Notes under the pieces: generated by a model
What the model was told of the DNA's origin: nothing
The model's input: the letters and a program-made list of their open reading frames with translations, nothing else
Database searches by the model: none
Assembly (NCBI GenBank): GCA_049968235.1
Contig: JBMFRC010000006.1
Location: 107,866-171,865, forward strand
Length of the DNA: 64,000 nucleotides
Reading direction: 5' to 3'
DNA from: Candidatus Hydrogenedens sp.
GTDB taxonomy: Bacteria; Hydrogenedentota; Hydrogenedentia; Hydrogenedentales; Hydrogenedentaceae
Shown: positions 1 to 64,000 of the stretch, one piece after another
Layout of the letters: the number at the start of each line of letters is the position of its first letter
How positions within the stretch are numbered: position 1 is the first letter of the stretch
Position numbers and translations under genes: made by a program

Positions 1-1294
<1,294 letters not shown>

Positions 1295-1343
1295 TTAGAC
1301 TATACATTCTTCTTAATTATAGCAATAAAAAATTAGAGATATT

Positions 1344-3962
1344 TTAAATGTAAACAAGAACTTCTATCTTTTCATTTCCTTCTATCAAACGATATTCTTT
1401 TACATGAAGCATTGCAACAACATCTTTCAAGAGTATTTGACATGCTTCATTTTTCGTGGTTGGACATTTAACTTCTATCTTTGAGACAGGTGCTGCCAAA
1501 CTTATATTCGCATCCGCTTTGGCTTTTCTAATGGGGTTAATCAGCAAGATAAGGTCTTCATATAATTCTGGATATTTTGTTGGAGGCACCTCATTAAACT
1601 CTTCAATAGATGGCCATGGACTCCTGTGAATAGAATTTGCCATGTCTTTATCATTTGAATATTCCCAACTCCAAATCTCCTCTGTAATATAGGGTAAATA
1701 AGGAGCAAATAAACGAATAATAGCACGATGTATTAGTCTTAACGCACTACAAGCGGAGAGCCGTTCATTATTTAATTCCGGTTGATAAACACGAGGTTTT
1801 ATAATTTCCAGATAATTATCACAAAAGACATTCCAGAAAAATTCTTCTGTCAACATTAATGATTGAGCATAATCAAATTCCTCAAAACTGGCGGTTGCTC
1901 TTTGAATACATGTTTTTAGTTCATTTATAACTGAAATGTCAATAGGATTTTGAATAATTCCTCTTTTTAGTAATCCTCTATCCACATTTTGGAGTTGCAT
2001 AATCGCAAATTTACTTGCATTAAATAATTTTGTACATAGTTTTCTACCTACTTTAAAAGCCTGTTCATCGTAAGCAGTGTCCACCCCCAATCGTGCCTTT
2101 GCTGACCAATAACGAACGCTATCTGCACCGTGTTGCTCAATCAGCGGTTCAGGAGTTACTACATTCCCATGACTTTTTGACATTTTTTTTCGGTCAGGGT
2201 CTAATATCCAACCACTTAACACCACATTTTTCCAGGGAATTTCACCATCATGAAGATATGCTTTTACAATAGTGTAAAATGCCCATGTTCGGATAATATC
2301 ATGCGCCTGGGGGCGTATATCCATGGGGAACAATTTTTTATGTCTTTCTGGATTTAAAAACCAATGTGTTGCTATCTGTGGAGTAAGAGAACTTGTTGCC
2401 CATGTATCTAATACATCTGGTTCTCCGGTAAAGCCGTTCGGTTTATCTCTTTGTTCTTCTGTATAACCGTGAGGGACATCCGATAGGGGGTCAATAGGTA
2501 AATCTTTAATATCAGGTAAAATGGGCTTACTATATACAATTATTCCCTCTTCATTTATTGGGTACCATACCGGAATAGGGACACCAAAAAATCTCTGTCG
2601 GCTCAAACACCAGTCCTGATTTAATCCTTCAACCCAGTGTTCATATCGTTTATACATATAATCGGGATGCCAATTTATCTTTTTACCCTGTTCAATAAGT
2701 GCCTCTTTTTTATCAATAATTTTTGTGTACCATTGTCGTGTTGGAACAATTTCCAGAGGTCGGTCACCTTTTTCAAAGAAACGAACTGCATGCGTAATTT
2801 GCGTTTCAGGACGGTCAATTACACTCTCCGTTTGGTTTGCAATTTCGATAATGACCTTCTTGGCATTTCCTGTATATAGTCCCTCCATTCTGGAATAGAC
2901 TTCATTGGCTTTTTGTGGATTCATGGAAGGGACAATCAAGTGGCCTTCATCTAAAGAATTGTTTGGTTTTTCATTGACACTTACAAATTGCACATGTAAT
3001 AAAGTGCCATTCCTCGCCACAATTTGTCGGAGAGGTAAATTGAATTGTTTCCACCATTCCACATCCGTTTGGTCTCCGAATGTACATACCATGACAACAC
3101 CTGTTCCTTTTTCGGGCTCCGCTTTTTCATCTGCCATAATAGGTACGGGAACATGAAACAAAGGCGTTAAGATTGTTTTCCCTATGTATTTCTTATACCT
3201 TTCATCATCTGGATGTACCAGAACTGCAACACAAGCAGGAAGTAATTCGGGACGTGTAGTTGCTATTATGAGATAATCACTACTATCAGGGAAAGGAAAG
3301 CGAAAATAATAAAAAGCAGAAGGGACATCCTTATCTACAAGTTCCGCTTGTGCAATTGCTGTCTGATAATCGATATCCCACAAAACAGGTCTCTCTTCTT
3401 GATATACCTCCCCTTTTTTGTAAAGTTCAATAAAACTTGCCTGAGAAATTAAACGGCAATGTCGGTCTATCGTTGCATATTCTAGGTCCCAGTCATAACT
3501 CATTCCGAGCCTTGTCCATAAGTTCCGAAATGCTTTTTCATCTTCAATAATAACCTGGTCGCATAACTCAATAAAGTTTTTCCTACTTACTGCCATAGGG
3601 GGTGTCCCTTTTTTACCGGGAAAGACTTTAAGATTGGGGTCATATGGCATTGAAGGTTCACAACGGACATTAAGATAATTTTGAACTCTTCGTTCGGTTG
3701 GCAATCCGTTATCATCCCATCCTATTGGGAAAAAGATATTTTTACCTTTCATTCTTTGATAACGAACAATAAAATCTTGATGGGAATAACTGAACATATG
3801 TCCAACATGCAAAGAACCACTTACAGTAGGGGGAGGAGTATCGACAACGAAGGTCTCCTCACGGTTTTTTGTAGGGTCCCAACGATATATCCCTGTTTCT
3901 TTCCATGTTTTTATCCAATTCTCTTCAATTTTCTTTACATCATAATTTTGAGGTAAATCCAT
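1344..3962 (-). CDS. valS: valyl-tRNA synthetase
   Basis: 872 aa class I aaRS. N-terminal PPPTVSGSLHVGH (HIGH motif) and KMSKSHGN (KMSKS motif). Length and N-terminus fit ValRS. Confidence 0.9.
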   Translation of the reverse strand: MDLPQNYDVKKIEENWIKTWKETGIYRWDPTKNREETFVVDTPPPTVSGSLHVGHMFSYSHQDFIVRYQRMKGKNIFFPIGWDDNGLPTERRVQNYLNVRCEPSMPYDPNLKVFPGKKGTPPMAVSRKNFIELCDQVIIEDEKAFRNLWTRLGMSYDWDLEYATIDRHCRLISQASFIELYKKGEVYQEERPVLWDIDYQTAIAQAELVDKDVPSAFYYFRFPFPDSSDYLIIATTRPELLPACVAVLVHPDDERYKKYIGKTILTPLFHVPVPIMADEKAEPEKGTGVVMVCTFGDQTDVEWWKQFNLPLRQIVARNGTLLHVQFVSVNEKPNNSLDEGHLIVPSMNPQKANEVYSRMEGLYTGNAKKVIIEIANQTESVIDRPETQITHAVRFFEKGDRPLEIVPTRQWYTKIIDKKEALIEQGKKINWHPDYMYKRYEHWVEGLNQDWCLSRQRFFGVPIPVWYPINEEGIIVYSKPILPDIKDLPIDPLSDVPHGYTEEQRDKPNGFTGEPDVLDTWATSSLTPQIATHWFLNPERHKKLFPMDIRPQAHDIIRTWAFYTIVKAYLHDGEIPWKNVVLSGWILDPDRKKMSKSHGNVVTPEPLIEQHGADSVRYWSAKARLGVDTAYDEQAFKVGRKLCTKLFNASKFAIMQLQNVDRGLLKRGIIQNPIDISVINELKTCIQRATASFEEFDYAQSLMLTEEFFWNVFCDNYLEIIKPRVYQPELNNERLSACSALRLIHRAIIRLFAPYLPYITEEIWSWEYSNDKDMANSIHRSPWPSIEEFNEVPPTKYPELYEDLILLINPIRKAKADANISLAAPVSKIEVKCPTTKNEACQILLKDVVAMLHVKEYRLIEGNEKIEVLVYI

Positions 3963-4090
3963 AAAAAACCTTCCTTTAATAATTAAAATCTCTTACAAAA
4001 AAATCTGGAAAATCGAAAGGACAGGTAAATAGTATACTAAATCAGAATATTCTTTGGAAAGTTGTAAGTAAAAAATGAATATTTTCACTT

Positions 4091-4750
4091 TTATAGTAGA
4101 TTAAAACCTGTTAAACCGAAAGTGAGTAAAAAACCTGCTATATAATGCAAAGGAGGCGAGATAATTCGTGAACCTAATGTTATCGCAATAATAAGTCCAA
4201 AGGGGCCCATTTGTTGTAAGAATCGTTGTCCTTCCGGTGGAAGAAAATAATTTAAGACATGATGTCCATCTAAAGGAGGTAGTGGAATACAATTGAAAAG
4301 TAGTAAAACAAGATTTATCATTACAATGGAAATGGATACTAAACAGGCTGGAGAGGAAAACATTTCATCCGGGGTTGAAATACCATTAATGATAACGGTT
4401 AATCTTAAAACGAAAGTAAATGCTATAGCCAATAATAAATTTGCTGAGGGTCCTGCTATAGCAACAAAAACAGAATGAAGTCTTGGATTTCTTAAATTCC
4501 GAATGTTTACAGGAACAGGTTTTGCCCAACCAAATAGAAATGGGAATTGCGTTATCATCATCATTAACGGCAAAATAAAAGTTCCCAACAGGTCCGCATG
4601 TTTTATGGGATTTAATGTTAATCGTCCCAACATTCGTGCTGTATGGTCACCAAATCGGTCTGCAGCAGCTGCATGTGCCGCTTCATGTGCGGATAAGCAA
4701 AATAGCAAGCATATATATTGTACCAAGATTTGTAAAATATGGTCAGCCAC
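4091..4750 (-). CDS. site-2 protease family (peptidase M50B) zinc metalloprotease, membrane
   Basis: Polytopic membrane protein with HEAAHAAAADRFGD (HExxH in a TM helix) followed by TLNPIKHADLLGT, typical of M50B/SpoIVFB-like proteases. Confidence 0.75.
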   Translation of the reverse strand: MADHILQILVQYICLLFCLSAHEAAHAAAADRFGDHTARMLGRLTLNPIKHADLLGTFILPLMMMITQFPFLFGWAKPVPVNIRNLRNPRLHSVFVAIAGPSANLLLAIAFTFVLRLTVIINGISTPDEMFSSPACLVSISIVMINLVLLLFNCIPLPPLDGHHVLNYFLPPEGQRFLQQMGPFGLIIAITLGSRIISPPLHYIAGFLLTFGLTGFNLL

Positions 4751-4861
4751 TTAAATAACCCTCGTATAATATTGTGTAAGTATACTTTATATATAATATG
4801 ACATGTCAAAAAGGTATAATGTTTCTAAAATCTATATAATCTATATTTTTTACAACTATAT

Positions 4862-6373
4862 ATGATTGATACATTATTATTGAAAACATATATCACTATT
4901 CTTTCAGTCTTATCTAAGAATAAAGATAATCTATCCGAAAATTTCATTTCGCTTAACGATTTTTTACATCTTTTTTCTCAACCCAAACTCAACCTCATAA
5001 ATACGAAAGACTTCTTACAACAGGTAGAAGAGTGTTTTAATCTTCACATAGAAACTGGAAATAAGCTACATTCTGTTCATTTGAATATTGATAAAATGAT
5101 TGTATTAAATTGTCTGTCTATCTTTAATAAACTTATCGGTAAAAATATTTTTTCTATTTATTATGAGGAAACACAAGAAGGTGGTTTTCTCATTCCGAAT
5201 CTCACTTTGTTTTCATCGAATAATCTGGAGCAATTGTCAAATTTTATCTTGGTTAATAATTTTTTACCTTTAAATACTTCATTCATTAATACACAGTGGA
5301 CTAAAATCACAAATGGTGGAAAAATACAAATCAAACAAAATCAAATTATATTCAAGCTTGCTGGTTTTAAATTACCAGCCAGGAACAATCCTTTATGTGA
5401 ATTTGCCCCTGAATTTTCTTCTGCATTAGAAGAAGAAATCGAAAGTCTCATCTCTAATTATATATCCTCATGGGATTTTAATAAGATAATTGATATTCAT
5501 GTATTTTTCAATTCTATATGGGAATATTTAAGACCGTTTATAACTAATCCTAATAAAATAGAGATTAGAATAGATAAACCTATCCCTATACTAAAGATAT
5601 CGGAACTCAGTTTATCTTCAATACTTCTTTGTAATATTTCTCCATTTATCATTTTGCATAACCTTCTAACAGGGATATTCAGTATTAGTTATGAGACAAA
5701 AGGGAAAAACTTTATGGTCGAAACAGTAATAAGAACGGAGAAACCTTTTGAATATCCTTTAATTGCCCAAAGGGCAATTAAATATTTCGTGGAACAAATA
5801 AAAGGAAGTCTAACCATTGAAAGTAAACAAATAAAAAATGATTGTATATTTACAACTACACTTTCTATTCCCGACAATATCGGCATTTTTTTAGATACCG
5901 AATTACATGGTTGGGAGTGTCTAACAGCAGAAAGTCAGGATATTTTACGACGATTGAGTTATGAATGTTCAATACCTTATGAACATCCATTTATTTCAGA
6001 ACTTATTCGATTTGAAATAGAAAATTATTTTCGTGAACTTTTCTCAAAGCCTCTATTTATCAATCTTTCCCATGAATTATTGGAGAGAAACAAGCGTTAT
6101 ATCAGTCATACTATAAAATCTATGTTAGAGGAAATAGAAAAAGGAAAAATCAAAAAGAATTCTTTTAATCCTTTATCCATAGGACAAATAATGGATGCCT
6201 TTTTAAGTTTACCTGACGTAGAAAATAGATTTCGTAAAATTTTTAATACAGATACAGTCAATATGACACATTTATTAGAATTATCGAAAACATTAAAAGA
6301 ATTCCCCCACTCCAGCAAATCATTGATTTCTATATTAATTTTCTTTATACAAAATACAAAGAAGTCCAATTAA
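4862..6373 (+). CDS. hypothetical protein (503 aa, Asn/Ile-rich, no recognisable motif)
   Basis: Long uninterrupted ORF with no motifs I can recognise. Confidence 0.5.
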   Translation: MIDTLLLKTYITILSVLSKNKDNLSENFISLNDFLHLFSQPKLNLINTKDFLQQVEECFNLHIETGNKLHSVHLNIDKMIVLNCLSIFNKLIGKNIFSIYYEETQEGGFLIPNLTLFSSNNLEQLSNFILVNNFLPLNTSFINTQWTKITNGGKIQIKQNQIIFKLAGFKLPARNNPLCEFAPEFSSALEEEIESLISNYISSWDFNKIIDIHVFFNSIWEYLRPFITNPNKIEIRIDKPIPILKISELSLSSILLCNISPFIILHNLLTGIFSISYETKGKNFMVETVIRTEKPFEYPLIAQRAIKYFVEQIKGSLTIESKQIKNDCIFTTTLSIPDNIGIFLDTELHGWECLTAESQDILRRLSYECSIPYEHPFISELIRFEIENYFRELFSKPLFINLSHELLERNKRYISHTIKSMLEEIEKGKIKKNSFNPLSIGQIMDAFLSLPDVENRFRKIFNTDTVNMTHLLELSKTLKEFPHSSKSLISILIFFIQNTKKSN

Positions 6374-6379
6374 TAGCTT

Positions 6380-6919
6380 CTAAACTTTTAATGTTTTGAT
6401 AATGTTATTTATTTCATTCTCTATTAACTTATATATCTCTATATCATTCATATTCGAGAATCTTTCTCTACATTCTCCCGTGTGAATTGATAAAAGTGTG
6501 TGTGTATTGTGGATAATATAAATTTGCATATTAATATTGGGATTCGTAATAAACATTCCGGCAATGGAATTCCCTAAATCTCCTACTGGCATCCTGTCAA
6601 TATTTGATAACACAAAAGTCAACGCAACCCTGGCACCTCCTAAATCTTCACTTTTACCAATTACAACATCGCCACCGGCTCTTTCTGCTGAACCTTTAGC
6701 CAAACTTAATCCCATTCCCACTATTTTTGATTTTTTTGTTGTATAAAATGGGTCAAACAACTGTTCTTCATCAACGCTAAAACCTTTTCCATTATCTTCA
6801 ATTATCAGGGTAAGCAAATCAGTTTCCTCATTTATATCCAACAAAATTCGTATCTCATTTGCACCTGCATTAATTGAATTTTCTATCAAATCAAGGATAT
6901 GTAAAGAGAGTTCAATCAA
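6380..6919 (-). CDS. stand-alone histidine-kinase-like ATPase (HATPase_c) protein
   Basis: IIEDNGKGF...DPFYTTK...GMGLSLAKGSAERAGGDV matches the N/G1/G2 boxes of GHKL ATPases. There is no HisKA or H-box. It overlaps the upstream PHP gene by 8 nt. Confidence 0.65.
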   Translation of the reverse strand: MIELSLHILDLIENSINAGANEIRILLDINEETDLLTLIIEDNGKGFSVDEEQLFDPFYTTKKSKIVGMGLSLAKGSAERAGGDVVIGKSEDLGGARVALTFVLSNIDRMPVGDLGNSIAGMFITNPNINMQIYIIHNTHTLLSIHTGECRERFSNMNDIEIYKLIENEINNIIKTLKV

Positions 6920-7682
6920 TTTCTATGACCTCCAAAACAGTATTTGTCCTTATTCCTTTTTTTATACCGTCAAAAGTGAGACTATCCACGCATATTTCTG
7001 TTCGAACATGCCCAATTTCATCTATAGAATGTGCATCTGAAGAAGTAATTACCGGAAGATTTTGAGGTAGTGAATATATGATACTTTTTAAAAGAAACTC
7101 TTTCTTTTCGATAACCCTTTTTACTGATATAGGTGATATTTCTAACACATCAAACACATTGTCAGGAATAATACCCAGCTGGCTTGTAATAGAAAAAGAA
7201 GGGCGGTCAACATGACTGGCAATAATCATTGCGTTATATTTTCTTAATAATGCAATTACATTTTCTAAATTCATACCCGATGATAAATACAGCGATTTTT
7301 CTTCTTCTCCTATAACTTCTCCTTTTGAATTAATAATTAGCTGAGGTTCTAAAAAGTCTTTCTTGTTTAACTCTTCACTTAAAGTTTCTCTTATAATTTT
7401 TCCAACCGACTCTGCATCTTCTAAATCGGGAAATATCCCTAAAACATGTACTTCTTCTTCAGTTGTAATCTCTATTCCTGGAAGAAATAATATCTGTGGG
7501 AACCAATTCTGTCCATATTCATAAAATGCCCGCACATTCCTCGTGCTATTGTGATCACATATAGCAAATGCATTTATCCCTTTTTTTATTAAGCGTGGAT
7601 ATATATTCTGGGGTAGCATCATTCGGTCTGCACATGGGGATAAAACAGAATGAATATGTAAGTCAGAAAATAATATGGACAA
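6912..7682 (-). CDS. PHP-domain phosphoesterase
   Basis: N-terminal FSDLHIHSVLSPCAD...AFAICDHNS, matching the PHP (polymerase/histidinol-phosphatase) metal-binding motifs HxH and DHN. Confidence 0.7.
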   Translation of the reverse strand: MSILFSDLHIHSVLSPCADRMMLPQNIYPRLIKKGINAFAICDHNSTRNVRAFYEYGQNWFPQILFLPGIEITTEEEVHVLGIFPDLEDAESVGKIIRETLSEELNKKDFLEPQLIINSKGEVIGEEEKSLYLSSGMNLENVIALLRKYNAMIIASHVDRPSFSITSQLGIIPDNVFDVLEISPISVKRVIEKKEFLLKSIIYSLPQNLPVITSSDAHSIDEIGHVRTEICVDSLTFDGIKKGIRTNTVLEVIEID

Positions 7683-7686
7683 AACA

Positions 7687-8037
7687 CTACCCTCTTATAC
7701 CCAACTCATACAATTTTCCAACAATATTAAATGCAGTATCGGAAGATGAAAATAATAATATTTTTTCTTGTTCTGCTTTCTTCATGACATTATCATCGGG
7801 ATGGCGGTTTTGTATAAAAATGACTGCAGAAATTTCTGCATGGACACATACCGCTATTACATTGATATGTGTCTGTAAAGTAATTAGAATAGAGCCTTTT
7901 TTCGCATTTGCTAAAACATCACTCAGTAAATCCGATACATACCCTTCACTAACTTCTCTATCTAATAAGTCAGCAATTTCAGGAGTAAGTAATTCCAATT
8001 GTAATTCCTCATAAATTTCTTTTAATTTCTTACTCAT
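7687..8037 (-). CDS. DRTGG-domain-like small protein (paralog of 9631..9975)
   Basis: 116 aa. VSDLLSDVL...ILITLQTHINVIAVCVHAE...ILLFSSSDTAFNIVGKL aligns with the DRTGG protein at 9631..9975 (SDLIHSASENTLIITHLNHISL...AFLLVSSLEMYETCGVI). Confidence 0.55.
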   Translation of the reverse strand: MSKKLKEIYEELQLELLTPEIADLLDREVSEGYVSDLLSDVLANAKKGSILITLQTHINVIAVCVHAEISAVIFIQNRHPDDNVMKKAEQEKILLFSSSDTAFNIVGKLYELGIRG

Positions 8038-8053
8038 ACATTTATCTCCATTT

Positions 8054-9634
8054 TTACATTCTATTCAAATATGGGCAGTTGTTTATATCTTTCTTCATTA
8101 TTACAATGTCTTCTGCAAAATTCAAGCATGCGGGTGCTCCACAAACTCCACAATCATAGCCGGGTAATTTTTTATTTATTTTTTCTATCTCACTAAGTTT
8201 CTGAATCGCTATTCTTACATCCTCATCAAGTCGCACACCTTTCCGTGAATTGATAGTGGATACACGGTATATTGCATCTATTTTTTGATTTTCATATTTA
8301 TGCTTCTGTTCATTCCAGAATGAATCAAAAATTATTTTTGACATGGTGGGTTCTTCACCCCAATATGGAGAGCCAAAACAGCCATTATAGCAAGCATACA
8401 ATTCCACCATTTTTATAGGGACAGGTAATTGTTTCTTTTCTATATTTTCTAAAAACGTTTTTACCTGCTCTATTCCAGATATTGTTACTATGCCATCATT
8501 GCTATTTTTGTCAATATTTATATTGTGTATTTTATCTTTTTGTTTTTTCTTATTTGTTTCTTTATATATATCCATTATCATTTCAAATGATTTCTGGGGA
8601 GAAATCATTTGAATAGAAATATCTAAATTTTTATTGTTATTAACTGCGGATATCTGAGCAGGACAAGAAGGTATAAAAAAGATATTTCGTCTTTCAGCGA
8701 AACTACTTATCGCTGTTTCTATAGGTCCCAAATAGGGAGCAATATTATCAATCAATGAAGGATATTCCGTTTGTATCCAGTATAGGACTGCGGGACAAAC
8801 GGGTAATATTAAAGGGAAATTAATTTTTTCATTGTTCTCAATATATTTTTGTGTTTCTTTTTGTAATACTTCCTCCCATAATACTAATGGAAATACTTCC
8901 AATCCTTTTCTGTGGAATTTTTCTTCGAACTCATCCCATGAATAATAAAGTAGAATAGAAGCAATCCATGGTGAGGGGGCGATAAGTATTCCCTGCTTTT
9001 CCTTTTCATGATTTTTCTCGCAATCCTCCAAATCAAATACTTTCGTAGGACATATCTTTATACATTCATTACAATTGATGCAATGGTGAGACAAAATATA
9101 CAAGTTTTTTTCATACAGTCTTATGGCTTTTGTGGGACATCTTGATAGACATTGCAAACATTTTTTACATTTCTCTGCCGTTACATGAACATAACTATCA
9201 ACTTTTGAAAAATCTTTGTCTGACTTTACAAATATAAGTATTTTTAACAAAGTGCCTGTGGGCTCGCTATGTATAACAAAGTAGTCTGAATTTTTCCTTA
9301 TGTTAGGTAAACCCATTCCTGCTCCGAAACCCATTTCTCTTGCTTCGTCGGGTGCAGTAGAGTACCCTTCCTGAACAGCAAGGTCAATTCGGGGAATACC
9401 GGGTCCTGTATCCTTAACTACAATCTCAATTTTTTCATCATCTATTGTAAAATTAATTTCTCCTCCATAAGAATGGATAATAACATTCATCTCCGACTCA
9501 TAAACGGCAATCATAATCTTTCGGATTATTTCGGGGGCTATTGCCAACTTACTTAATATTTCTTTAATTTTTGAAGAAACCTGTCCGCCACCTAAATAAT
9601 CTCCTTTTTTTACTGGATATGAACCTGTAATCAT
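8054..9634 (-). CDS. sensory [FeFe]-hydrogenase-like protein fused to an N-terminal RsbW/SpoIIAB-type serine-kinase ATPase; two 4Fe-4S ferredoxin motifs; C-terminal Cx2Cx4Cx16C
   Basis: Residues 40-125 are HATPase_c_2-like (VYESEMNVIIHSYGGEI...VKDTGPGIP...MGFGAGMGLPNIRK). C156xxC159xxC162xxxC166P and C185xxC188xxC191xxxC195P are ferredoxin motifs. H-cluster-like candidate motifs are LPVC280PAV, IPSC324PAQ and E411LYAC415YNGC419FGSP (compare ExMACxxGCxxG). The C-terminus is C495GVC498GAPAC503-x16-C520. Confidence 0.7.
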   Translation of the reverse strand: MITGSYPVKKGDYLGGGQVSSKIKEILSKLAIAPEIIRKIMIAVYESEMNVIIHSYGGEINFTIDDEKIEIVVKDTGPGIPRIDLAVQEGYSTAPDEAREMGFGAGMGLPNIRKNSDYFVIHSEPTGTLLKILIFVKSDKDFSKVDSYVHVTAEKCKKCLQCLSRCPTKAIRLYEKNLYILSHHCINCNECIKICPTKVFDLEDCEKNHEKEKQGILIAPSPWIASILLYYSWDEFEEKFHRKGLEVFPLVLWEEVLQKETQKYIENNEKINFPLILPVCPAVLYWIQTEYPSLIDNIAPYLGPIETAISSFAERRNIFFIPSCPAQISAVNNNKNLDISIQMISPQKSFEMIMDIYKETNKKKQKDKIHNINIDKNSNDGIVTISGIEQVKTFLENIEKKQLPVPIKMVELYACYNGCFGSPYWGEEPTMSKIIFDSFWNEQKHKYENQKIDAIYRVSTINSRKGVRLDEDVRIAIQKLSEIEKINKKLPGYDCGVCGAPACLNFAEDIVIMKKDINNCPYLNRM

Positions 9635-9975
9635 TGTTGTATTTTTCCCTTTTCAAATATTCCATAAATGACACCACAGGTTTCATACATCTCTAAGGAA
9701 GATACTAAAAGAAAGGCTTTATTTTCTTCCGCACTTTCTATCAACTCATGGATAGGTTCTGAGTCTGTAATAAGACATATAGCAGGAACATCAAATATAT
9801 TAAACAACTGAACTAGAGAGATATGATTTAAGTGTGTAATTATCAATGTGTTTTCGCTGGCTGAATGAATTAAATCACTAATTCGGTCCCCTGCAAAAAC
9901 TTTCCCTATTTCTGTTTTTTCCCCTTTAACAACAACCTCTATACCTAATACCTTTATAATATCCTGTATATCCAC
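9631..9975 (-). CDS. DRTGG-domain protein
   Basis: 114 aa. VFAGDRISDLI...LIITHL...AICLITD...AFLLVSSLEMYETCGVI fits the DRTGG (PF07085-type) pattern GDR...vtpldtfetarrl. ATGA start/stop overlap with the downstream hydrogenase-like gene. Confidence 0.6.
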   Translation of the reverse strand: MDIQDIIKVLGIEVVVKGEKTEIGKVFAGDRISDLIHSASENTLIITHLNHISLVQLFNIFDVPAICLITDSEPIHELIESAEENKAFLLVSSLEMYETCGVIYGIFEKGKIQQ

Positions 9976-10042
9976 CTGAAAAACTCCAAAGTATATATCT
10001 ATTCTATCAAAGATTTACTCTGGAGTGTATTTGAAAAAAGGA

Positions 10043-11566
10043 TTACTGTTCTTCTTCAGATTCCTTATCCTCTTTATTATTTCTTCCTGTTATTTTCATC
10101 TTTTCTAAATACTCATCTAAAGTAAGCCCACTTTCTCGGATTTTTTCAATATATTTAGATACTGCTTCAAAATAAGTAAAATCACATTTTCTTAGTCCTT
10201 CTTTAATCTCGTCTGTATTATTTCCTTCATTTCTTTCCAAAGAGCGTAGCAGTCGATTTTCAAATTCCATTTTTGAGAGCACTACTTTATATGTTTTATC
10301 TGCCACTAAATCTGTTTTTACTGCAACTTTATCTGGGGGGAACGACCTTTCATATTCTGCGTTTATTCCTGCCCATTCCGTTCTACTCCAGCCGTATTTA
10401 AGCAAATCAATTAAATATTGCTCAATTTGCTTTCCTGTCAATGTTATTTCGACCAGTTCTTTAGCGCGGTGTCCTGCTGTTAGATAGACAGCATTGTAAT
10501 CTAATTTAGTGGGTGGAAATGTACTTCGAATAAGTAATCGCGGATGACAAAAGGCAATATCAGCATTGGCTCTTTCTTTAATTGCATTAGCACTTAATAC
10601 TCCAATTTGACTTGTATTAATTAATTTTCTGTTATCTATCAAAAACTCTGATGCGATTGGACATATCTTCTTCTCTTCTGCTGATACCCAATTTAAAATT
10701 CCTTCATCAGGTTTTATAATATCATGTTTCATTTCCACTACCTGGTTCGTATATCTACTAATCTTTTGCTTCTCATTATCTATCACCAATTTTAAATGCC
10801 CCGCATACATAGCATAGGAACCCGCCTGAACGATGATTGCATTTGTATCTTCACACTGCCTTGCTTCCTTCAATAACTCGTGAGTATGTCCGGAAATAAA
10901 CACAGAAATTTCAGGGATTTTTTTAGATATTTCTGCACAGGCGTTACTTCCAAGATGGCATAGTGCAATAATGAAATGACAACCTTGTTTTTTTAATTCA
11001 TCAATCGCTTTTTTTAGTTCGGGAACAGATTCTCTGGCAACTTTCATTTCTTCACCACCTAATTTCACAACACCGATAAAACCTATGGGTAAATTTCCCA
11101 CTTTTTTTACAACCCACGGCTTATAACAATGTTCTAAACCTTCTTTATAATTTGTTCCTACAAATTCTACTGAAGGTGACAGTTCCCTTAACTTGCAAAG
11201 TCGTTCAATTCCTTTATCATAATCATGATTTCCGATAACCATCACATCATATTTCATTTGCTCTATGATCTTATACATCATTTCTCCATCAGTTAAATCC
11301 GCAACCATGTCTCCTTTATCTGTCAAATCACCTGCATCAAGCAACAATACATCTGGATTTTCTTCCCTTACATTATTTACAAATCCTGCAATATAGGGAA
11401 TTCCTCCTACACCCAAATAACCCGGTCGTATATGGTCGTGAATATCATTTGTATAAACAATATTAACTTCTACATCTTCTGAAAATAAATTAAAAGAAAC
11501 CAAAAACAGTAAAATTACACTCAAAAGTACCCTCAAATAATAATTTTTGTTATTCTTTGTCAACAT
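10043..11566 (-). CDS. secreted bifunctional metallophosphatase/5'-nucleotidase (UshA family)
   Basis: Signal peptide. DIHDHI, LLLDAGDLTDKGD, GNHDYD and GHTHE are calcineurin-like phosphoesterase motifs, followed by a 5'-nucleotidase C-terminal-like region and an acidic tail. Confidence 0.8.
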   Translation of the reverse strand: MLTKNNKNYYLRVLLSVILLFLVSFNLFSEDVEVNIVYTNDIHDHIRPGYLGVGGIPYIAGFVNNVREENPDVLLLDAGDLTDKGDMVADLTDGEMMYKIIEQMKYDVMVIGNHDYDKGIERLCKLRELSPSVEFVGTNYKEGLEHCYKPWVVKKVGNLPIGFIGVVKLGGEEMKVARESVPELKKAIDELKKQGCHFIIALCHLGSNACAEISKKIPEISVFISGHTHELLKEARQCEDTNAIIVQAGSYAMYAGHLKLVIDNEKQKISRYTNQVVEMKHDIIKPDEGILNWVSAEEKKICPIASEFLIDNRKLINTSQIGVLSANAIKERANADIAFCHPRLLIRSTFPPTKLDYNAVYLTAGHRAKELVEITLTGKQIEQYLIDLLKYGWSRTEWAGINAEYERSFPPDKVAVKTDLVADKTYKVVLSKMEFENRLLRSLERNEGNNTDEIKEGLRKCDFTYFEAVSKYIEKIRESGLTLDEYLEKMKITGRNNKEDKESEEEQ

Positions 11567-11695
11567 AAACTACTCCTTTAAATGTTTTACATGTATATAT
11601 AAAAATTTGACTATAATTACCTTTTTTAGGTTTATTTTTCTTATATTTATATTTAAACAATTTGCTCTCAAAATTTATTGTAATAAGGAATAAAA

Positions 11696-12316
11696 ATGTC
11701 ATTTCTTTCAAAACAGCCGTTTTTCTTATTCATAACTTTATTTCTCTTTTCCTGCTCCAATGCTATTGTTCAGGAAACAAATCTAAAAGGAGAATTTAAA
11801 GTATTAGAAGTCCAACCTGTATCAGCCCCAATAAATAATATCATTAAAAATGGTTCTTTTATAGAATGGCTCTCTGGAACGCGGGTTCCCTCAGGTTTTC
11901 TACCTCCTTTTTCTCAATACTCTTATGTAAATAAAAAAGCCAAAAAAGGAACCGGCTATGAAGTTGTTCAAAAGTGGATAAAAGCCGATGTAGGTGTGGA
12001 CATAGGGAATATGTTTCGTACTTCTTTATCTGATTTACAACCGAATAGTTACATCTTTTCTGTAAATGCCACATTATTAAAAGGTCCAAAAGTTAATATA
12101 GGGATATGGAAAATATCCGAACCTGGCAAAATGGAACCTTTTATAGACCCTCTTATAGAAGTCTTGGGCGAATTGAATAAACCTATTCATCTTGAAAAAG
12201 AATTCAAAATAGACCAAGGTGACACATATTTTTTATGTGCCTATGCACCTGAAGGAACACCGCAAATTATCTGGTCAGACTGGATACTATCCGTAGCACC
12301 TACAAATAATAAGTAA
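11696..12316 (+). CDS. hypothetical lipoprotein
   Basis: Signal peptide ending LFLFSCSNA (lipobox). No other motif. Confidence 0.5.
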   Translation: MSFLSKQPFFLFITLFLFSCSNAIVQETNLKGEFKVLEVQPVSAPINNIIKNGSFIEWLSGTRVPSGFLPPFSQYSYVNKKAKKGTGYEVVQKWIKADVGVDIGNMFRTSLSDLQPNSYIFSVNATLLKGPKVNIGIWKISEPGKMEPFIDPLIEVLGELNKPIHLEKEFKIDQGDTYFLCAYAPEGTPQIIWSDWILSVAPTNNK

Positions 12317-12321
12317 ATTTA

Positions 12322-12747
12322 TTATTCCCCTGTAACTGTAATTCTTTTCCCTATAGAGACTGATTTCTTAGGTAGTGTTATTTTAAGTAAACCCATTTGC
12401 ATTTCTGCGCTAACTTTATCTTCATCTATCTCATCAGCGAATTCAATAATCTTTTCAAAACTTCCATATAAACATTCGCAAAAAACTGTTTTTTCATCGC
12501 CTTCATCTGCTCTTCTTACTTTATTTCCGCGTATACTCAATTTGTTTTTATCAATAGTCAACACAATATCTCCTTTCTTTACACCTGGCAATTCTACAAA
12601 AACATAATACTCTGCATTTGTTTCATAAACATCAGCAAGAGGTTCCCAGGGTTCACCTTCATTTAAACCTGTATTGAGACGACGCCATACTTCCATCATC
12701 AATTTTCGAGGCAATACTCGTAATGTATCAAAAGGGGAAATAAACAT
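12322..12747 (-). CDS. Hsp20/alpha-crystallin family small heat-shock protein
   Basis: 141 aa. ADVYETNAEYYVFVELPGVKKGDI...GLLKITLPK matches the alpha-crystallin domain pattern. Confidence 0.85.
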   Translation of the reverse strand: MFISPFDTLRVLPRKLMMEVWRRLNTGLNEGEPWEPLADVYETNAEYYVFVELPGVKKGDIVLTIDKNKLSIRGNKVRRADEGDEKTVFCECLYGSFEKIIEFADEIDEDKVSAEMQMGLLKITLPKKSVSIGKRITVTGE

Positions 12748-12883
12748 GGCATATTCTCCTATTTATATTTAGTTGTATCTACTATTATTATATACCAATA
12801 ATGACTGGAAGTGTTTCGTTTTTCTGATAAAAATATTCAATGTCCAATATATTTTTGAAGACAATTAATTGGAATTTACGAAA

Positions 12884-14092
12884 TTAACCGAATATTTCTC
12901 TGGCTGTATAAAACAACTTCGGAATATCTAAATAATAAGGACATTGCTCCATAGCAGTTCTAATCTGCTCTTTTGATAGATTTTCGATATATTTTTGAAT
13001 ATCTTTATAACAATAACGAGCCCAACTTTCATCTCCGTATCTCTTTGCATACAAAATACATCGCCAGACATCTTGCACATGTAGTTCTTCCTGCATACCT
13101 TTTTCACAATGCTGGTTACAACCGGCACAATAAAGATGTTGTGTCCTTTCTGCTATATTTCTCAACTGTTGTTTTTCCAACTCTGTTAATTTCATAGGTG
13201 TTATCGCTGCATACGCATTTTCATGAACATGTTGTATATTCCCCATTTGGGATGCAATACCTGCAATCCGTTCATCTTCCCACACTGCTTTCAATTTTGC
13301 CTGTATTTTTGTAAAATTTTTTGATGTCCATGGTAATAATTCTTCGCCATCATCCGGAATACTACCTAATGTTTTAATTGCTACCAGCCCTATTCCTGCT
13401 TCTGTGCATGCATCTATTGCTCTATTTAAATTATCCTTTCCCATTTCACGAAAACTATACTTAAACATAATCACATCAATTCCTCCTCCTAGCTTGCTGG
13501 CTTTCATCATAAGTTCATGTGCATTCCCGTGATGAGCACTAAAACCAAAATAGCGTATTTTTCCCTCTTTTTTTAATTTATCCCCCATATCTATAAACTC
13601 TTTGTCCAAAAATCGTTCGTGCTTAACAATATGCATGTAAAAAATATCTAAATAATCTGTCTCCAATTCCTGCAACGACAAATTTATATTCTCAACAAAC
13701 TTTTCAGGAGTGGCTTTGTCCTCTGTTTGATGAACTTTGGATGCAATTATCAACTTTTTTCTATCCCCAATTTGTTTAATAAAAGGAGCTATCGTTTTAT
13801 GAGATTGTCCTTCTGCATACATTTGGGCAGTATCTAAATGATTTACCCCTAATTCGTATGCACGATGCAATCTTCTATCATATACCGGATCCAAATTTTG
13901 ACAACATCCCATAATCAGGATAGGTGTTACAATATCCGTTTTACCTAATTTCCTGACTGGAACCTTAGTTCCGGGAGGTATTTTCCAGGAACTCGGCTTA
14001 TTTTCAGTCTCTTCCGAAAAACTTGTTTTAGTTAATATGCTTGCTGTAGTTACTGTTTTAATTGTTTGTTCGATAAAATCTCTTCGATTCAT
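12884..14092 (-). CDS. Tat-exported aldo/keto reductase with a C-terminal Cys-rich (probable Fe-S) extension
   Basis: MNRRDFIEQT twin-arginine signal. AKR core (LDTAQMYAEGQSHK..., IASKV). C-terminal CAGCNQHCEKG...C...C cluster. Confidence 0.8.
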   Translation of the reverse strand: MNRRDFIEQTIKTVTTASILTKTSFSEETENKPSSWKIPPGTKVPVRKLGKTDIVTPILIMGCCQNLDPVYDRRLHRAYELGVNHLDTAQMYAEGQSHKTIAPFIKQIGDRKKLIIASKVHQTEDKATPEKFVENINLSLQELETDYLDIFYMHIVKHERFLDKEFIDMGDKLKKEGKIRYFGFSAHHGNAHELMMKASKLGGGIDVIMFKYSFREMGKDNLNRAIDACTEAGIGLVAIKTLGSIPDDGEELLPWTSKNFTKIQAKLKAVWEDERIAGIASQMGNIQHVHENAYAAITPMKLTELEKQQLRNIAERTQHLYCAGCNQHCEKGMQEELHVQDVWRCILYAKRYGDESWARYCYKDIQKYIENLSKEQIRTAMEQCPYYLDIPKLFYTAREIFG

Positions 14093-14178
14093 TTTAATAT
14101 ACCTTAAATACAGTTGCTTTTATAATTCACACTTTGTTATAAATTATAATTAAACTAAAACACATAAGGAGTACTTTT

Positions 14179-14586
14179 ATGCCATTAATTCAATGGAACG
14201 ATTCTTTAAGTGTCGGCATTCCTTCTATGGATACACAACATCAAAAATTAATCAATATTATAAATCGACTACATGATGCTATGCGTGAAGGAAAAGGGAA
14301 AGATATTATATCCCCCGTATTAACGGAGTTACATAATTATACCGTTACTCACTTTACAGCAGAAGAAAAATTAATGGAACAATGTAAATACAGTGGTCTT
14401 GCCGTTCAGAAACAACAACATAATAATTTTGTCAATCAAATTAAAAAGTATCAGTCTGACTATGAAAAAGGTTCATTAACTCTTCCTCTTTCGGTTTCCA
14501 ATTACTTAAAAGACTGGCTTATTAATCATATTCAGGGTCTGGATAAAAAATATGAGACATCTATGAAATCAGCAGGAATTAAATAG
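14179..14586 (+). CDS. bacteriohemerythrin (hemerythrin HHE cation-binding domain)
   Basis: 135 aa. W-x-D...H...H...E...H...H...D ligand spacing (QWNDSLSVGIPSMDTQHQ...HFTAEEKLM...HNNF...WLINHIQGLDKKY). Confidence 0.75.
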   Translation: MPLIQWNDSLSVGIPSMDTQHQKLINIINRLHDAMREGKGKDIISPVLTELHNYTVTHFTAEEKLMEQCKYSGLAVQKQQHNNFVNQIKKYQSDYEKGSLTLPLSVSNYLKDWLINHIQGLDKKYETSMKSAGIK

Positions 14587-14597
14587 GAGAAATATCT

Positions 14598-15005
14598 ATG
14601 GCTTTTCTCAATTGGAACGATAATTTTAATATTGGAATATTTCAAATTGATGCTCAACATAAAAATCTGGTTAATATTATTAATCAGTTATATGAAGCGA
14701 TGAGTGTAGGGAAAGGAAAAGAAATTATTGGGAAAATTGTAAAAGAATTGGCGGGTTATACAATTACTCATTTTGGCACTGAAGAGAAACTCATGCAGGA
14801 ACATGGCTATCCTGAATTGCCTCAACATAAAAAAGAACATGAACTTTTTGTTAAAAAAGTTCAGGAATTTAATAATGAAATTCAAAAAGGGAATCTTATC
14901 ATTGTTTCTAATGTTGCCAATTTCTTGAAGGAATGGTTGATAAAACATATTCAAGGAACCGATAAGAAATATGGTCCATTTTTAAAGGGAAAAGGGGTAA
15001 AATAG
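14598..15005 (+). CDS. bacteriohemerythrin (tandem paralog)
   Basis: 135 aa, about 50% identical to the preceding ORF, with the same ligand pattern. Confidence 0.75.
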   Translation: MAFLNWNDNFNIGIFQIDAQHKNLVNIINQLYEAMSVGKGKEIIGKIVKELAGYTITHFGTEEKLMQEHGYPELPQHKKEHELFVKKVQEFNNEIQKGNLIIVSNVANFLKEWLIKHIQGTDKKYGPFLKGKGVK

Positions 15006-15083
15006 GAACTGTTATATATACCGTTTTTTAGCATGTTATAACCAATATATTTGAAATGACACTACATTAACTATGAAACCGAC

Positions 15084-16352
15084 ATGTTTGAACCTAAATA
15101 TATTTCGTTATTAATTTTTATTTTATTGTATCTCCTGTTCTTCATCCTGCCTTCGCGTAGAAGTATTACTGCTATTATTGCATCTACTATTATCCTAATT
15201 ACAGGAATAATGGCACCTACAGAATTTTTCTTAGCCATTAACTGGAATGTGATGGGTATTTTTGTAGGTATGCTTTTTCTTGCAGATATTTTTATTGATA
15301 GTCGCTGTCCTGCTTTCTTAGCCACTTATCTCATTCATAAAAAAATGAGCACGCCTGTTGCTTTATTAGTAATTTGTGGACTAGCTTCATTTATTTCTGC
15401 ATTTGTAGAAAATGTTGCTACTGTTCTCATTATCGCTCCTATATGTTTTGAATTGGCAAAACGATTAAAAATTGACCCGCGTGAATTAATAATCGGTATT
15501 GCGATTTCGAGCAATTTACAGGGAACAGCAACTTTAATTGGAGACCCACCCAGTATGCTTTTAGCGGGGTATGTGCATCTTAACTTTTTAGATTTCTTTT
15601 TTTACCATGGTAAACCCGGAATTTTCTTTGCAATACAGATAGGTGCTATTACTTCCTTAACTTTTCTTTACTGGACATTCAAAAAATATAAAAGTGAACA
15701 GGAAGTAAGTATTGAACCTATAAAATCGTGGATACCTACTTTCCTTCTTTTATTGTTAATTTTCCTGCTTGCCCTTGCATCGTTTTTTGAAGAAAGTTTT
15801 TTCACATCCGCAGGATTTATTTGTATGGTAATTGCAGGTATAGGTCTTATCTGGGCAAAGTATACCAGTAAAATCTCTATAATAAATAGCATTAAAGAAC
15901 TCGACTGGGACACTACTTTGTTTCTTCTTGGTGTATTTATAATGGTGGGCACTTTAAATAAATTTGGCTGGACGAACGATATTGCAGAATTAATATACAA
16001 ATATGTGGGAAATAATAAAATTGTGATATATTTTGCTCTTATCATTATATCCATTGTTTTATCTGGATTTATTGATAATGTCCCATATCTCGCAGCAATG
16101 CTACCTATTACAACAATCCTTGCAGAAAAAGGAGGTTTCAATCCTACCTTACTTTATTTCGGCTTGCTTATCGGTGCCAGTCTTGGAGGAAATATAACTC
16201 CTATTGGGGCATCAGCAAATATTGTGGGAACAGGGTTGCTAAAAAAGGAAGGCTATCCTGTATCATTTATGCAATGGATAAAAATTTCCATTCCATTTAC
16301 CCTTATTGCGGTTATCCCCGCATCTATATTTGTTTTATTTATATGGTTATAG
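15084..16352 (+). CDS. ArsB/NhaD-superfamily (YbiR/CitMHS-like) anion permease
   Basis: Polytopic, 422 aa. LIGDPPSMLLAG and internal duplication typical of the ion-transporter superfamily. Confidence 0.7.
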   Translation: MFEPKYISLLIFILLYLLFFILPSRRSITAIIASTIILITGIMAPTEFFLAINWNVMGIFVGMLFLADIFIDSRCPAFLATYLIHKKMSTPVALLVICGLASFISAFVENVATVLIIAPICFELAKRLKIDPRELIIGIAISSNLQGTATLIGDPPSMLLAGYVHLNFLDFFFYHGKPGIFFAIQIGAITSLTFLYWTFKKYKSEQEVSIEPIKSWIPTFLLLLLIFLLALASFFEESFFTSAGFICMVIAGIGLIWAKYTSKISIINSIKELDWDTTLFLLGVFIMVGTLNKFGWTNDIAELIYKYVGNNKIVIYFALIIISIVLSGFIDNVPYLAAMLPITTILAEKGGFNPTLLYFGLLIGASLGGNITPIGASANIVGTGLLKKEGYPVSFMQWIKISIPFTLIAVIPASIFVLFIWL

Positions 16353-16399
16353 GTAAGATAAAATTGAGCATTAATAAATTTCTATCAAGGAGTCTTGCT

Positions 16400-17482
16400 A
16401 TGCCATTATTCTGTTTGCTTATCTCTTCATGCGTTGTTCTACATAATCCTCCTATCCTATCAACTGAAGATTTCATATCAATAGTTCAAAATAGCGGGGG
16501 AACTGTAAACTATATTTTTGAAGATGAACGACCCTTCAAAGAATGCCATGCCTCTACAATAGTCGAAACAGCGGAAGGGAATATCCTATCCGCATGGTTT
16601 GGAGGAACAAAAGAAAAAAATCCAGATGTGGCTATCTGGCTATCCCGATGGGACGGCAAAGAATGGACCACACCTAAAAAAATAGCCAAAGTACGTGAAG
16701 AAGCACATTGGAATCCTGTTCTATTCAAAGACCAGGATAATATTATCTATTTGTTTTTCAAGGTAGGGAAAGATGTACCCATTTGGTCCACTTATTGGAT
16801 GAAAACAGAGGATAACGGAAAGACCTGGTCAGAACCGATCGAACTGGTACCGGGTGATATTGGCGGTAGAGGTCCCGTAAAAAATAAACCTATCATCCTG
16901 CATGACGGGACATGGCTTGCTCCTGCTTCGACCGAAATTAAAGGTTGGCGTTGTTTTGCGGACAGGAGCAATGATAAAGGCGTAACATGGATACGAAGTG
17001 ATGATTGGAATATCGAATCCTCCGGAATTCGTGGGAAAGGCGTTATCCAGCCTACTTTCTGGGAATCTCAGCCTAATTATGTTCATGCACTCATGCGTTC
17101 CACAGGTGGCTGTATTGCCCGCTGTGACTCAGAAGATGGCGGAAAAACATGGGGAAAAGTTTATCGTACCGATTTGCCAAATAACAATAGTGGTATTGAC
17201 CTTATCAAAAATACAGACGGCGTTCTCTGGTTAGTTTATAATCCCATCAGCGGGAACTGGGGACCTCGCAATTCTTTAATGTTTGCATATTCCAGAGATA
17301 ATGGCAAAACATGGACAAATTTCGTTTATCTCGAAAAGAATTTAATCCCCACTCATGAATACTCTTATCCTGCCATTATTACCACACATAAAGGGATTGC
17401 TATTTCTTACACATGGCGTCGAGAACGAATAAAATTCTGGGAAATCCCCAATGATGTCCTAAAAAAATATATAACCCTATAA
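16400..17482 (+). CDS. BNR/Asp-box repeat sialidase-like glycoside hydrolase, lipoprotein
   Basis: I chose the start at ATG 16400 (MPLFCLLISSC lipobox). The track start at 16274 overlaps the permease and is probably wrong. Four Asp-boxes are present: TEDNGKTW, SNDKGVTW, SEDGGKTW, SRDNGKTW. Confidence 0.65.
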   Translation: MPLFCLLISSCVVLHNPPILSTEDFISIVQNSGGTVNYIFEDERPFKECHASTIVETAEGNILSAWFGGTKEKNPDVAIWLSRWDGKEWTTPKKIAKVREEAHWNPVLFKDQDNIIYLFFKVGKDVPIWSTYWMKTEDNGKTWSEPIELVPGDIGGRGPVKNKPIILHDGTWLAPASTEIKGWRCFADRSNDKGVTWIRSDDWNIESSGIRGKGVIQPTFWESQPNYVHALMRSTGGCIARCDSEDGGKTWGKVYRTDLPNNNSGIDLIKNTDGVLWLVYNPISGNWGPRNSLMFAYSRDNGKTWTNFVYLEKNLIPTHEYSYPAIITTHKGIAISYTWRRERIKFWEIPNDVLKKYITL

Positions 17483-17603
17483 TTTCTTCTATCCCTCTGC
17501 AAATGGATATTTACATCCACAACGAATAAATCCGTTGAAACAATTTGTTTTCTATTCGTGTCTTATATGAAACACAAAATTCTCATACTTTAAGGATTTT
17601 ATC

Positions 17604-18917
17604 ATGCTTTCACAGACCCTAAAAATAACTTTCTTTTTTATTTTACTTCTTTGCTTGCTCTCCTTTCCTTATGCCTTTTCTGAACCTGTTTTCAAAGCAG
17701 GCTTTGCAATGGTAGATATTACCCCTCCTGCGGGCATCCCAATGTGGGGGTATGGAGCAAGACATGATTTACCTTCCGAAGGTACAAAATATCCACTGAA
17801 TTTCAAGGTTGTCGTATTTGATGATGGAACAAATCGTCTCGCTATTGGCGGATTGGATTTAGGTCGTTCACCTACACAATGGTCAATGGAAAAAATCACA
17901 GAACGCCTGAAAAAAGAATGTGGCGTTTCTTATGTCATGCTTGCCGGCTCACATACCCATCACGGACCTGTTATAGAACTAATAAATGAACCCAACTGTG
18001 GACAGGGTAAATTTGATAAAGCCATTCAATATGTTGACGAGCTCGAAAACAAGATTTGTACGGCAATATCCGAAGCAACAACAAGACTTATTCCCGCAAA
18101 AATTGGCTGGGCAAGTGAGCAAACTGACTTGAATCGCAATCGTGTATCAAAGAAACCGCAAAAAATGCGAGACCCGGAACTAACCATAATTCGGATAGAT
18201 ACAATAGATGGTAAACCTATTACAGCAATAATTAATTTCTCTGCACACCCAGTACTCGATGATATATTTGACCGTCGCTGGAGTTCCGACTGGGCAGGTA
18301 TTATGCAAAAAAGATTTGAAGAATTATTAAATGTCCCCTGTATATTCCTTCAAGGTTCCACAGGTGATATGTCGCCCAATACCAATGACCAACGAAAAGG
18401 AATGGTCGGATTTGGAAACGCTATCGGAGAATATTCCGCCGAACTTTATAAAAAAATATCAACAACTGTTCCTACACAACCACAAATACAATTCATATCT
18501 GAACGATTTACATACCCTTCCCGCATGGATACAAACAATCCCCTCGTTATGGCTGTTTACAAACAAGGATTTTTCCCGGAACTTATCAACGCACTATTAA
18601 AAGAATTCTCCAATAACACTGTCTCCGTAACCTTATCAACTGCCCTTATAAACAAAGAATTAGCACTTGTTGGTGGTTCCGGCGAATTCTTCTCTGGTCT
18701 TGCCATCCGTCTAAAAACCAATTCACCAGCAAAAAAGACAATATTCTTGGGATATTGCAACGGACATTCCCTTTACATCCCCACTGTAGAAGCGGTCGAA
18801 GAAGGTGGATACGGTGCCGACCCTATGTTTTCATGGGTCCCCCCAGGAACAGGTGAAAACCTAATAGACAAAGCCTGTGCAAACATCAAAGAAATGCTAA
18901 CCCAAACTGCCAATTAA
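17604..18917 (+). CDS. neutral/alkaline ceramidase family protein, secreted
   Basis: Signal peptide. FAMVDITPPAGIPMWGYGAR and LAGSHTHHGP match the neutral-ceramidase N-domain signatures (VDITPP...GYG...SHTHSGP). Confidence 0.75.
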   Translation: MLSQTLKITFFFILLLCLLSFPYAFSEPVFKAGFAMVDITPPAGIPMWGYGARHDLPSEGTKYPLNFKVVVFDDGTNRLAIGGLDLGRSPTQWSMEKITERLKKECGVSYVMLAGSHTHHGPVIELINEPNCGQGKFDKAIQYVDELENKICTAISEATTRLIPAKIGWASEQTDLNRNRVSKKPQKMRDPELTIIRIDTIDGKPITAIINFSAHPVLDDIFDRRWSSDWAGIMQKRFEELLNVPCIFLQGSTGDMSPNTNDQRKGMVGFGNAIGEYSAELYKKISTTVPTQPQIQFISERFTYPSRMDTNNPLVMAVYKQGFFPELINALLKEFSNNTVSVTLSTALINKELALVGGSGEFFSGLAIRLKTNSPAKKTIFLGYCNGHSLYIPTVEAVEEGGYGADPMFSWVPPGTGENLIDKACANIKEMLTQTAN

Positions 18918-19538
18918 TTTTACTTAGTTCGACATTCAACAATCTCTAACAAAAAGCCCCATTTACATCCAGTAATTGTTTACACAATTAATAAATAAAA
19001 CCTTATATCAAAACATCCCATTTTTTAAGCAGGGGCTTTTGGTATGCAAGCGTATTAATGTATAGGCGAAATTTTTTTGCCTCCCTCTCGGATAAATATT
19101 ATTTTTTCATCGGGTATGTGAGAATATGCGTGTTGATGCAATAAAAATGTCTGTATCACAATATTTTTTTATTCATTTATGCGTTTTTTAATTTATCTAG
19201 GACGGATTGATGTATATTTGCGTATTTATTAGTGCGAATGATTATTCGCCACTACATTTTTCTGTGTTCATGATAAATGCATCTTGTGGGAAATTCTATA
19301 AATTTGAATAGGGATTGCTGGTAAGGATTATATTGTTTTCGATAAGATAATCGAATAAAATTTATTAGATAGACAGAGGAAATAACATTAAAAGTCATAA
19401 AAAGAGGAATATATTAGGTCTCCACTAAGGGGATAAGTTTTAATTATCCATTTTGTTATCTATCTGGTCGCATTATTTTTTCTATCTATCCAATTTTGTT
19501 ATATCTATCTCTCCTGTTTAACCCATTACAAAATAATT

Positions 19539-19572
19539 AGCCCTTGTTGTTATTTTTTTTAGAACAAGGGCT
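19539..19572 (-). terminator. hairpin (AGCCCTTGTT / AACAAGGGCT, 14-nt loop) just downstream of the pntB stop. Candidate intrinsic terminator.
   Basis: 10-bp perfect inverted repeat 25 nt past the pntB stop, followed on the minus strand by an A/T-rich stretch. The loop is large, so the structure is only moderately convincing. Confidence 0.4.
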
Positions 19573-19596
19573 ATGAAATTTTGCGATGATATATTA

Positions 19597-21015
19597 TTAC
19601 TCTTGTGCTTCTTTGAATTGATTAATGATTGCTGTTAAGGTTTGTTTAGCGTCTCCAAAAATCATGCGTGTATTTTCTTTGAAGAAGAGCGGGTTTTCTA
19701 CGCCGGAGAAACCGGAAGCAAGAGACCGCTTTAAGACAAAACAGGTTTTGGCATAATCTACATTAATAATAGGCATTCCGTAGATGGCACTCTTGGGGTC
19801 TTCTCTTGCGGAGGGATTAACAACATCGTTTGCACCGACTACGATACAAACATCTATCGTGTCAATTATCGGATTAATATCATCCATCTCCAGCAATTGG
19901 TCATAAGGGACATTGGCTTCTGCTAATAGGACATTCATGTGTCCTGGCATACGACCGGCAACAGGGTGAATGGCGTATTTTACTTCCGCTCCATTTTTTT
20001 CTAATAGGTCTGCTAATTCTTTTACTACATGTTGTGCTTGTGCAACTGCCATGCCATAGCCCGGAACAAAAACTACAGAACGAGCTGCTTCCAATACGAA
20101 ATAGGCATCTTCAGGTGTTAATGCTTTCACTTCACCGGTCACAGAAGTGCTCACTGCTCCTTCCGATGAACCAAAACCGCTGAACAGCACATTTGCAAGG
20201 GAACGGTTCATAGCTTTGCACATAATCGCTGTAAGGATAATACCACTGGCACCGACTAAGGAGCCTGCTACGATTAATACGGTGTTATTTAATACGAAAC
20301 CGGAGGCACATGCTGCCATACCTGAATAACTGTTTAATAGACATATCACAACAGGCATATCTGCCCCGCCGATAGGGATGGTTACTAAAATACCAAGGAT
20401 ATTTGCTAATATCATTAGCAATATAACTGCGGGATAAATTACAGTACCATTGGGACTTGCAAAGAAAAGGACTCCCATCAGGATGCCTAATCCTAATACA
20501 ACAGCATTTACTAACTGTTGTCCCTTAAATAGGATGGGCTTCCCTTGAATTTTTTCTTCTAACTTTGCGTAGGCAACCATACTTCCTGAGAATGTAACTC
20601 CACCAATCAGCATTGCTAAATAGGTGGCAAGTATTAAAACAATATTCTCAAGGCTATATTCACCATAACCTTTGCCGGTATAGGTAACATGGAAATCCGA
20701 CCAACCAACTAACATACTGGCAAGTCCACCTGTTCCATTGAAAAATGCAACGAAGCCGGGCATGGAGGTCATCGGAACTTTAATTGCAGCAATGGCTCCA
20801 ATAACAGTTCCGATAAGTCCACCGATTATTATCCATTCGTAGGATTTAATTACCGGATTTACAAGCGTAACAGCAATAGCAAGGCACATTCCTAATCCGG
20901 AGATGATGTTTCCTTTAATGGCGGTTGTCGGTTTACTGAGCATTTTCAGCCCAAGAATAAAAGTAACCGCCGATACCATATAGGCGACTTCAATTAATAT
21001 TTTAATCTCGTTCAC
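19597..21015 (-). CDS. pntB: NAD(P) transhydrogenase subunit beta
   Basis: 472 aa. N-terminal polytopic membrane domain plus C-terminal dIII NADP(H)-binding domain (GYGMAVAQAQH...VGANDVVNP). Confidence 0.9.
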   Translation of the reverse strand: MNEIKILIEVAYMVSAVTFILGLKMLSKPTTAIKGNIISGLGMCLAIAVTLVNPVIKSYEWIIIGGLIGTVIGAIAAIKVPMTSMPGFVAFFNGTGGLASMLVGWSDFHVTYTGKGYGEYSLENIVLILATYLAMLIGGVTFSGSMVAYAKLEEKIQGKPILFKGQQLVNAVVLGLGILMGVLFFASPNGTVIYPAVILLMILANILGILVTIPIGGADMPVVICLLNSYSGMAACASGFVLNNTVLIVAGSLVGASGIILTAIMCKAMNRSLANVLFSGFGSSEGAVSTSVTGEVKALTPEDAYFVLEAARSVVFVPGYGMAVAQAQHVVKELADLLEKNGAEVKYAIHPVAGRMPGHMNVLLAEANVPYDQLLEMDDINPIIDTIDVCIVVGANDVVNPSAREDPKSAIYGMPIINVDYAKTCFVLKRSLASGFSGVENPLFFKENTRMIFGDAKQTLTAIINQFKEAQE

Positions 21016-21017
21016 GG

Positions 21018-21509
21018 TTATTTCCTTTCCTTCCCTTTAAACATTCTTAACATTCTGTCTGTAACAAGATAACCACCTGCAACATTTATCATGGCACAAA
21101 TCATTGCGATAACACCGATACCTATTAATAACACTGAATCTCTCCCCTGTCCTGCTGCCAGACAGGCACCGACAACTGTAATTCCTGATATAGCATTTGA
21201 CCCGGACATAAGGGGCGTATGAAGTTGGGATGGAACTTTGGTCAATATTTCCACTCCGAGAAATACCGCTATCAAAAAAGTAAATAGAAGTAATGTCATG
21301 GGGTTTAATGCCCTGGTACCGGGTGATGTTTGTTCTGTTGCACATTCCGTAGCAGTAATAGCGGGTATCATTCCTGTCCCTGCATTACTATCCGCTTTTA
21401 CTTTTGTGAAACTTCCTAACAATAAAAGAGATAAGATGGAAGCAAACACTACCAAACTTATCCATCCCATCAGTGGAATTTTATTTAGTTTTATTACATT
21501 TTTTTTCAT
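21018..21509 (-). CDS. pntAB: NAD(P) transhydrogenase subunit alpha part 2 (membrane)
   Basis: Small hydrophobic protein between pntAA and pntB. ATGA overlap with the pntAA stop. The true start could be a later Met. Confidence 0.7.
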   Translation of the reverse strand: MKKNVIKLNKIPLMGWISLVVFASILSLLLLGSFTKVKADSNAGTGMIPAITATECATEQTSPGTRALNPMTLLLFTFLIAVFLGVEILTKVPSQLHTPLMSGSNAISGITVVGACLAAGQGRDSVLLIGIGVIAMICAMINVAGGYLVTDRMLRMFKGKERK

Positions 21510-22639
21510 TGTGAACTCCTTGCCTTTTGTATTAATTCATTTCTCAATTTGCCTTCATGAATTATCAAACATCCATTTAGAATTTCATCTTCTATTTTGT
21601 AATTGAACGATTTTGTTTCTTTATTCCAGAAATGTTCTATGAGATTCCCTAAATTAGCAGAATACATTTGACTTGCATGAACCGCCACGCGTCCCGGAAA
21701 ATTCTCTGCTCCAATCACAATAACATTGTCTATTATCACCTCTTCGCCGGGTTTTGAACCTTCGACATTTCCTCCCGTTTCTGCTGCAAGGTCTACAATA
21801 ACACTGCCCGGCCTCATTGCTTTTATCATATCATTTGTAACCAATAGCGGAGCCTTCTTACCGAAAACCTGAGCGGTTGTTATTACAACATCAGACTGGG
21901 CTATAACTTTTTTCATGCCTTCCCGTTGTTTTTGTTTCTGTTCCTCTGTGAGTTCCAGTGCGTAACCATCTTTTGTTTGTCCGGTAGGTCCCACATCAAT
22001 CTTCACAAATTTTGCCCCTAATGATAAGACCTGTTCTTCTACCACAGGTCTTGTATCGAATGCTTCCACTCGTGCACCTAATCGTTTTGCGGTGGCTATT
22101 GCCTGCAACCCAGCAACACCACAACCGATAATAAAAATGCGAATGGGCTTTAAAGTTCCCGCCGGTGTCATCATCATTGGAAATACCATCGGCAACCTAT
22201 TTGCAGCAACTATAACCGCAACATAACCTGCTAAATTTGCCTGTGAACTTAACGCATCCATCTTCTGGGCTAATGTGGTTCGTGGAATCATTTCCATCGA
22301 AATCGCGTTAACTTCACTTTTAATAAATTCATCCTGTATAGCAAAATCAAAGAAAGGTTCTAAATAACTAATATGCAAAGAACCTTTCTTTTGTAATTTA
22401 ATTTCCTCGATAGGGGGTTTTCTTAATCGTAAAACAATATCTGCGTTTTTCAATCCATCTTCACGTGATACCACCTTTGCACCTGCTTCAGTATATTGTG
22501 CATCTGAATAACCACAATTCCACCCCATATTGGATTCAATACATACCTCTGCTCCCAACTTGACTAATTTTTTTACTGTATCGGGAACTATAGGTATGCG
22601 AGTCTCTTTAGAGTAGACTTCCTTTGGAATAAAAATCAT
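21506..22639 (-). CDS. pntAA: NAD(P) transhydrogenase subunit alpha part 1 (dI, Ala-dehydrogenase/PNT fold)
   Basis: 377 aa. Rossmann IIGCGVAGLQAIATAKRLGARV and AlaDh/PNT N- and C-domains. Confidence 0.85.
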   Translation of the reverse strand: MIFIPKEVYSKETRIPIVPDTVKKLVKLGAEVCIESNMGWNCGYSDAQYTEAGAKVVSREDGLKNADIVLRLRKPPIEEIKLQKKGSLHISYLEPFFDFAIQDEFIKSEVNAISMEMIPRTTLAQKMDALSSQANLAGYVAVIVAANRLPMVFPMMMTPAGTLKPIRIFIIGCGVAGLQAIATAKRLGARVEAFDTRPVVEEQVLSLGAKFVKIDVGPTGQTKDGYALELTEEQKQKQREGMKKVIAQSDVVITTAQVFGKKAPLLVTNDMIKAMRPGSVIVDLAAETGGNVEGSKPGEEVIIDNVIVIGAENFPGRVAVHASQMYSANLGNLIEHFWNKETKSFNYKIEDEILNGCLIIHEGKLRNELIQKARSSQ

Positions 22640-22808
22640 AAAAATACCCTCTCAATCATTTAATTATTCGTTTGAAAAAGAATTTATCTTTTTACCAAAT
22701 TAAATATAGTATAAGAGAACGTGAGTAAAAAGTTCAACTTATCAAGCAATATACTTACCATTAAATAATTAGAAATAATACAATGATTTTTAAAAAATTA
22801 AAAAATAC

Positions 22809-22838
22809 TTGACAAACTACTATATATTGTGCTACTAT
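22809..22838 (+). promoter_or_regulatory. sigma70-like promoter (TTGACA-N18-TACTAT)
   Basis: Perfect -35 TTGACA at 22809..22814 and TACTAT at 22833..22838. It lies upstream of the structured element and the Kdo-kinase-like genes. Confidence 0.4.
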
Positions 22839-22844
22839 ATATTT

Positions 22845-23012
22845 GGTGTTTGGGAATTGCGTATGCCCGATTCCTCAGACCAGCCCAAAACTTCAATATA
22901 AAAATTGAATATGAATTTTCCTCTTGCGCCTACAGAGCAATTTCTCAGACACCCCCCGCAAATATAGCGGCAGGAAGCCCAAACCTGCCGCTCCTCCCTT
23001 TCAATGTTTCTC
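22845..23012 (+). ncRNA. candidate structured 5' leader / small RNA (unclassified)
   Basis: Downstream of the promoter. A direct repeat ATTyCTCAGACmasCCC occurs at 22870..22886 and 22940..22956. A GC hairpin GCGGCAGG-AAGCCCAAA-CCTGCCGC lies at 22967..22991. The 5' GTTTGGG (22848..22854) is complementary both to CCCAAAAC (22884..22891) and to the hairpin loop CCCAAAC. Only short spurious ORFs exist on either strand. Confidence 0.3.
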
Positions 23013-23084
23013 TTTTTTATTTCCATGTATGTGTTTTATAATTTATTATTCTTTTATTACTTACAAATGAGATGTAATAACAAT

Positions 23085-23891
23085 ATGCCTATACAATTAC
23101 CTGCTGTTTATAAAATATTTTCAAATAACATGGGGCATATAGTTTTAAGAGAAGATTTATCCCATGACCTAATTGAAATACTATCTGCATTATTATCTAA
23201 TTCTACACCGGACAAATTAATCCTTTTATCGGGTGGCAGAAATAATGTATTCTTATACAATTTCAATACTCACTTTTCCATTTTGATAAAGCAATATTCG
23301 CATGGTGGCATCTATAGAAATATTTTTCCCCGATATTATTTTTTTTCTAATCGTTTTTTGAATGAATTTTATATGTATATAAATATATTAAAAAATAATT
23401 TATCTGTGCCTGAATATCTTGGGGGATTTTGGTCAAAAAAATTTGGACTTTACAAGTGTGGAATAATCACGAAGTACATCCCGTATACATATACATTAGA
23501 CGAATATTTAAATAATAATTTCTATTCAATTGAAGAAAAATATGACATATTAATCAAATGTGGAAAAATTATTAAGAATATGCACGATATAGGAATTTTT
23601 CATAATGATTTACAAATTCGAAATTTATTAATCAGTTCTACAGAAAAATCTGTTTATATAATTGATTTTGACAATGCAAAAAAGGTATCCACATTAAATA
23701 GTTATTATTGTTCACAAAATTTATTACGATTAAAACGCTCTTTTCTAAAAAGGGGTATCAGTACAGAATTTTTTAATATCCTGTTAAATGGTTATGGTAT
23801 TTCTCATCTCTCTTTCCTTGCAGAAGTCTTTTCATTTCCTCATATACAATGGATAAATTATAAAAATCGTTATATTAATAAAAACAAATAG
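23085..23891 (+). CDS. Kdo/LPS-core kinase family (KdkA/WaaP-like) protein
   Basis: KQYSHGG, IGIFHNDLQIRNLLIS and YIIDFDNAKK match the Kdo-kinase motifs (K-x-Y-x-x-GG, HxDLxxxN, IDFD). The track start at 23004 is upstream. I prefer the ATG at 23085 (or 23067). Confidence 0.65.
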   Translation: MPIQLPAVYKIFSNNMGHIVLREDLSHDLIEILSALLSNSTPDKLILLSGGRNNVFLYNFNTHFSILIKQYSHGGIYRNIFPRYYFFSNRFLNEFYMYINILKNNLSVPEYLGGFWSKKFGLYKCGIITKYIPYTYTLDEYLNNNFYSIEEKYDILIKCGKIIKNMHDIGIFHNDLQIRNLLISSTEKSVYIIDFDNAKKVSTLNSYYCSQNLLRLKRSFLKRGISTEFFNILLNGYGISHLSFLAEVFSFPHIQWINYKNRYINKNK

Positions 23892-23897
23892 ATAATA

Positions 23898-24677
23898 ATG
23901 AAATACAGTAAGAAATCAAAATATCATATTTGGTCAAATGAAGATAACTTTGACCCAGATGTTTTTTTGACTGAAATATTCAATACAGGAAAAGTATTAA
24001 AAGAAACAGATAAAACTTCTTCTCTCCAATGGTATTCTTACTTTGTAAAAAAGACAAACTATTCTCTTTCTGAAGGGATATTCAGGCATCTCTTTTTATC
24101 AAGCCGTTGTAGAAGTGCATGGAATATTAGCAACTACTTAATAGATAATCATATACCTACACCAAAACCTGTTGCATATCTTGAATTGTTAAAATATTCA
24201 TTACCTTATCAGCATTTTTTCATTTCAGAATATCTACGCGGTAGTTATAATATTGAGGTATTCATTAGAGATGGTATTTATTTGAGTAAAGGTATAACAT
24301 TAGAATACTTCTTTGAGATAATGAAAAGATTTCTTATTCTTTTGTGGGATAAAGGAGTATATCATAAAGACCTATCTGGTAAAAATCTATTGACAATGGA
24401 AGGAGAACCTATATATTTAATTGATTTAGATGCTACCTATTTGATAAATCATTTTGCGATAAAATATAAAATAAGGAATTTAACACAGATTTATGATTCC
24501 TTCTGTGATTTCGTTAATGAAAAAATACTGAAAGATTTCATTTTCACAATGCTTGATGATTTATCATTAAAGGAAATAAAGATAATCTATACTAAGATAC
24601 AACAACTCCAGAAGCAACGAAGAAACCAACATTTAAGGAATATTCAGCGGTATAATAAAAAGGATAATTTATCATAA
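23898..24677 (+). CDS. Kdo/LPS-core kinase family protein (tandem paralog)
   Basis: GVYHKDLSGKNLL and YLIDLDATY. Same kinase-like fold signatures as the previous gene. Confidence 0.65.
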   Translation: MKYSKKSKYHIWSNEDNFDPDVFLTEIFNTGKVLKETDKTSSLQWYSYFVKKTNYSLSEGIFRHLFLSSRCRSAWNISNYLIDNHIPTPKPVAYLELLKYSLPYQHFFISEYLRGSYNIEVFIRDGIYLSKGITLEYFFEIMKRFLILLWDKGVYHKDLSGKNLLTMEGEPIYLIDLDATYLINHFAIKYKIRNLTQIYDSFCDFVNEKILKDFIFTMLDDLSLKEIKIIYTKIQQLQKQRRNQHLRNIQRYNKKDNLS

Positions 24678-25945
24678 TGGAAAAAGAGAATGAAATTACA
24701 AAATTAGATTGGCTGGACGACAATATCCGGAATTACATTCAATCCATATATCGAGTTCAGCACTTTTATTCAAATTTAACGGATATTGAACAACTTATTG
24801 TAATTATTACAGAAGAATGTAAAAAAGCATGTAATGCGGAAGCAGGTTCTTTACTACTCTATGATGAGAAAAAGGAAGAACTCTTTTTTCAGGTAACTTT
24901 AGGTCCGGTGGGTTCTGAAATAGTAAAGAAAGAAATTCGCATACCTGTAAACTGTGGTATTGCCGGGGAAGTTGCAAGAACAAAAAGACCTTTGATTGTT
25001 AATGATGTCAAAAACGATTCTCGTTTTTTCCCGGGGGTAGACATAGCAACTCAGTTTTCGACACGGAATATTCTTGCAGTCCCATTGATTGACCGCCAAC
25101 GATTAATTGGCGTTATTGAGATGGTTAATAAAATAGGTAATGCACCCTTTTCGCATGAAGACCTCCGTTTCCTGGAAATATTAGCATCATGGGCTGCTTC
25201 TGCTGTTGTAAGTTCACAATTAATACAAGAGAAATTACAGGCGGAACGATTTGCTACAATAGGTTATACATTAACCGCATTAGCACATCATTTGAAGAAT
25301 ATACTTACGGGAATGTTAACCAGCACAGAACTTATCGAAAAATCATTGAACCAAAAAAATTATGAGGTTGTTCATAAAGCCTGGCCTGTCCTTAAAAGGA
25401 CTTCCCTTTATGTTTTTGAGTTTGTCAAAGATTTATTATTATTTTCAAAATCTCGAACCCCACAAAAAGTATATTGTCATTTAGAAGATATAACCAATAA
25501 GGTATCCGAATTTTTTTTCGACCTTTTTTCAAACCGTCAAATCGAACTCATCATTGATATTTCTCGGGTGAAGGACAAAGTATTCCTTGACCCCAACGGC
25601 ATTATTCATTGTTTAACCAACTTACTTCTAAATTCTGGTGAAGCAGTTCCAGAAAAGAAAGGAGTTGTAAAAATTGAAGGGGAATTGTCTCAAAACAAAG
25701 ATTTGATTATTACAGTATCTGATAATGGAAAAGGAATTCCATCGGAAGATATTGAACATATTTTTGAACCGTTTTTTACAACAAAGGGTTATCGGGGAAC
25801 TGGTTTAGGTTTGTCTGTTACCCAAAAGATAGTAGAGGAACATGGCGGTAGAATTAAGGTTGTTAGCGAAAAGGACAAAGGAACAAAATTTATTATTACA
25901 CTTCCCCAGACAAATACAGAAATAAATAGAAAGGAGACAACTTAA
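24677..25945 (+). CDS. GAF-domain sensor histidine kinase (cytoplasmic, orphan)
   Basis: GAF region (GSLLLYDEKKEELFF...CGIAGEVARTKRP...VPLIDRQRLIGVIEM). H-box TALAHHLKNILTGM. HATPase DNGKGIP...FEPFFTTK...GTGLGLSV. TAATG overlap with the upstream gene. Confidence 0.8.
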   Translation: MEKENEITKLDWLDDNIRNYIQSIYRVQHFYSNLTDIEQLIVIITEECKKACNAEAGSLLLYDEKKEELFFQVTLGPVGSEIVKKEIRIPVNCGIAGEVARTKRPLIVNDVKNDSRFFPGVDIATQFSTRNILAVPLIDRQRLIGVIEMVNKIGNAPFSHEDLRFLEILASWAASAVVSSQLIQEKLQAERFATIGYTLTALAHHLKNILTGMLTSTELIEKSLNQKNYEVVHKAWPVLKRTSLYVFEFVKDLLLFSKSRTPQKVYCHLEDITNKVSEFFFDLFSNRQIELIIDISRVKDKVFLDPNGIIHCLTNLLLNSGEAVPEKKGVVKIEGELSQNKDLIITVSDNGKGIPSEDIEHIFEPFFTTKGYRGTGLGLSVTQKIVEEHGGRIKVVSEKDKGTKFIITLPQTNTEINRKETT

Positions 25946-25948
25946 GCA

Positions 25949-26215
25949 ATGAAACAATTTAAAAACCTTGAATCAGTAGGATGGATTTTCTGGGCGGTTT
26001 GTAGTGTTTTATTACTTGTTCCGAATTACTTTCTCTCTGGGTTACTGCTGTATGATAACTCCCTTGGTGCTTATATAGGTTTCACTATAGGAATGTCTGC
26101 TGTTATAGGTGCCGTTATTGCATGGGTTGTCAACGAAATTCTTTATAGGATAAATCTTGCAAAATACAAAGAAACAAAGAAGAGAGAAAGAAAAAAGAAA
26201 AAGAAAGCCAGTTAA
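25949..26215 (+). CDS. small membrane protein with a poly-Lys tail
   Basis: 88 aa, two TM segments, C-terminal KETKKRERKKKKKAS. Confidence 0.4.
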   Translation: MKQFKNLESVGWIFWAVCSVLLLVPNYFLSGLLLYDNSLGAYIGFTIGMSAVIGAVIAWVVNEILYRINLAKYKETKKRERKKKKKAS

Positions 26216-26238
26216 ATGGTTTATTTTGGAGAACAGCC

Positions 26239-27717
26239 TTGAAACTACTTGATTTGCTTGATTATGTGGAAAAAAATCCGAAAGATTATGAAAAACGTTG
26301 GAAATTAGCAAAGAAACTGTATCAAAACAAAGATTATACATTAGCATTAGAACATTTGAAGGTGCTTATAAATGAATGGGAGTGCCATATCAATGTTTAT
26401 CGGTTCTTATCTGCCACATTATATCGTCTCGGAAAATATGAAGAATCTATAAATGAGTTAAAAAAAGCCATTAAAAAATGGGATAAAGAACCCGGACTAT
26501 ATGAACAATTAGGAAGAGTATTGATTTCATCCGGGAAAATTGAAGAGGCAAAAAAAGTTTATGAAAAACTTGCTGAAATTTGTCCTGAACATAAATGGGC
26601 ACAAACGACGGTATCACGAATAGAAAGTTTTTTGAGTAAAAAACATGTTCGAAAGACACCCTTTCCGTTTACTTTTGGCTCTGATTTCGATTTACTCCCT
26701 GAATCTATCTGTAAGCGTTGTGGAGCAGAAAATCAGGGGTATATTGACCGTTGCTGGAAATGTGGAGAAATACTAACATCTGAAACAAATCCGTCCGATG
26801 TAACTACTACTGAAATCTGTTTAAACCCCGTTACTATATTAACACCAGAAATCATAACGCTTCTTCTTGGATTGGTTACTATTTCATTTATATCTATAAA
26901 TATTTTTATGTCTCTCAAGTTTTTTTTAGGAGATTACAAATCCGTTCATGTTAGTTTGACCTTCTGGGATATTTATCGGTATGACCTTTTCCCTGCTCGC
27001 TTCCTTACCAGTATTATTCTACTTTTCATTTCACCTATTTTTATCAAGTTAGGGCTAAACATTACAGGTTTACGAGATAAAATTCCTTATAATCTAATCG
27101 TTTTAACAGGACTGGTTATTGCTTCTTTTATCAATTTAGCATCATGGTTATCCAAACCTTTATTTTTATGGGGCTTTATACTGGTTCCAATCTTTTCTTT
27201 CCTTGTTATTTTCGGAACATTTGCCATATCTCTTATAAAAACACTAAATCTTTGTTTATTTCAGATGTTTATGTTATTCCTATCAACTGTTATTATTTTT
27301 AGTGCTGTTGAATCTCATATCCTGAATACCTTCATAAATCCTTTTACTCAAATTCCTACTGTTGCCCGCTTCTTCAAATACCAGTATATACAACCACCCC
27401 ACACGATAGAATTAAATAGTCCGGATGGTTCCCCTATAATCAAAAATATATCCTTTGATAAAACAGGTTCTTATTGGCTTGACATGAGAGCCAATAAAAT
27501 GAAGATAAACCTATTTTTAGACAACCCCGACACATTCATCCTTGAAGTTAATAAAGGTGAAACAAAACCTATTATCTACCAAAAAAGTAAAGATAATAAA
27601 TGGTCTGCGATCTGCTTTGTAAATACAGATGAAATCTTTACGATTAAAATCTCTACGGAAAATAAAACTCCATTTGTTGCCCGAATACAAAGTCTTTTTA
27701 TTTTAAGTCCCCAGTAG
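26239..27717 (+). CDS. TPR-repeat / zinc-ribbon / polytopic membrane protein (TTG start)
   Basis: N-terminal TPR-like helices, a CKRCG...CWKCGE zinc ribbon, then about 6 TM helices and a C-terminal soluble domain. No in-frame ATG near the start, so TTG at 26239 is assumed. Confidence 0.45.
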   Translation: MKLLDLLDYVEKNPKDYEKRWKLAKKLYQNKDYTLALEHLKVLINEWECHINVYRFLSATLYRLGKYEESINELKKAIKKWDKEPGLYEQLGRVLISSGKIEEAKKVYEKLAEICPEHKWAQTTVSRIESFLSKKHVRKTPFPFTFGSDFDLLPESICKRCGAENQGYIDRCWKCGEILTSETNPSDVTTTEICLNPVTILTPEIITLLLGLVTISFISINIFMSLKFFLGDYKSVHVSLTFWDIYRYDLFPARFLTSIILLFISPIFIKLGLNITGLRDKIPYNLIVLTGLVIASFINLASWLSKPLFLWGFILVPIFSFLVIFGTFAISLIKTLNLCLFQMFMLFLSTVIIFSAVESHILNTFINPFTQIPTVARFFKYQYIQPPHTIELNSPDGSPIIKNISFDKTGSYWLDMRANKMKINLFLDNPDTFILEVNKGETKPIIYQKSKDNKWSAICFVNTDEIFTIKISTENKTPFVARIQSLFILSPQ

Positions 27718-29332
27718 AGAGCAAAAATTCTCGTGCAATTTTATTGTCTGGGAAGCGATACAGACATTCGCGATACCATTTTATACTCTCTTCTTTTTCA
27801 TCTAATTCTTCTGCACATCTACCTAATAATAAATAAATATTTCCATCATCTATTTTTGTAAGGGCTTCTTTCAAAACTTTGTAAGCGTTATAGTAATCTT
27901 TTTTTCTTATCAATTCTTGAGCATAACCTTCATACATAGCATAAGTTGCAAATTTATAACTTACAAGATTTCGATATTTTTCTTCACAATCCTGCCCTAA
28001 TATTAGTAGTTTTTCTGCTTGCCGAAGTTTATAGTCGGGAACCCATAATTTATAAGTAAGAAATACAATAGATATAAGTCCGAAAACAGAAAGAATAAAT
28101 CTTGTTTTCGTGTTAGCATTCAATAACTTATTAATTTGTATATTTTCCCTTTTGAACATTCTTTGTTTCTCATTACACAATGACAACAACGCTACGACCA
28201 GATGAGAGGAACTAATTAAAATCGGGTTTAAAAGAGAAACTAATATGAATACCAACCATACATAAGGATTTCTATAAATAAAAATAGGAGAAAGATAAAA
28301 TAAACTTACAAATATAAGTCCGGATACTCCTGTTTCCGATAACAACTCAAGTATGTCATTATGGGCATGTAAAGTCAATAGTTCATTCCGAATATGCATA
28401 CTTCCATAACTTGAATGTAAGGCATCAGCCAGATATTTCGGACTCCAATAATAAAAATTTCCCCAACCCACACCTAAAAACGGATTAGATAAAAACATTC
28501 GAATAGAACCATCGTATATCCACAAACGCACACGAAATCCCACATCCATATCAGAAAAACTATACCTTAAACGCTCATATATAAATGGTAATGCAAGTAA
28601 CATTCCCAATAACATAGATACCAAAATGTATGTGTTTTTTTTATTAAACCCTCTATTTTCTTTATATATATTTGTGAAATAAAAAGTCATTATTATTAAG
28701 ATAGAAAACCATGAACTCCGTGAATTGCTTAAAATTAGTCCGCATCCCAAAACAAAAAAACTAAGAAACTTAAACATGTCTCTCATTGGAAACTTATCCC
28801 AGCGAACCAGAATACCTACCATCACCATAGCGATATATGTTCCAGCAAGATTTTGATTTCCGAAAACAGAATACAACTGTTTGTAAAATGAATAATTTGG
28901 AAATAAAACAGGTAACAAATCGAGATATTGCACAATTAATGAAATAGCGACAAATACCCCAGATAATAAAATCCCATACTCTATATATGTTTCATATTTT
29001 CCATCCCTATTTAAATCGGATATTAAAACAAGTGTAATAAAAACTAAAAACAACTCCATAGAACGGAGTAATGTTTGTTCTGGAACTTTCGCATAAAAAA
29101 AAGTTAAAAATAAATATAAATTTAGGATAAAAAAGAAAATGAGAGGTATAGGTGTAAATAATCTTTCTCTATTTTTCAGGAAGTAAGGTAACAATAATAT
29201 TAAAAAGATACTTAACATAATCTCTTTTGGATAAAGAAATGATGTAAATTCAAAAGAAAATACAATCGGAGGAATAAGTAAAGTGAAAAGTAGAATAATT
29301 CCAACTACTTTTTCCTTCCCCACTAAATTCAT
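27698..29332 (-). CDS. O-antigen ligase/polymerase-like (Wzy_C family) membrane protein with a C-terminal TPR domain
   Basis: About 11 TM helices with a large periplasmic-loop region (LSNSRSSWFSILII...). C-terminal TPR helices. 20-nt convergent overlap with the previous gene. Confidence 0.55.
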   Translation of the reverse strand: MNLVGKEKVVGIILLFTLLIPPIVFSFEFTSFLYPKEIMLSIFLILLLPYFLKNRERLFTPIPLIFFFILNLYLFLTFFYAKVPEQTLLRSMELFLVFITLVLISDLNRDGKYETYIEYGILLSGVFVAISLIVQYLDLLPVLFPNYSFYKQLYSVFGNQNLAGTYIAMVMVGILVRWDKFPMRDMFKFLSFFVLGCGLILSNSRSSWFSILIIMTFYFTNIYKENRGFNKKNTYILVSMLLGMLLALPFIYERLRYSFSDMDVGFRVRLWIYDGSIRMFLSNPFLGVGWGNFYYWSPKYLADALHSSYGSMHIRNELLTLHAHNDILELLSETGVSGLIFVSLFYLSPIFIYRNPYVWLVFILVSLLNPILISSSHLVVALLSLCNEKQRMFKRENIQINKLLNANTKTRFILSVFGLISIVFLTYKLWVPDYKLRQAEKLLILGQDCEEKYRNLVSYKFATYAMYEGYAQELIRKKDYYNAYKVLKEALTKIDDGNIYLLLGRCAEELDEKEESIKWYRECLYRFPDNKIAREFLLSTGDLK

Positions 29333-29350
29333 AGATATACCCTGTAATTA

Positions 29351-30244
29351 TTATATTCTTATTTTACTTATATGCTTCTTTAACAAACTAAGAAAAGTTT
29401 TTTCAGTTTTTGACATGTATAAAAATCGTGGATAAATACACACATAAGGAATGGTAGGTGCTTTTTTGATTCTTATTATTTCTACTTTTTCTTGCCAGTC
29501 TACAGCCACCATTCTTGGAACAAAAGATATACCAAATCCTTCTGCAACATACTTCATAATTACATGAAAAGACCCACCATCAATAACACATTTCGGTTCT
29601 ATTTTAAGCGTATTTAAGTATTTATTAATTATTCGTCCCGTCCTTGTTTTTACATCTATCATAACGATAGATTCATTATGCAATTCATAAATTATATTGT
29701 TCGTATTTTTTTTTATAAAAGGATGCTTTCTAGAGGTTACAAGGTAAATGGGGTCCTCACATATCTTTACTTCTTTTAAGTTATTATGTCCTACAGGTTG
29801 TGTAACAACACCAATATTAATTTCACCCTTGTATACCATATTTTCTATTTCATCTGAAGAACGGGTTATGACTGATAACTGGATATGGGGATACTTTTGT
29901 AAAAATTCTCGAATTACTTTTGGCAATAGATGAAATGCAAAAGTATCACTTGTCCCTATTTTTAATTCTGAAGAAAATCCCTGTGTTGCTTCCTGAAAAA
30001 GCATGTTAAATTTTTTCTGCATTAATGTAAATTCTTTTGCCAACTCATAAAAATTTTTTCCTAATGGAGTCAGGCATTTCCTTCTTCGGTCAAATAGTTC
30101 TCCTCCTAGGTTTTCTTCAATACTTTTTATTCGCTGACTTAAGGCAGGTTGTGTCCTCCCTGTTTTTTCTGCAGCTTTCCCAAATGACCCGGTTTCTACC
30201 AACGCACAGAAACATTGTAATGCATCGTAAGAAAAAATATCCAT
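29351..30244 (-). CDS. LysR-family transcriptional regulator
   Basis: N-terminal wHTH FCALVETGSFGKAAEKTGRTQPALSQRIKSIEENLG plus a LysR substrate-binding domain. Confidence 0.8.
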   Translation of the reverse strand: MDIFSYDALQCFCALVETGSFGKAAEKTGRTQPALSQRIKSIEENLGGELFDRRRKCLTPLGKNFYELAKEFTLMQKKFNMLFQEATQGFSSELKIGTSDTFAFHLLPKVIREFLQKYPHIQLSVITRSSDEIENMVYKGEINIGVVTQPVGHNNLKEVKICEDPIYLVTSRKHPFIKKNTNNIIYELHNESIVMIDVKTRTGRIINKYLNTLKIEPKCVIDGGSFHVIMKYVAEGFGISFVPRMVAVDWQEKVEIIRIKKAPTIPYVCIYPRFLYMSKTEKTFLSLLKKHISKIRI

Positions 30245-30253
30245 AAGTTTTAC

Positions 30254-30268
30254 TTATAGTTTTTATAA
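30254..30268. promoter_or_regulatory. LysR-type T-N11-A-like dyad TTATA-GTTTT-TATAA in the divergent lysR/purM intergenic region
   Basis: Perfect 5-bp inverted repeat 10 bp upstream of the LysR start codon. Confidence 0.3.
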
Positions 30269-30404
30269 TTAAAATTCATTAGAATTATACCTTAATATAT
30301 GCTATTATATCTCCAATATTCTGAACAAGTTTGTATTCAATGTGAAAGTATTATACAAAAGATTGCCTTAAAATTATTACTTATGATAGTAAAGGAAACT
30401 TCTA

Positions 30405-31472
30405 ATGGATGAACAGTCAAAATTAAGTTATAAAGATGCTGGTGTTAATATTGATGTAGCCAATGAAGCCGTTAATGAAATAAAAGAATTGGTAAAGAGG
30501 ACTTTTAATGACCAGGTTTTATCTAACATTGGTTTGTTTGGCGGTTTATTTCAACCTGACTTGAATGGGATAGAAGAACCCGTTCTGGTGTCAAGTATTG
30601 ACGGTGTTGGAACCAAAATAAAACTTGCCATTATGGCAAATAAACACGATACCGTTGGTATAGACCTTGTTTCACACTGTGTAAATGATATACTGGTTCA
30701 GGGAGCCAAACCACTTTTCTTTTTAGATTATATTGCTATGGGAAAACTAAATCCTACCACAATTGTTGAAGTGGTAAAAGGATTAACATGGGGGTGTGGT
30801 CAGGCAGGATGTGCTTTGATTGGTGGAGAAACAGCAGAAATGCCTGATGTGTATAAACAGGATGAATATGATTTAGTCGGGACGATTGTAGGTATTGTAG
30901 ACCGTAAAAAAATTATTGATGGGAGCAACATTCAGGCAGGGGATATTATTCTTGGTTTGGCATCATCTGGACTTCATACCAATGGATATACACTTGCAAG
31001 AAAAATATGCTTCGATATTGCCAAACTAAAATTAGAAGATACTTTTCCCGGGACAAATCAATCTGTATACGACACATTAATGGCTCCTCATATTTGTTAT
31101 TCTAAAATTATGCAAATTGTTATAAAACTCGCTGATGTGCGAGGTATGGCTCACATAACCGGCGGAGGAATTACCGAAAATCTACCGAGAATCCTTCCCG
31201 AAGGTATTGGAGCGGAAATAGACCTCTCTTCATGGCAGGTCCCCCATTTATTTTATTTCTTAAAAGAAACAGGCAATGTTGATGACATGGAGATGCTTCG
31301 AGTTTTTAATATGGGTATCGGCTTACTATTTATAATTCCGGAAGACCATTTACCAAAAGTATTAAAGGCGTTTGAGCAAGCCGGTGTTTCTTCATACATT
31401 GTAGGTAAAACGATTCCAGGAGAAAGAAAAGTATACTATAAAGGTAATTTGAAATATGGTAAACCGAATTGA
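30405..31472 (+). CDS. purM: phosphoribosylformylglycinamidine cyclo-ligase (AIR synthetase)
   Basis: 355 aa. DAGVNIDVANEAV...GLFGG...VSSIDGVGTK, classic PurM. Confidence 0.9.
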   Translation: MDEQSKLSYKDAGVNIDVANEAVNEIKELVKRTFNDQVLSNIGLFGGLFQPDLNGIEEPVLVSSIDGVGTKIKLAIMANKHDTVGIDLVSHCVNDILVQGAKPLFFLDYIAMGKLNPTTIVEVVKGLTWGCGQAGCALIGGETAEMPDVYKQDEYDLVGTIVGIVDRKKIIDGSNIQAGDIILGLASSGLHTNGYTLARKICFDIAKLKLEDTFPGTNQSVYDTLMAPHICYSKIMQIVIKLADVRGMAHITGGGITENLPRILPEGIGAEIDLSSWQVPHLFYFLKETGNVDDMEMLRVFNMGIGLLFIIPEDHLPKVLKAFEQAGVSSYIVGKTIPGERKVYYKGNLKYGKPN

Positions 31473-34422
31473 AGTAACAATCCGTCCTGAATTAGAAGAC
31501 CCTATAGGGAAAAGTTTGTGTTCGCAAATTAAAGATGACCTATCTATTAACTGCAAATCAGTTCGAGTTGTAGATGTTTATACTATTTTAGCAGAATTAA
31601 ATCCAGATGAACTTGAAAAAATAGCAGAAGAACTTTTTTCAGATTCTGTTATTCAAATTGCTTCAATAAACCAGCATATACAATTTCCTCCAGAATACCA
31701 ATATGTTGTCGAAGTGGGATTTCGTCCCGGAGTAACAGATAATGTTGGTAAGAGTGCACGGGAAGGCATACAGGACACACTATCAAGAAATCTCAAGCAT
31801 AACGAATTTGTATTCAAATCCACAATGTATTGGTTCGCAGGTCTATCAAAGGAAAACTGTTCGCATATTGCTCAACAACTTCTCGCCAATGAACTGATAC
31901 AACACTGGACACTTTTGTCTCTCGATGATTTACATTGCAAAAAAGATATTTCTTTATTACCTATTCCATTAGTAAGTGAAATGACCGAATCTATAGTTGA
32001 AACCATACCTCTAAATCTCTCTGATTCGGAATTATTAGAGTTAAGTCAAAAAAGACTATTAGCACTCGATTTACACGAAATGAGAGCCATAAAAGCGTAC
32101 TACGAAAATTCTACTACAAAAAAACATCGTAAAGAATTAAATCTCCCTGAATATCCAACAGATATTGAACTCGAAATCTTAGCACAAACATGGTCAGAAC
32201 ATTGTAAGCATAAGATTTTCAACGCAGAAATTAACTATGAAGATGATAATGGAAATTCAACAATAATCAACAGTTTATTTAAAACTTTTATCAAATCTAC
32301 AACGGAAAAACTAAAATCTGAGATTCAATGGTTAGTTAGCGTTTTTCACGACAATGCAGGATTAATAGAATTTGACGATGAACACCTTATATCAATGAAG
32401 GTTGAAACTCATAACAGTCCTTCTGCATTAGACCCCTATGGTGGTGCTATTACAGGAATTGTGGGGGTAAATCGGGATATATTAGGTGCCGGTTTAGGAT
32501 GTCGTTGTATCTTTAACACAGATGTTTTTTGCTTTGCCTCACCTTTCTATGAAGATAAAATTCCTGAACGATTACTCCATCCGAGACGCGTATTAAGAGG
32601 CGTTCATGCTGGGGTTCGTGATGGTGGAAATCAAAGCGGTATTCCTACGGTTAACGGTGCCATTGTTTTCCATGAACGATTTTTAGGAAAACCTCTGGTG
32701 TTCTGTGGAACAGGCGGTATTATTCCCAAAAAAATAAATAATAAATTGTCCCATGAGAAACAAACATATAAAGGGGACCTAATTGTAATGATAGGAGGAC
32801 GAATTGGTAAAGATGGCATTCATGGAGCAACATTTTCCTCCGAAGAACTACATGAAGGTTCTCCCGTAACTGCTGTTCAGATAGGTGACCCAATTACACA
32901 GAAAAAGTTATCGGATTTTCTTTTTGAAGCAAGAGACCGTGGATTATATAACTCAATAACAGATAACGGTGCTGGAGGCTTATCTTCAAGTGTTGGTGAA
33001 ATGGCAAGAGGTTCGGGAGGTGCAAAAATTTATTTAGACCGTGCTCCTCTTAAATACGCCGGATTAGCACCCTGGGAAATTTTCTTATCGGAATCTCAAG
33101 AACGAATGACTGTTGCAGTACCCCCACAACACATTGATGAATTTATGAAACTTGCTCAAAAAAGAGATGTTGAATCTACTGTATTAGGAGAATTTACCGA
33201 TTCTGGTTTTTTGGAATGTTATTTTAGTGGCAAACTAATTGCATCTTTGTCTATGGATTTCTTACATAATGGCGTTCCTACAATGAATTTACGAGCAAAA
33301 ATAAAAGGTTCGGAACCAAAGCCTTTTTATATCCAACATAAAAACGATATTACAGATGACCTGATACGGGTATTGGGCAGTCTGAATGTTTGTAGTAAAG
33401 AGACTTTTGTAAGAATGTATGACCACGAAGTTCAATCTCAAACAGTAATTAAACCGTTTCAAGGGATTAACCAGGATGGTCCCGGTGATGCAACAGTAAT
33501 TCGTCCTGTTTACAATTCCAACCGCGGTCTGGCTATTAGTTGCGGTATTTGTCCAAAATATAGTGATTTAAACTGTTACCAGATGTCCGCAAATGCTGTG
33601 GATGAGGGCATAAGGAACTTAGTGGCAGTAGGGGTAAAATTGGGTGATATTGCAGGATTGGATAATTTCTGCTGGCCTGATCCGGTAGAAAGTGACAAAA
33701 CGCCTGATGGTGCTCATAAATTAGCCCAATTGGTTTTAGCCTGTCAGGGGTTGCATGATACCTGCCTTGCTTATAAAGTCCCTCTTATAAGCGGGAAAGA
33801 TAGTATGAAAAATGATTACAAAATAGGAGACATTAAAATATCTATTCCCCCCACATTGCTCTTCACTGCGATTGGATTCGTAGAAGATATTCAAAATACC
33901 ATGACGATGGATGTAAAAAATCCCGCTGATAAAATTTATCTCATTGGCAAAACTGTTGAAGCATTAGGCGGAAGTGAATGGGCAGAAATACATAAATTTG
34001 AAGGGGGAAGTGTTCCGACAGTAAATACAGATAAAGCGATACACCAATACAATCGGATATATGAAACCATTAAAAATAAATGGATTTCCTCCTGTCATGA
34101 CTGTTCGGATGGTGGACTTGCAGTTGCATTGGCAGAAAGTGCTTTTGCAGGTGGACTTGGGATGAAGATAGATATTAATACAATGGGTGTCCATAATGAT
34201 ATTATCGCACTGTTCAGCGAGACACCCTGCCGACATATTGTAACTGTTCCTCCTCAGTATGAAAATGATTTTCTATTATTAATGAAGGACCTAGATGTCT
34301 TCTATTTGGGCGAAGTAATAGAACAACCTCAATTCTTAGTTTACGGCACTACAAATAACCTCATTATTAATACTTCCATTTATGAACTTAAAGAAGCATG
34401 GCAGAAAACTTTACGGATATAA
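31456..34422 (+). CDS. purL: phosphoribosylformylglycinamidine synthase, PurS-PurL fusion (PurSL)
   Basis: The first ~80 aa, RIEVTIRPELEDPIGKSL...SVRVVDVYTILAEL...EKIAEELFSDSVIQ, match PurS. A linker follows, then a PurL FGAM-synthetase core of about 740 aa (VETHNSPSALDPYGGAITG...). Overlaps purM by 17 nt. Confidence 0.85.
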   Translation: MVNRIEVTIRPELEDPIGKSLCSQIKDDLSINCKSVRVVDVYTILAELNPDELEKIAEELFSDSVIQIASINQHIQFPPEYQYVVEVGFRPGVTDNVGKSAREGIQDTLSRNLKHNEFVFKSTMYWFAGLSKENCSHIAQQLLANELIQHWTLLSLDDLHCKKDISLLPIPLVSEMTESIVETIPLNLSDSELLELSQKRLLALDLHEMRAIKAYYENSTTKKHRKELNLPEYPTDIELEILAQTWSEHCKHKIFNAEINYEDDNGNSTIINSLFKTFIKSTTEKLKSEIQWLVSVFHDNAGLIEFDDEHLISMKVETHNSPSALDPYGGAITGIVGVNRDILGAGLGCRCIFNTDVFCFASPFYEDKIPERLLHPRRVLRGVHAGVRDGGNQSGIPTVNGAIVFHERFLGKPLVFCGTGGIIPKKINNKLSHEKQTYKGDLIVMIGGRIGKDGIHGATFSSEELHEGSPVTAVQIGDPITQKKLSDFLFEARDRGLYNSITDNGAGGLSSSVGEMARGSGGAKIYLDRAPLKYAGLAPWEIFLSESQERMTVAVPPQHIDEFMKLAQKRDVESTVLGEFTDSGFLECYFSGKLIASLSMDFLHNGVPTMNLRAKIKGSEPKPFYIQHKNDITDDLIRVLGSLNVCSKETFVRMYDHEVQSQTVIKPFQGINQDGPGDATVIRPVYNSNRGLAISCGICPKYSDLNCYQMSANAVDEGIRNLVAVGVKLGDIAGLDNFCWPDPVESDKTPDGAHKLAQLVLACQGLHDTCLAYKVPLISGKDSMKNDYKIGDIKISIPPTLLFTAIGFVEDIQNTMTMDVKNPADKIYLIGKTVEALGGSEWAEIHKFEGGSVPTVNTDKAIHQYNRIYETIKNKWISSCHDCSDGGLAVALAESAFAGGLGMKIDINTMGVHNDIIALFSETPCRHIVTVPPQYENDFLLLMKDLDVFYLGEVIEQPQFLVYGTTNNLIINTSIYELKEAWQKTLRI

Positions 34423-34431
34423 GGAAAGTCT

Positions 34432-35217
34432 ATGATTCAAGTTCTTGTTCTAACAGGTTTCGGAATAAATTGTGAACGGGAAACAGCACATACCTTCCAA
34501 CAAGCAGGGGCAGAACCTTTACTCATTCATCTCAACGATTTAATAGAAAAACCAGATTATCTTGATATATCCAAAATTCTTGCTATTCCCGGAGGGTTCT
34601 CTTTTGGCGATGACATAGCATCAGGCAGAATCTTAGCGAATAGAATTCGTTATCGTTTAGAGAAACCTCTCCAAAAATTTATCAATGATGGAAAACTTAT
34701 CATTGGTATATGCAACGGCTTTCAAGTTATGGTAAAAATGGGTATTCTACCGCTGTTTCAAAAAGAATTTAAACAATTAGTAACATTAACCCATAACAAC
34801 TCCGGGCGTTTTGAAGATAGGTGGGTTTGTTTAAATGTAAACAAAAACTCACCATGTATATGGACACAAGGTATAGAAAACATAGAACTACCTGTTCGAC
34901 ATGGGGAAGGTAAATTTATTGCAAAAGACGACATTGTCTTAAAACAACTTAAAGAAAACAATCAAATCGTGATACAATATGCAAAAAAAGATAAGTCATT
35001 GGCAAAAGGAGAATATCCCGCTAATCCCAATGGTTCAATAGAGGATATTGCTGGTATTTGCGACCCATCTGGTAGAATTTTGGGTTTAATGCCACATCCA
35101 GAAGCCTTTTGGGATGCCAAATTACATCCTTTATGGAATCGTCTTCAACTTAAAGGTCCTGGAGATGGATTAAAAATATTTGAGAATGGAGTTTCCTTTG
35201 CCAATTCTCATCTATAA
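34432..35217 (+). CDS. purQ: phosphoribosylformylglycinamidine synthase glutaminase subunit
   Basis: 261 aa class I GATase. GICNGFQVMVKMG has the catalytic Cys, followed by MPHPE. Confidence 0.9.
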   Translation: MIQVLVLTGFGINCERETAHTFQQAGAEPLLIHLNDLIEKPDYLDISKILAIPGGFSFGDDIASGRILANRIRYRLEKPLQKFINDGKLIIGICNGFQVMVKMGILPLFQKEFKQLVTLTHNNSGRFEDRWVCLNVNKNSPCIWTQGIENIELPVRHGEGKFIAKDDIVLKQLKENNQIVIQYAKKDKSLAKGEYPANPNGSIEDIAGICDPSGRILGLMPHPEAFWDAKLHPLWNRLQLKGPGDGLKIFENGVSFANSHL

Positions 35218-35246
35218 CATAGTAACACTAACTTGATTTGTAATAT

Positions 35247-36425
35247 ATGCCTAAGAGAAAAACTGACTTTGCCATAAATGATTACAACCTAATACAAACA
35301 AGAAAAGACTGGGAAAAAACTCTCAAGGTTATTTCGATTGAGTCTAAAATGGCTATTGACCTTGAGGCAAACTCTTTGTACGAATATCCCGGTGAAATCT
35401 GTCTTATTCAAATTTCTATACGTGGTTATGATTTTCTGTTAGACCCATTAGCCCATTTTTCATTCCCTGAATTAGGGGAATTGTTAGCCGACAAAAATAT
35501 TTTAAAAATATTCCATGCATCCGAATATGATTTACGACTGTTCTGGAAACAATATAAATGGCAAATTGTAAATCTTTTCGACACAATGTGGGCAGGAAAA
35601 CTTTTAGGTTGTAAACAACTTGGGCTTGTTTACCTGCTAAAAACATTCTTAAATGTTCAACATGATAAAAAATTTCAAAAATCAAATTGGAAACATCGTC
35701 CTCTTTCCAATCAACAACTAAGTTATGCTTACCGTGACTCTCACTACCTAATCCCCTTAGCTGAAATTTTGCAAAAGAAACTTGAAGAGAAAGACTTGTG
35801 GGATGAGGCACAAGAAATTTTCAATGATTTTGCAAAGGGAATAGTCATAGAAGAGGAAGAACAAAAATCCATTCAATTCTATAAAACATTTAGAAGTAAA
35901 CATCTGCCTGAAAAAAACTTAAAAGTCTTACAGGAACTTTTCTTTTTCCGCGAAGAATTAGGTCAATCCTTGCATATCCTCCCTAATAAGTTAATTTCCA
36001 ACAAATGTCTCTTAAACATTTCTAAAAGAATTCCTGAAACCCTTGATGAACTAAATAATTTAATAACAGGTATATATTCGATATCCAATAAGATAAAAAA
36101 AGAAGAACTACTCGAGATTATATTGAAAACGAAAAACTTAAATGAACCCCTATATGCACCTCCAATAGCCGACAATCCTAAAATAAAAAGCCGTACCTCT
36201 CTTCTTTTACAATGGCGCAAACAAAAATCTATCATGCGAAATATTGATTCGGATGCTATACTCCCTAAAAACAAACTCTTTTTATTAGCATTATACGGAC
36301 CTAAGACCATATCTGAACTGGAAAAGTTAGAAATTCTGGGACCTGTACGTTTAAAAATGTATGGAGATGAAATAATCAATATTTTTAAGAAATCCGATGA
36401 GTTTTCTGAACAAGAACAATTATAA
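35247..36425 (+). CDS. rnd: ribonuclease D (DEDDy 3'-5' exonuclease + HRDC)
   Basis: MAIDLEANSL (Exo I), KIFHASEYDLRLF (Exo II) and YAYRDSHYL (Exo III Y-x3-D), plus a C-terminal HRDC-like region. Confidence 0.75.
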   Translation: MPKRKTDFAINDYNLIQTRKDWEKTLKVISIESKMAIDLEANSLYEYPGEICLIQISIRGYDFLLDPLAHFSFPELGELLADKNILKIFHASEYDLRLFWKQYKWQIVNLFDTMWAGKLLGCKQLGLVYLLKTFLNVQHDKKFQKSNWKHRPLSNQQLSYAYRDSHYLIPLAEILQKKLEEKDLWDEAQEIFNDFAKGIVIEEEEQKSIQFYKTFRSKHLPEKNLKVLQELFFFREELGQSLHILPNKLISNKCLLNISKRIPETLDELNNLITGIYSISNKIKKEELLEIILKTKNLNEPLYAPPIADNPKIKSRTSLLLQWRKQKSIMRNIDSDAILPKNKLFLLALYGPKTISELEKLEILGPVRLKMYGDEIINIFKKSDEFSEQEQL

Positions 36426-36473
36426 TACAATGTTATAAACAACACATGTCTTCTTTATAGAAGGAATATAATT

Positions 36474-37949
36474 ATGCAAATAAGTATAAATAAGTCCCTT
36501 TATAAATTTATTCTCTTTCTGTCTATAATTTTTTCGATGTTTATTATAACTTTCCACAGTTATACAGATGAACCTGCTTTACCTAAAGGATTATCTTCAA
36601 GTGAAAATACAACTTCTCCACAGTTAAAAGACAATAATGAACCTGATCTACCTCAAGGATTACAATCCCAACCGACAAATGAACCTCAACTTCCACAGGG
36701 ACTGGGGGAAATCGCCATAAAAGAAGAAAAAAAAGAAGAGAATAAACAAAAAAAACCGACGCCTCTTAATATAGACATAAAGGGATTTTTGGATAATCGT
36801 GCCGGTATTCGTTATAGAGAAGACAAGCAACAGTCAAAAGATTTAATCCTTGGGGAATCTCGTTTACAATTAAGAGCGGATAAATTCTGGGATAAGGTGG
36901 GTATTGAAACCACAGGGGACTTTTATGGAGATTTTGTTCAGGAGAAATTAAATTTTGACCTGCGTCAGGCACGGTTAACATGGACATTATCACCTACTTT
37001 AGACTTACGGATAGGTCGTCAAATCCTTACATGGGGAACAGGAGACCAAATCTTTATAAATGACCTCTTTCCCAAGGATTGGAATTCATTTTTTGTAGGT
37101 AGAGAACAGGAATATTTAAAAGCTCCTTCTGATTCTATAAAATTAGGTTGGTATCCTGAATGGTTTAACTTTGAACTTGTTTATACTCCTCGTTTCACAC
37201 CGGATAGATATATCACAGGAAACCCAATTACATTTTGGAATCCTCTTTTTAATAGACTTCAGGGAGAAGAGCAAGAAATCCGACCTGACCATCCCGGTCC
37301 TCGATTTCGTGATGATGAATGGGCTTTCCGTGCGTATAGAAAAATTAATAACTTTGAATTTGCCTTGTATGCTTATTCTGGAAGATGGAAAAGCCCCGGC
37401 GGTCAAAAATTATTACCTCCACTACAATCATACTTCCCAAAACTAAATGTTTATGGGACCAGTTTAAGAGGCCCTGTGTGGAAAGGAATATTATCTTTAG
37501 AAATGGGTTACTATGACTCTAAAGAGGACCGCGATGGGACAAGTCCCTTTATTAATAACTCGGAAATTCGTTTCTTAGTAGGTTATGAACAGGAATTAGC
37601 AAAGGACTTTACAGGTGCTTTCCAGGTTTATTTAGAACATATGTTAGATTACAGAAATTATGAAAGCAATCAACCTTTCTGGATACATAATAAAGATGAA
37701 AATCGTCTATTGACTACAATCCGTCTTACCCGACAATTGATGAATCAAAATCTTATTTTGTCATGGTTCATGTATTATTCCCCAACAGACCAGGATTTCT
37801 TTTTAAGACCTAATGTTCGTTATAAAATAAATGATAAATGGTGGGTTGAAGGTGGAGCCAATATATTTATTGGAAACGAACCTTATACTTTCTTCGGACA
37901 ATTTATGGAAAACTCAAACATCTATATAGGTGCAAGATGTTATTTTTAA
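36474..37949 (+). CDS. hypothetical outer-membrane protein (signal peptide, N-terminal EPxLPxGL repeats, C-terminal Phe)
   Basis: Signal peptide. Three EP(A/D/Q)LP(K/Q)GL repeats. Alternating amphipathic beta-strand character. Terminal ...ARCYF. Confidence 0.5.
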   Translation: MQISINKSLYKFILFLSIIFSMFIITFHSYTDEPALPKGLSSSENTTSPQLKDNNEPDLPQGLQSQPTNEPQLPQGLGEIAIKEEKKEENKQKKPTPLNIDIKGFLDNRAGIRYREDKQQSKDLILGESRLQLRADKFWDKVGIETTGDFYGDFVQEKLNFDLRQARLTWTLSPTLDLRIGRQILTWGTGDQIFINDLFPKDWNSFFVGREQEYLKAPSDSIKLGWYPEWFNFELVYTPRFTPDRYITGNPITFWNPLFNRLQGEEQEIRPDHPGPRFRDDEWAFRAYRKINNFEFALYAYSGRWKSPGGQKLLPPLQSYFPKLNVYGTSLRGPVWKGILSLEMGYYDSKEDRDGTSPFINNSEIRFLVGYEQELAKDFTGAFQVYLEHMLDYRNYESNQPFWIHNKDENRLLTTIRLTRQLMNQNLILSWFMYYSPTDQDFFLRPNVRYKINDKWWVEGGANIFIGNEPYTFFGQFMENSNIYIGARCYF

Positions 37950-37978
37950 TCATCTAACACTATACAGGACACTGTATA

Positions 37979-39718
37979 ATGCAAAAGCAAAAAAAAGTAA
38001 GATTTTATTATATTTTCTTATTGCTAACAATTCCTTTTCTTATAACAAATAATGTCTTTGCTAAAAAGAAATCTGCAGATAAAAAAACGCCTTCTCAACC
38101 GTCTATACCCATCAATCAATATGAGAACCAAAAATACAGTGAATATTCAGGACCTAAAGGCATATTGGATATAGATGTAACCGATGTCGTAGGGAAGTAT
38201 TGGGGAGCAAGAGTTGATTTATTAAATATAGAGGATGGGAAACGATATCGTTTTGATTTTCCGGAGGGGAAAGGAGAACAAAAAGTCCCTATTGGAAGTT
38301 TTAGGGCTTATATTTTTGCATATGATAATGGGGTACCTATAATGGTGCAAATCAAGGATATTACAATAAAAGAAAATCAACCCGTTTTTATTCCAATTAC
38401 ACTTCTGGAAGGGACAACAGGTCCTCTTGTTTTGAGAGATTTCGACAGTGATGCTGACCTTGTGCTGGATAGAGTTGAAATAGAATCAGGGACAGACCCT
38501 TACAATCCTCTGGATGTCCCCGGTAAAAAGACAATACCTGTCGAAAACAAAGTTATACAAAATAAACCGGGATGGTACAAAGGTGAATTATGTTGCTTTT
38601 CTAAATATAGCATCGGTAGTGAAACAGTAGGAGAACTAATCAAAAGGGCAGAAAAAGATGGGCTTGATTTTCTCGCTATAACAGATATAAACACATTGAA
38701 ATCCATTGAAGACCCCGAATATCATTCCGATAAACTTGTTCTCATACCTGCAATGAAATGGGGAAATGAACAGATGGGATATGCTCTGGTGTATTGTCCT
38801 CGAACACCTTTAGATAGTCCGACAACAATTCCTGAGGCACAAGCGGAATGTATTCGTGTCCAGGCACAGGGTGGAATTTTTGCTATCGCTCATCCTTGTT
38901 TTCCGACAGGCTTCTGGCGTTGGGGTTTAAATTATGTAAATGCTATTCAAGTGTGGTGTAGAGAGTGGAGAGCCATTCCACCTCTTACTATAGATAAATT
39001 AGATGACTGGCTCAAGGAAAAGAAAAATGGAAAATTTATATATTCACTTACAGCCGCAGTAAATGAATCGAAGATTGCATCTGTTTCTGCCAATTCTCAA
39101 TCAACACGCTTCTGGGATTATGAAGTAGCACGAGGTGCTATGGTATGTGGCATTGCAGGAAGTCATTCTTCAAACCCTTCAGTTCCCTTAGGAAAGCCCA
39201 TAACCTATATACGAGCAGAGAATAAATCATTAGGGGCTATCCTTGAAGGACTTCGTTTGGGAAGAACTTATGTATCTTCTGGGATTAATGGCCCAAAATT
39301 AAGTTTTATGGCAGATTCATTAGCGGATAATAAAATTGATGTAAGCATTGGAGGTATTGTCCCTCTGGGAATAGATATTCGTTTTGAAGCAATTGCTGAA
39401 AATGCAAAAGGAAAAAAATTAGAAGTGTTATTTAACGGAAGACCTATCGTTACAAAAATCATTGAAAGTGATAACTTTGCAATCCGTTTTACGGACAAAC
39501 CTATACGTAGTGGTGCCTACCGACTTCGCATTATTGGTGCTCCGGAGAATACAAAAGGCTTTGGTGATATAGAAGTCTATGCAATGACCAGCCCTATATA
39601 TGCACAGGATATTACTCCCGAATTACTCTGGCGTTTGCCCAAATTTGACCCCAAAAAAGCATGGATAGAAATTAAGCCCAGTGAAGAAGGTTCATACCTC
39701 AATCTCCCTGAAAACTAA
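37979..39718 (+). CDS. secreted protein with a degenerate PHP-like domain
   Basis: Signal peptide. GELCCFSKYSIGSETVGELIKRAEKDGLDFLAITDINT resembles the PHP motif hvHTxxSDG...AITDH, but the His ligands are replaced. Confidence 0.45.
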   Translation: MQKQKKVRFYYIFLLLTIPFLITNNVFAKKKSADKKTPSQPSIPINQYENQKYSEYSGPKGILDIDVTDVVGKYWGARVDLLNIEDGKRYRFDFPEGKGEQKVPIGSFRAYIFAYDNGVPIMVQIKDITIKENQPVFIPITLLEGTTGPLVLRDFDSDADLVLDRVEIESGTDPYNPLDVPGKKTIPVENKVIQNKPGWYKGELCCFSKYSIGSETVGELIKRAEKDGLDFLAITDINTLKSIEDPEYHSDKLVLIPAMKWGNEQMGYALVYCPRTPLDSPTTIPEAQAECIRVQAQGGIFAIAHPCFPTGFWRWGLNYVNAIQVWCREWRAIPPLTIDKLDDWLKEKKNGKFIYSLTAAVNESKIASVSANSQSTRFWDYEVARGAMVCGIAGSHSSNPSVPLGKPITYIRAENKSLGAILEGLRLGRTYVSSGINGPKLSFMADSLADNKIDVSIGGIVPLGIDIRFEAIAENAKGKKLEVLFNGRPIVTKIIESDNFAIRFTDKPIRSGAYRLRIIGAPENTKGFGDIEVYAMTSPIYAQDITPELLWRLPKFDPKKAWIEIKPSEEGSYLNLPEN

Positions 39719-39818
39719 CCTTTTACAATCTCTTTTTTGATAAAATATAATACATCAATCGAAATGATATTGGATTATCCTTTGTTATATCAGTAATCAT
39801 TCTAATAAGGCATATCAA

Positions 39819-40640
39819 ATGGAAGAAGTAAATAACATATACTTAAATGATGACCCGCTTATCATAGCGGGGAGAAAATTTAAGTCACGACTTTTAATTG
39901 GCACCGGTAAATTTCCGTCTGCCGAAGCATTACGAAGAACGATAAAGGCCTCCGGTACAGAGATTGTAACCGTAGCTCTAAGACGCGTTGACCTGAAAAA
40001 GCCAGAAAATGATAGTATCCTTTCTGTTCTCAATCCTAAAGAAATTCTTATTTTGCCCAATACCAGTGGAGCCAGAACTGCAGAAGAAGCATTAAAGTTA
40101 GCACGCATTGCCCGCTCTGCAGGATTAGAACCATGGGTAAAATTAGAACTGACACCAGAACCAAAATATTTACTACCTGACCCTATCGAAACACTAAAAT
40201 CAGCAGAACTATTAATTAAAGATGGATTTACAGTCCTTCCTTATATTCAGGCAGACCCTATTCTTGCGAAAAAATTAGAAGAATTAGGCACGGCAACAGT
40301 CATGCCTTTAGGTTCTCCCATCGGTAGCAATAAAGGATTAAAAACAAAAGAACTTATAAAAATTATTATTGAGCAATCCAATATCCCGGTAATTGTAGAT
40401 GCGGGATTAGGTGCCCCATCCCATTCCGCAGAAGCAATGGAAATGGGGGCAGATGCCGTCCTTGTTAACACTGCTCTTGCTGACGCTCAAGAACACGAAA
40501 AAATGGCGCTGGCTTTCCGTCTATCTACTGAAGCAGGACGGTTAGCTTTTCGTGCCGGATTGGGTCCGCAACGAGATATAGCAGAGGCTTCTTCTCCATT
40601 AACAGGTTTCTTATTTAACACAAAGAACAAATCCGAATAG
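39819..40640 (+). CDS. thiG: thiazole synthase
   Basis: [22 protein letters not shown]-terminus and TIM-barrel ThiG length (273 aa). Confidence 0.85.
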
Positions 40641-40663
40641 CAACACTATCATGGTGTAATGAT

Positions 40664-41818
40664 ATGGAACCCTACTCTTTTGCAAATATTCTCAATAAAT
40701 GGAATTCAGAACTTATTAACGAGGTATATGAAAAAACCAATGAAGACAAAGTATTGTATGCGTTAGGGAAAGAATCTTTATCTATTGAAGATTTAATTGC
40801 CCTTCTTTCACCAAAAGCATTACCTTTCCTCGAAAAAATGGCTCAAAAAGCAAACCGATTAACACGCTGGCATTTTGGAAGAACTATATCCATATACGCA
40901 CCTATATATCTTTCAAATCTTTGTGCTTCGGATTGTGTATATTGCTATTTTGCATCGCACTCCGGTATTCGTGAAAAACGAGTTACACTTACCGAAGAAG
41001 AAATACGAGGGGAATGCATTGAACTGAACAAAAAAGGTATTCAAACCATATTACTTTTGACAGGTGATGCCCCTAAAATAGTTACTGTGGACTATATATC
41101 TCAGGCAGTCCGTATCGCAAAAGAGTACTTTAAATCGGTTAGTATCGAGGTATATTCTATGGATGAAGAGCATTATACTCAATTAGCAAATGACGGGACA
41201 GAAGGGGTCACCTTATATATGGAAACTTATGATAAAGAAACTTATGATAAAGTGCACTTATCTGGAAAGAAAAAAGACTATCTATATCGACTCGATGCTC
41301 TGGAAAGAGCGGGTAGAGCCGGTATCCGCAGGCTTACTTGCGGAGTCCTGCTTGGATTAAGTGACTGGCGTCTCGATGTTGTTTGGCTTGCTTTACATGC
41401 AAAATATTTAGAAAAAATGTGCTGGAAAAGTGTGATTTCACTTTCTTTCCCAAGACTAAAACATACACCTTCTCGATTTAAAGTACCTCATTTAGTCAGC
41501 CTTCAAGAATTGGTTCAAATTATTACCGCAATGCGACTTTTTATGCCTTATTCTCCTTTTAACCTAAGTACTCGAGAAAGTGCAGAAGTACGAAATCATC
41601 TAATTCCGTTAGGGATTACTTCTATGAGTGCTGGCTCGTCAACACGACCCGGAGGATATAAAATTTACCAGAATGTTACTGATACACAACGTCCCGTATT
41701 AGAACAATTCGAAATTGATGACCACCGAACTGTGGAAGGAGTTATATCTGCCATTAAAAATAAAGGATACGACCCTGTCTGGGTTGACTTTGAACCCGGT
41801 TTTATAAAATCATTATAG
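40664..41818 (+). CDS. thiH: 2-iminoacetate synthase (radical SAM tyrosine lyase)
   Basis: CASDCVYC radical-SAM CX3CX2C. About 380 aa. Immediately downstream of thiG. Confidence 0.75.
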   Translation: MEPYSFANILNKWNSELINEVYEKTNEDKVLYALGKESLSIEDLIALLSPKALPFLEKMAQKANRLTRWHFGRTISIYAPIYLSNLCASDCVYCYFASHSGIREKRVTLTEEEIRGECIELNKKGIQTILLLTGDAPKIVTVDYISQAVRIAKEYFKSVSIEVYSMDEEHYTQLANDGTEGVTLYMETYDKETYDKVHLSGKKKDYLYRLDALERAGRAGIRRLTCGVLLGLSDWRLDVVWLALHAKYLEKMCWKSVISLSFPRLKHTPSRFKVPHLVSLQELVQIITAMRLFMPYSPFNLSTRESAEVRNHLIPLGITSMSAGSSTRPGGYKIYQNVTDTQRPVLEQFEIDDHRTVEGVISAIKNKGYDPVWVDFEPGFIKSL

Positions 41819-41838
41819 AAAACAATAGGAGTCCTAAA

Positions 41839-43443
41839 ATGAATAAATACTTTTTGCTCATTTTCTTGTTTGCTTTAACCTTTACCATAAGTGCTCAAAC
41901 AGCAAATCCAACAGAATTAAAGGAATTTTCACGCGAGAAGTACATTGACAAATGTAAAGGGGCATGGTTAGGACAAATGATAGGAGTTACTTATGGAGAT
42001 AAATATGAATTTCGTTCCAATGGAATTCCCATCCTTGAACCCTTAGATGAATGGACATCAGAAGCATTAGAACGAGCCTTTGCTCAAGATGATTTATATG
42101 TAGAAATGACCTTTTTAGAAGGTATCGAAAAATATGGCGTTAATATCTCATTTGAACAGGCTGGAAAAACCTTTGCTGATTCAAAATATCCTCTATGGCA
42201 TGCCAACAAAGCAGGTAGAGAAAATGTCAGAAAAGGGATTATGCCCCCTCTATCCGGACATCCTCGTTTTAATTCTCACGCAGATGATATTGATTTTCAG
42301 ATTGAAAGTGACCTATTCGGGATTATTACTCCCGGACTATTCAAAGAAATGCAACAACTGGGAGAAGTTTTCGGTTCTATCATGAACTATGGTGATGGAC
42401 TTTATGCCGGGTATTTTATTGCAGGAATGTATTCCGCAGCGTTTTTTATTGATGATAATGTCGAAGAAGTTGTTCGTATGGGACTGTCGTGCATTCCGCC
42501 GGAAAGCACCTATCGCAAATGTATCGAAGATGTGATAACATCGTATCATCAGCATCCGGATGATTGGCTGGAAACATGGAAATTTATTGAACATAAGTGG
42601 CAAGATGATATTGACTGTGAACCAGGAAATCTTGTAAATATTGATGCCAAAATTAATGGCGCTTATGTTGCTATTGGGTTACTTTATGGTAAAGGGGATC
42701 TGAAAAAAACGCTTGAAATTACAACCCGTTGTGGTCAGGATGCCGATTGTAATCCTTCATCATCCGCAGGTATATTATGTTGTATGAAAGGTTTCTCCGC
42801 TTTAGAACCTCTATGGAAAGAACATTTGCCAAAAGTTAGTGATAATAAATTCATTTTCACCAACTACTCATGGAACACACTTATTGACGCTTCGGTTCGT
42901 GTTGCTGAGCAAATTATTGTAAAAGCAGGTGGAACTATAGAAAATAATATCTACAAAATCCCTGTTCAAACACCAACTCCACCACCTACATTAGAACAAT
43001 GGGTCAATAAAAAAGATATGTTTAAACTACCTATTCCGCCAGAAGAAGTGGCAAAATGGAACGCTCTCTGGAAAGTAAAATCATGCAAAAAATCGGAAGA
43101 AGTGGGTGTGTTTCAAAACAAATTTGAGCGTAGCAATGTAATTATGATTACACCTCCAGAAGAAGGTGTCCCAGCTCTTATTGAATATTTCTCCGAAATA
43201 CCCGCAAATACTAAACAATTATTAATAGAGACATGCACCCCTAACAATCAGCCCTTCTCACTTCGACTTAGAGTTGATTATCTTCCTATTTATGAACAAA
43301 CTATAAATAATACCCAATGGGTAATATTACCGGTCAATATAGAAAAATGGGCTGGCAGGAAACATGTGATAACCATCGAGATTATGTCCACCGAATCAAA
43401 AAATAAAATAACTGCTTGTTTAGGTAATATTACATTTCAATAA
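41839..43443 (+). CDS. secreted ADP-ribosylglycohydrolase-family protein
   Basis: Signal peptide. N-terminal KGAWLGQMIGVTYGD and C-terminal TTRCGQDADCNPSSSAGILCCMKG resemble the ADP-ribosylglycohydrolase signatures (G-x-G-DA-G ... GGDTDT-AAIAG). Confidence 0.55.
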   Translation: MNKYFLLIFLFALTFTISAQTANPTELKEFSREKYIDKCKGAWLGQMIGVTYGDKYEFRSNGIPILEPLDEWTSEALERAFAQDDLYVEMTFLEGIEKYGVNISFEQAGKTFADSKYPLWHANKAGRENVRKGIMPPLSGHPRFNSHADDIDFQIESDLFGIITPGLFKEMQQLGEVFGSIMNYGDGLYAGYFIAGMYSAAFFIDDNVEEVVRMGLSCIPPESTYRKCIEDVITSYHQHPDDWLETWKFIEHKWQDDIDCEPGNLVNIDAKINGAYVAIGLLYGKGDLKKTLEITTRCGQDADCNPSSSAGILCCMKGFSALEPLWKEHLPKVSDNKFIFTNYSWNTLIDASVRVAEQIIVKAGGTIENNIYKIPVQTPTPPPTLEQWVNKKDMFKLPIPPEEVAKWNALWKVKSCKKSEEVGVFQNKFERSNVIMITPPEEGVPALIEYFSEIPANTKQLLIETCTPNNQPFSLRLRVDYLPIYEQTINNTQWVILPVNIEKWAGRKHVITIEIMSTESKNKITACLGNITFQ

Positions 43444-43524
43444 TTACAAAAATGAAAGAACTACCTTAAATCGTTTAAAATATATACGTGTAAAAAATAA
43501 CGAAACCTCTCTCAAAAAGGAGTT

Positions 43525-44988
43525 GTGAATATGGCTGTTGCACCCATTAACTTTCCCAAAATTCATTCAGGTCTTCCATACAAAATCAAAGATATTAAAT
43601 TAGCAGAATTGGGCAGAAAAGAAATTGAATTAGCAGAGCATGAAATGCCCGGATTAATGGCTCTTCGCGAAAGATACGCTACGAAACAGCCATTAAAAGG
43701 TGCCCGTATTATGGGCTCCCTCCATATGACAATCGAAACTGCTGTTCTGATTGAAACTTTAAAAATATTAGGTGCAGATGTCCGTTGGGCTTCGTGTAAT
43801 ATTTACTCTACTCAGGACCAGGCTGCCGCTGCTATTGTTGCTACGGGAACTCCTGTCTTCGCATGGAAAGGTGAAACACTGGAAGAATATTGGTGGTGCA
43901 CCTACCAGGCAATGTGCTTCCCAAATGGTCAAACACCCAATATGATAGTAGATGATGGAGGAGATGCAACATTACTTATTCATCGTGGATACGAATTAGA
44001 AGAATATGCCCGCAAAAATGGAAAACTTCCTCCTATTATCGATGGACATAAAGAACTCCAAATTATAGACAGTTTGCTTCATCAGATTTATCAAGAAGAC
44101 CCTGATCGCTGGCATAGGACCGTCGAAAACTGGATTGGCGTATCCGAAGAAACAACCACAGGCGTTCATCGACTATATCAAATGATGAAAGAAGGAAAAC
44201 TACTCACCCGTGCTATGAATGTCAATGATTCCGTAACCAAATCTAAATTCGATAACCTTTACGGCTGTCGTGAATCGTTAGGCGATGGGTTAAAACGAGC
44301 TACCGATGTGATGATTGCCGGAAAAACAGTCGTCGTTGCTGGTTATGGTGATGTTGGCAAAGGTTGTGCCCAGGCAATGCGCGGATTAGGTGCTCGTGTT
44401 ATTATTACTGAAATTGACCCTATCTGTGCTTTACAAGCGGCAATGGAAGGTTATGAAGTAATGAGAATGGAAGACGCAGCTCCGATTGGCGATATTTTTG
44501 TTACTGCAACAGGCTGTTGCGATGTTATTCGTGGCGAACACATGCTTAAAATGAAACATCGGGTTATTCTCTGCAATATCGGACATTTCGACGCAGAAAT
44601 TGATGTAGATTGGCTCGAAAAACAGGAAAATATTCGTGAAGAAAACATCAAACCGCAGGTAGACAAATTCATCTTCCCAGATGGCAAAGAAATCATTTTA
44701 CTTGCCCGTGGTAGATTGGTTAATTTAGGCTGTGCAACAGGACACCCCTCCTTCGTTATGTCCAATTCATTCACAAATCAAACACTCGCACAAATCGCCT
44801 TATTTACCGAACCCGAAAAATATGAACGAGGAAAAGTTTATACACTACCTAAAAAATTAGATGAAGAAGTTGCCCGTTTACATCTTGAAAAAATAGGAGT
44901 AAAATTAGACCAGCTTACTCAAAAGCAAGCAGACTACATTGGCGTCCCTATTGATGGACCCTACAAACCCGACCACTATCGCTACTAA
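43525..44988 (+). CDS. ahcY: adenosylhomocysteinase
   Basis: 487 aa. NAD-binding [23 protein letters not shown]. The long-form insertion is present. Confidence 0.9.
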
Positions 44989-45330
44989 TACCATATAACA
45001 AATCCATTTTTTATCCATTTAATACAATTAAAACAATATACCATAACCATTACACTATAACAAGTTTACTTATATCTGTATAATTTAATTAGAATTATAA
45101 TCCCCAACACTACTGATACTAGTTACCAGACAATTAATTCATGTTTTATCCGCATAATGCGAATATAATGATTAACTTTATTTTTTGATTTAAAAAAAAT
45201 TTAATTTAACCCACATTTTTTATTATAGGTGTGAATAATCATTTGCCCAAAAAATCCCTAAATTTACATATGCCTGTATGTATCCGCCCCGCATAAAATT
45301 GGGTATTGTTATTGTTTTGTTATAAAAAAA

Positions 45331-45366
45331 GTAATGGAGAACATGTTTGCTCTCCATTACTTTTTA
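45331..45366. terminator. bidirectional intrinsic terminator (GTAATGGAGA-loop-TCTCCATTAC, flanked by A7 and T5)
   Basis: 10-bp perfect stem, with AAAAAAA before it and TTTTT after it. It sits between the convergent ahcY and glmS genes. Confidence 0.55.
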
Positions 45367-45393
45367 TCGTTTTGTTAAAAAATTTTATTGTTT

Positions 45394-47229
45394 TTATTCG
45401 ACGGTAACGCTTTTGGCTAAATTGCGAGGTTGGTCTACATCACAGCCACGATTTACGGCAATGTAGTATGCAAAAAGTTGTAAGGGAACGGCAACGATAA
45501 TGGGACTAAAGGGTTCGTAGCAATCGGGAACATAAATTACATCTCTGCTATGGGCTACAATATCATCATCACCTTCTGTGGCTACACTGATAACCAACCC
45601 TCGGCGTGCTTTTATTTCCTGTATATTAGATACCATCTTTTCATAAGTATCGCCTTTTACTGCTATACAAATAACCGGGAAGGTTTCTGTTACCAGAGCT
45701 ATTGGACCATGCTTCATCTCTCCGGCGGCATAGCCTTCTGCATGGATATAACTGATTTCTTTTAGTTTCAATGCCCCTTCTAATGCACTCGGAAAATTGA
45801 AGTTTCTTCCTAAATAGAAGCAACTCTCTGCATCTTTATACTCGGGGCGATTTGCCAGTTCTTTTACTTTTTCGTGGTTTTTCAATATATAATCAACTTT
45901 TGCTGGAATTGTTCTTAAATGTTCAATCATTTCACGGGCTTGTTGTTTGGTGAGTGTCCCACGAATTTGCCCTAACCATATTGTAAAGAGAGCAAATGCC
46001 ATACATTGCGAGGTATATGCTTTTGTAGAAGCCACACCGATTTCGGGTCCCGCTTGCTGATAGATAACACCGTGAGATTCGCGTGCAACACTGGAACCTA
46101 CAACATTAACAATTGACGCGACTTTTGCACCACGACTTTTAGCGATGCGTATGGCTTCTAAGGTATCCGCAGTTTCTCCTGATTGTGAGACAGCAATTAG
46201 GATTGTATTGGGAGGGATAATCGGGTCTCGATAACGGAATTCCGATGCTAAATCCAATTCAACCGGGACACGGGCAAATTTTTCTATGAGATATTTGCCT
46301 ACCATTCCAGCATGCCATGCAGTCCCACAGGCAACAACATAAATTTTTTGACAGGCTTTTAATTCATCTTCGGAAATGTTCATATCTCTTAACTGCACTT
46401 TATCGGAACCTTCTTCTACCCGTCCCCGAAGTGTGCTCTGAAGGACTTCTGCTTGTTGGAAAATCTCTTTTAACATGAAATGGGGATAACCTTCCTTCTC
46501 TGCTGCTGAATCGTCCCATTCTACATTGTGAACATGGACAGGAATAGAGTTTCCATCGACATCTTCAATACAAATAGTATCTCTTCTTATTTCACAGACA
46601 TGTCCATTATCAATATAAATAACTTTGCGGGTATATTTCATAATGGCAGGGACATCCGAAGCGATATAGCCTTCGCCATCTCCAATACCTACAATAAGAG
46701 GACTTCCATTTCGTGCTGCTATTAACACATCGGGATTGTTTTTACATATTACACCAATGGCATAGGCACCTCGTAAATCTTTAAGGGCTCGTTGAACCGC
46801 TTTGAACAAATCTCCGTCATAATATTTTCTTACCAGATGCACTATGGTTTCGGTATCAGTTTGACTTCTGAACTTAATACCTTCTGCCTGTAATTGTTCA
46901 CGAAGTTCATGAAAATTTTCGATAATCCCGTTATGAACCACGGCTATTTCCATTTTCATATCAAAATGCGGATGGGAATTTACTTCTGAGGGTTCTCCAT
47001 GGGTTGCCCAGCGTGTATGTCCAATTCCCAATTGTCCCTGTATGGGGTGCTGTTCCAATTTTGCGTCGAGAACTTTTAGTTTTCCAACACTTTTTATATA
47101 CTCTAAACCATTGTTATTTACGACAGCGACACCAGCAGAGTCATAGCCACGATATTCCAGGCGGTGCAGACCTGAAAGGATAATTTCTACTGCATTTTTA
47201 GGACCTATATAACCCACAATTCCACACAT
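45394..47229 (-). CDS. glmS: glutamine--fructose-6-phosphate aminotransferase
   Basis: MCGIVGYIG N-terminal nucleophile Cys, two SIS domains, C-terminal ...KSVTVE. 611 aa. Confidence 0.95.
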   Translation of the reverse strand: MCGIVGYIGPKNAVEIILSGLHRLEYRGYDSAGVAVVNNNGLEYIKSVGKLKVLDAKLEQHPIQGQLGIGHTRWATHGEPSEVNSHPHFDMKMEIAVVHNGIIENFHELREQLQAEGIKFRSQTDTETIVHLVRKYYDGDLFKAVQRALKDLRGAYAIGVICKNNPDVLIAARNGSPLIVGIGDGEGYIASDVPAIMKYTRKVIYIDNGHVCEIRRDTICIEDVDGNSIPVHVHNVEWDDSAAEKEGYPHFMLKEIFQQAEVLQSTLRGRVEEGSDKVQLRDMNISEDELKACQKIYVVACGTAWHAGMVGKYLIEKFARVPVELDLASEFRYRDPIIPPNTILIAVSQSGETADTLEAIRIAKSRGAKVASIVNVVGSSVARESHGVIYQQAGPEIGVASTKAYTSQCMAFALFTIWLGQIRGTLTKQQAREMIEHLRTIPAKVDYILKNHEKVKELANRPEYKDAESCFYLGRNFNFPSALEGALKLKEISYIHAEGYAAGEMKHGPIALVTETFPVICIAVKGDTYEKMVSNIQEIKARRGLVISVATEGDDDIVAHSRDVIYVPDCYEPFSPIIVAVPLQLFAYYIAVNRGCDVDQPRNLAKSVTVE

Positions 47230-47310
47230 AAAAACACTCCTTTATCTCTTTTGTTTTTTTAGATATGCAATTAATGTTCGTTACAAAAATTTTATTTGAA
47301 TAAAAAAATA

Positions 47311-48351
47311 TTACTTTTTGTAATAAGACTTTATATCGTCAAGGGTTAATGGTTTATAGTCACCGGCATGTCCCGATTGTCCAAAAGCCTTCATTCTTTC
47401 AACATATACTTGATATGCCGCTTCACGAGCCGGTTTTAAATAATCTCTGGGGTCAAATTTATCCGGCTGTTCCCATAAAACTTTACGAATGGCGCCGGTT
47501 ATTGCTAAACGACTATCGGTATCAACATTTATTTTACGGACACCATTTTCAATACCTTTTTTAATCTCTTCTAATGGAATACCTTTGGTCCCTGGCATTT
47601 TACCACCATATTTGTTAATTATGTCTACTAATTCCTGGGGGACAGAACTGGAGCCATGCATAACCATGTGGCAATTGGGCATTCTTTTATGAATTTCAAT
47701 AATACGTTCCATAGCTAATTTTGGCGGTAATACTTCGCCTGTAACGGGGTCTTTTCTTGAGGATTTATATGCACCATGACTTGTTCCGATAGCAACAGCA
47801 AGCGCATCTACACCCGTTATTTTTACAAATTCTTCTGCCTGTGCGGGGTCTGTTAAATGGGCTTCTACATCTTTATCGGACAAACCTGCTCCATGTCCAT
47901 CTTCAATTCCACCCAGACAACCTAATTCCGCTTCTACTGTAACACCTAACGGGTGTGCTAATTCAACAACCTTCATTGTAACTTCAAGGTTATCCTGATA
48001 TGTATTTGGTGTTTTTGCATCTTCTTTAAGAGAGCCATCTATCATGACAGATGTAAAACCAAGTTCTATTGCTTGCTTACATGTTTCTACACTGTTTCCA
48101 TGGTCTAAATGCAATGCAACGGGAATATGGGGATATTCCTCTACTGCCGCTTCCATCAGTTTTTTAAGGTAAATCATCTTACTATATTTCAACGCTCCCC
48201 GACTTGCCTGTATAATAACAGGGCTGTTGGTATCGTTTGCAGCCTGCATAATTGCCTGGATTTGCTCCATATTATTTACATTGAAAGCACCAACACCGTA
48301 GCCACCTCTGGCTGCTTCATCAAGAATTTGTCTCATAGGAACTAATGGCAT
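47311..48351 (-). CDS. fba: class II fructose-bisphosphate aldolase
   Basis: MPLVPMRQILDEAARGGYGVGAFNVNN...LHLDHG. 346 aa. Confidence 0.9.
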   Translation of the reverse strand: MPLVPMRQILDEAARGGYGVGAFNVNNMEQIQAIMQAANDTNSPVIIQASRGALKYSKMIYLKKLMEAAVEEYPHIPVALHLDHGNSVETCKQAIELGFTSVMIDGSLKEDAKTPNTYQDNLEVTMKVVELAHPLGVTVEAELGCLGGIEDGHGAGLSDKDVEAHLTDPAQAEEFVKITGVDALAVAIGTSHGAYKSSRKDPVTGEVLPPKLAMERIIEIHKRMPNCHMVMHGSSSVPQELVDIINKYGGKMPGTKGIPLEEIKKGIENGVRKINVDTDSRLAITGAIRKVLWEQPDKFDPRDYLKPAREAAYQVYVERMKAFGQSGHAGDYKPLTLDDIKSYYKK

Positions 48352-48488
48352 AACATTTCTCCTTAATTTAATTGTTTATAGTATTATTACTCTTACAGTT
48401 TTTATAGATTTCATTTACACTTAAACTTATAGGATTATAGACGGGTAGATATAAGTTGAGTAATTATAACATTTATCGAAAATATAAA

Positions 48489-49187
48489 TCAAACACCTTT
48501 TTCTAAATTAAAAACAGGGTATTTGTTTAAGGGGCATTGTGAGCATTTAGATATTTTTCTACAATAATCTTTTCCTGTCCAGACAATAAGCCCATGATAT
48601 TCTTTATAAATATGGACATCTCGAGGTAAATATTTGTGAAAATAGTTTTGTATCTCATTATAATTTAATTTTTCATTGAGAAGTCCATGTCTTGAAAAGA
48701 TTCTTTTGGTGTATGCATCTACAACAAAAATCTGATGTCCACATGCATATAGTAAAATATCATCAGCAGTTTCGGGACCGATACCTTTTATATTTAGTAG
48801 TTCATTTCTCAATTCAATTGTATTTTTGTGTTTCATTTTTTCAATTTTTCCATCATATTTGTCAATCAAATAATTACAAAATATGATGAGCCGTTCCGCT
48901 TTTTGTCGGAAATATCCTGAGGGGCGAATAGCCTGTTCTAATTGATTTTTATTACATTGGACTATTTTATAAGGGTTGAGTAATTGTTGGTTTTTCAAAT
49001 TCTCTATGGCTTTTTCCACATTAGTCCATGCTGTATTTTGTGTTAATATAGCACCTATAGCTATTTCAAATGGGGTATCACCGGGCCACCAGCCTGTTGG
49101 GCCATAAAAATCCGATAAGGTATTATAAATATCCATTAATTTTGGTTGTTCTATTGTCTCTCTCTTCTTCCTATTACAAAACTTCAT
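48489..49187 (-). CDS. HhH-GPD superfamily DNA glycosylase (endonuclease III-like)
   Basis: ILTQNTAWTNVEKAIENL and LNIKGIGPETADDILLYA (HhH-GPD). C-terminal CRKISKCSQCP partial Fe-S loop. Confidence 0.7.
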   Translation of the reverse strand: MKFCNRKKRETIEQPKLMDIYNTLSDFYGPTGWWPGDTPFEIAIGAILTQNTAWTNVEKAIENLKNQQLLNPYKIVQCNKNQLEQAIRPSGYFRQKAERLIIFCNYLIDKYDGKIEKMKHKNTIELRNELLNIKGIGPETADDILLYACGHQIFVVDAYTKRIFSRHGLLNEKLNYNEIQNYFHKYLPRDVHIYKEYHGLIVWTGKDYCRKISKCSQCPLNKYPVFNLEKGV

Positions 49188-49189
49188 GT

Positions 49190-50080
49190 TTATGTTATTC
49201 TTTCAACTTCATTCCGTATTGCTCGGATGTGTTCAGGTGTGGTTCCACAACATCCGCCAATAATTCTGGCTCCATTTTTATAAAAATTAAAAACATATTT
49301 TGCCAATATTTCCGGTGTTTCCGGATAATGAATTCCTTCATCAGTTAATTGAGGTTGCCCTGCATTGGGATATACTAAAAAGGGTATTTCTTTTTCAAAA
49401 GCATACATTTTTTGCAATAGGATATTCATGTCCTCAACGCTTAATGTGCAATTTACCCCAAGAATAGAAACTCCTATTTGTTTCATCTCTTGAATAAACA
49501 TTTCCGGTGTTGTACCCATAATCGTGTTAAAACGTTCTCCGATACTACTTCTCATAAAAGTAAAACTGACAACTATCTCCAATTTTGTATTTTCTTTTAC
49601 AGCATATACAGCACATCGAGCTTCATCCAAATCGGACATTGTTTCAATTGTGCAAGAATCTGCTCCCCCTTCTTCTAAGGCAATAGCCTGCTCACGGAAT
49701 GCTTCATACAACTCATCTTCGGATACATCACCCATCATTATAAATTTACCACTGGGACCGATAGAAGCAAGAACATGATGCTCTTCCCCTATTGCTTTTC
49801 TTGTTAGATAAGCAGATTTCCTGTTGATTTCTTTTGCTTCATCTTCTAAACCAAAAGACTTTAATTTTATCCGATTTCCACCGAAACTATTCGTTGAGAC
49901 CAAATCGGCTCCTGCTTCCTTATACGCAATGGCAATATCACCTATGATGTCCGGATGTTTAACATTCCATAGTTCTGGACATTCCCCTGCCTGCATGCCT
50001 GCTTTTATTAATAATGTTCCCCATCCCCCATCACCGACCAGAATTTTACCCGCCTTTATTGATGCTAAAATACTATCCAT
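49190..50080 (-). CDS. homocysteine S-methyltransferase domain protein (MetH Hcy-binding-module-like)
   Basis: The start was moved to the internal MDSIL Met at 50080, which overlaps the upstream stop by 1 nt. KILVGDGGWGTLL, GVNCT and GGCCGTTPEHI supply the Zn-binding Cys triad of Pfam S-methyl_trans. Confidence 0.8.
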   Translation of the reverse strand: MDSILASIKAGKILVGDGGWGTLLIKAGMQAGECPELWNVKHPDIIGDIAIAYKEAGADLVSTNSFGGNRIKLKSFGLEDEAKEINRKSAYLTRKAIGEEHHVLASIGPSGKFIMMGDVSEDELYEAFREQAIALEEGGADSCTIETMSDLDEARCAVYAVKENTKLEIVVSFTFMRSSIGERFNTIMGTTPEMFIQEMKQIGVSILGVNCTLSVEDMNILLQKMYAFEKEIPFLVYPNAGQPQLTDEGIHYPETPEILAKYVFNFYKNGARIIGGCCGTTPEHIRAIRNEVERIT

Positions 50081-50919
50081 TAACTTTTTTCTTCTCCCAT
50101 CCTTTTTATTAAGTGTTTCCATGTTTCTTTCACTAAAAAACTATTTGGGGCATCTTTTTCAACCTGTAAAAACAATTCCCATGGGAAAGCAATTGTTAAA
50201 TAGTTATCACCTATCTGCTTTTTAACATTTAATCGTGCAGAAATATCTGTCAAACCAATAACCGATTTAGGCTCTTCACCTTCTTTTATATATGCCCAAA
50301 TACCTATTGTCTGACATCCTGCTGAATACGGAGCAATGACGCTATTCATTGTTCTACTACGGAAATTGGCAAGGATTATTAATGCTGACAACTGATGTGG
50401 CTCCACTAAAAAAACGACCGTCCTGGGTTGTTCAATATCAGAATTCACTTGTGATAAAGGCTTGAAGATAACATAATCATATGGGATATCGATAATGGGT
50501 AATGATTGAATAAAATTCTGAACTTGCTCCGGTGCGGATAGATACCCTTCTCCATATAAGAAATCCTGTATAAATTCAGGTGTAACTAAATTTCTAATTT
50601 GTTCTGCGACACCTTCGCCAATAGGATTCCCCTTATTACCTGTCGAAAGAAATCTACAAAAACAATCTTCACCTCCGGGAAAATCTTTATAACAATTTCC
50701 GAAACCAAGTCCGATACCACCACCCCAACAGCCATAGGTCTCCCGAGAGAATACCGCTGTCTTCCCCTTGGCAGAACTAACGAACCACCACATTACACAA
50801 CCCCATTTGCCAGGTTTAAATTCTATCGCATGTTCTGGTTTTTGATTTGACCATAATATCGCTACAGGCTCATATTTCAAAGATAATAAATCCGAAAGAA
50901 TCGTTTTCATACTTTTCAC
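50080..50919 (-). CDS. Cys-rich conserved hypothetical protein, DUF169/COG2043-like
   Basis: 279 aa. Motifs KWGCVMWW, YGCWGGGIGLGFGNCY, GEDCFCRF, YSAGCQTIGIW. I assigned it to DUF169 from memory of the family pattern, not from a search. Confidence 0.5.
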   Translation of the reverse strand: MKSMKTILSDLLSLKYEPVAILWSNQKPEHAIEFKPGKWGCVMWWFVSSAKGKTAVFSRETYGCWGGGIGLGFGNCYKDFPGGEDCFCRFLSTGNKGNPIGEGVAEQIRNLVTPEFIQDFLYGEGYLSAPEQVQNFIQSLPIIDIPYDYVIFKPLSQVNSDIEQPRTVVFLVEPHQLSALIILANFRSRTMNSVIAPYSAGCQTIGIWAYIKEGEEPKSVIGLTDISARLNVKKQIGDNYLTIAFPWELFLQVEKDAPNSFLVKETWKHLIKRMGEEKS

Positions 50920-51597
50920 TTAACTTGCTAATCCTAATTTTTCATCGAGATATTCAATACAACCTTGTGGGTCTGGGGAATAGGCATCTGCACCTATTTT
51001 ATTGCAAAAGTCTTGTGTCAATGGTGCTCCTCCTACTACTATGGTAACATCAGGAACTTCCGATTTCAGGACTTTAACTGCTTTCTCCATGTTAATCATT
51101 GTAGTTGTTAACAGGGCACTCATTCCGACAACAGCACCCGGATTTTCTTTTAATACTTGAAGGAATTTTTCAGGGGAAGTATCAACGCCCAAATCTATAA
51201 CTTTCCAGCCAGCACCTTCCATCATCATTCGAACAAGATTTTTACCTATATCGTGTAAATCCCCCTGAACTGTTCCTATAATAAAAATTCCTTTATGTTT
51301 TGCTTCGCCCCGTTCAAAAGCACTTTTTAAAAAGGGCATACCCGCATTCATTGCTCGCGCTGACATTAAAACATCCGGAACAAACACTTCATTACAACTA
51401 AACTTTTTACCAATAACACTCATACCTTTCATCAAGCCATCACTTAATATTTGACTTGCAGGTATTCCCATTGCAAGTGCTTGTTGAACTAATTCTTCTG
51501 CTCCATCCTGTCCTTTTAAGTCAGGTGGATAAGGAGAATTTTTGTTAATTTTCCCTCTTTCAACGCAAGTTGCAATTTGTTCCAAAATATTTTCCAT
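50920..51597 (-). CDS. cobalamin-binding corrinoid protein (B12-binding_2 cap + B12-binding Rossmann domain)
   Basis: GTVQGDLHDIGKNLV (DxHxxG), then ...GAVVGMSALLTTT and VVGGAPL, typical of MetH-like and methyltransferase corrinoid proteins. Confidence 0.75.
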   Translation of the reverse strand: MENILEQIATCVERGKINKNSPYPPDLKGQDGAEELVQQALAMGIPASQILSDGLMKGMSVIGKKFSCNEVFVPDVLMSARAMNAGMPFLKSAFERGEAKHKGIFIIGTVQGDLHDIGKNLVRMMMEGAGWKVIDLGVDTSPEKFLQVLKENPGAVVGMSALLTTTMINMEKAVKVLKSEVPDVTIVVGGAPLTQDFCNKIGADAYSPDPQGCIEYLDEKLGLAS

Positions 51598-51660
51598 AGT
51601 TATTTCCTTCTCTTGTTTATAAACCTTTGTTAGATAAACTCTCTTTTAATTATTAATAAA

Positions 51661-51984
51661 TTAAGAAATCCTTTTCCAATTGTGACCCCCGCCTTTTTTA
51701 CATGGGACATTGCCATAAGGGCTATCCTTTGACCTTATTAGTAAGCCACATTTACTACATTGATAATTTCTATCTCCGACTTCACCCAAACAACGCCAGG
51801 AATGTCCACCGCCTGCATTATAACTTCCCATCATGGGTTGATTTACTGATTCTATATGCGTCCCACATTTGGGGCAATAATAGTTTTTTAGGGATTTTAC
51901 TTCGGCTAATGTGGAATGAGTAAGAAGAAATAGAAAAAGAATTAAACACATTATAGTTATGAGAAAATATATTTTTCGTTTCAT
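51661..51984 (-). CDS. small secreted protein with a duplicated CxxCG...GGGHxW module
   Basis: Signal peptide. YYCPKCGTHIES...GGGHSWRC and YQCSKCGLLIRS...GGGHNWKR form an internal duplication. Confidence 0.4.
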   Translation of the reverse strand: MKRKIYFLITIMCLILFLFLLTHSTLAEVKSLKNYYCPKCGTHIESVNQPMMGSYNAGGGHSWRCLGEVGDRNYQCSKCGLLIRSKDSPYGNVPCKKGGGHNWKRIS

Positions 51985-52090
51985 AATAAATCTCCTTTCC
52001 AGATTGTTATATTTTCTATAATAACATAGTTAATATATAAAAATGATATAATTCCTCCGTTCAAATCAAATTCAATCTTTAAGTATTAGC

Positions 52091-53275
52091 ATGAATATTC
52101 CAGTACAAGAAAATAAAAAAGAGATTTCTAACCTATCCTTATTTCAACTTTGTTGGGAATTTTTGAAAATAGGGACAATTGGTTTTGGTGGGGGCTGGGT
52201 AGTAATTTCACTAATTCATAATAGTTTTGTAAAACAAAAAAGACTTATCAGTGATGAAGAGTTTGCCATAGGAATTGGTCTCAGTCAATTTTTAGGGGCT
52301 TTCGCTGTAAATACAACTTCATTTGTTGGTAGAAAATTGAAGGGGATAAAGGGTTCTATTTTATCTACATTTTTCTTTTTGCTTCCTTCCTTTGTAATCG
52401 TCTGCATTCTTACAGGATTTTATTTCAGATTCAATAAAACATTTGATTTTGGGAATATATTAAAAGGCATTTCTCCTGTTATTATCGCACTTATGCTTTC
52501 TACTGCATTTGATTTATCTATTAAGATTAAGAAGGACATTGTATTTATACTCATTCTGGGTTTTGTAATTATCGGTGGGCTATTTAATATAAATTATGTG
52601 ATATTACTTATTGCTTCTGGTTTCTTTCAAGTATTATCTATCTATACAAAAAGAGATAGAACAGATAAGAATCTCTCCCATTCTTTTTATTTTATACAGT
52701 ATCCTTTTAATTTCCTTTCAGGTGTTTCCGTTTCCTTTTCAATTATAGGAGTGAATTCTTTTTTTACCGTAGGTCTGGTGTTTTTGGGAATAGGTTTTAT
52801 CTTTTTTGGAGGTGGGTATTCACTTCTTCCACTACTTCAAAATATTTTTGTAAATAAACTTCATTGGATTTCAAATCACGATTTTATCGTAGGAATAGTG
52901 ATCAGTCAGGCGACACCAGGTCCATTTGCAATAATTGCGACTTTTATGGGGTATTATTTAAAAGGTGTTATGGGTGCTTTTATCGCAACTTTCATGATAT
53001 TTTTACCTGCATTTGTTTTCTTACAAATACTTATTGGTCTGCAAAATAACTTTAAGGATAACGAAAATGTTCAGGCTTTTATAAAAGGTATTAATATTGC
53101 CACAATAGGACAATTACTACTTTTATCTTATCACTTTTTTATTGAAATATTAACCCCTTTTTCTATCCCTTTGATTATTTTCCTAATCATTAGTTTTGTT
53201 TTGTTCTTTATTTACAAAATGCCCTCTCTTCTTCTTATTGTGGTAGGAATTATTTATGGACTTCTTTTTATCTAA
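52091..53275 (+). CDS. chrA: chromate transporter (CHR) family protein
   Basis: Two homologous halves carrying GFGGGWVV and FGGGYSLLPLL motifs. Confidence 0.8.
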   Translation: MNIPVQENKKEISNLSLFQLCWEFLKIGTIGFGGGWVVISLIHNSFVKQKRLISDEEFAIGIGLSQFLGAFAVNTTSFVGRKLKGIKGSILSTFFFLLPSFVIVCILTGFYFRFNKTFDFGNILKGISPVIIALMLSTAFDLSIKIKKDIVFILILGFVIIGGLFNINYVILLIASGFFQVLSIYTKRDRTDKNLSHSFYFIQYPFNFLSGVSVSFSIIGVNSFFTVGLVFLGIGFIFFGGGYSLLPLLQNIFVNKLHWISNHDFIVGIVISQATPGPFAIIATFMGYYLKGVMGAFIATFMIFLPAFVFLQILIGLQNNFKDNENVQAFIKGINIATIGQLLLLSYHFFIEILTPFSIPLIIFLIISFVLFFIYKMPSLLLIVVGIIYGLLFI

Positions 53276-53281
53276 TAGAAA

Positions 53282-54772
53282 TTATTTCAAAATCTTACGA
53301 CCTTCTGAAGACTTAATACCGGAAATAATTCGCTCAAAGGCTTCTTCATTGGAGCAGGCACTCATTGCTTCCTCTTTCGTTACTAATCCTTTTTGATATA
53401 ATTCCACAGCATATTGGTCGAAACTCTTCATATCACCATCCACCTCCATTATCCCATGAAGTTTATCAAGATCACCTTCAAGAATAGCCTCACGAACAAT
53501 AGGTTTACCACCTAATAATATTTCGAGACATGGAATTCTGCCACCACCAACTCGTTTCAATAACCTCTGGCACACCACTCCCTGAAGCGAATACGCTAAT
53601 TCCTGTCGGATTAAATCACGCTCATTCTGTGGGAAATAACTGATGATACGATTGACAGTATCTACCGCTGTCGTTGTATGGAGGGTACTAAAAACGAGGT
53701 GTCCTGTTTCTGCTGCACTTAATCCTGCGCGAATGGTATCTCTATCACGCATTTCACCTACGAGAATTACATCGGGGTCTTCACGCAAGGAACCACGCAA
53801 AGCATTGGCAAAGGATAAGGTATCTCTACCTACCTGCCGTTGAGAAACAATACTCTTTTTATCGGAATATACATATTCAATAGGGTCTTCAATAGTTATT
53901 ATATTAGCGGAACGAGTTGCATTTATGTAATCTACCATTGCTGCTAATGTTGTAGATTTACCGCTTCCTGTGATACCACATACAAGGAATAGTCCTCTCT
54001 GTTTATTGCATACATCACGAACCACTTCCGGGATATTTAATTTTTCAAATGGTAACGGTTCTTCAGGAATCAAACGTATAGCCAGTGCGGGGGCACCCAT
54101 TTTTATATAACCGCTACAACGAAGATAACCTACCCCTGCTGCGTGATACTGGAAACTTGTCTCGCGTTCTGTGAAGAGCATATCAACCTGGTCTTGACCC
54201 CCCAATTGATATAACAAGTCTTTCATATCCTCTGCATTTAACGGAGGCAAATCTAACGGTGCAAGGTCGTTATCTACACGAATATAAGGCTTGGCTCCGG
54301 CTCTCAAATGCAAATCTGAGGCATTTTTGGCTCTCATCATTTCTATCATCACATTGATGTTAAAACCTGTATTCACATAGGAAAGCACTTCTAATTGCCA
54401 TGTGCGAGAACGAAGTGATGATTTGCTATATTTTTCTATGACATCATCGATAGGTAGAAGAAGCGGTAATTGCTTCCAGTTAAATCCGGGAACTAAAACT
54501 TTGCATAAGCCATCTTCACATCGGGAACGAATACCTATCCGGGTATCATCAAATGCCTTATTTATTTCATTATGATTTATAGATTCTTTGGTTGCAAATG
54601 TAATTTGCATCGAATCTACCTTCTTACTCAAATCGTTAGACTTGGCAATAAGACTACATCCATCCGTAGTAATTTTTACCTCAGATGGGACACCTGTTGC
54701 CCGGATTACTTCATGAAGCCCGATTCTCAAAATATCCACGATAGTTGATTTAGATTGACTACCTATAAACAT
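53282..54772 (-). CDS. pilT: PilT-family type IV pilus retraction ATPase with an N-terminal extension of about 150 aa
   Basis: Walker A GITGSGKSTT. Asp/His boxes and the PilT core begin near residue 150. Confidence 0.75.
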   Translation of the reverse strand: MFIGSQSKSTIVDILRIGLHEVIRATGVPSEVKITTDGCSLIAKSNDLSKKVDSMQITFATKESINHNEINKAFDDTRIGIRSRCEDGLCKVLVPGFNWKQLPLLLPIDDVIEKYSKSSLRSRTWQLEVLSYVNTGFNINVMIEMMRAKNASDLHLRAGAKPYIRVDNDLAPLDLPPLNAEDMKDLLYQLGGQDQVDMLFTERETSFQYHAAGVGYLRCSGYIKMGAPALAIRLIPEEPLPFEKLNIPEVVRDVCNKQRGLFLVCGITGSGKSTTLAAMVDYINATRSANIITIEDPIEYVYSDKKSIVSQRQVGRDTLSFANALRGSLREDPDVILVGEMRDRDTIRAGLSAAETGHLVFSTLHTTTAVDTVNRIISYFPQNERDLIRQELAYSLQGVVCQRLLKRVGGGRIPCLEILLGGKPIVREAILEGDLDKLHGIMEVDGDMKSFDQYAVELYQKGLVTKEEAMSACSNEEAFERIISGIKSSEGRKILK

Positions 54773-54888
54773 AAATAATGCCCTTTATTAAGCCCGTTAT
54801 TTTTGGTATTAAATTATATAAAATCTATAAATATTGAAAATGTTAACATAATATAATAAAATTTCTAATCAAAAGTCAATATTTTTAT

Positions 54889-55977
54889 CTATAGTTTTTC
54901 AAAAATTTTTCTTATTTTTTCATCAATAATTCCGATTTCAAGTTCATGTGTTCTTGTTTCACCCGCCTTTAGATAGTCCATTTTCCCTCTTTTTTCTGTT
55001 TCATCCCTTCCTAAAACGCCTGCATTGCAGGGTTCTAAGCCAATCACATATTCGCCTGTGCCTAACATTTTCCATTGGACTAATTGGGGTAATTGTAATT
55101 TCTTATATTTAATATAAACACCATAGAAATTAGGTTCGAGTTCTGGTTTCGCATGATAAATACCTATCACCACTTTTCCATTTTTCTGTGTTTTGACATC
55201 GTGAAAATATACACGTTCCTGATAGTTTTCAGCAGGGGGCGTTATCTCATACCAGGCATCTTTTCCCTGTTTTGCTATTTTATCTCTGGGGACAGTTTTT
55301 TGGGCAGGGATACAAACCTTTGCACCTTTACAAACAACAGGCCAGCCGATATTGCAATGATATAACATCATGAAGGGTGTTTTACGAAAGCCTTCGTTTG
55401 TTATGGTATCCGTAATCGTAAAAGAATTGGCTCCTAAATATGTTTCTATCTTTCTTTCTACAACAATATTTTCAGCAAAAAGAGCGGTTTGTCTCATCTT
55501 ACCTTTTATAGATAGAAAATATTTTCCGTTTATCCACTTTTTTTCAATGCAAACATCTTCTGCGGGTATATTGCTTATTCTACCATGCAATCCATCGCCT
55601 GTTAATTCACTTTTTTCACATGGGGGACCAACATTGGTTACACCACAGGTGGTTAAAAGACCACCGAAATAACTTCGTAACCAGCGAATACCTTCGGGCT
55701 CGTAATAAAATGGGGCAACATCTCCCGGTGTAGAACGCCACCCTAACGGAATACCTTTATAACTTGCATGGGAAATATCCATACAACGGTCTAAATAGAC
55801 AGAAAACTCCAAACCGGAACCGTTATATACAAATGCAGACCGTGATGGAAATGCCCTGCCATCTTGAAGTATGGCTGTCTGGATACCTGCAATCTGGTCT
55901 ATCTGACCTGCATATTTTTTTATTTCCATTGGAAATAATTCATACCAATTTTTTGTCATTCTTGATTTTTCTTTCAT
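54889..55977 (-). CDS. hypothetical protein (possibly sugar-epimerase-like/DUF4432-like)
   Basis: 362 aa, no clear motif. 3-nt gap from the upstream dehydrogenase gene. Confidence 0.4.
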   Translation of the reverse strand: MKEKSRMTKNWYELFPMEIKKYAGQIDQIAGIQTAILQDGRAFPSRSAFVYNGSGLEFSVYLDRCMDISHASYKGIPLGWRSTPGDVAPFYYEPEGIRWLRSYFGGLLTTCGVTNVGPPCEKSELTGDGLHGRISNIPAEDVCIEKKWINGKYFLSIKGKMRQTALFAENIVVERKIETYLGANSFTITDTITNEGFRKTPFMMLYHCNIGWPVVCKGAKVCIPAQKTVPRDKIAKQGKDAWYEITPPAENYQERVYFHDVKTQKNGKVVIGIYHAKPELEPNFYGVYIKYKKLQLPQLVQWKMLGTGEYVIGLEPCNAGVLGRDETEKRGKMDYLKAGETRTHELEIGIIDEKIRKIFEKL

Positions 55978-55980
55978 ACC

Positions 55981-56952
55981 TTACCCTTTCGTATTTTGGA
56001 AATCCATTAATACTTTCAGGCAATCGTTGTGTTGAGCAATCTCAAAGGCTTTTATGGCATCAACAAAAGCGAATTTATGGCTTATCATATATTCTACTTC
56101 TACTTTCTTTTCCGCTAATGCTTTCAAGGCAGGGGCAAATGGACCGCATCGAGAACCGATAATACTAATTTCATTTACAACCAATTTAGAAAGATTTAGG
56201 GTATTCAGTTTTTCTGTGGTGCTTTTCATAATTAATGTCCCCTGAGGTCGTAATATATCTAAGGCAAAGGATTGGGCAGTAGGATTCCCTGTGGCATCTA
56301 TTACGACATCTATATTCTTATCTTTCCAATAGTCAAATAAACATGTATCAATTCCAAGTATATTTAATAAATACAATTTTGTGGAGTGTTTTCCTACACA
56401 TACCAGCCTTCGGACATAGGGATTTATCACTTGAGAAATAATTTGACCCATTCGACCATCACCCAAAACAACGACAAAATCATCCGGATTAAATTGGACT
56501 TGTTCAAGAATGCGATAACACGCTGCGACAGGCTCTGTAAATACGGCAATTTCATTCGGAATATCATCCGGAACAATGTGTAAATTTTTTTCAGGAAGTG
56601 TGGTATATTCAGCAAAGACTCCATTTCTATTATATATCCCGAGCACAGTTCGGTTCAGACAATGGTTCGACATACCTTGCAGGCAGAATGCACAACGATA
56701 GCATGGACAATTTATCTCTCCAACAGCCCGTTTACCAATCAGATTTTTATTCTCTGCTTCAATAACTTCACCTACAAACTCATGCCCTAAAATCCCCTTA
56801 AAATCCATGTAGCCTTTCACAATCTCCAAATCCGTCTTGCATATCCCTGCCATGCATACTCGAATTAACACTTCTCCCTCTTTCGGAACAGGTATCTCTG
56901 TTTCCTTTATACACAAATTCCGCCCATCAAAGCAAAGTGATTTCATTTTCAT
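55981..56952 (-). CDS. Zn-dependent medium-chain alcohol/polyol dehydrogenase
   Basis: CMAGICKTDLE...GHEFVGEV catalytic-Zn motif. Structural-Zn Cys cluster CPCYRCAFC. Rossmann VLGDGRMG. Confidence 0.8.
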   Translation of the reverse strand: MKMKSLCFDGRNLCIKETEIPVPKEGEVLIRVCMAGICKTDLEIVKGYMDFKGILGHEFVGEVIEAENKNLIGKRAVGEINCPCYRCAFCLQGMSNHCLNRTVLGIYNRNGVFAEYTTLPEKNLHIVPDDIPNEIAVFTEPVAACYRILEQVQFNPDDFVVVLGDGRMGQIISQVINPYVRRLVCVGKHSTKLYLLNILGIDTCLFDYWKDKNIDVVIDATGNPTAQSFALDILRPQGTLIMKSTTEKLNTLNLSKLVVNEISIIGSRCGPFAPALKALAEKKVEVEYMISHKFAFVDAIKAFEIAQHNDCLKVLMDFQNTKG

Positions 56953-57407
56953 AGTATAAGACCTTTGAATAAGTCATACGAGTTAGATGATATAAATTAT
57001 ATACGAGTATGGAGGTGAGGGAAAAAATGAAACGAGAAGAGAAGGAAGTGATTGCTATAAATATAGTAGAAGTATTGCGGGTTGAATAACAAAGCAAGGA
57101 AAAACTGTAAATGGGAAAAGGTCCACGCAATATGGTAAAAAAGATAGAGCAAACAAGTTTCAAAGATTACGAAATGTCCCATCAGAAACCGACCCATCAT
57201 AGATGCTTTTTGAGACAGATGCAAGAGGTGATACCATGGAAGGAACTTTGAGTAGAAGTGTATTTAGAGAAGAGCATACAAAGCGAACCGGGGGATAGCG
57301 GAAACTTCCGTCTTTACTATTTTATGAATTGTTAAACTGTATGCGATGATTTCTCTATATTCTCTTTGCAAGTAATTTGAATAATGGCGATAGCACGACT
57401 TTTTTCT

Positions 57408-57491
57408 CCGTGTTTCTCTGTGTTCTCTGTGGTGATTATATTTCTTTTCATCATGGAGGACTCGGAGAATTACAGAGGACACAGAGAGAGG
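57408..57491. repeat. imperfect inverted repeat (about 16/17 bp arms: TTCTCTGTGTTCTCTG / CAGAGGACACAGAGAGA) separated by about 40 bp
   Basis: Seen by eye inside an ORF-poor 1.1-kb stretch. Confidence 0.35.
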
Positions 57492-58045
57492 AGCATATCA
57501 TTTCTTGTTAATGACAAAATATAAAAGGAAGCCAAAGGAGAGTTCTGCATAGATAACAAAAAGATAGAAAAACGGACAGAAAATAGTAAATAAAATAAAT
57601 CAAAAGAGATACAGACTTTTGTTTTTTAATTTTTTATCGGGATTTTATCTCGTAAAAAACATGTATAATTTATACCATCGACTTATACACGAATTATTCA
57701 GAGGCTCATTTAGCAAATGACATGCGGATAAAAAATAAAAGGGAATCTTAATCTTATTAGTATTAATGTTTCTACAAAATTTTTTCTCTATGTCCAAAAC
57801 ATAAATCTAATTGTGAAGGCAATATCCTGAAGGCTGTTCCATGGTTATGGGTTCTACCATCCGCATATTGTCCGATTCTTATATCTATTAGAATTGTTCC
57901 CTTCCTTAGTAAACAAACAAAATTTTTTAAAGAAAATCCATTTAAAAACCATGCTTCATTAAACCAGAATTCCTCATTAGCCCCCTACCCCGAGAATCTG
58001 CATTAACATATAGTAATTTAGGCATTTTTCTATCAAATGACTTTT

Positions 58046-58477
58046 TTAAAATGTCCTTGTCCCAATATCCAATAATTTCATTTTGTCCGTTACTAAATTT
58101 ATTTTATATCTTTTTATAACAATCTTAAAACCAGGTTTCCCCTTTAACATATTAATTTTTTTAGCAGAAATAGTGCTATGCAATTCTTTTTTGCCAGTTT
58201 TATGGATAGATTTATAACCAAATTTTTTCAATAATGTATCATTTGCTTTAGGAGGTAATGGAGATTTAGTAAATAAAGTAAGCATACTACTCGTATTTTT
58301 TCTTACAGATTTTAATTCAATATTGTGCAAATTGGGACCGGAAATATTATTTTCTTCTATACCTAAAAGGTCTTCTAATGTTTTACCGATGCCTGTACTA
58401 CCTGCTCTGTGGGTTTTAATATAACCCATATCTTTTATTTCTTTTAATCTCTTAAGTAGAGAACTATAACCCTTCAT
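58046..58477 (-). pseudogene. truncated MvaI/BcnI-like type II restriction endonuclease (N-terminal 143 aa only)
   Basis: THRAGSTGIGKTLEDLLGIEENNISGPNLHNIELKS resembles the N-terminal motif of MvaI/BcnI-family enzymes. The ORF is roughly half the expected length. Confidence 0.4.
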
Positions 58478-58548
58478 AATCTCCAGAAATCGAGTATATA
58501 TTCGAAAGTTGTACTTAGTGTTATATAATTACTTGGGAAACCGAATAT

Positions 58549-58779
58549 TCATACTTTCTTTACTAAATTTCTTTTATCCCAAATAATAATATTTCTTAAT
58601 TCGTAACCAATCCCTTCTAATGCTTCTATAATATAGGCATGAGTTGGATACCTATGATTATCTTCCCATAAATCATTAACATTAATAACACAATGAGCTT
58701 TAGGCTTTAACAATGGTGGTATTTTTTTATAAATTTCCGTCAATGATTTAATATATTCTTTCATCTGCATAGTACCCAA
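58549..58779 (-). pseudogene. fragment of an N4/N6 DNA methyltransferase (N6_N4_Mtase family)
   Basis: 76 aa, TTG-initiated fragment. YIIEALEGIGYELRNIIIWDK matches the conserved ..iiW.K segment of N4-C/N6-A methyltransferases. There is no DPPY or SAM-binding part in frame. Confidence 0.4.
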
Positions 58780-58922
58780 ATCTCGAGGATTGTCAGAATA
58801 TTGTTGAATCTTAAATTATGTAGAAATAAACTATTTTATTTAAGTAGTAAAACAATTTCTCTCCTCCCTTTTGAATCTTAAAAGGTAAAATTTTCGCCAC
58901 AATGTAGTAATAGTTTTCCAAC

Positions 58923-59015
58923 TGGCGGAGAGAGTGGGATTCGAACCCACGGTGCCGGGTAAACCGGCACAACGGCTTTCGAGGCCGCCGCCTTCAACCA
59001 CTCGGCCATCTCTCC
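58923..59015 (-). tRNA. tRNA-Ser (anticodon CGA)
   Basis: Reverse complement reads GGAGAGATGGCCGAGTGGTTGAAGGCGGCGGCCTCGAAAGCCGTTGTGCCGGTTTACCCGGCACCGTGGGTTCGAATCCCACTCTCTCCGCCA. Long variable arm, anticodon loop CTCGAAA, T-loop GTTCGAATC, 3' CCA encoded. Confidence 0.9.
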
Positions 59016-59329
59016 GTTGGGATATTATCCCTTTTTTATACTACATTTCAGAGATTTAATTCAAAAACTTTGATTGATTTTATTGGAAACTTTTAAGTAA
59101 TAAAAATTAAATTTTCTATTCATTACCATAGTTTTGTAAGATAAATCAAGCAGGGGGCATTAAGTTCAAAACAGGACAATACTTATTCTTTTATTTTGTT
59201 TCAAAATCAAACACACAAATTATATAATATATAAGTTACTGTTAAATATATATTTACAACATTTACATTGTTTGGCATAATGATTGCTTTATTAAAACCA
59301 GTGAAAACATTAAGATAAGGAGTTTAAAT

Positions 59330-59524
59330 GTGACAATAGAACGGTATTTGCGACTTATTGCAGGGAGTTTTGTGTTACTCAGTGTGGCTCTTGCCTATTT
59401 ACATAGTCCTTACTGGCTATTATTCACTGCTTTTGTTGGGTTAAATCTTTTTCAATCAGGTATTACTAACTGGTGTCCTATGGTTTGGATATTGGAAAAA
59501 TTAGGTGTACCTCATCAAAAATAA
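59330..59524 (+). CDS. DUF2892 (YgaP-C-terminal-like) small inner-membrane protein
   Basis: 64 aa, two TM helices. RYLRLIAG...GLNLFQSGITNWCPM pattern. Confidence 0.55.
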   Translation: MTIERYLRLIAGSFVLLSVALAYLHSPYWLLFTAFVGLNLFQSGITNWCPMVWILEKLGVPHQK

Positions 59525-59586
59525 TTGAAAGATAATAAACTTTTTGTTATCATTATATAAATCAAAAAGATAAAAAGGAGCATGTT

Positions 59587-62490
59587 ATGAACCCCGGATT
59601 TAAAATGATAGAATTTTCTGTTAATCGTCCCAAAATGGTAGTTGCTATCATCTCAATAATCACTTTGGTAATTATTGCCCTTGTAGCCCTGCCTAATTTA
59701 TTTCCGCAAACATTTCCTATGCTCAGTAAGATTAGTATAGATACAGATCCTGAAAACATGCTCAACCAGAAAGAAGCGGTGCGTGTCTTTCATAATGAGA
59801 TGAAAAAGCAATTTACTATTTATGAAATTGTAGTTTTAGGGATTGTAAATGAAAAACATCCGCAGGGGGTTTTTAATGCGGATACATTGAAAAAGATATA
59901 TGAGGTAACAGAGTTTGCCAAAACGCTTCAATGGCAAAACCCGACTGACCCTGAGAAATATGATGGTGTAATAGCCAGTGAACTTATTGCTCCGTCAACT
60001 GTGGATAATGTTGAACAGGGAGGCATCGGGGAAGTTCGTTTTGAATGGCTTATGAATACACCTCCTGCAACGGATGAAGAAGCATTAGAAATAAAGAAGA
60101 AAACTGAACGTCTTCCGTTCTTGAAGGATACGCTTATTTCTGAAGATGGGAAGGCTATTGCTTTATATATCCCCATTACAGCCAAGAACCAGAGTTATCG
60201 GGTTAGTAAAGCATTAGAAAGTAAAATTGCCACTTTTAAGGGGAATGAAAAATATTACATCACGGGATTACCTGTTGCCAATGATACCTTTGGGGTAGAG
60301 ATGTTCAAACAAATGGCTATTTCTTCCCCTCTTACTATGTTGGTTATTTTCTTACTGATGTTATTCTTCTTCCGTAAATTACTTTTAATCCTCTCCCCTC
60401 TTATTGTTGCTATGATAACAACCATCTGGACTATGGGACTTTTAGTAATTTCCGGGAATACCGTTCATATCATGAGTTCTATGATACCTGTTTTTATGAT
60501 GCCCATATCGGTGTTGGATTCCATACATATTCTTTCCGAATTCTTTGAACGATACACTCCCCAAAAACCGAGAAAAGAGATTTTGTTATCCGTAATGGAT
60601 ACCCTTTTCATGCCCATGTTATATACTTCATTGACCACACTTGCAGGTTTCGCATCCCTTGCTCTTACACCAAATCCACCGGTTCAAATCTTTGGTATTT
60701 TTATTGCTCTTGGAGTTGCTATCGCATGGATTTTAACCATGACTTTTATCCCTGCCTATGCCATGCTTCTATCCGAAAAGAAACTCAAAAACTTCGGTGC
60801 CTCTGCGAATAAAACTTCTCATGAAGCAGAGGAACATACATTGTTAGCGAAAATATTATATGCCCTCGGCAAATTTACTTACAATCAATATAAACTCATT
60901 CTTTTAGGCACGGCTATAATGATAGTTATTGCTATCTATGGAATAACGCAAATAGAGGTAAATGACAATCCTACGCGATGGTTCAAATCCACCCATAGAA
61001 TCAGGATAGCGGATACTGTTCTAAACAAGCATTTTGGCGGAACATATATGGCGTATCTGGCTTTGAAATCCGATGAAAGCCAATTCTCATTTGATAATTA
61101 TCAAAAAGGTTTTAAGGAACGGCTTGCTAAGTGGTTCAAAGAGAATGGAGCGGAAGAAACAACTGCGAATGAAATTATTGAAAAGGTTTACTTGGAACTC
61201 ATCAATTTACATAAAAAAACCAGTGATACGGAATTAAAATCTACACTTGAATTGCTTCGAAATTGGTGTGATGAGCAACTGAACAATGCAGACAGCAAAA
61301 TTCAAGATACATGGGACCTTGCTGAAAGGTTTGTGGGACTGGAACTTCAACGGAGCGAAATATTCAAACAACCCGAAGTGCTTCATTACATTGACCAATT
61401 AAATGACACGATGATAAAAACAGGTATCGTAGGCAAAACAAATTCTTTGCCTACCCTTATAAAAACCGTTCATAGAGAGCTTATGGGAGGTGATGAGAAG
61501 GAATATCGGATACCGGAGAGTTCCCGGGCTGTGGCTCAATGTATCATGACCTATGAAGGTAGCCATCGACCTCAAGATATTTATCACTTCGTTACACCCG
61601 ATTATAAATCTGCCAGCATCTGGGTTCAATTAAAGAGTGGCGATAACAAAGACATGACTAAAGTTGTTGAAACAATAGATAAATTTATAAAAGATAATCC
61701 TCCACCATTCCCTATGAGACATGAGTGGTATGGTCTGACTTATATCAATGTTGTCTGGCAGAAAAAAATGGTCGTTGGAATGTTAGAAGCATTTTTAGGG
61801 TCGTTCCTGGTGGTTTTAGCCATGATGATAATTTTACTCCGTTCCGGGCTATGGGGACTGCTAAGTATGATACCACTTACAATCACTATCGGCGCTATCT
61901 ATGGAGCCTTAGGGTTAATTGGAAAATATTACGACATGCCTGTTGCCGTGTTATCATCATTAACACTCGGTCTTGCAGTTGACTATGCCATTCATTTCCT
62001 CGCAAGAGGTAGAGTTGCCTATAATGAAACTGGCTCGTGGGAAAAAGCCCTCATGATTTTATTCGGAGAAACCGCACGGGCATTGTATCGCAATATCATC
62101 GTTATCGCATTGGGCTTTACTCCATTATTGTTCACACCGCTTGCTCCCCATGTTACAGTAGGAACCTTTATGACTTCTATTATGCTATTCTCCGGCGTAG
62201 GAACATTAATTATCCTACCTGCACTAACTCGACTTTTCGAACCGCTCCTCTTCCCTAAAACAAGATTTTGTAGTATTACCTGCATGTGCAACACCTGCAT
62301 CGTTACCGGGATTACAATTGTATCTGCTGCTGCTATTAATATCTACCAATTCCTAAATATAGGCTGGACCACTATCAGTTGGGGTTCATTGATAGCCATT
62401 ATCATCCTTTCCATAATTTGCTTCATCAGTTCTCGTAGAAATCAATGCAAACCTTGCCTTGAAACACCCATAGAAAATCAAAAAAATTAA
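59587..62490 (+). CDS. RND-superfamily MMPL/HpnN-like transporter
   Basis: 967 aa. Two 6-TM bundles, each preceded by a large periplasmic domain. SSD-like TM region. Confidence 0.8.
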   Translation: MNPGFKMIEFSVNRPKMVVAIISIITLVIIALVALPNLFPQTFPMLSKISIDTDPENMLNQKEAVRVFHNEMKKQFTIYEIVVLGIVNEKHPQGVFNADTLKKIYEVTEFAKTLQWQNPTDPEKYDGVIASELIAPSTVDNVEQGGIGEVRFEWLMNTPPATDEEALEIKKKTERLPFLKDTLISEDGKAIALYIPITAKNQSYRVSKALESKIATFKGNEKYYITGLPVANDTFGVEMFKQMAISSPLTMLVIFLLMLFFFRKLLLILSPLIVAMITTIWTMGLLVISGNTVHIMSSMIPVFMMPISVLDSIHILSEFFERYTPQKPRKEILLSVMDTLFMPMLYTSLTTLAGFASLALTPNPPVQIFGIFIALGVAIAWILTMTFIPAYAMLLSEKKLKNFGASANKTSHEAEEHTLLAKILYALGKFTYNQYKLILLGTAIMIVIAIYGITQIEVNDNPTRWFKSTHRIRIADTVLNKHFGGTYMAYLALKSDESQFSFDNYQKGFKERLAKWFKENGAEETTANEIIEKVYLELINLHKKTSDTELKSTLELLRNWCDEQLNNADSKIQDTWDLAERFVGLELQRSEIFKQPEVLHYIDQLNDTMIKTGIVGKTNSLPTLIKTVHRELMGGDEKEYRIPESSRAVAQCIMTYEGSHRPQDIYHFVTPDYKSASIWVQLKSGDNKDMTKVVETIDKFIKDNPPPFPMRHEWYGLTYINVVWQKKMVVGMLEAFLGSFLVVLAMMIILLRSGLWGLLSMIPLTITIGAIYGALGLIGKYYDMPVAVLSSLTLGLAVDYAIHFLARGRVAYNETGSWEKALMILFGETARALYRNIIVIALGFTPLLFTPLAPHVTVGTFMTSIMLFSGVGTLIILPALTRLFEPLLFPKTRFCSITCMCNTCIVTGITIVSAAAINIYQFLNIGWTTISWGSLIAIIILSIICFISSRRNQCKPCLETPIENQKN

Positions 62491-62513
62491 CCATAAAGAT
62501 AAGGAGATTTACC

Positions 62514-63311
62514 ATGAAACATGTATCTATCTTATTAACAGCAATTGTGGCAGTTTTCCTGCTCATGCCAAAAGGATTTTCCCAGGACCTGACAGATGTA
62601 AATGAAATTGTCAAGAAAGCCAATCATTCCGCTTATTACAAAGGAAAAGATGGCAAAGCCCATGTCAAAATGACCATCAAAGATGCGCAGGGTAGAGAGA
62701 GAACACGCGATTTATCTATCCTACGCAAAAATATGGACGATAAAGACGAAGAACAACACTTCTATGTATATTTTCATCAACCTGCAGATGTTCGAGATAC
62801 TGTATTTATGGTGCATAAACATGTCGGTAAAGATGATGACCGCTGGTTATACCTTCCCGCTCTCGATGTTGTTAAAAGAATCGCCGCTTCCGATGAACGT
62901 ACCAGTTTCGTCGGTTCCCATTTCTTCTACGAAGACGTCTCTGGTAGAGGTATCGACGAAGATAATCATGAATTAATTGAAACCACTCAAAACTTCTATG
63001 TCATCAAAAATACACCGAAAGACCCCAAAACCGTTGAGTTCGATTCTTACAAAGTATATGTTCACAAAGGCACATTCCTGCCAACTAAGGCAGAATATGA
63101 AAAGAATGGAAAAGTCTACAGAATTATGGAAGCCCTCGAAGTAAAAGAAATTCAAGGCTATCCCACTGTAGTCAAAGCGAAAATGACAGATACCAACATC
63201 GGCGGAGAAACCTTATTAGAATACTCTGATATCCAATATGACATTAACCTACCCGACGATATTTTCACTGAACGCTATCTGAGAAAAGCCCCCAGAGAAT
63301 ACCTAAAATAA
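62514..63311 (+). CDS. LolA-like outer-membrane lipoprotein-sorting protein (MMPL partner)
   Basis: Signal peptide. 265 aa. DRWLYLPALDVVKRIAASDERTSFVGSHFFYEDV matches the conserved core of LolA-fold proteins that pair with RND/MMPL transporters. Confidence 0.65.
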   Translation: MKHVSILLTAIVAVFLLMPKGFSQDLTDVNEIVKKANHSAYYKGKDGKAHVKMTIKDAQGRERTRDLSILRKNMDDKDEEQHFYVYFHQPADVRDTVFMVHKHVGKDDDRWLYLPALDVVKRIAASDERTSFVGSHFFYEDVSGRGIDEDNHELIETTQNFYVIKNTPKDPKTVEFDSYKVYVHKGTFLPTKAEYEKNGKVYRIMEALEVKEIQGYPTVVKAKMTDTNIGGETLLEYSDIQYDINLPDDIFTERYLRKAPREYLK

Positions 63312-63363
63312 ACCTATATAGTATAAGGCAATTTTTTCATTGAAAAGACCGGAAACCTGGCTT

Positions 63364-63398
63364 AGGGGCGAAAAAATTTTCGCCCCTATATTTGTATT
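63364..63398 (+). terminator. intrinsic terminator AGGGGCGAAAA-AA-TTTTCGCCCCT followed by a T-rich run
   Basis: 11-bp perfect stem immediately after the LolA-like gene. Confidence 0.6.
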
Positions 63399-63606
63399 AT
63401 CACGATGCAAACATATGTAAACCAACAATAAAATCCGTATTTAGTTGATAACAACCTTACCCGCCCCCCCCTGATTTTCCACCCACCCACCCCCGACCAG
63501 CATTGTTTCTCCTAATCCCTATCTTTTATACTCCACTCTCTAATACCACAAAATATAATAATTTACCCCCTTTATACGATAATGCTGGTCTATTTTCCTC
63601 TAACTT

Positions 63607-64000
63607 TTTTTATTTTGTGGGAAGTGCCCGCTCTGCTATAATGCCAGTTGACGTTGACTTTGAATTGTTTGTGCTTTGTTTTGAAGGAAGTGCTCGCTCT
63701 GCTATAATTATCTGCATTAGAGTTAAAGCATCAATCATGCTATGTTTTGAGGGAAGTGCTCGCTCTGCTATAATGAGCACAGTAATTAGAACATTAGTCG
63801 GATTGCTATGTTTTGAGGGAAGTGCTCGCTCTGCTATAATTAAAGCTTGCTACAAATGTGTGGAAACATTGCTATGTTTTGAGGGAAGTGCTCGCTCTGC
63901 TATAATATTTTTTCCCGAAAAATAATATCTCTTGAAGCTATGTTTTGAGGGAAGTGCTCGCTCTGCTATAATCTTCGGTATGTGAACGTTCATCTTCATC
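63607..64000. CRISPR. CRISPR array running off the window end: 36-nt repeat GCTATGTTTTGAGGGAAGTGCTCGCTCTGCTATAAT, 30-nt spacers
   Basis: Repeats at 63607 (degenerate 5' half), 63673, 63739, 63805, 63871 and 63937. Spacers at 63643, 63709, 63775, 63841 and 63907 (30 nt each) and 63973 onward (cut off). Repeats 3-6 are identical, repeat 2 has 2 mismatches, repeat 1 is degenerate. Confidence 0.9.

Follow-up and report, generated by a model that had tools for sequence, protein, structure and literature searches.

A kinase-fused group C1 putative sensory [FeFe]-hydrogenase within a conserved five-gene cassette of Candidatus Hydrogenedens

What does a protein that joins a serine-kinase-type ATPase to a hydrogenase-like domain respond to, and through which partners would it act? 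This question is raised by five genes of Candidatus Hydrogenedens sp., lying at positions 6380-9975 of the window, the 64-kb stretch of DNA analysed here. The original prediction was a partner-switching operon sensing H2 or redox state. Our results favour, with a probability of roughly 0.6, one self-contained regulatory cassette, a kinase-fused group C1 sensor module that would work by the mechanism proposed below.

Layout, conservation and family of the cassette

The five open reading frames are tightly packed on the minus strand. The first (9975-9631) encodes DRTGG-A, a single-domain protein of 114 aa, and its stop overlaps the start of the second gene in an ATGA (caaCAATGATTaca). The second, the fusion gene (9634-8054), encodes 526 aa comprising a kinase domain, two [4Fe-4S] motifs, an H-domain and a C-terminal [4Fe-4S] domain. 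After gaps of 16 nt and 4 nt, respectively, come DRTGG-B (8037-7687; 116 aa, single-domain) and a PHP-family metal-dependent phosphoesterase (7682-6912; 256 aa), whose gene overlaps by 8 nt (TTGATTGA) that of a stand-alone histidine-kinase-type ATP-binding (CA) domain of the GHKL type (6919-6380; 179 aa). The packing and overlaps predicted are therefore present, and the domain calls are all correct by Pfam, DRTGG being only marginal in the window but above the cut-off in orthologues from L018, a related locus with a split sensor. Within the window, HydA, HydB, HydC, a HydF-like protein, Rex, HisKA and receiver domains were searched for in or adjoining the cassette and none was found, in agreement with the predicted lack of a histidine kinase H-box or response regulator; hydEFG is also absent from the 64 kb.

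The order DRTGG, kinase, sensor, DRTGG and PHP recurs in the 80 independent related loci examined, from Planctomycetota, Spirochaetota, Actinomycetota, Verrucomicrobiota, Bacillota, Bacteroidota, Synergistota, Chlorobiaceae and Atribacterota. This arrangement is far beyond chance, and the view that the genes form one cassette is supported. The cassette is present in at least 584 GTDB species; among 57 loci whose flanks sufficed, 55 have the upstream DRTGG gene, 54 PHP, 52 the downstream DRTGG gene and 39 GHKL. The sensory module heads, in many bacteria, the operon for the electron-bifurcating HydABC hydrogenase. HydA and HydB, identified by Pfam in L018 and L002, lie directly downstream of the cassette in mapped loci; both occur in 33 of the 55 related loci with enough flank and are absent from 22, so that the claim of no catalytic hydrogenase partner is true of the window but not of those 33 loci. 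The Hydrogenedentota-lineage cassette sits away from any hydrogenase: synteny is identical in three relatives (L081-L083), and in L084 and L085 the cassette is alone. All five genes have dN/dS values of 0.09-0.26 (DRTGG-A 0.13-0.26, the fusion gene 0.11-0.22, DRTGG-B about 0.09, PHP 0.14-0.19), and the cassette is under purifying selection in this lineage without an adjacent hydrogenase.

In this cassette the 'histidine-kinase-linked' putative sensory [FeFe]-hydrogenase, HydDB group C1, takes its kinase-fused form, and we infer that the family is probably the M2e or 'group D' type of TamHydS. In L018 the split sensor matches Fe_hyd_lg_C as a full-length protein (127.7 bits), with SSACP, SPCAAK and EGLACIGGC motifs, matching the TamHydS signature M353S/M497L, and a Cx2Cx4Cx16C tail; fused and split sensors form sister clades. 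The novelty first attributed to the architecture does not stand, given that HATPase_C-bearing Hydrogenedentota proteins have been placed in group C1 (PMC11406978, mSystems 2024) and a kinase fusion was reported in Elusimicrobia in 2020 (bioRxiv 10.1101/765248). Group C1 hydrogenases are regarded as regulatory (PMC11406978, PMC8542988, PMC6163223) and TamHydS has sensor-like properties; as predicted, there is no published signalling mechanism, the question being called open by Land et al. 2020 (PMC8163306). What the present analysis adds to the known family is threefold: residue losses in the fused clade, natural fusions pointing to Rex, and selection away from a hydrogenase.

The fused protein and its possible signal

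The N-terminal part of the 526-aa protein (about aa 1-135; 9230..9634, minus strand) is a GHKL Ser/Thr-kinase domain of the SpoIIAB/RsbW class. It matches HATPase_c_2 (34.1 bits, residues 19-132), its ATP-binding boxes are invariant in alignment A1, and it closely resembles in structural class the protein kinases SpoIIAB, RsbW and SiaB, and not the chaperone or MutL classes. A ferredoxin-like domain follows (9035..9187, minus strand), with two Fer4 matches (residues 151-207) and two CxxCxxCxxxC motifs (C156-C166, C185-C195), in which the aligned cysteines C156, C162, C166, C185, C188, C191 and C195 are invariant in A1. At the C-terminus (8069..8167, minus strand) is a PF04060 FeS domain (41.2 bits, residues 490-522) with a Cx2Cx4Cx16C cluster motif, whose C495, C498, C503 and C520 are all invariant in the same alignment. 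This type of domain is also found at the N-termini of RnfB and CFeSP, and the motif has been reported for M2e/M2f enzymes (PMC8163306). The sixteen conserved Cys of the protein are sufficient for four cubane sites.

Between these domains lies a divergent, shortened [FeFe]-hydrogenase H-domain (about aa 210-445; 8300..9007, minus strand). It has the hydrogenase fold, as predicted, and matches Fe_hyd_lg_C at 43.7 bits against a Pfam cut-off of 22.1, although the best stretch covers only profile positions 166-244 of 245. The cluster cysteines are C280, C324, C415 and C419, and all four are kept in the fused clade. The domain has Gln327 in place of Lys358 (CpI numbering) and Val279 in place of Cys299, and it is devoid of the Gly-Gly-Glu loop. 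The change at Lys358, to Gln or Glu, is found in 24 of 24 fused proteins examined; the clade has also lost the Ser/Thr that M2e enzymes typically carry at Met353, and its loop, probably the counterpart of TamHydS Glu252, where protons are proposed to enter, is deleted. The L2-L3 spacing is about 90 residues in fused proteins versus about 145 in group A, and the fused form of the window has a lower Fe_hyd_lg_C score, 43.7 bits compared with 127.7 bits for the split form.

These losses bear on the reading of the locus as a true H2 sensor, in which a HydEFG-matured H-cluster would let H2 switch the kinase, yielding phospho-DRTGG that PHP would reverse. In favour of this reading, no variation is seen at the four H-cluster cysteines or at the prolines that match P231 and P324, and position 327 is held as Gln or Glu with no free drift, where Gln could still hydrogen-bond a CN ligand. 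Fused-clade genes often adjoin HydABC, and in L002 also HydF, with the L004 neighbour falling in the same cluster; group A3 hydrogenases occur in most Hydrogenedentota, and TamHydS, the nearest characterised relative, binds an H-cluster (PMC8163306). Against this stand the residue and loop losses, the short spacing, the drop in profile score, the absence of hydEFG from the window and the P1-P3 motifs, which were scarcely detectable in Hydrogenedentota proteins (PMC11406978). Since Lys358 is Gln or Glu and the loop is missing, H2 sensing by the fused clade appears doubtful, and the H2-sensing part of the original prediction is considerably weakened. Sensing of redox state by the iron-sulfur clusters is no less likely, and we consider H2 as the true signal rather unlikely.

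Partners, proposed mechanism and output

The DRTGG domain has a fold like that of the HPr-kinase N-domain. Pfam gave no DRTGG match for DRTGG-A of the window, and 21.3 bits for DRTGG-B against a cut-off of 25.2 (Hpr_kinase_N, 21.8 bits); the L018 orthologues exceed the threshold, with 30.4 bits for DRTGG-A (L018:7619-7981) and 26.8 bits for DRTGG-B. DRTGG-A and DRTGG-B belong to paralogous families (hhalign probability 99.9%, E 2.8e-32). D30 and S33 of DRTGG-A are invariant within a GDRxSD motif (alignment A2). DRTGG-B, with at least 7947 relatives, nearly all stand-alone and of about 110 aa, has invariant D36, L37, L38, S39, V41, T53 and N59 and a near-invariant H57.

Natural fusions link the parts of the cassette. 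Rex is fused to DRTGG-A in five loci from Actinomycetota, and at least 120 protein clusters (350-400 aa) have this fusion as well; DRTGG-A is fused to the kinase in L064 and L025, where a Rex gene overlaps upstream; and the kinase is fused to the sensor in the window clade. Taken together, these fusions point to a Rex-type transcriptional output. A Rex gene also lies immediately upstream of the cassette in some Clostridia, and Rex genes adjoin the Elusimicrobia fusion gene (bioRxiv 10.1101/765248). A Rex gene is absent from the window itself, and Rex operators were not found there above chance.

In the mechanism that we propose, the 526-aa protein would hold four [4Fe-4S] sites, one being the cubane of the hydrogenase-type H-domain. 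The redox state of this cubane would be set by H2 if the di-iron subsite, made uncertain by the changes at Lys358 and the loop, is still bound, and otherwise by reduced ferredoxin or a partner oxidoreductase. The cluster state would be relayed to the fused kinase domain, which would bind, and probably phosphorylate, the upstream DRTGG-A. DRTGG-A would then couple the signal to a transcription factor, presumably Rex where it is fused or adjacent, while a reset or a second arm may be formed by DRTGG-B together with PHP and the stand-alone histidine-kinase-type ATPase. Several observations count against this mechanism. We know of no DRTGG protein that is a kinase substrate, and the invariant Ser of DRTGG-A, a candidate acceptor, may be structural, since it sits in the general GDRxSD motif of the family. 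Furthermore, a DNA-binding protein, a sigma factor and a receiver domain are all missing from the cassette, and the window lacks Rex.

The PHP protein and the stand-alone ATPase have their catalytic residues intact. The former matches PHP and PHP_C in Pfam, with D7, H9, H11, D43, H44, E71, H79, H157, D216 and H218 invariant in 64 homologues. Its nearest relatives are TrlF/Ppl ATPase PHP domains, RNase RNM, pAp phosphatase and the RNase AM-like 7ug9, the scores being weak (E 0.002 to 7ug9); the protein resembles nucleotide or RNA phosphoesterases and not CpsB/YwqE protein phosphatases, which speaks against the protein-phosphatase role first assigned to it and against our mechanism. The ATPase matches HATPase_c (53.8 bits), and its nearest PDB chains are CA domains of histidine kinases, such as WalK (3sl2). 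It lacks a DHp/H-box, bears a conserved C-terminal extension, and has N14, D42xGxG46, G68xG70, D108, P111 and G113 invariant in 42 homologues.

The location of this ATPase gene among structural hyd genes in Firmicutes, between hydC and hydD (L018; Cthe_0339, PMC3990059), could mean a role in the enzyme itself, contrary to our mechanism. It would suit a module that takes no part in signalling and instead uses ATP to assist, activate or repair HydABC-type hydrogenases or another Fe-S enzyme. In it the GHKL domains would be ATPases or chaperones, PHP would hydrolyse nucleotides and the Fe-S protein would donate electrons. The lack of a DNA-binding domain agrees with such a module, and a possible metabolic role of group C1 has been raised (PMC8542988). 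We nevertheless consider it improbable, given the selection on the Hydrogenedentota cassette far from a hydrogenase, the 22 loci without HydA and HydB, the partner-switching kinase class of the N-terminal domain and the Rex fusions. The structural model of the 526-aa protein is matched by the solved HydABC structures 8a6t, 7p5h and 7q4w, which we take to contain HydA, HydB and HydC only, a further point against it.

Another reading is a relay free of Ser/Thr protein phosphorylation. Here the substrate of PHP would be a nucleotide or a short RNA (pAp, a dinucleotide or a nucleotidylated protein), the DRTGG proteins would serve as adaptors that bind nucleotides, and the GHKL domains would be either ATPases under regulation or enzymes that transfer nucleotidyl groups. 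Such a relay would fit the kinship of PHP with an RNase AM/TrpH-like exoribonuclease, RNase RNM, 3',5'-bisphosphate nucleotidase and nuclease-type Ppl/TrlF domains, and the occurrence of DRTGG domains in nucleotide-regulated enzymes such as HPr kinase (N-domain) and CBS-pyrophosphatases. We consider it improbable, given the close match of the kinase domain to protein kinases, the weak PHP similarity and a cassette that encodes no messenger cyclase or synthetase.

Comparison with known systems

The closest known system is the HydDB group C1 type, with TamHydS of Thermoanaerobacter mathranii as its probable characterised member, which shares with the window protein two [4Fe-4S] motifs, the H-domain, the Cx2Cx4Cx16C domain and the lack of both a PAS domain (PMC8163306) and the proton-relay Cys299. 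The common neighbours are a GHKL kinase, two DRTGG proteins, PHP and a second GHKL protein, often followed by HydABC. In that type the kinase is encoded by the preceding gene, whereas here it is fused; the fused clade is a separate sister lineage with a shorter H-domain and the losses described above, and the window cassette adjoins no hydrogenase. The PAS-bearing group C (M2f) proteins HydS and HfsB (Thermotoga maritima HydS, Ruminococcus albus HydS, Thermoanaerobacterium hfsABCD) likewise combine a hydrogenase-like sensor, accessory clusters and Cx2Cx4Cx16C, and their genes are linked to those of Ser/Thr kinases and phosphatases. As shown genetically, hfsB affects the expression of fermentation genes (adhE, rex) (PMC8163306, PMC5707799). 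In contrast to these, the window cassette has no PAS domain or PP2C phosphatase, has DRTGG proteins and PHP instead, and carries its kinase covalently attached.

The SpoIIAB-SpoIIAA-SpoIIE and RsbW-RsbV-RsbU modules follow a similar logic, in which neighbouring genes encode a kinase, its small single-domain partners and a hydrolase. The STAS antagonist, PP2C phosphatase and sigma factor that define such modules are missing here, where the partners are DRTGG proteins and the hydrolase a PHP enzyme, so that the predicted partner switching is to be read only as an analogy. Rex, which senses NADH/NAD+ and represses genes for fermentation and hydrogenases, would be connected with the window cassette through gene fusion and neighbourhood only. 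Nar1/NARFL-type proteins, eukaryotic Fe-S assembly factors, also keep the H-domain fold and the cubane cysteines with a degenerate di-iron pocket, and have no kinase, Cx2Cx4Cx16C domain or such gene neighbourhood. The regulatory [NiFe]-hydrogenase HoxBC of Ralstonia/Cupriavidus, acting with HoxJ and HoxA, belongs to an unrelated metalloenzyme family, and the kinase of that system is a true histidine kinase paired with a response regulator; the concept is nonetheless the same as that proposed for the window cassette, in that a hydrogenase of low activity acts as a sensor governing a kinase, through which the expression of hydrogenase genes is controlled (PMC5707799).

A five-gene cassette around a probable sensor kinase fusion

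Between positions 6380 and 9975 of the window, five tightly packed minus-strand ORFs encode, in order, a small DRTGG protein (DRTGG-A, 9975-9631), a 526-aa fusion of kinase and sensor (9634-8054), a second DRTGG protein (DRTGG-B, 8037-7687), a PHP phosphoesterase with Pfam PHP and PHP_C domains (7682-6912) and a stand-alone GHKL ATPase of 179 aa (6919-6380; HATPase_c, 53.8 bits) that consists of a CA domain only. The packing is exactly as the original prediction had it, with an ATGA overlap at the first junction and an 8-nt overlap, TTGATTGA, between the PHP and GHKL genes; at the two middle junctions the genes are 16 nt and 4 nt apart, with ribosome-binding sites of GGAG type. Promoter and terminator scans returned counts equal to shuffle expectation and are therefore silent on co-transcription. 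A search for the Rex operator (TTGTGAAnnnnTTCACAA, up to 3 mismatches) gave 10 matches against 8.4 expected, none of them upstream of the cassette.

On the same strand, 67 nt upstream, lies a gene for a 507-aa Metallophos/5'-nucleotidase-like protein with a hydrophobic, signal-peptide-like N-terminus (10043-11566). Its synteny holds in the close relatives L081-L083 and breaks down in other phyla, so it probably does not belong to the cassette. On the other side, a 503-aa ORF on the plus strand (4862-6373) converges with the cassette, its stop lying 6 nt from that of the GHKL gene; it has no match in Pfam, NCBIfam or PADLOC, and a counterpart of 498-505 aa is kept at the same position in L081-L083.

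In the 526-aa protein, Pfam recognises HATPase_c_2 (34.1 bits), two Fer4 motifs, PF04060 'FeS' (41.2 bits) and Fe_hyd_lg_C, the last at 43.7 bits against a cut-off of 22.1, with a good match to the C-terminal third of the profile only; no PAS family was matched. NCBI names the protein '[Fe-Fe] hydrogenase large subunit C-terminal domain-containing protein'. An AlphaFold2 model based on 34 homologues is confident (pLDDT 86.3, pTM 0.87), and its top 50 Foldseek matches in the PDB are all [FeFe]-hydrogenases, with E down to 3e-12, among them CbA5H, DdH, HydA of HydABC and CpI. Together with the Fe_hyd_lg_C score, this bears out the [FeFe]-hydrogenase fold that had been proposed for the central domain. 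Of the 17 cysteines, sixteen belong to the four cluster motifs and could ligate four cubanes; in the homologue alignment almost all of these sixteen are invariant or near-invariant. The four cysteines expected to ligate the [4Fe-4S]H cubane and bridge it to a di-iron site correspond in alignment to those of motifs L1, L2 and L3 in group A HydA; across the 34 fused homologues there is no variation at C280, C324 or C415, and conservation of C419 is 90% or higher. In the kinase domain, E46, N50 and the DxGxG and GxGxG boxes are invariant; the domain is a HATPase_c_2 Ser/Thr kinase of the SpoIIAB/RsbW type known from partner switching.

An N-terminal 2x[4Fe-4S] region, an H-domain and a C-terminal Cx2Cx4Cx16C tail, with no PAS domain, make up the group C1/M2e architecture described in PMC8163306, and the locus is very probably the fused form of a cassette of this putative sensory type. 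The best explanation of the whole, to which we give a probability of about 0.6, is an Fe-S sensor kinase cassette.

The original prediction also likened the locus to partner switching, and of that comparison only the kinase survived. No STAS domain was matched in the cassette, the small proteins being DRTGG/HPr-kinase-N-like; a PP2C (SpoIIE/RsbU) phosphatase is absent, the hydrolase belonging to the PHP family; and neither the cassette nor its flanks contain a sigma factor or other sequestered output protein. The cassette is thus not a canonical partner-switching system. A two-component system is ruled out as well, since no HisKA/H-box or Response_reg domain was matched in the cassette, as had been foreseen. 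A receiver gene precedes the cassette in one locus only, in another Hydrogenedens genome, where a gene for a single-domain response regulator stops 6 nt short of it (L085:9226-9624); this regulator is a possible alternative input or output. Anti-phage defence, considered because the PHP protein matches Ppl and TrlF, was rejected: the PADLOC matches are weak and domain-level only (Ppl at 23.7 bits, and BrxP at 25.1 bits over the ferredoxin region), and the surrounding context is a metabolic one.

The H-cluster pocket of fused and split sensors

The loss of the pocket Lys in the window protein is shared by the fused proteins compared with it. In an alignment of 87 sensors and three group A HydA references, a neighbour-joining tree rooted on group A, without bootstrap and without group B, C or E references, separates fused (24) and split (63) sensors, the latter encoded apart from their kinases, as reciprocally monophyletic sister clades. 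Lys358 (CpI numbering) is Gln in the window protein and Gln or Glu in all 24 fused proteins, and indeed in every aligned protein of at least 515 aa, whereas split proteins keep Lys with a single exception (Arg). The P1-P3 signature (TSCCPxW, MPCxxKxxE and ExMxCxxGCxxGGGQP, with Lys358 to the distal CN) is lacking in the window protein, whose counterparts read LPVCPAV, IPSCPAQ and ELYACYNGCFGSP; these motifs have been described as hardly findable in Hydrogenedentota proteins (PMC11406978).

Other pocket residues differ too. The window protein has Val at Cys299, and Met353 and Met497 are also replaced. Replacement of Met353 by Ser or Thr is a conserved M2e property (PMC8163306) that the window protein does not share: its sequence there is P-S-C, and the other fused proteins have V, A or P, never Ser/Thr, whereas split proteins read S/T-P-C. 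The Gly-Gly-Glu/Gln loop between L2 and L3 is missing in nearly all fused proteins and present in most split ones; the window protein has no FGxxGGxxE loop, and L2-L3 spacing is about 86-105 residues in fused proteins against 144-156 in group A. All four cluster cysteines are retained in both clades, as are the counterparts of prolines P231 and P324. In a split sensor from a Thermoanaerobacteraceae locus (L018; 437 aa, full-length Fe_hyd_lg_C at 127.7 bits, motifs SSACP, SPCAAK and EGLACIGGC, and the Cx2Cx4Cx16C tail), the loop Glu is residue 253. Its likely counterpart in TamHydS, the M2e/'group D' enzyme that has been characterised, is Glu252, where the proton path of that enzyme is proposed to start.

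It is in this light that a true H2 sensor, carrying a full H-cluster and responding to that specific signal, has to be weighed. The retained cysteines and prolines speak for it, as does the work of Land et al. 2020 (PMC8163306), in which TamHydS binds an H-cluster, has a slow turnover and resembles a sensor; the replaced Lys358, the lack of Ser/Thr at Met353 and the missing loop speak against it, and we consider this reading rather unlikely for the window protein. In the fused clade, redox sensing through the cubanes is at least as likely as H2 sensing. The Lys358-to-Gln clade is also a natural experiment on what the H-cluster pocket requires.

Distribution and genomic setting

The fusion has relatives in no fewer than 584 GTDB species. 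In the best 80 loci retrieved by phmmer with the window proteins as queries, the order DRTGG, kinase, Fe-S/H-domain, DRTGG, PHP and usually GHKL was recovered across Planctomycetota, Spirochaetota, Actinomycetota, Verrucomicrobiota, Bacillota, Bacteroidota, Synergistota, Chlorobiaceae and Atribacterota. Of the 57 loci with enough flank, 55 have the upstream DRTGG gene, 52 the downstream one, 54 the PHP gene and 39 the GHKL gene. Kinase and sensor form one protein in Planctomycetota, Spirochaetota, Actinomycetota and Hydrogenedentota, and two adjacent genes (about 140 and 440 aa) in Bacillota, Bacteroidota and others.

HydA and HydB are both present in 33 of 55 loci, and in the mapped loci NuoE-like HydC, HydD, NuoF-like HydB and HydA directly follow the cassette; the single-linkage clustering of neighbour proteins merged unrelated Fe-S proteins and served as a rough map only. 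Some fused-sensor loci carry a HydB of about 1020 aa (L002:12537-15614, with similar ORFs in L004, L007, L009, L013 and L016) that joins a NuoF-type subunit to a GltD-like Pyr_redox_2 domain, the non-canonical BfuB type of PMC11406978. In Spirochaetota, sensor histidine-kinase genes precede the cassette (L005:4868-7337, L007:4827-7335 and L012:4460-7012, the last with PAS); in L005 the partner of the kinase is a response regulator of the sigma-54-dependent type, and cluster membership suggests the same pairing for L007. Upstream of the L002 cassette is a gene for the HydF maturase, whose cluster also includes a neighbour in L004.

The predicted absence of a catalytic hydrogenase partner holds within the 64-kb window, where tblastn with HydA/B/C and Rex matched only the ferredoxin region and H-domain of the fusion. 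No HydE, HydF or HydG is encoded there; the sole radical-SAM/BATS (HydG-like) protein is ThiH, beside ThiG. The relatives used for comparison were P0002, P0009, P0012, P0059 and P0095. Those at 43-81% identity keep the synteny of the Metallophos gene, the cassette, the convergent ORF (about 500 aa) and genes for an M50 peptidase and a class I aminoacyl-tRNA synthetase, with no hydrogenase within 10 kb; in more distant Hydrogenedentota the cassette likewise stands alone. A 2024 survey of this phylum (PMC11406978) counted, across 179 genomes, 53 group C1 proteins that carry a HATPase_C domain; of these proteins, only 21 adjoin group A3 hydrogenases. All five genes have dN/dS of 0.09-0.26 against two relatives, and this purifying selection indicates a self-contained functional unit and not a remnant. 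That the cassette is an accessory or activation module of a hydrogenase is improbable for a unit that in this lineage stands apart from any hydrogenase.

In P0012 the stand-alone GHKL gene was called as two pieces (70 and 109 aa; L083:12732-13264) and the sensor is without its precomputed Fe_hyd_lg_C match, which could reflect cassette decay or an assembly error. Elsewhere in the window are a tandem pair of hemerythrin genes (135 aa each; 14179-15005, plus strand) that the relatives also keep; a three-gene operon for the PntAB proton-translocating NAD(P) transhydrogenase (19597-22639, minus); adjacent large ORFs of 491 and 579 aa with no Pfam match at E <= 1e-5 (36474-39718, plus); ThiG and ThiH followed by a 534-aa ADP-ribosylglycohydrolase-family protein (39819-43443, plus); and a 90-nt tRNA (58926-59015, minus; Rfam 62.5 bits).

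A possible signalling route and its relation to known systems

How putative sensory [FeFe]-hydrogenases relay their signal is an acknowledged open question, the transduction from TamHydS being stated as not known (PMC8163306), and our literature search for DRTGG with hydrogenase (and PHP) found nothing relevant on the DRTGG, PHP and GHKL companions. Gene fusions offer clues. In five Actinomycetota loci (L008, L009, L016, L017 and L051) the upstream DRTGG is the C-terminal domain of Rex (Put_DNA-bind_N plus CoA_binding), in proteins of 350-400 aa such as L009:6910-7974. This architecture is found in at least 120 protein clusters of that size; it is common in Actinomycetota/Thermoleophilia and annotated in databases as plain Rex. 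In two Clostridia loci DRTGG is fused to the kinase (269-270 aa; L064:7614-8423 and L025:7590-8402) and a Rex gene overlaps the start of the fusion gene, by 4 nt and as a stand-alone gene in L064. Kinase and sensor are in turn fused in the clade of the window protein, and this chain, Rex to DRTGG, DRTGG to kinase and kinase to sensor, designates specific, testable partners.

The small proteins score marginally against Pfam DRTGG in the window, and their L018 orthologues exceed the threshold; the two families are clear paralogues (hhalign 99.9%). DRTGG-A scores best against Rex-fused DRTGG domains (E 1e-21 to 2e-25), and DRTGG-B was found as stand-alone proteins only, with no domain fusions. 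A D-x-x-S-D motif with an invariant Ser is common to both families, and His57 is near-invariant in DRTGG-B; since this Ser belongs to the GDRxSD motif that DRTGG domains generally share, a role as phospho-site does not follow from its conservation. Judged from sequence, the catalytic residues of kinase, PHP and stand-alone GHKL are all intact. In the PHP protein no metal ligand is missing (D7, H9, H11, D43, H44, E71, H79, H157, D216 and H218), and the GHKL protein retains its N, G1 and G2 boxes and has a conserved C-terminal extension. In the PHP subfamily (6912-7682, minus, and homologues) an invariant Leu-Ser-Pro-Cys (C17) directly follows the HxH metal motif, and in the GHKL subfamily D108, P111 and G113 are invariant within the extension, which matches no family.

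In the Fe-S sensor kinase cassette that we favour, the cluster state of the hydrogenase-like protein would gate the fused SpoIIAB/RsbW-class kinase, which would act on or with DRTGG-A; DRTGG-A would be coupled to a regulator of the Rex type that acts on hydrogenase and fermentation genes, and DRTGG-B, PHP and the second ATPase may provide a reset or a second branch. Ser/Thr phosphorylation of DRTGG specifically is a tentative part of this scheme. The nearest relatives of the PHP protein are nucleotide/RNA phosphoesterases (RNase AM-like 7ug9, RNase RNM, pAp phosphatase and the Ppl/TrlF PHP domains) and not protein phosphatases of the CpsB/YwqE type, which would suit a nucleotide-based relay through PHP and DRTGG; we hold such a relay to be improbable.

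The cassette controls, or at least accompanies, electron-bifurcating hydrogenases, which set the hydrogen/redox balance in anaerobic fermenters, syntrophs and gut bacteria, and the covalent fusion of sensor and kinase allows a one-protein assay of kinase activity against H2 or redox state. A more specific version, speculative and rather unlikely, is that the fused clade has dispensed with H2 chemistry, its remodelled, cubane-only H-domain serving as a ferredoxin or cellular-redox sensor kinase in a novel partner-switching circuit with Rex-type output. If true, the circuit would combine information on ferredoxin or H2 with that on NADH, and DRTGG would replace STAS, PHP would replace PP2C and a Rex-type repressor would replace the sigma factor.

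Taken together, the window instance is an ordinary member of a very widespread, already catalogued family. HydDB names the kind 'group C1, histidine-kinase-linked' (PMC8542988, PMC6163223), and the linkage to a histidine-kinase-like ATPase described in those papers takes the form of a fusion in the window; in the split loci among L014-L080 the ATPase has its own gene upstream. A HATPase-sensor fusion has also been reported from Elusimicrobia, where it lies near Rex and precedes a trimeric group A hydrogenase (bioRxiv 10.1101/765248). With the group C1 proteins and elusive P1-P3 motifs of Hydrogenedentota, the family and its fusion have already been published for this phylum, and H2 sensing has already been questioned. 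The window cassette has the architecture that defines group C1/M2e sensory hydrogenases, and lacks the Lys358 of the classical H-cluster motifs and the M2e change of Met353 to Ser/Thr. The L018 sensor, for its part, matches the published TamHydS signature (Met353 to Ser, Met497 to Leu, no Cys299), and, as no TamHydS sequence or operon description was found in the supplement of PMC8163306, the orthology with TamHydS rests on this agreement of motifs and architecture.

Follow-up and report, generated by a model that had tools for sequence, protein, structure and literature searches.

A 64,000-nucleotide stretch of Candidatus Hydrogenedens DNA, referred to here as the window, contains an open reading frame in which an ATPase domain of the bacterial serine-kinase type is joined to a domain resembling that of the [FeFe]-hydrogenases. 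The locus raises the question of whether such a protein turns over hydrogen, senses it or has put the hydrogenase fold to some other use, and what the attached ATPase and the neighboring genes contribute.

Architecture of the open reading frame

The reading frame opens with ATG and specifies 526 amino acids. Its parts are as follows.

8054..9634, minus strand: whole open reading frame, comprising a GHKL ATPase, a 2x[4Fe-4S] ferredoxin domain, an H-like domain and a C-terminal FeS domain (open reading frame list, Pfam, AlphaFold)
9230..9634, minus strand: SpoIIAB/RsbW-type serine-kinase/anti-sigma ATPase domain, residues 1-135
9020..9193, minus strand: F-domain with two CxxCxxCxxxC(P) motifs, predicted to hold two [4Fe-4S] clusters, residues 148-205
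8225..9007, minus strand: [FeFe]-hydrogenase H-like domain, residues 210-470
8069..8167, minus strand: PF04060 FeS domain with C495-x2-C498-x4-C503-x16-C520, residues 490-522

The architecture and the cysteine pattern are far above chance level. A script located cysteines at positions 156, 159, 162, 166, 185, 188, 191, 195, 205, 280, 324, 415, 419, 495, 498, 503 and 520, and the placements and motif strings given in an earlier note on this DNA (ILPVC280PAV, FIPSC324PAQ, ELYAC415YNGC419FG and C495GVC498GAPAC503-x16-C520) were all reproduced exactly. In 43 homologues with 32-81% identity, seven cysteines (C280, C324, C415, C495, C498, C503 and C520) never vary, and at least 90% keep C419. The AlphaFold model is confident overall, with the ATPase domain tightly packed.

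Residues 19-132 match the Pfam families HATPase_c and HATPase_c_2, and the GHKL fold carries the N, G1 and G2 boxes of the SpoIIAB/RsbW type; the N-box (E46-x-E48-x-N50-x3-H54), G1 (D75-x-G-x-G79) and G2 (G102-x-G-x-G-x-G108) are invariant across the family. The two 4Fe-4S ferredoxin motifs of the F-domain are matched by Pfam at residues 151-207, and all eight of their cysteines are conserved at 85-100% in the fused family. The H-domain fold is recognized by the Pfam model Fe_hyd_lg_C (43.7 bits; cut-off, 22.1), but the scores against the NCBIfam models for group A or monomeric hydrogenases, TIGR02512 (32.7 bits; cut-off, 406) and TIGR04105 (46 bits; cut-off, 450), are both below the cut-off. 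At the C terminus, the PF04060 "FeS" match (E value, 1.4e-10), together with a match to the corrinoid Fe-S protein (CFeSP) chain 4djd_C, points to a putative fourth [4Fe-4S] site of the RnfB, CFeSP or HydS type; in RnfB and the corrinoid protein the domain is N-terminal, whereas here, as in HydS, it is a C-terminal appendage on a hydrogenase-like protein. The earlier suggestion of a HydS-type Cx2Cx4Cx16C tail is thus borne out, the same tail having been described for TmHydS and TamHydS (PMC8163306). The protein terminates six residues beyond C520 with the sequence ...LNRM, and there is no C-terminal PAS or HisKA domain. The proposal that the ATPase stands in place of a PAS domain had to be abandoned, since the PAS domain of TmHydS is C-terminal and an N-terminal ATPase is no substitute for it.

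The H-like domain in the fused clade

Four elements of the H-like domain were aligned with the reference CpI.

8795..8797, minus strand: C280 of motif L1, equivalent to the cubane ligand C300 of CpI (alignment)
8654..8665, minus strand: C324-P-A-Q327, motif L2, with C324 equivalent to CpI C355 and Q327 at the Lys358 position (alignment)
8480..8572, minus strand: Lys/Asn-rich low-complexity linker in place of the Phe417/Gly-Gly loop, residues 355-385 (alignment, AlphaFold)
8372..8404, minus strand: E411-L-Y413-A-C415-Y-N-G-C419-F-G421, motif L3 (script, alignment)

The L1 context around C280 resembles those of group D (S-S-A-C-P-A) and of HydS-histidine-kinase fusions (HydS-HK; T-T-P-C-P-A). 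At the relay position, Cys299 of CpI, the target has Val (L-P-V-C-P), in agreement with the earlier observation that TSCCP has lost its relay Cys here; groups C and D lack it too. In L2, which reads P-S-C-P-A-Q, Pro354 is replaced by Ser; in L3, C415 and C419 are the equivalents of CpI C499 and C503, and Y413 occupies the Met497 position. A catalytic hydrogenase was ruled out, as the target has none of three features: the relay Cys, Lys358 and the Phe417/Gly-Gly loop.

Across the fused proteins the pattern is consistent. The columns aligned to CpI C300, C355, C499 and C503 are 96-100% conserved, and of 25 columns common to HydA, group D and HydS-HK, every Cys is retained; seven of the 25 are lost, including P354, A357, K358, one Gly of the loop and the Gly after L3. 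Lys is found at the Lys358 column in none of 64 fused proteins, as against 62 of 63 unfused group-D-type neighbors and all eight HydS-HK proteins, and its frequency is 97-100% in HydA, the unfused group D neighbors and HydS-HK. The columns of the Phe417/Gly-Gly loop, a deletion that the earlier note had missed, consist of 85-92% gaps; the median C355-C499 spacing is 88 residues in the fused clade compared with 102-144 in the other groups, and residues 365-378 of the replacement linker have AlphaFold pLDDT values below 50. When approximately 110 fused proteins were examined, neither the Lys nor the loop was present in any of them except P0214, in which an ATPase and a HydS with intact motifs have been fused independently. 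Within the fused clade, the substituted residues are conserved in their turn (Gln in 85% at the Lys358 position, an aromatic residue in 92% at the Met497 position), which argues that the site has been remodeled rather than left to decay. The fused clade has lost residues by which the [2Fe] subsite is held or lined, and has kept the cysteines of the cubane, the F-domain and the C-terminal cluster.

Substitutions of Lys358 in CpI and HydA1 were reportedly found by Knorzer et al. in 2012 to abolish [2Fe] incorporation. The distal cyanide is contacted by K358, P324 and Q325, and P354, F417 and V423 line the cavity (PMC10147833). From these losses it seems that the H-like domain probably contains no [2Fe]H. 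The Gln at the Lys358 position does not on its own prove loss of the di-iron subsite, because Lys is not universal in unfused relatives that keep the loop: in a wider sample of 43 such proteins aligned with hmmalign, the position was occupied by Lys in 30, Arg in 6, Gln, Glu or His in 5 and other residues in 2. A hydrogen bond from Gln327 to the cyanide ligand could also be envisaged. The earlier note correctly recorded that the Lys of MPCxxK is absent, but regarded this as what a slow sensor would be expected to show; that part does not stand, as most of the bona fide sensory hydrogenases in the comparison have retained the Lys as well as the loop, and the divergence is not simply the appearance of a slow sensor.

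Relatives, gene pair and module

Group D "sensory" [FeFe]-hydrogenases have been characterized spectroscopically. Against profiles of unfused M2e/group D proteins, HydS-histidine-kinase fusions and catalytic HydA, residues 148-526 of the target scored 224, 53 and only 19 bits, respectively, which upholds the earlier assignment to the relatives of putative sensory hydrogenases. In a crude neighbor-joining tree with Poisson correction, computed without the HydDB reference sequences, bootstrap values were 96.5% for the fused clade, 93.5% for the unfused M2e clade and 85.5% for the two together. On this evidence the fused proteins are a large clade of their own, sister to the "sensory" group D (M2e) hydrogenases and not inside them.

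The group D protein TamHydS of Thermoanaerobacter mathranii has, like the target, two N-terminal [4Fe-4S] motifs, an H-domain and the Cx2Cx4Cx16C tail, and lacks a PAS domain; group D and the target also share the gene module and an L1 devoid of the relay Cys, and a gene position upstream of bifurcating HydABC is common to group D and the target's wider family. Group D differs in that the ATPase is a separate neighboring gene, and in that it retains Lys358, Pro354 and the loop G-W-A-x-S-G-G-E, whereas the target has Gln, has lost Pro354 and the loop and has Tyr for Met497; the unfused neighbors read T/S-P-C-P-A-K in L2, with Met353 changed to Ser or Thr but Pro354 and Lys358 kept, against P-S-C-P-A-Q in the target. 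TamHydS binds a functional H-cluster (PMC8163306); unlike it, the target is, to judge from its pocket residues, probably without a working one. Group C (M2f), represented by TmHydS and by the HydS-HK protein at L002:19029-21074, has the F-domain, H-domain and C-terminal four-Cys cluster of the target, an L1 of the x-P-C-P-A type and a covalently attached signaling domain, but its output domain (PAS or HisKA-HATPase) is C-terminal, whereas that of the target is N-terminal and of the SpoIIAB type, and group C keeps the Lys358 and Gly-Gly loop that the target lacks.

The attachment of a kinase-type ATPase, which had been singled out as unusual, is certainly present, but it is not rare: homologues with like architecture comprise at least 545 protein clusters at E values of 1e-5 or below, in at least 584 species genomes, with 798 representatives at 1e-3 or below, and the same ATPase lies adjacent in the unfused systems. 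Residues 1-145 of the target match all 61 stand-alone ATPase genes situated directly upstream of unfused HydS genes (E values, 1e-34 to 1e-47; median gap to HydS, 18 nucleotides). The target is the one-polypeptide form of a gene pair consisting of an approximately 140-residue SpoIIAB-like ATPase and an approximately 440-residue group D/M2e "HydS." In P0193, it is a DRTGG protein that is fused to HydS.

The remaining members of the module lie on either side of the target.

9631..9975, minus strand: 114-residue DRTGG-domain protein, upstream, with a 4-nucleotide overlap with the target start and an invariant Ser33
7687..8037, minus strand: 116-residue DRTGG-domain protein, downstream, with invariant Asp36, Ser39 and Thr53
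6912..7682, minus strand: PHP-family phosphoesterase, 256 residues
6380..6919, minus strand: stand-alone HATPase_c protein, 179 residues, the final gene of the five-gene module

The order is thus DRTGG, ATPase/HydS, DRTGG, PHP and ATPase. The DRTGG identity of both small proteins comes from profile searches; for the upstream protein, PF07085 was matched by 26 of 29 orthologues and PDB entry 2IOJ with an E value of 8e-6. Searching the PDB with single sequences, namely those of the small proteins, of the PHP protein and of a 503-residue neighbor, returned nothing useful, and a promoter and terminator scan gave counts not above those of shuffled sequence. SpoIIAB/RsbW/SiaB switches operate with a STAS antagonist, a PP2C phosphatase and a sigma factor; the module contains no STAS-domain partner, PP2C phosphatase or sigma factor, and what accompanies the target there are DRTGG proteins, a PHP phosphoesterase and the second HATPase protein. 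No description of the module or the fusion was found in the literature library that could be searched, and either may have been described elsewhere.

The module occurs in Bacillota, Bacteroidota, Synergistota and other phyla, where it usually adjoins or lies upstream of hydCDBA, which encodes the electron-bifurcating HydABC. Many fused and unfused relatives show this linkage, but it is absent here and in four syntenic relatives from Hydrogenedentes: no hydrogenase or maturase gene was found in the 64 kb of the window or, on the four related contigs, within 10 kb. A radical-SAM/BATS gene at 40664-41818 was considered as a candidate for HydG and rejected, the gene being ThiH (441 bits). At the syntenic loci, gene order is unchanged for all five genes down to 40% identity, with the terminal ATPase reading frame split in one relative (L086). 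This Hydrogenedentes lineage has conserved the module at a site that lacks hydrogenase genes. Both the window and the syntenic relatives also have hemerythrin genes close by, a neighborhood that is probably incidental.

As of 2026, group D HydS was still reported to have no known interaction partner, and a TamHydS study of that year concluded that finding such partners is the critical next step (PMC13104023). Fusion of the ATPase to a HydS-like domain points to the ATPase in this role, and we argue from it that the adjacent SpoIIAB-like ATPase is the signaling partner of group D HydS; the DRTGG proteins are probably partners as well.

Candidate functions

On balance, we consider it probable, though well short of certain, that the protein is a hydrogenase-derived, di-iron-free redox sensor with four clusters, fused to and gating its own signaling kinase of the partner-switching type. 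The H-like domain would bind [4Fe-4S] only, as does Nar1 in eukaryotes, giving four cubanes in total, and a protein so equipped would report electron pressure rather than bind H2 itself. The pressure may originate in the ferredoxin or NAD(H) pool or in electrons passed on by HydABC. Changes in cluster redox state would then be relayed as conformational changes to the ATPase domain packed tightly alongside, which may act, through a putative kinase activity, as a serine kinase or by binding a partner, in a circuit that resembles partner switching. Its substrates or antagonists might be, as a guess, the two DRTGG proteins, both of which have an invariant Ser, and the PHP phosphoesterase could be the phosphatase that counteracts it. 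Ancestrally, this output would control HydABC. A point against this reading is the argument, from work on TamHydS, that H2 leaves the C-terminal cluster unreduced (PMC13104023); the missing STAS-domain partner and sigma factor are another.

A precedent for the di-iron-free reading is Nar1, whose H-domain has the cubane site but no [2Fe]H (PMC12621388). Nar1/NARF/CIAO3 proteins share with the target the hydrogenase fold and the four [4Fe-4S]H cysteines; lack of [2Fe]H is established for Nar1 and inferred for the target. The earlier note had named, as a finding that would refute its own reading, closeness to Nar1/NARF-like proteins with Fe-S clusters alone, and the sequence indications come closer to that description. 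The target is nevertheless not a Nar1 orthologue, which was ruled out by its position as sister to bacterial group D, and the analogy is functional only: Nar1 is a eukaryotic cluster carrier of the CIA pathway, with a single N-terminal cluster site and a C-terminal Trp targeting signal, whereas the target is bacterial and has eight F-domain cysteines, a C-terminal cluster, a kinase fusion and a regulatory operon.

The alternative that the protein is a true H2 sensor, with a complete but atypical H-cluster in which Gln327 takes the role of Lys358 and with the fused kinase gated directly by the binding of H2, appears unlikely to us. It would account for the conservation of all four cluster-ligating cysteines, including the bridging C419, and it agrees with the proven H-cluster binding of the nearest relatives, with the Gln or Arg of some loop-keeping unfused proteins and with the usual location of the family beside hydABC, in genomes that must carry maturases. 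Set against it are the loss of Lys and loop from essentially the entire fused clade, the shortened C355-C499 segment and the bulky aromatic residue in place of Met497. A separate, intact HydS-HK gene, moreover, often accompanies fused-type loci: it follows hydA at 7 of 12 such loci and at none of 25 unfused-type loci, an association that is phylogenetically non-independent because most cases are from Actinomycetota, and that is consistent with another protein performing H2 sensing there.

Two further possibilities accept a cubane-only site, and we regard both as distinctly improbable. In the first, the protein is a Nar1-like Fe-S carrier or an assembly or repair factor for HydABC, with the ATPase driving transfer and the PHP and DRTGG proteins assisting. 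Nar1, with its cubane-only H-domain, is a cluster-trafficking factor (PMC12621388), and the tight linkage of the module to hydCDBA in many phyla would suit such a role. In the second, a labile, exposed cubane in the emptied H-pocket would sense O2, NO or oxidative stress in the manner of FNR or NsrR and turn off oxygen-sensitive metabolism. Fe-S gas sensors are common (PMC13104023), the alignment suggests that loop deletion should expose the [4Fe-4S]H cluster, and the nearby hemerythrin genes might be invoked; the aromatic residue at the Met497 position, however, may instead fill and shield the pocket, and the hemerythrins carry little weight for the reason given above. That the locus is a decaying, functionless remnant of a hydrogenase regulatory operon that has lost hydABC, as the lack of nearby hydrogenase and maturase genes might suggest, is extremely improbable given the intact reading frame, the preserved gene order, the invariant cluster ligands and ATP-binding motifs and the confident AlphaFold model.

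Returning to the di-iron-free redox sensor, we advance more tentatively, and at somewhat less than an even chance, the wider proposal that a bacterial "pseudo-hydrogenase" acts as a pure Fe-S redox or gas sensor which, with a SpoIIAB-like kinase, two DRTGG proteins and a PHP phosphoesterase, makes up a new partner-switching circuit, that the present fusion, the independent one in P0214 and the DRTGG-HydS fusion P0193 identify the physical signaling partners of all group D HydS proteins and that the circuit has been reused in Hydrogenedentes beyond hydrogenase control. The fused clade offers a natural experiment in which the cubane site has been kept and the [2Fe] pocket dismantled, a bacterial parallel to Nar1, and could show what role a hydrogenase scaffold plays once the handling of H2 is gone. 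Such proteins are annotated as [quoted passage not shown]; in metagenomic surveys they should be counted neither among the hydrogenases nor as a sign of H2 metabolism.

Sequence and affinities of the target protein

A script check of the target, a SpoIIAB-like ATPase joined to ferredoxin clusters, a hydrogenase H-like domain and a four-Cys tail, found all 17 cysteines in place and bore out every cysteine position and motif string quoted in the earlier note (LPVC280PAV, IPSC324PAQ, E411LYAC415YNGC419FG and C495-x2-C498-x4-C503-x16-C520). Its features were as follows.

Target ORF and its Pfam domains
8054..9634, minus strand: target ORF, 526 aa
Residues 19-132: HATPase_c / HATPase_c_2
Residues 151-207: two 4Fe-4S ferredoxin motifs
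Fe_hyd_lg_C: 43.7 bits against a cut-off of 22.1
Residues 490-522: PF04060 'FeS' domain, E 1.4e-10

The NCBIfam model for anti-sigma F (SpoIIAB) gave a sub-threshold match, and scores for the group A and monomeric [FeFe]-hydrogenase models fell far under their cut-offs. Among 43 homologues of 32-81% identity, C280, C324, C415, the four tail cysteines and the ATP-binding N, G1 and G2 boxes were invariant, and C419 was conserved at ≥90%. An AlphaFold2 model made from the alignment with these homologues was confident (pLDDT 87.9, pTM 0.88; pLDDT <50 only at residues 365-378), and its top 50 Foldseek matches were [FeFe]-hydrogenases only.

The four-part architecture occurred in at least 545 clusters of a large protein database, a scan of one genome per species located relatives in at least 584 genomes, and a HMMER search with residues 200-526 against 1.84 billion representatives returned 798 matches at E≤1e-3; the fusion to a kinase-type ATPase, regarded earlier as unusual, is therefore not rare. 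Among the matches listed, the genomes belonged to Planctomycetota, Spirochaetota, Actinomycetota, Verrucomicrobiota, Bacillota, Bacteroidota, Synergistota, Chlorobiaceae, Atribacterota and Acidobacteriota. The target gene itself is one of hundreds with generic annotation only, an identical sequence from a Candidatus Hydrogenedentes MAG having been deposited as '[Fe-Fe] hydrogenase large subunit C-terminal domain-containing protein'.

Residues 148-526 scored 224 bits (E 1e-70) with a profile of split M2e (group D) proteins, encoded apart from their ATPase, 53 bits with a profile of HydS-histidine-kinase fusions (HydS-HK) and 19 bits with a HydA profile. A crude neighbor-joining tree, made without curated references (78 sequences, 375 columns, 200 bootstraps), agreed with these scores: the fused and split proteins were each monophyletic (96.5% and 93.5%, respectively) and were together set apart from HydS-HK and HydA (85.5%). 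By these comparisons, the fused clade is sister to group D, and the target appears to work like, and to descend from, group D sensory hydrogenases; because it lacks group D active-site features and lies outside the group D clade, however, we do not count it among the group D proteins. Group C membership was rejected since the C-terminal PAS or HisKA domain characteristic of that group is absent, and identity as a catalytic hydrogenase or a Nar1 orthologue was likewise rejected.

A five-gene module in fused and split forms

In the window, five closely packed genes make up the module, the target being the second.

Module genes, all on the minus strand
Gene 1: 114-aa protein, DRTGG
Gene 2: target, 526 aa
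Gene 3: 116-aa protein, DRTGG
Gene 4: 256-aa PHP phosphoesterase
Gene 5: 179-aa stand-alone HATPase_c protein

Both small proteins are identified as DRTGG domains by their orthologue sets: PF07085 was matched by 26 of 29 orthologues of the 114-aa protein and 25 of 29 of the 116-aa protein, and profiles of the upstream and downstream sets matched PDB 2IOJ (E 8e-6 and 1.2e-3, respectively). Each carries an invariant serine in a D-[LM]-[LM]-S-[DW]-V motif.

In 80 fetched loci and six others, the module took two forms. The fused form (~520-680 aa) occurred in Planctomycetota, Spirochaetota, Actinomycetota, Verrucomicrobiota and Hydrogenedentes. In the split form, seen in Bacillota (including Thermoanaerobacteraceae), Bacteroidota, Synergistota, Chlorobiaceae and Atribacterota, a ~140-aa ATPase gene precedes a ~425-460-aa Fer4, H-domain and FeS gene, the median gap between the two being 18 nt. 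The ~440-aa product of this second gene is of the M2e/group D 'HydS' type; in the example from Thermoanaerobacteraceae the motifs are S-S-A-C-P, with Ala for the relay Cys, S-P-C-A-A-K, with Ser for Met353, and E-G-L-A-C, with Leu for Met497, and the four-Cys tail begins at residue 381. Because the split genes are of this type and target residues 1-145 match 61 of 61 stand-alone ATPase genes (E 1e-34 to 1e-47), the target is the ATPase and group D HydS gene pair in fused form.

In most loci with sufficient flanking sequence, the module adjoins hydC-hydD-hydB-hydA, encoding a bifurcating A3-type hydrogenase. HydB is ~1015-1090 aa in fused-type loci, with a NuoF-like part and a Pyr_redox_2/Fer4_20 (GltD-like) extension (L001:14255-17308, L002:14175-17222; also L005, L006, L008, L011-L014, L017 and L020), and ~596-620 aa in Bacillota and Bacteroidota loci of the split type. 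A different or additional nucleotide site may be used by the hydrogenase that goes with the fused module. Motif L1 is TSCSPGW rather than TSCCP(A/G)W in 25 of 35 HydA proteins beside the module (L001:17335-19107, L002:17244-19016 and 23 others in L005-L084), with Ser aligned with the cubane ligand Cys300; this is a known natural variant, as it also occurs in Acetobacterium woodii HydA1, an active enzyme of solved structure (7q4v). In two Thermoleophilia MAG loci (L021, L055), hydB, hydA and the HydS-HK gene appear split into several ORFs, which may represent assembly frameshift errors or real pseudogenization.

The H-cluster site and a proposed circuit

Motifs were aligned for 64 fused, 63 split, 8 HydS-HK and 35 HydA sequences. 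All four cubane ligands are conserved at 96-100% in the fused clade (n=64), which also retains Pro301, Pro324 and Gly502 and whose L1 (S-P-V-C-P-A-V) is similar to that of group D and HydS-HK. Absence of the relay Cys, proposed previously as a sensor trait, is indeed common to all three. Loss of the L2 lysine had also been expected of a sensor, and here the expectation is not supported: 0 of 64 fused sequences have it, against 97-100% of the HydA, split group D and HydS-HK sequences.

Active-site positions (CpI numbering)
Lys358: fused, Gln 55, Glu 6, His 2, Arg 1 of 64, never Lys; HydA, split group D and HydS-HK, Lys 97-100%
Pro354: lost in fused; conserved in HydA, split group D and HydS-HK
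Phe417/Gly-Gly loop: deleted in fused (85-92% gaps), with a variable low-complexity linker instead; HydA, I-F-G-x-T-G-G; group D, G-W-A-x-S-G-G-E; HydS-HK, F-P-I-x-G-G
C355-C499 spacing (median): fused, 88 residues; HydA, split group D and HydS-HK, 102-144
Met497: fused, aromatic in 59/64 (target Tyr413); HydA, Met; split group D, Asn/Arg/Gln/Leu; HydS-HK, Leu

In the target the linker spans residues 355-385, the sole low-confidence part of the model. K358, P324 and Q325 contact the distal cyanide, and P354, F417 and V423 are among the [2Fe] cavity residues (PMC10147833); the losses thus map to the di-iron pocket. In a wider sample of unfused relatives that keep the loop, Lys was present in just 30 of 43 (Arg 6; Gln, Glu or His 5; other 2), so that lysine alone is no clean discriminator, and loop deletion is what distinguishes the fused clade. 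P0214 (607 aa), an S-type protein from the representative search, is an ATPase fusion excepted from these losses (intact C-P-A-K and G-W-G-R-S-G-G-E), evidently an independent joining of a SpoIIAB-like ATPase to HydS.

The most economical reading is that fused proteins would carry a [4Fe-4S] cluster at the H-site with no [2Fe] subsite, giving four cubanes in total; Nar1 is the eukaryotic precedent for such a site (PMC12621388). Conservation of the replacement residues (Gln 85%, aromatic 92%), with retention of all ligands and ATP-binding motifs, indicates a site that is remodelled and functional and not decaying. An HydS-HK gene with intact Lys and loop lies directly after hydA in 7 of 12 loci of the fused type but in none of 25 of the split type (Fisher p 8e-5, the cases not being phylogenetically independent), a pattern that fits H2 sensing by a separate protein at loci whose M2e-like component no longer has its pocket. 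These 585-681-aa genes (L002:19029-21074; also L011, L012, L013, L014, L020 and L021) encode Fer4, an intact H-domain, Cx2Cx4Cx16C, HisKA and HATPase_c, and in L002 response regulators come next.

The N-terminal domain of the target is of the same partner-switching kinase type as SpoIIAB, RsbW and SiaB. Unlike partner-switching systems, the module encodes neither a STAS protein nor PP2C; its other members include a PHP phosphoesterase and two DRTGG proteins, both carrying invariant serines. On the basis of this kinase domain and these neighbors, we propose that the module may form a partner-switching-like circuit gated by redox state, whose kinase targets and output we infer. In P0193 (534 aa), also from the representative search, a DRTGG domain is joined to an intact HydS; this supports a physical association between DRTGG proteins and HydS, and with P0214 it supports a physical complex of DRTGG, ATPase and HydS. 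A 2026 paper on TamHydS, a Thermoanaerobacter mathranii group D HydS, leaves its interaction partners to be identified (PMC13104023), and in the literature searched we found neither the fused clade nor the DRTGG/PHP module nor the pocket loss described. The fused family is a direct, testable lead on signaling by group D sensors and a candidate bacterial case of a hydrogenase scaffold that has shed its di-iron site.

The Hydrogenedentes locus

No hydrogenase, NuoE/F-like or maturase gene was found within the 64-kb window. A HydG identity was rejected for the radical-SAM/BATS gene that adjoins thiG, which is ThiH (441 bits, over the ThiH cut-off, versus 199 bits for the HydG maturase model). The orphan arrangement is kept in four contigs of relatives at 40-50% identity; thus, the module has long been maintained apart from hydABC at this locus in the Hydrogenedentes lineage.

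Syntenic gene set in the four contigs
Metallophos 5'-nucleotidase-like gene
Five-gene module (terminal ATPase ORF in two pieces in contig L086)
Convergent 498-503-aa protein, no family match
M50 peptidase
Class I tRNA synthetase

Other genes in the window
4862-6373, plus strand: 503-aa protein, no Pfam, NCBIfam or PDB match
14179-15005, plus strand: two tandem 135-aa hemerythrin-domain genes
36474-37949, plus strand: 491-aa ORF, no family match
37979-39718, plus strand: 579-aa ORF, CehA/McbA metallohydrolase domain only
40664-41818, plus strand: ThiH

The two large ORFs of 491 and 579 aa are adjacent. The 503-aa protein gene is convergent with the last module gene, with 6 nt between stop codons, and in contig L085 the 3' end of its counterpart overlaps the module by 14 nt. 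The hemerythrin-domain genes lie ~4.5 kb from the module, and one or two copies are retained in the syntenic relatives.

Follow-up and report, generated by a model that had tools for sequence, protein, structure and literature searches.

A candidate lineage-specific small RNA gene beside pntA in Candidatus Hydrogenedens

RsaE/RoxS are C-rich, trans-acting small RNAs (sRNAs) of Bacillota, and C-rich sRNAs of this kind act by base-pairing at G-rich Shine-Dalgarno sequences. Among attenuation leaders, those of mgtA and ribB depend on Rho. Here, we analyze a stretch of 64,000 nucleotides from Candidatus Hydrogenedens (hereafter the window) that holds a conserved, structured element with features of both. 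With a probability of roughly 0.55, we favor the reading that the + strand from position 22845 to about position 23002 is a single-copy, independently transcribed sRNA gene of about 150 to 160 nt that is specific to the Hydrogenedens lineage. As a bacterial sRNA candidate confined to one lineage, it represents a family that is new and previously undescribed but familiar in kind.

The resemblance to RsaE/RoxS lies in a short RNA with its own promoter, in unpaired C-rich motifs within loops and linkers, in a 3' hairpin, and in a lineage-restricted distribution combined with very high sequence conservation. However, the Hydrogenedens RNA has no sequence or structure match to RsaE/RoxS and belongs to a different phylum. 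It is also longer (about 155 nt), has a multi-motif domain closed by a stem (P1), carries duplicated CUCAGAC and AGCCCAAA motifs, and lacks a canonical U-tail. Riboswitches and attenuation leaders are similar in that a P1 stem closes a domain whose unpaired nucleotides are invariant, that a hairpin and then a C-rich, G-poor stretch come next, and that one arm has two mutually exclusive pairings. The Hydrogenedens locus differs from these in its intervening −10 box (with a terminator and a promoter in one ortholog, L024), in a downstream gene that is not conserved in another (L031), in the lack of antiterminator complementarity, and in matching no Rfam class. Finally, 6S RNA (SsrS) is comparable in length (about 150 to 200 nt), strong conserved promoter, single copy, and high conservation, but the 5' end of the Hydrogenedens RNA pairs internally (about nt 100 to 109) rather than with the 3' end. 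There is also no rod-like shape or central bubble, and Rfam 6S models were unmatched at E ≤ 10. Rfam 15 as a whole gave no relevant match, either for the window (at gathering thresholds and at E ≤ 10) or for the three most distant orthologs, L029 to L031 (at E ≤ 5). This agrees with an earlier note on the same DNA, made from the sequence by eye, which had recognized no riboswitch, SRP, or 6S signature. A limited full-text literature search likewise returned nothing relevant on Hydrogenedentes non-coding RNA or on the core sequence.

The window is AT-rich, and the element stands out as an island of 40 to 49% G+C (approximately 22850 to 23000) between flanks of 18 to 30% G+C. The island sits in a 445-nt intergenic region, with pntA (21506 to 22639, − strand) divergent from the element on one side and a Kdo/WaaP-family kinase gene (+ strand) on the other. 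The kinase likely starts at the ATG at 23085, giving a protein of 268 aa, as in the gene calls of two same-species metagenome-assembled genomes (MAGs). The 295-aa open reading frame (ORF) from 23004 is likely an annotation error, because it would swallow the tail of the RNA. The kinase operon comprises two kinases, a GAF histidine kinase, an 88-aa ORF, and a TPR membrane protein.

Neighboring proteins mark the source of the window as a Candidatus Hydrogenedens-type organism of the phylum Hydrogenedentota. Kinase and pntA homologs, together with two exact-pattern scans, yielded 31 loci representing 16 distinct versions of the element, all of them from Candidatus Hydrogenedens-type MAGs and metagenomes. 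Each ortholog locus has one copy, and the 64-kb window has no second. The family is narrow, since the exact core is present in only five species-representative genomes of a GTDB-based collection; a search of viral contigs gave no match. The element is divergent from pntA at every ortholog locus, and the kinase operon lies 3' of it in the same orientation in 15 of the 16 versions. The exception is L031, where the RNA and its promoter are kept beside pntA and the downstream gene encodes an MFS transporter. Note that arguments from synteny are weak here, because all homologs come from one narrow lineage.

We find that the promoter and RNA are better conserved than the adjacent protein genes, including the housekeeping gene pntA. 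Identity to the window copy across the promoter and RNA is 82 to 97% in 13 close variants and 72 to 73% in L029 and L030. The corresponding values are 79 to 86% for the pntA coding sequence, 65 to 81% for the kinase coding sequence, and about 44 to 73% for the flanking spacers. Conservation has a sharp onset at the −35 hexamer and stops at a C/U-rich tail just past the 3' hairpin. Between these borders the block is nearly invariant, whereas no alignment is possible for the rest of the intergenic DNA. L029 and L030 stand further off (87 and 75 bits), and L031, from a higher-G+C genome, is recognizable only by a covariance model (32.7 bits, E of about 2 × 10−7).

The block opens with a near-consensus promoter-like sequence, TTGACA-N18-TACTAT (22809 to 22838), which the earlier note had already pointed out and which is conserved, with its TGTG, in all 16 orthologs. 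Its −35 hexamer (22809 to 22814) marks the onset of conservation in all orthologs, and the same box occurs in L024 and L031. The 18-nt spacer, ATATATTGTG, is invariant even in the distant L031 and leads to the −10 hexamer TACTAT (22833 to 22838). Immediately upstream, the TGTG at 22828 to 22831 (read as TGTG-C before TACTAT) may act as a TRTG-type extended −10. A 12-nt direct repeat, two copies of CTACTATATATT at 22817 to 22828 and 22832 to 22843, is a possible operator. It is unusual for a promoter spacer to be invariant and to hold a direct repeat, and also for conservation to exceed that of pntA. Neither the promoter spacer motif nor GTCTGAG recurs elsewhere in the window. With 7 sites in the promoter scan where 4.9 were expected, a 7-mer repeat and a promoter match in 200 nt are by themselves within chance; it is conservation that lifts the locus above chance. 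As judged from these sequence features, the RNA would be transcribed from its own strong sigma-70-type promoter, with a predicted 5' end at about 22845, 7 nt past the −10.

The region is non-coding, as the earlier note had supposed in finding no credible ORF on either strand. Two ORFs can be drawn across it mechanically, one of 70 aa (+, 22829 to 23041) and one of 63 aa containing Cys (−, 22835 to 23026). Orthologs differ in the central part by indels of 1, 2, 8, and 10 nt, which are not multiples of three and break the frames, and so open frames on both strands switch or vanish from one ortholog to the next. The long − strand ORF is absent from L029 and L030, and among the orthologs we found no conserved start codon or ribosome-binding site on either strand. 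Three observations place the RNA on the + strand: G·U pairs in both conserved helices, the orientation of the promoter, and the fold scores against shuffled controls (z = −2.7 for the + strand versus −1.2 for the − strand). In P1, changes run from G·U to C-G or A-U, where the opposite strand would show A·C mismatches. The earlier note's reading as a promoter-driven, non-coding, structured RNA, here on the + strand, is supported.

Minimum free energy (MFE) and consensus folds agree on two parts, in which nt 1 to 10 (or 16) pair with about nt 93 to 109 and the 3' hairpin is separate. The first part is closed by P1, whose 5' arm GGTGTTTGGG (22845 to 22854) begins at the expected transcription start of the conserved promoter. 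These first 10 nt, GGUGUYUGRG, pair with CUCAGACACC in essentially all 16 sequences; this count, like that for the 3' hairpin below, rests partly on a model-fitted alignment, with which a MAFFT alignment agrees for the 13 close sequences. The single non-pair is the first base pair of one sequence, and all four variant sequences convert a G·U pair to Watson-Crick. Because changes are one-sided and both arms are almost invariant, the support for P1 is consistency and not true covariation. The 3' arm, GCAATT-T-CTCAGACACC (22937 to 22953), allows P1 to be extended to 16 bp in close relatives (100% paired) through a clade-specific 5' extension, AATTGC (22855 to 22860), forming AAUUGC/GCAAUU with a bulged nucleotide (22943) that varies as U, A, or C. 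RNAalifold favors a multibranch alternative instead (GGAAUUG:CGAUUCC plus UUGC:GCAA, its P2/P4). The two are not separable among close relatives, and neither survives in L029 to L031, which lack the extension and keep the 10-bp P1 alone. Inner pairs of the window's MFE fold, such as GUA:UAC, are lost in L007 and L015 and were rejected.

The second part is a GC hairpin, P5, with arms AGCGGCAGG (22966 to 22974) and CCTGCCGCT (22984 to 22992). Its stem, 8 bp according to the earlier note, has 9 fully complementary pairs in the window. All 16 sequences keep it 100% paired, and four of the nine pairs show compensatory changes. A-U becomes G-C at the base of the stem in five sequences, C-G becomes U-A in L024 and again in L029/L030, and L031 adds two further compensatory changes. 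The loop, AAGCCCAAA (22975 to 22983), keeps (G/A)CCCAA. A covarying stem, a conserved GCCCAA loop, and the lack of a U-tract behind P5 in most orthologs support the view that this is more than a pure terminator. A T-run (23013 to 23018, onset at about 23011 to 23013) does follow, starting 16 to 20 nt past the hairpin, close to the 16 nt of the earlier note. L010, L015, L030, and L031 lack it or have it elsewhere; since its position is not conserved, it is not a canonical terminator tail. Canonical terminators at gene ends are not clearly enriched in this genome (21 found versus 11.7 expected in 20 kb), and the missing U-tail is therefore not decisive either way. The 3' end of the RNA is likely to fall in the G-free, C/U-rich, anti-Shine-Dalgarno-like tail TCCTCCCTTTC (22992 to 23002), which is pyrimidine-rich with a CCUCC-like core in all orthologs.

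Between and around these helices lie conserved motifs, two of which are duplicated. The first is the CTCAGAC repeat, claimed in the earlier note as 17 nt; its 70-nt spacing holds, but there is no clean 17-mer, and the repeat is ATT(C/T)CTCAGAC, 11 nt at 91% identity (22870 to 22880 and 22940 to 22950). CTCAGAC repeat 1 (22874 to 22880) differs in L010 and L030 and is also a complement of the 5' arm, and repeat 2 (22944 to 22950) forms part of the P1 3' arm. The second, absent from the earlier note, is AGCCCAAA(A/C)CT (22882 to 22892 and 22976 to 22986). In its first copy, the motif AGCCCAAAAC (22882 to 22891) is predicted to be mostly unpaired, and its AGCCCAA does not vary in 15 sequences and also occurs in L031. 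A weak, variable central hairpin follows (TTCAAT/ATTGAA, 22892 to 22909), an RNAalifold helix with pairing in 85 to 87% of cells, some changes on both sides, and variable length. Then comes a U/C-rich stretch, TTTTCCTCTTGCGCCTACAG (22916 to 22935), that is invariant in all 13 close sequences; its core, GCGCCTA, is kept in L029, L030, and L031, there within a hairpin loop. The C-rich linker CCCCGC (22954 to 22959), predicted to be single-stranded with an unpaired probability of 0.5 to 1.0, is invariant in 15 sequences and reads ACCCCGC in L031. Unusual points here are the duplication of two motifs and the lack of a U-tail behind a conserved hairpin.

The earlier note had also proposed a switch in which the 5' GTTTGGG pairs either with CCCAAAAC or with the loop CCCAAAC of the hairpin. 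These pairings are not supported, and we rejected the GTTTGGG:CCCAAA(A)C helices because of the substitutions at alignment columns 6 and 9. The 5' arm shows no others: L005 has U>C, L015 has G>A, and L029 to L031 have the two together. They break both proposed helices without compensation, whereas pairing with the CUCAGAC repeats is kept or improved. In folds that end at repeat 1, the 5' arm forms a local hairpin with that repeat in every ortholog (−7.5 to −15.7 kcal/mol), and with repeat 2 blocked, the domain is just 1.6 to 9 kcal/mol less stable than the MFE fold. The predicted equilibrium ensemble has the 5' arm and repeat 2 in pairs and leaves repeat 1 mostly single-stranded (unpaired probability of 0.64 to 0.83 in the full RNA), as it does AGCCCAA, CCCCGC, the hairpin loop, and the tail. 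From these models, a toggling of the 5' arm between repeats 1 and 2, kinetic or regulated, is possible.

In our preferred reading of a trans-acting sRNA, the RNA would be transcribed from its own promoter, divergent from pntAB and apart from the kinase operon. It would fold into a domain closed by a 10-bp stem (16 bp in close relatives) and a covarying GC hairpin, leaving invariant C/U-rich segments single-stranded: CUCAGAC repeat 1, AGCCCAA, UUUUCCUCUUGCGCCUA, CCCCGC, the loop GCCCAA, and the CCUCC-like tail. Of these, the anti-Shine-Dalgarno-like segments UUUUCCUCUU, CCCCGC, GCCCAA, and CUCCUCCC could pair in trans with G-rich translation-initiation regions of mRNAs, and toggling of the 5' arm between the two CUCAGAC repeats may alter which segments are exposed. 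RNAduplex runs of the RNA against the initiation regions of pntA and the downstream genes gave only long, loop-ridden duplexes and no consistent site. An exact-complement search of the window returned only AT-rich or generic Shine-Dalgarno-like matches, such as AAAGGGAGGAG at 58861 to 58871.

The most serious alternative, which we consider possible though doubtful, is that the element serves the downstream operon (mostly the kinases, the MFS transporter in L031) as a cis-acting 5' leader, either riboswitch-like or a protein-dependent attenuator. In one version of this idea, the C-rich, G-poor tail would be a Rho loading site whose use is set by which CUCAGAC repeat is paired with the 5' arm. 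The earlier note named a leader, upstream of the LPS-kinase-like genes, as one of two options, and the position and shared orientation of the operon at 15 of the 16 loci would fit it. Moreover, a hairpin without a conserved U-tract makes read-through into the operon plausible, the small energy gap between the two alternative helices suits a switch, and highly conserved unpaired nucleotides inside the P1 stem resemble an aptamer layout. However, a TTATAAT box (23036 to 23042), which lies outside the RNA about 40 nt 5' of the kinase ATG, is invariant in nine of nine sequences amid an otherwise diverged spacer. The kinase −10 region reads TGTATAAT in L029 and L030, and its distance from the RNA varies between orthologs. 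In L024, a canonical terminator (a 7-bp stem plus UUUGUUUUUUU) directly follows the RNA tail, and a second promoter-like sequence, TTCAAA-18-TATAAT, lies about 60 nt past it, ahead of the kinase ATG. The gene downstream in L031 is functionally unrelated, and adjacency to pntA is retained there. Within the RNA, no segment is complementary to either arm of P5, so there is no antiterminator; the alternative pairings that we found are confined to the 5' arm and the two CUCAGAC repeats. Both P1 arms are sequence-invariant, which is unusual for riboswitch P1 stems, and Rfam has no matching riboswitch or leader even at E ≤ 10. Together, the −10 box and the arrangements in L024 and L031 weaken the leader claim and argue that the RNA is separate from a kinase operon with a −10 box of its own.

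Less likely again is a protein-binding or housekeeping RNA, acting as a sponge or scaffold without base-pairing regulation, for which the two CUCAGAC and two AGCCCAAA copies would be binding sites. These duplicated motifs are indeed invariant in sequence and not covarying, the strong and very conserved promoter is typical of abundant RNAs, and conservation exceeds that of the neighboring housekeeping protein genes. Against this, no 6S, SRP, CsrB-type, or other Rfam family matches, there are no CsrA-type GGA-loop repeats, the architecture is unlike the 6S rod with its central bubble, and the element occurs in a single lineage only.

A new class of conformational switch would be a bolder claim still, and we regard it as improbable. 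Here, the invariant 5' arm would toggle between two identical CUCAGAC sequences under the control of a ligand or protein, and so govern either Rho-dependent read-through into the envelope or transport genes downstream or the exposure of trans-acting seed segments. A possible link to NAD(P)H balance is suggested by the fixed position of the RNA beside pntAB.

Conservation at the DNA level, with RNA structure incidental, is very improbable. It could take the form of a regulatory region that pntAB and the kinases share, or of a JUMPStart site of the RfaH/ops type for an LPS operon. The invariant promoter spacer with its 12-nt repeat could be an operator, and the element does lie upstream of LPS-kinase-family genes, as JUMPStart/ops sites do. 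In addition, the 5' arm of the hairpin resembles the Escherichia coli ops core, GGCGGTAG: it reads GGCGGTAGG in L024 and AGCGGTAGG in L029/L030, so that (G/A)GCGGTAGG is found in these three orthologs. Nevertheless, the majority form is GCGGCAGG, and the C/T of the arm covaries with the G/A opposite, which points to a constraint on base pairing and not on an ops sequence. We found no conserved ops motif GGCGGTAGnnTG among the 16 orthologs; GGCGGTAG occurs only in L024, and GCGGC(A/G)G in 13 of the 16. Given that the base creating GGCGGTAG covaries with its hairpin partner, we judge the resemblance to be chance. A structured RNA of about 160 nt, retained without kinases in L031, is also unlike a 12-nt DNA signal, the G·U pairs are strand-specific, and conservation reaches about 160 nt beyond the promoter.

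The least probable reading, a small protein from the 70-aa (+) or the Cys-containing 63-aa (−) ORF, is effectively refuted by the frame-breaking indels, even though both ORFs exist mechanically.

Hydrogenedentota is an uncultured phylum for which we found no regulatory RNA in Rfam or in our limited full-text search. An sRNA candidate alone changes no general concept. The locus is a well-defined, testable sRNA candidate that combines a near-consensus promoter with a clear structure, and it is more strongly conserved than an adjacent housekeeping gene. It offers an entry point for metatranscriptome mining and target prediction, and for the rules of promoters and terminators in this phylum, including the TRTG extended −10 and hairpins without a U-tail.

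The adjacency conserved at this locus is that between the candidate small RNA gene (window 22845 to ~23002, plus strand) and the divergently oriented pntA. L031, the most distant ortholog, whose pntA shows 74% identity, lacks the operon of Kdo/WaaP-like kinase genes at that position and instead has an MFS sugar-transporter gene downstream of the RNA (L031 2209-3001). Another Hydrogenedens-type pntA-RNA locus, with a pntA 89% identical, is borne by contig CAZJTZ010000017.1, labelled 'uncultured Nitrospirales bacterium'. Its source MAG was probably mis-binned or mislabelled.

The RNA promoter contains two perfect copies of a 12-nt direct repeat, CTACTATATATT, spaced 15 nt apart (window 22817-22843). 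The core of its spacer, ATATATTGTG, is unchanged even in the distant, higher-GC L031. Because this constraint exceeds the needs of a -35/-10 pair, the promoter may carry an operator in addition to its TRTG extended -10.

Downstream of the RNA, a TTATAAT box (window 23036-23042) is invariant within a spacer that has otherwise diverged. It lies ~40 nt ahead of the kinase ATG and probably serves the kinase operon as a -10 of its own; no good -35 accompanies it. The longest ORF here (295 aa, window 23004-23891) starts at ATG 23004 and overlaps both the RNA tail and the kinase promoter; the start used in homologs and in MAG gene calls is ATG 23085, giving 268 aa. Automatic annotation that chooses the 295-aa ORF would hide the 3' region of the RNA. 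Farther along the operon, an 88-aa ORF (window 25949-26215) follows the GAF histidine kinase gene; its position is retained in nearly all syntenic loci, and its Pfam match to SieB is weak and sub-threshold.

The only Rfam/ARAGORN match in the window is a tRNA-Ser(CGA) gene (58923-59015, minus strand). Just downstream, also on the minus strand, lies AAAGGGAGGAG (58861-58871), an exact 11-nt complement of the CU-rich tail of the RNA (22992-23002). The match probably reflects no more than a strong Shine-Dalgarno-like sequence.

Among orthologs, only L024 has a canonical intrinsic terminator directly 3' of the CU-rich tail (CCTTAAC-ATACAA-GTTGAGG followed by a T-run; L024 2513-2543), and a promoter, TTCAAA-18-TATAAT (L024 2603-2632), lies between it and the kinase gene. 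Across window 12001-32000, we found 21 hairpin-plus-U-run terminators against 11.7 expected from shuffles (~2x), and few of the 21 are located at gene ends. This organism may often end transcription without canonical intrinsic terminators.

Follow-up and report, generated by a model that had tools for sequence, protein, structure and literature searches.

A stand-alone corrinoid protein (CP) and a stand-alone homocysteine S-methyltransferase module (HcyMT) of Candidatus Hydrogenedens probably form the core of a split cobalamin-dependent homocysteine methyltransferase, i.e. a methionine synthase, the methyl-donor side of which would be encoded elsewhere; the DUF169 protein encoded between them is most likely a co-transcribed passenger. 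We give this reading as a whole a probability of about 0.58. The domain identities, the catalytic motifs and the gene context in relatives are matters of direct observation.

Organization of the gene cluster

In the window (the whole 64-kb stretch of DNA that was analysed) the three genes follow one another on the minus strand in the order CP, DUF169 and HcyMT, with gaps of 0-9 nt and one overlap of 1 nt. The three reading frames, and the abutting or 1-nt overlapping stop and start codons, are all present as the sequence-only reading had described them. The unit has a fourth, equally tightly packed member, an EndoIII/3-methyladenine-glycosylase-like HhH-GPD protein (48489-49187, minus strand; Pfam HhH-GPD, NCBIfam PRK13913 at 130 bits), the gene of which starts 2 nt past the HcyMT stop codon and is syntenic across all loci of the Hydrogenedens lineage; it is a probable operon passenger. 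On the other side, the CP gene is preceded at 63 nt by the open reading frame of a small protein, predicted to be secreted, in which a CxxC...GGGHxW motif is duplicated (51661-51984, minus strand) and for which Pfam gave sub-threshold zinc-ribbon matches only. Its position is kept in the lineage at 43-74% identity, and it may or may not share a transcript with the CP gene. An S-adenosylhomocysteine hydrolase gene, ahcY (43525-44988), is found 4 kb from the trio on the opposite (plus) strand; its translation is recognizable as AdoHcyase, PF05221 and PF00670 being matched by the syntenic gene in locus L008, and the enzyme might conceivably supply homocysteine to the module.

The window carries no gene for a MetH-type activation domain, RACo, CobW, a URO-D-family protein, a pterin-binding protein or MttB, so that the earlier statement that neither a reactivation (AdoMet) nor a pterin module lies nearby holds good. 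More broadly, no donor methyltransferase, of PF00809 or another TIM-barrel type, is present in the window or in the 12-kb pieces of ten related genomes. With regard to regulation, an Rfam search for SAM or B12 riboswitches had no match in the window at the gathering threshold, nor any in 51500-52200 even at E<=1, the scan for promoter-like sites was uninformative (22 against 16.4 +/- 4.1 expected) and the terminator scan found none. Base composition is uniform over the operon, and a recent horizontal transfer of the DUF169 gene was rejected on compositional grounds, its GC and GC3 being like those of its neighbours.

The corrinoid protein and the homocysteine methyltransferase

The CP (50920-51597, minus strand; 225 aa) consists of a four-helix cap (PF02607, E 6e-18) and a Rossmann domain (PF02310, E 1.5e-24) with the DxHxxG...SxL...GG signature of corrinoid modules, here DLHDIG at residue 113, SAL at residue 160 and GG at residue 189. 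The NCBIfam models MtgC, pyl_corrinoid and metH score 191, 174 and 124 bits, and in the PDB the match to 1y80 (170 bits, E 5e-49) exceeds that to the MetH B12 module (91 bits). By sequence comparison, therefore, the protein is nearer to the stand-alone corrinoid proteins of MtgC/MttC type than to the B12 module of MetH; the DxHxxG motif noted in the sequence-only reading stands, but not the assignment to the MetH type. No gene of the unit is more conserved than that of the CP, with 82-96% identity within the Hydrogenedens lineage.

HcyMT (49190-50080, minus strand; 296 aa) was listed as a longer frame (49190-50122, 310 aa), but the orthologues, and a database entry with 100% identity to it (P0121, 296 aa), begin at the ATG at 50080. 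This start, preceded by GGAG, overlaps the DUF169 stop codon by 1 nt (TAATG). The protein is a PF02574 barrel (E 1e-71) in which the three cysteine zinc ligands (C211, C277 and C278) and the homocysteine-binding residues D17-G18 and E146 are unchanged across 18 family members, in agreement with its earlier description as a stand-alone Zn-dependent homocysteine S-methyltransferase. In the PDB it matches the homocysteine module of Thermotoga maritima MetH (1q7m; E 2e-48, 169 bits, full-length alignment), against about 1e-17 and about 68 bits for BHMT and MmuM; it is 31% identical to a full-length MetH, and scores 220 bits with the NCBIfam BHMT model, under that model's cut-off. On these alignments it is much nearer to the MetH homocysteine module than to BHMT or MmuM.

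Gene context in related bacteria

The context of HcyMT outside the Hydrogenedens lineage was assessed in 29 loci with flanks of at least 2.5 kb. The partners found were URO-D-family genes (15 loci), a CP (13), a PF02965-like activation protein (9), CobW (9) and RACo (2); DUF169 occurred in none of the 29, and no CP-HcyMT locus contained a pterin-binding gene. In other Hydrogenedentes and in Bacteroidales, the genes next to the CP-HcyMT pair are those of URO-D-family or MtaB methyltransferases, of a short activation protein of MetH type, of CobW and, at times, of RACo. The nearest outgroups have the arrangements MFS-UROD-CP(72%)-HcyMT(56%) (locus L092), UROD-UROD-CP-Met_synt_B12-HcyMT (L177) and three UROD genes followed by CP-HcyMT-MtaB (L178), and a Bacteroidales locus reads CP-UROD-HcyMT-CobW-Met_synt_B12 (L093). 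A search with the URO-D protein of L092 returned matches labelled Hydrogenedentes but none labelled Hydrogenedens, most matches being without a taxon label.

The intergenic slot between CP and HcyMT in these relatives is empty, or is filled by a URO-D gene (in Bacteroidales-type clusters: L093, L109, L130, L150 and L173) or, exactly between the two, by the activation protein (L177, L101, L137 and L138). The sequence-only reading had placed DUF169 in the slot that the pterin-binding barrel occupies in MetH; the gene order CP-DUF169-HcyMT is, however, the reverse of the Hcy-pterin-B12 order of MetH, and the positional argument is weak because the slot in relatives is so variably filled. The suggestion of a non-folate methyl donor fares better: it is reasonable for the module family, since relatives pair CP-HcyMT with the URO-D family and with MtaB (L178), although activation of such a donor by DUF169 is not supported. 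Dependence of the HcyMT family on a CP is not universal, because 16 of the 29 well-flanked loci lack a CP within 4 kb, among them that of Paludibacter (L095) and three (L172, L132 and L114) in which the gene adjoins those for MetK, MetF and full-length MetH.

The interposed DUF169 protein

The DUF169 gene (50080-50919, minus strand) encodes 279 aa from a GTG start, but orthologue starts point to the ATG at 50910 as the probable true one, which would make the protein 276 aa long and leave 9 nt behind the CP stop codon. Membership in the family (PF02596, COG2043) rests on a full-length match well above the gathering cut-off (E 1.3e-44, 152.9 bits where 27 are required, positions 2-208 of the 209 in the profile) and on the conserved motifs, which bears out the earlier description of a DUF169-like, Cys-rich protein. 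Of its six cysteines, three (C41, C64 and C202) do not vary among 21 sequences, and it has a GCWGGGxGxGFGN loop rich in glycine; from these sequence features it is probably a metal- or Fe-S-binding protein. The Hydrogenedens protein agrees in all invariant columns with 20 orthologues, which come from five phyla or more, and, since it keeps every family-invariant residue, there is no sign of altered function. The family, of about 1200 representative clusters, is widespread in anaerobes and confined to anaerobe lineages. It is a single-domain family: no fusions were seen, the longest protein being of <=357 aa, among the best 150 matches of a profile search of 1.84 billion representatives. No tblastn match was obtained on plasmids, and the literature on DUF169, PF02596 and COG2043 contains passing mentions alone, with no assigned function.

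That the middle frame could be a pterin-binding or MtrH-like barrel was rejected by Pfam (PF02596 the sole match), NCBIfam (no match), a sequence search of the PDB and fold searches. Indeed, the protein belongs by sequence to none of the corrinoid methyl-donor methyltransferase families (MtaB, the MttB superfamily, the URO-D family and pterin-binding MeTr/MtgD), and its AlphaFold model is not the TIM barrel that these share and has no relative among solved structures. It also shows neither an ATPase nor an AdoMet-binding domain in Pfam or NCBIfam, and does not resemble RACo, RamA or PF02965.

Orthologues in other phyla (46-56% identity) were retrieved at 78 loci, and none of the 78 has a CP, an HcyMT or any other B12-binding protein beside DUF169 outside the Hydrogenedens lineage; the absence of CP and HcyMT holds in all 45 of them that have flanks of 2.5 kb or more to either side. 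Recurrent linkage to a cognate CP across lineages was therefore not found. When two genes per side were clustered (about 71 loci), no functionally informative recurrent partner emerged: the largest cluster, a histidine kinase at 8 loci, is probably local synteny, and the next was an outer-membrane efflux protein at 7 loci. A published gene map does draw a DUF169 gene adjoining that of an hgcA-like corrinoid protein in Nitrospina (10.1101/648329). The HgcA-like motif N[VI]WC..GK had 0 matches in all retrieved loci and the window.

The CP-DUF169-HcyMT trio was seen only in the Hydrogenedens lineage and, contrary to what a conserved three-gene system would lead one to expect, the three genes are not kept together in related genomes outside it. 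Its conservation within the lineage is not independent evidence, because the whole neighbourhood of about 12 kb is syntenic there. DUF169 is retained between CP and HcyMT throughout the depth of the lineage (64-90% identity, very short spacers), yet the EndoIII-like DNA-repair gene, which is unrelated, is coupled just as tightly.

Proposed mechanism and alternative readings

Methyl-transfer activity and its direction are drawn from the MetH and MtgC/MtgE precedents. By analogy with these, the CP would hold a cobamide in the His-on state via DLHDIG, a separate methyltransferase would add a methyl group to Co(I), and the Zn(Cys)3 site of HcyMT would activate homocysteine, which would be turned into methionine by methyl transfer from methyl-Co(III). 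The Hydrogenedens operon contains neither the donor methyltransferase nor the reactivation factor, and both would have to be encoded elsewhere. The DUF169 gene would have been inserted between those of CP and HcyMT in the ancestor of the lineage, its product having a separate function of its own in anaerobes and being merely co-transcribed, as the EndoIII-like gene downstream would be. Several observations count against this reading: the lack of a donor methyltransferase or reactivation factor in the window and in the 12-kb pieces of related genomes, the retention of the DUF169 slot, the Nitrospina neighbour and the HcyMT loci devoid of a CP. Furthermore, this is the sole lineage in which CP-HcyMT was seen stripped of its adjacent donor and accessory genes while gaining an intervening gene, which is the expected look of a non-orthologous replacement. 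That DUF169 displaced URO-D/MtaB and/or the activation protein as a non-TIM-barrel Cys-metal component, be it a new donor methyltransferase or a reductive activator, is rather unlikely.

Taken separately, the two forms of such a replacement meet different difficulties. As a corrinoid accessory protein with a Cys-bound metal or Fe-S centre, acting in Co(II) reduction and reactivation or in cofactor or zinc loading, DUF169 would stand in for the activation protein, CobW or RACo, which are missing from the operon but present in 9, 9 and 2 of the 29 related loci, the first of them in the very same slot at four loci; the three invariant cysteines, the confinement to anaerobe lineages and the Nitrospina hgcA-like neighbour would fit. 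We nevertheless hold this to be rather unlikely, as a B12-binding neighbour occurs in 0/78 orthologue loci, with no recurrent partner, an ATPase or AdoMet-binding domain and any similarity to RACo, RamA or PF02965 are lacking, and metal binding is itself read from the sequence. A new non-folate donor:corrinoid methyltransferase, which would make the trio a complete three-component methionine synthase as the sequence-only reading proposed, appears quite improbable; of that proposal, CP and HcyMT as probable parts of a split synthase are supported, but DUF169 as donor activator is not. The URO-D-family or MtaB genes adjoining CP-HcyMT in relatives, a URO-D gene occupying the DUF169 slot at five loci, the tight coupling of the genes and the want of another candidate in the window speak for it. 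To our knowledge, however, all corrinoid methyltransferases are TIM barrels, which the DUF169 model is not, nor does it have a known fold relative. Donor methyltransferases such as MtaB and the MttB family are, moreover, normally encoded beside their cognate CP, and DUF169 orthologues lie away from one in 78/78 loci; the Hydrogenedens protein is undiverged at family-invariant positions, and the trio is restricted to one syntenic lineage. There is, finally, a slim chance that HcyMT is CP-independent and, like MmuM or BHMT, uses S-methylmethionine, AdoMet or betaine, with the CP serving another enzyme. The 16 of 29 loci without a CP, the genes beside metK, metF and full-length metH, and the sub-cut-off BHMT score are in keeping with this; the much stronger PDB match to the MetH homocysteine module, the 13 loci with an adjacent CP plus corrinoid-specific accessory genes, the conservation of the CP gene, higher than that of any other gene in the operon, and the lack of any other candidate partner enzyme in the operon or window speak against it.

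Significance

If the preferred reading of CP and HcyMT as a split synthase core is true, the locus is a further example of a modular B12-dependent methionine synthase in which one CP works with exchangeable methyltransferases, an idea that is in print for marine Alphaproteobacteria and has been put forward for MttB-type clusters too. Of more use is what the comparison of loci brought out: HcyMT belongs to a widespread cluster of URO-D/MtaB, CP, CobW and short activation protein, and never to one that includes a folate-binding module. Hydrogenedentes, Bacteroidales and others may accordingly make or salvage methionine with methyl groups from non-folate donors. The link to DUF169 matters only if the protein proved to act on the CP, which would provide a first function for an uncharacterized family of anaerobes; had it displaced the donor or activation genes, it would be an unprecedented non-TIM-barrel component of corrinoid methyl transfer.

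Comparison with known systems

The Zn(Cys)3 site of the homocysteine module, and the cap and Rossmann fold with DxHxxG of the B12 module, are shared with canonical MetH (Escherichia coli, T. maritima), but in Hydrogenedens the modules are separate polypeptides, the pterin-binding and AdoMet activation modules are absent, and the CP resembles methylotrophic corrinoid proteins more than it does the MetH B12 module. Closer in organization is the split MetH/MtgBCDE system known from Phaeobacter inhibens and Ruegeria pomeroyi (Price et al. 2018; Mausz et al. 2025, PMC12478193), where a single CP works with a number of methyltransferases, the homocysteine subunit MtgE among them. Both systems have separate genes for a PF02574 homocysteine subunit (MtgE) and a PF02310 corrinoid protein (MtgC), neither has a fused activation domain, and, like MtgC, the Hydrogenedens CP would be a common methyl carrier loadable by several methyltransferases. 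On the donor side, MtgBCDE employs the pterin-binding MtgD and the MttB-family glycine betaine methyltransferase MtgB, neither type being found in the window, whereas relatives of Hydrogenedens use URO-D-family proteins or MtaB and Hydrogenedens itself has the interposed DUF169 gene. The hosts also differ, those of MtgBCDE being aerobic Alphaproteobacteria and the Hydrogenedens CP being of the MtgC/MttC type of anaerobes (1y80-like).

A cluster of an MttB homologue, HcyMT, CP and activation protein in Electryoneota and 'diverse bacteria' was put forward, as a hypothesis rather than a biochemical demonstration, as a methionine synthase that depends on a corrinoid and draws on an unknown non-folate methyl donor (Williams et al. 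2022, PMC9324843). The idea is the same, and so are the three modules derived from MetH, each with a gene of its own, but that cluster has a recognizable TIM-barrel donor methyltransferase and an activation protein, in place of which the window offers only DUF169. Type 1 mlp clusters combine a CP with URO-D-superfamily methyltransferases, lack a H4folate methyltransferase and have been proposed to feed methyl groups to methionine (Kountz and Balskus 2023, PMC10418091). They are defined by Mlp2, Mlp3, CP and Ram/RACE, their description including neither a PF02574 subunit nor DUF169 (PMC10418091). The Hydrogenedens operon, in a window with no URO-D-family or RACo gene and hence without the URO-D-superfamily partners and RACE of those clusters, has the corrinoid protein in common with them.

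The operon and its surroundings

Three long open reading frames with strong family matches in ORF calling and Pfam searches occupy positions 49190–51597 of the minus strand and, as the sequence-only reading had proposed, encode a corrinoid protein (CP), a DUF169 protein and a stand-alone homocysteine S-methyltransferase (HcyMT). The CP (50920–51597, minus strand; 225 aa; PF02607, E = 6e-18; PF02310, E = 1.5e-24) exhibits the His-on signature, with DLHDIG at residue 113, SAL at 160 and GG at 189. It was initially described as 'MetH-type', but higher scores are found against NCBIfam MtgC (191 bits), PDB 1y80 (170 bits) and MttC (139 bits) than against the MetH B12 module (124 and 91 bits), and the protein resembles stand-alone methylotrophic corrinoid proteins more closely than that module. 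The middle protein (50080–50919, minus strand) is indeed a member of DUF169, matching PF02596 over the entire profile (E = 1.3e-44); orthologues place its start at ATG 50910, 9 nt from the CP stop, and three of its six cysteines (C41, C64 and C202) are invariant among 21 orthologues. HcyMT (PF02574, E = 1e-71) was listed as an ORF of 310 aa from 50122, with a 43-nt overlap with the DUF169 gene; a start at ATG 50080, so that the gene spans 49190–50080 of the minus strand, is backed by orthologues and by a 296-aa database entry with 100% identity. This ATG shares one base with the DUF169 stop codon (TAATG) and is preceded by GGAG.

The proposal that three coupled genes place an uncharacterized protein in the slot between two MetH modules fares less well. 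The packing is tight, but the gene of an EndoIII/3-methyladenine-glycosylase-like HhH-GPD protein (48489–49187, minus strand), clearly unrelated to methyl transfer, starts 2 nt past the HcyMT stop and is packed equally tightly, so that the unit comprises four genes; furthermore, the order CP-DUF169-HcyMT is that of the MetH modules reversed. EndoIII-like genes are also found two genes upstream of HcyMT in three loci outside the Hydrogenedens lineage (L133, L134 and L165), which may reflect coincidence or local synteny.

Directly upstream of the CP gene, and conserved there across the lineage (43–74% identity), lies the gene of a small, probably secreted protein (51661–51984, minus strand) that begins with a hydrophobic segment and contains the motif CxxCG...GGGHxW(K/R) in duplicate; its zinc-ribbon matches are all sub-threshold. 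The S-adenosylhomocysteine hydrolase (AhcY) gene (43525–44988, plus strand), syntenic within the lineage, is found 4 kb from the operon on the opposite strand, with glmS and fba in between; the reaction of its product yields the homocysteine substrate. No gene for URO-D or MtaB (donor methyltransferase families), a pterin-binding or activation domain, the GTPase CobW or the reductive activase RACo is found in the 64-kb window, and the reported lack of a reactivation (AdoMet) domain thus holds both near the trio and elsewhere within it. No riboswitch was found in the window either, the sole Rfam match at the gathering threshold being a single tRNA gene (58926–59015, minus strand). A CRISPR-like array (63604–63972, running on to the window end) contains six copies of a repeat of ~36–39 nt (...GTTTTGAGGGAAGTGCTCGCTCTGCTATAAT) that recur at intervals of exactly 66 nt; in ORF calling it appears as a repetitive 140-aa 'protein' (63503–63925).

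Conservation of the trio and of its parts

All three proteins have their closest relatives in Candidatus Hydrogenedens, with the highest identity (88–96%) to those of Ca. H. terephthalaticus contig AWNW01000013. The trio is present in every locus of the lineage recovered (L008–L016 and L097–L099), with 64–90% (DUF169), 63–90% (HcyMT) and 82–96% (CP) identity to the window proteins. The entire neighbourhood is collinear in these loci (ADH, DUF4432, T2SSE ATPase, ChrA, small zinc-ribbon protein, CP, DUF169, HcyMT, EndoIII, FBA, GlmS, AhcY) and, therefore, conservation of the trio there is ordinary synteny rather than independent evidence of a functional link. One such locus, L015 (CAZJTZ010000017.1), is labelled 'uncultured Nitrospirales bacterium', yet it shares the gene order of the Hydrogenedens loci, at 70–88% identity; the contig is probably mis-binned or mislabelled.

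Outside the lineage the three genes are not kept together. Stand-alone HcyMT forms a large family (~295 aa, 46–56% identity), with members in Bacteroidales, in further Hydrogenedentes and on many metagenomic contigs; three Zn-ligating cysteines (C211, C277 and C278) and the homocysteine-binding DG and E146 are invariant in the 18 members compared. A metagenome scan added 80 loci, whose neighbours were clustered and cluster representatives annotated with Pfam. Among the 29 outside-lineage loci flanked on each side by 2.5 kb or more, HcyMT is accompanied by a URO-D-family gene in 15, by a CP in 13 (by both in nine), by a short Met_synt_B12-like activation protein in nine, by a CobW-like GTPase in nine, by a RACo-type reductive activase in two and by DUF169 in none.

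The arrangement varies from MFS, URO-D, CP (72%) and HcyMT (56%) in the nearest outgroup (L092, with neighbours labelled Hydrogenedentes) to URO-D, URO-D, CP, Met_synt_B12 and HcyMT in L177 and MFS, three URO-D genes, CP, HcyMT and, immediately after it, MtaB in L178, both from Hydrogenedentes; a Bacteroidales locus (L093) contains CP, URO-D(-thioredoxin), HcyMT, CobW and Met_synt_B12, and one of Paludibacter (L095) HcyMT alone. A widespread HcyMT-centred cluster (L092, L093, L177, L178 and many of L101–L176, e.g. L145, L150, L137 and L131) comprises one to three URO-D-family methyltransferases, an MtgC/MttC-type CP, HcyMT, a CobW-like GTPase, a short Met_synt_B12-like protein and sometimes RACo. 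It looks like a methionine synthase supplied by non-folate methyl donors. A pterin-binding domain is absent from all CP-HcyMT loci, occurring only in L132 and L172. In L172 (also L132 and L114) a family member lies between metK and metF, adjoining a complete 1216-aa MetH; some genomes thus encode both a stand-alone HcyMT of this family and canonical MetH, and the former is more than a mere MetH fragment. The URO-D-family protein adjoining CP-HcyMT in L092 (4080–5165; homologues P0241–P0360) is unusually conserved, with 70–78% identity over Hydrogenedentes, Mahella, Caldicoprobacter, Atribacteria and FCB-group MAGs, pointing either to strong constraint or to a recent spread by horizontal transfer.

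Orthologous DUF169 proteins form a subfamily with good conservation between phyla (46–56% identity), its hosts including Thermodesulfovibrio, Nitrospirota, many Desulfobacterota/Syntrophia, Deferribacter, Acidobacteria, Aminicenantes, Planctomycetes, Leptospiraceae and Aquificales MAGs. None of the 78 outside-lineage loci sampled (at least 2.5 kb available on both sides in 45, on at least one side in 73) has a CP or HcyMT relative nearby, and clustering of the two nearest genes per side yielded no recurrent partner, the largest cluster covering eight loci. Searching 1.84 billion representative proteins with the family profile yielded 1187 clusters; the best 150 matches are all of 357 aa or less, so that they include no informative fusions. 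The sole other corrinoid-related adjacency found is a Nitrospina hgcA-like gene drawn with a DUF169 gene alongside (10.1101/648329), and the literature searched gives no function for the family.

The role of the DUF169 protein

A pterin-binding or other TIM barrel can be ruled out for the middle protein, which matches PF02596 only, has no sequence relatives in NCBIfam or PDB and is predicted to adopt a different fold. The preferred reading is that DUF169 is a passenger in the operon: nowhere else does the family's function depend on an adjoining corrinoid protein, all family-invariant residues are retained in the Hydrogenedens copies, the predicted fold is unlike that of any corrinoid methyltransferase and, as the EndoIII gene indicates, this operon packs unrelated genes just as closely. 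The most novel alternative, in which DUF169 is a hitherto unrecognized part of the corrinoid methyl-transfer machinery, is unlikely, but would be highly interesting if it held. Were it an accessory factor replacing the activation protein, CobW or RACo, the absence of those genes from the operon would be accounted for; clusters of the L177 type have the activation protein in the slot of DUF169, and the three invariant cysteines may form a metal or Fe-S site, although this role seems rather improbable. The sequence-only reading had made DUF169 the methyl-donor component, for which its position is the one argument, URO-D filling the same slot in Bacteroidales-type clusters; with the predicted fold and the lack of linkage outside the lineage both against it, this is very doubtful. 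Equally hard to credit is an HcyMT acting directly, in the manner of MmuM or BHMT, without the CP: it would fit the HcyMT loci devoid of CP, but HcyMT scores 169 bits against the Hcy module of MetH and ~68 bits against MmuM/BHMT, a much greater similarity to the former, and the adjoining CP is strongly conserved.

Comparison with known systems

On the basis of domain identities, catalytic motifs and recurrent corrinoid-specific partners, CP and HcyMT are most likely the conserved core subunits of a cobalamin-dependent homocysteine methyltransferase of the split, modular type. By analogy with MetH and the split MtgBCDE system, a separate methyltransferase would methylate Co(I) on CP, and the methyl group of methyl-Co(III) would then move to Zn-activated homocysteine on HcyMT. 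In MtgBCDE a single stand-alone CP (MtgC) is shared by a betaine methyltransferase, a pterin methyltransferase and the homocysteine subunit MtgE (PMC12478193), and the likeness lies in the stand-alone CP and homocysteine subunit. A cluster reported 'in diverse bacteria' by Williams et al. (2022) combines genes for a corrinoid protein, an activation protein and a homocysteine S-methyltransferase with that of an MttB homologue, and was proposed to be a methionine synthase whose methyl donor is unknown (PMC9324843); only this version, with an MttB homologue, of the HcyMT-centred cluster seems to have been described already. Kountz and Balskus reported URO-D and CP clusters without a folate methyltransferase, suggesting methyl recycling into methionine (PMC10418091). 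There is therefore precedent for the general idea of a split B12-dependent synthase with a non-folate donor, which also agrees with what is seen in relatives of the module, with their URO-D and MtaB genes; the Hydrogenedens-lineage operon itself, however, has neither donor methyltransferase nor reactivation genes. The nearest outgroups indicate that the ancestral neighbours of the pair were URO-D genes and, in one case, an activation protein. The CP-HcyMT module is probably of a known type, a split, modular B12-dependent methionine synthase; the Hydrogenedens operon represents a variant in which the neighbouring donor and activation genes have been lost and a DUF169 gene is interposed.
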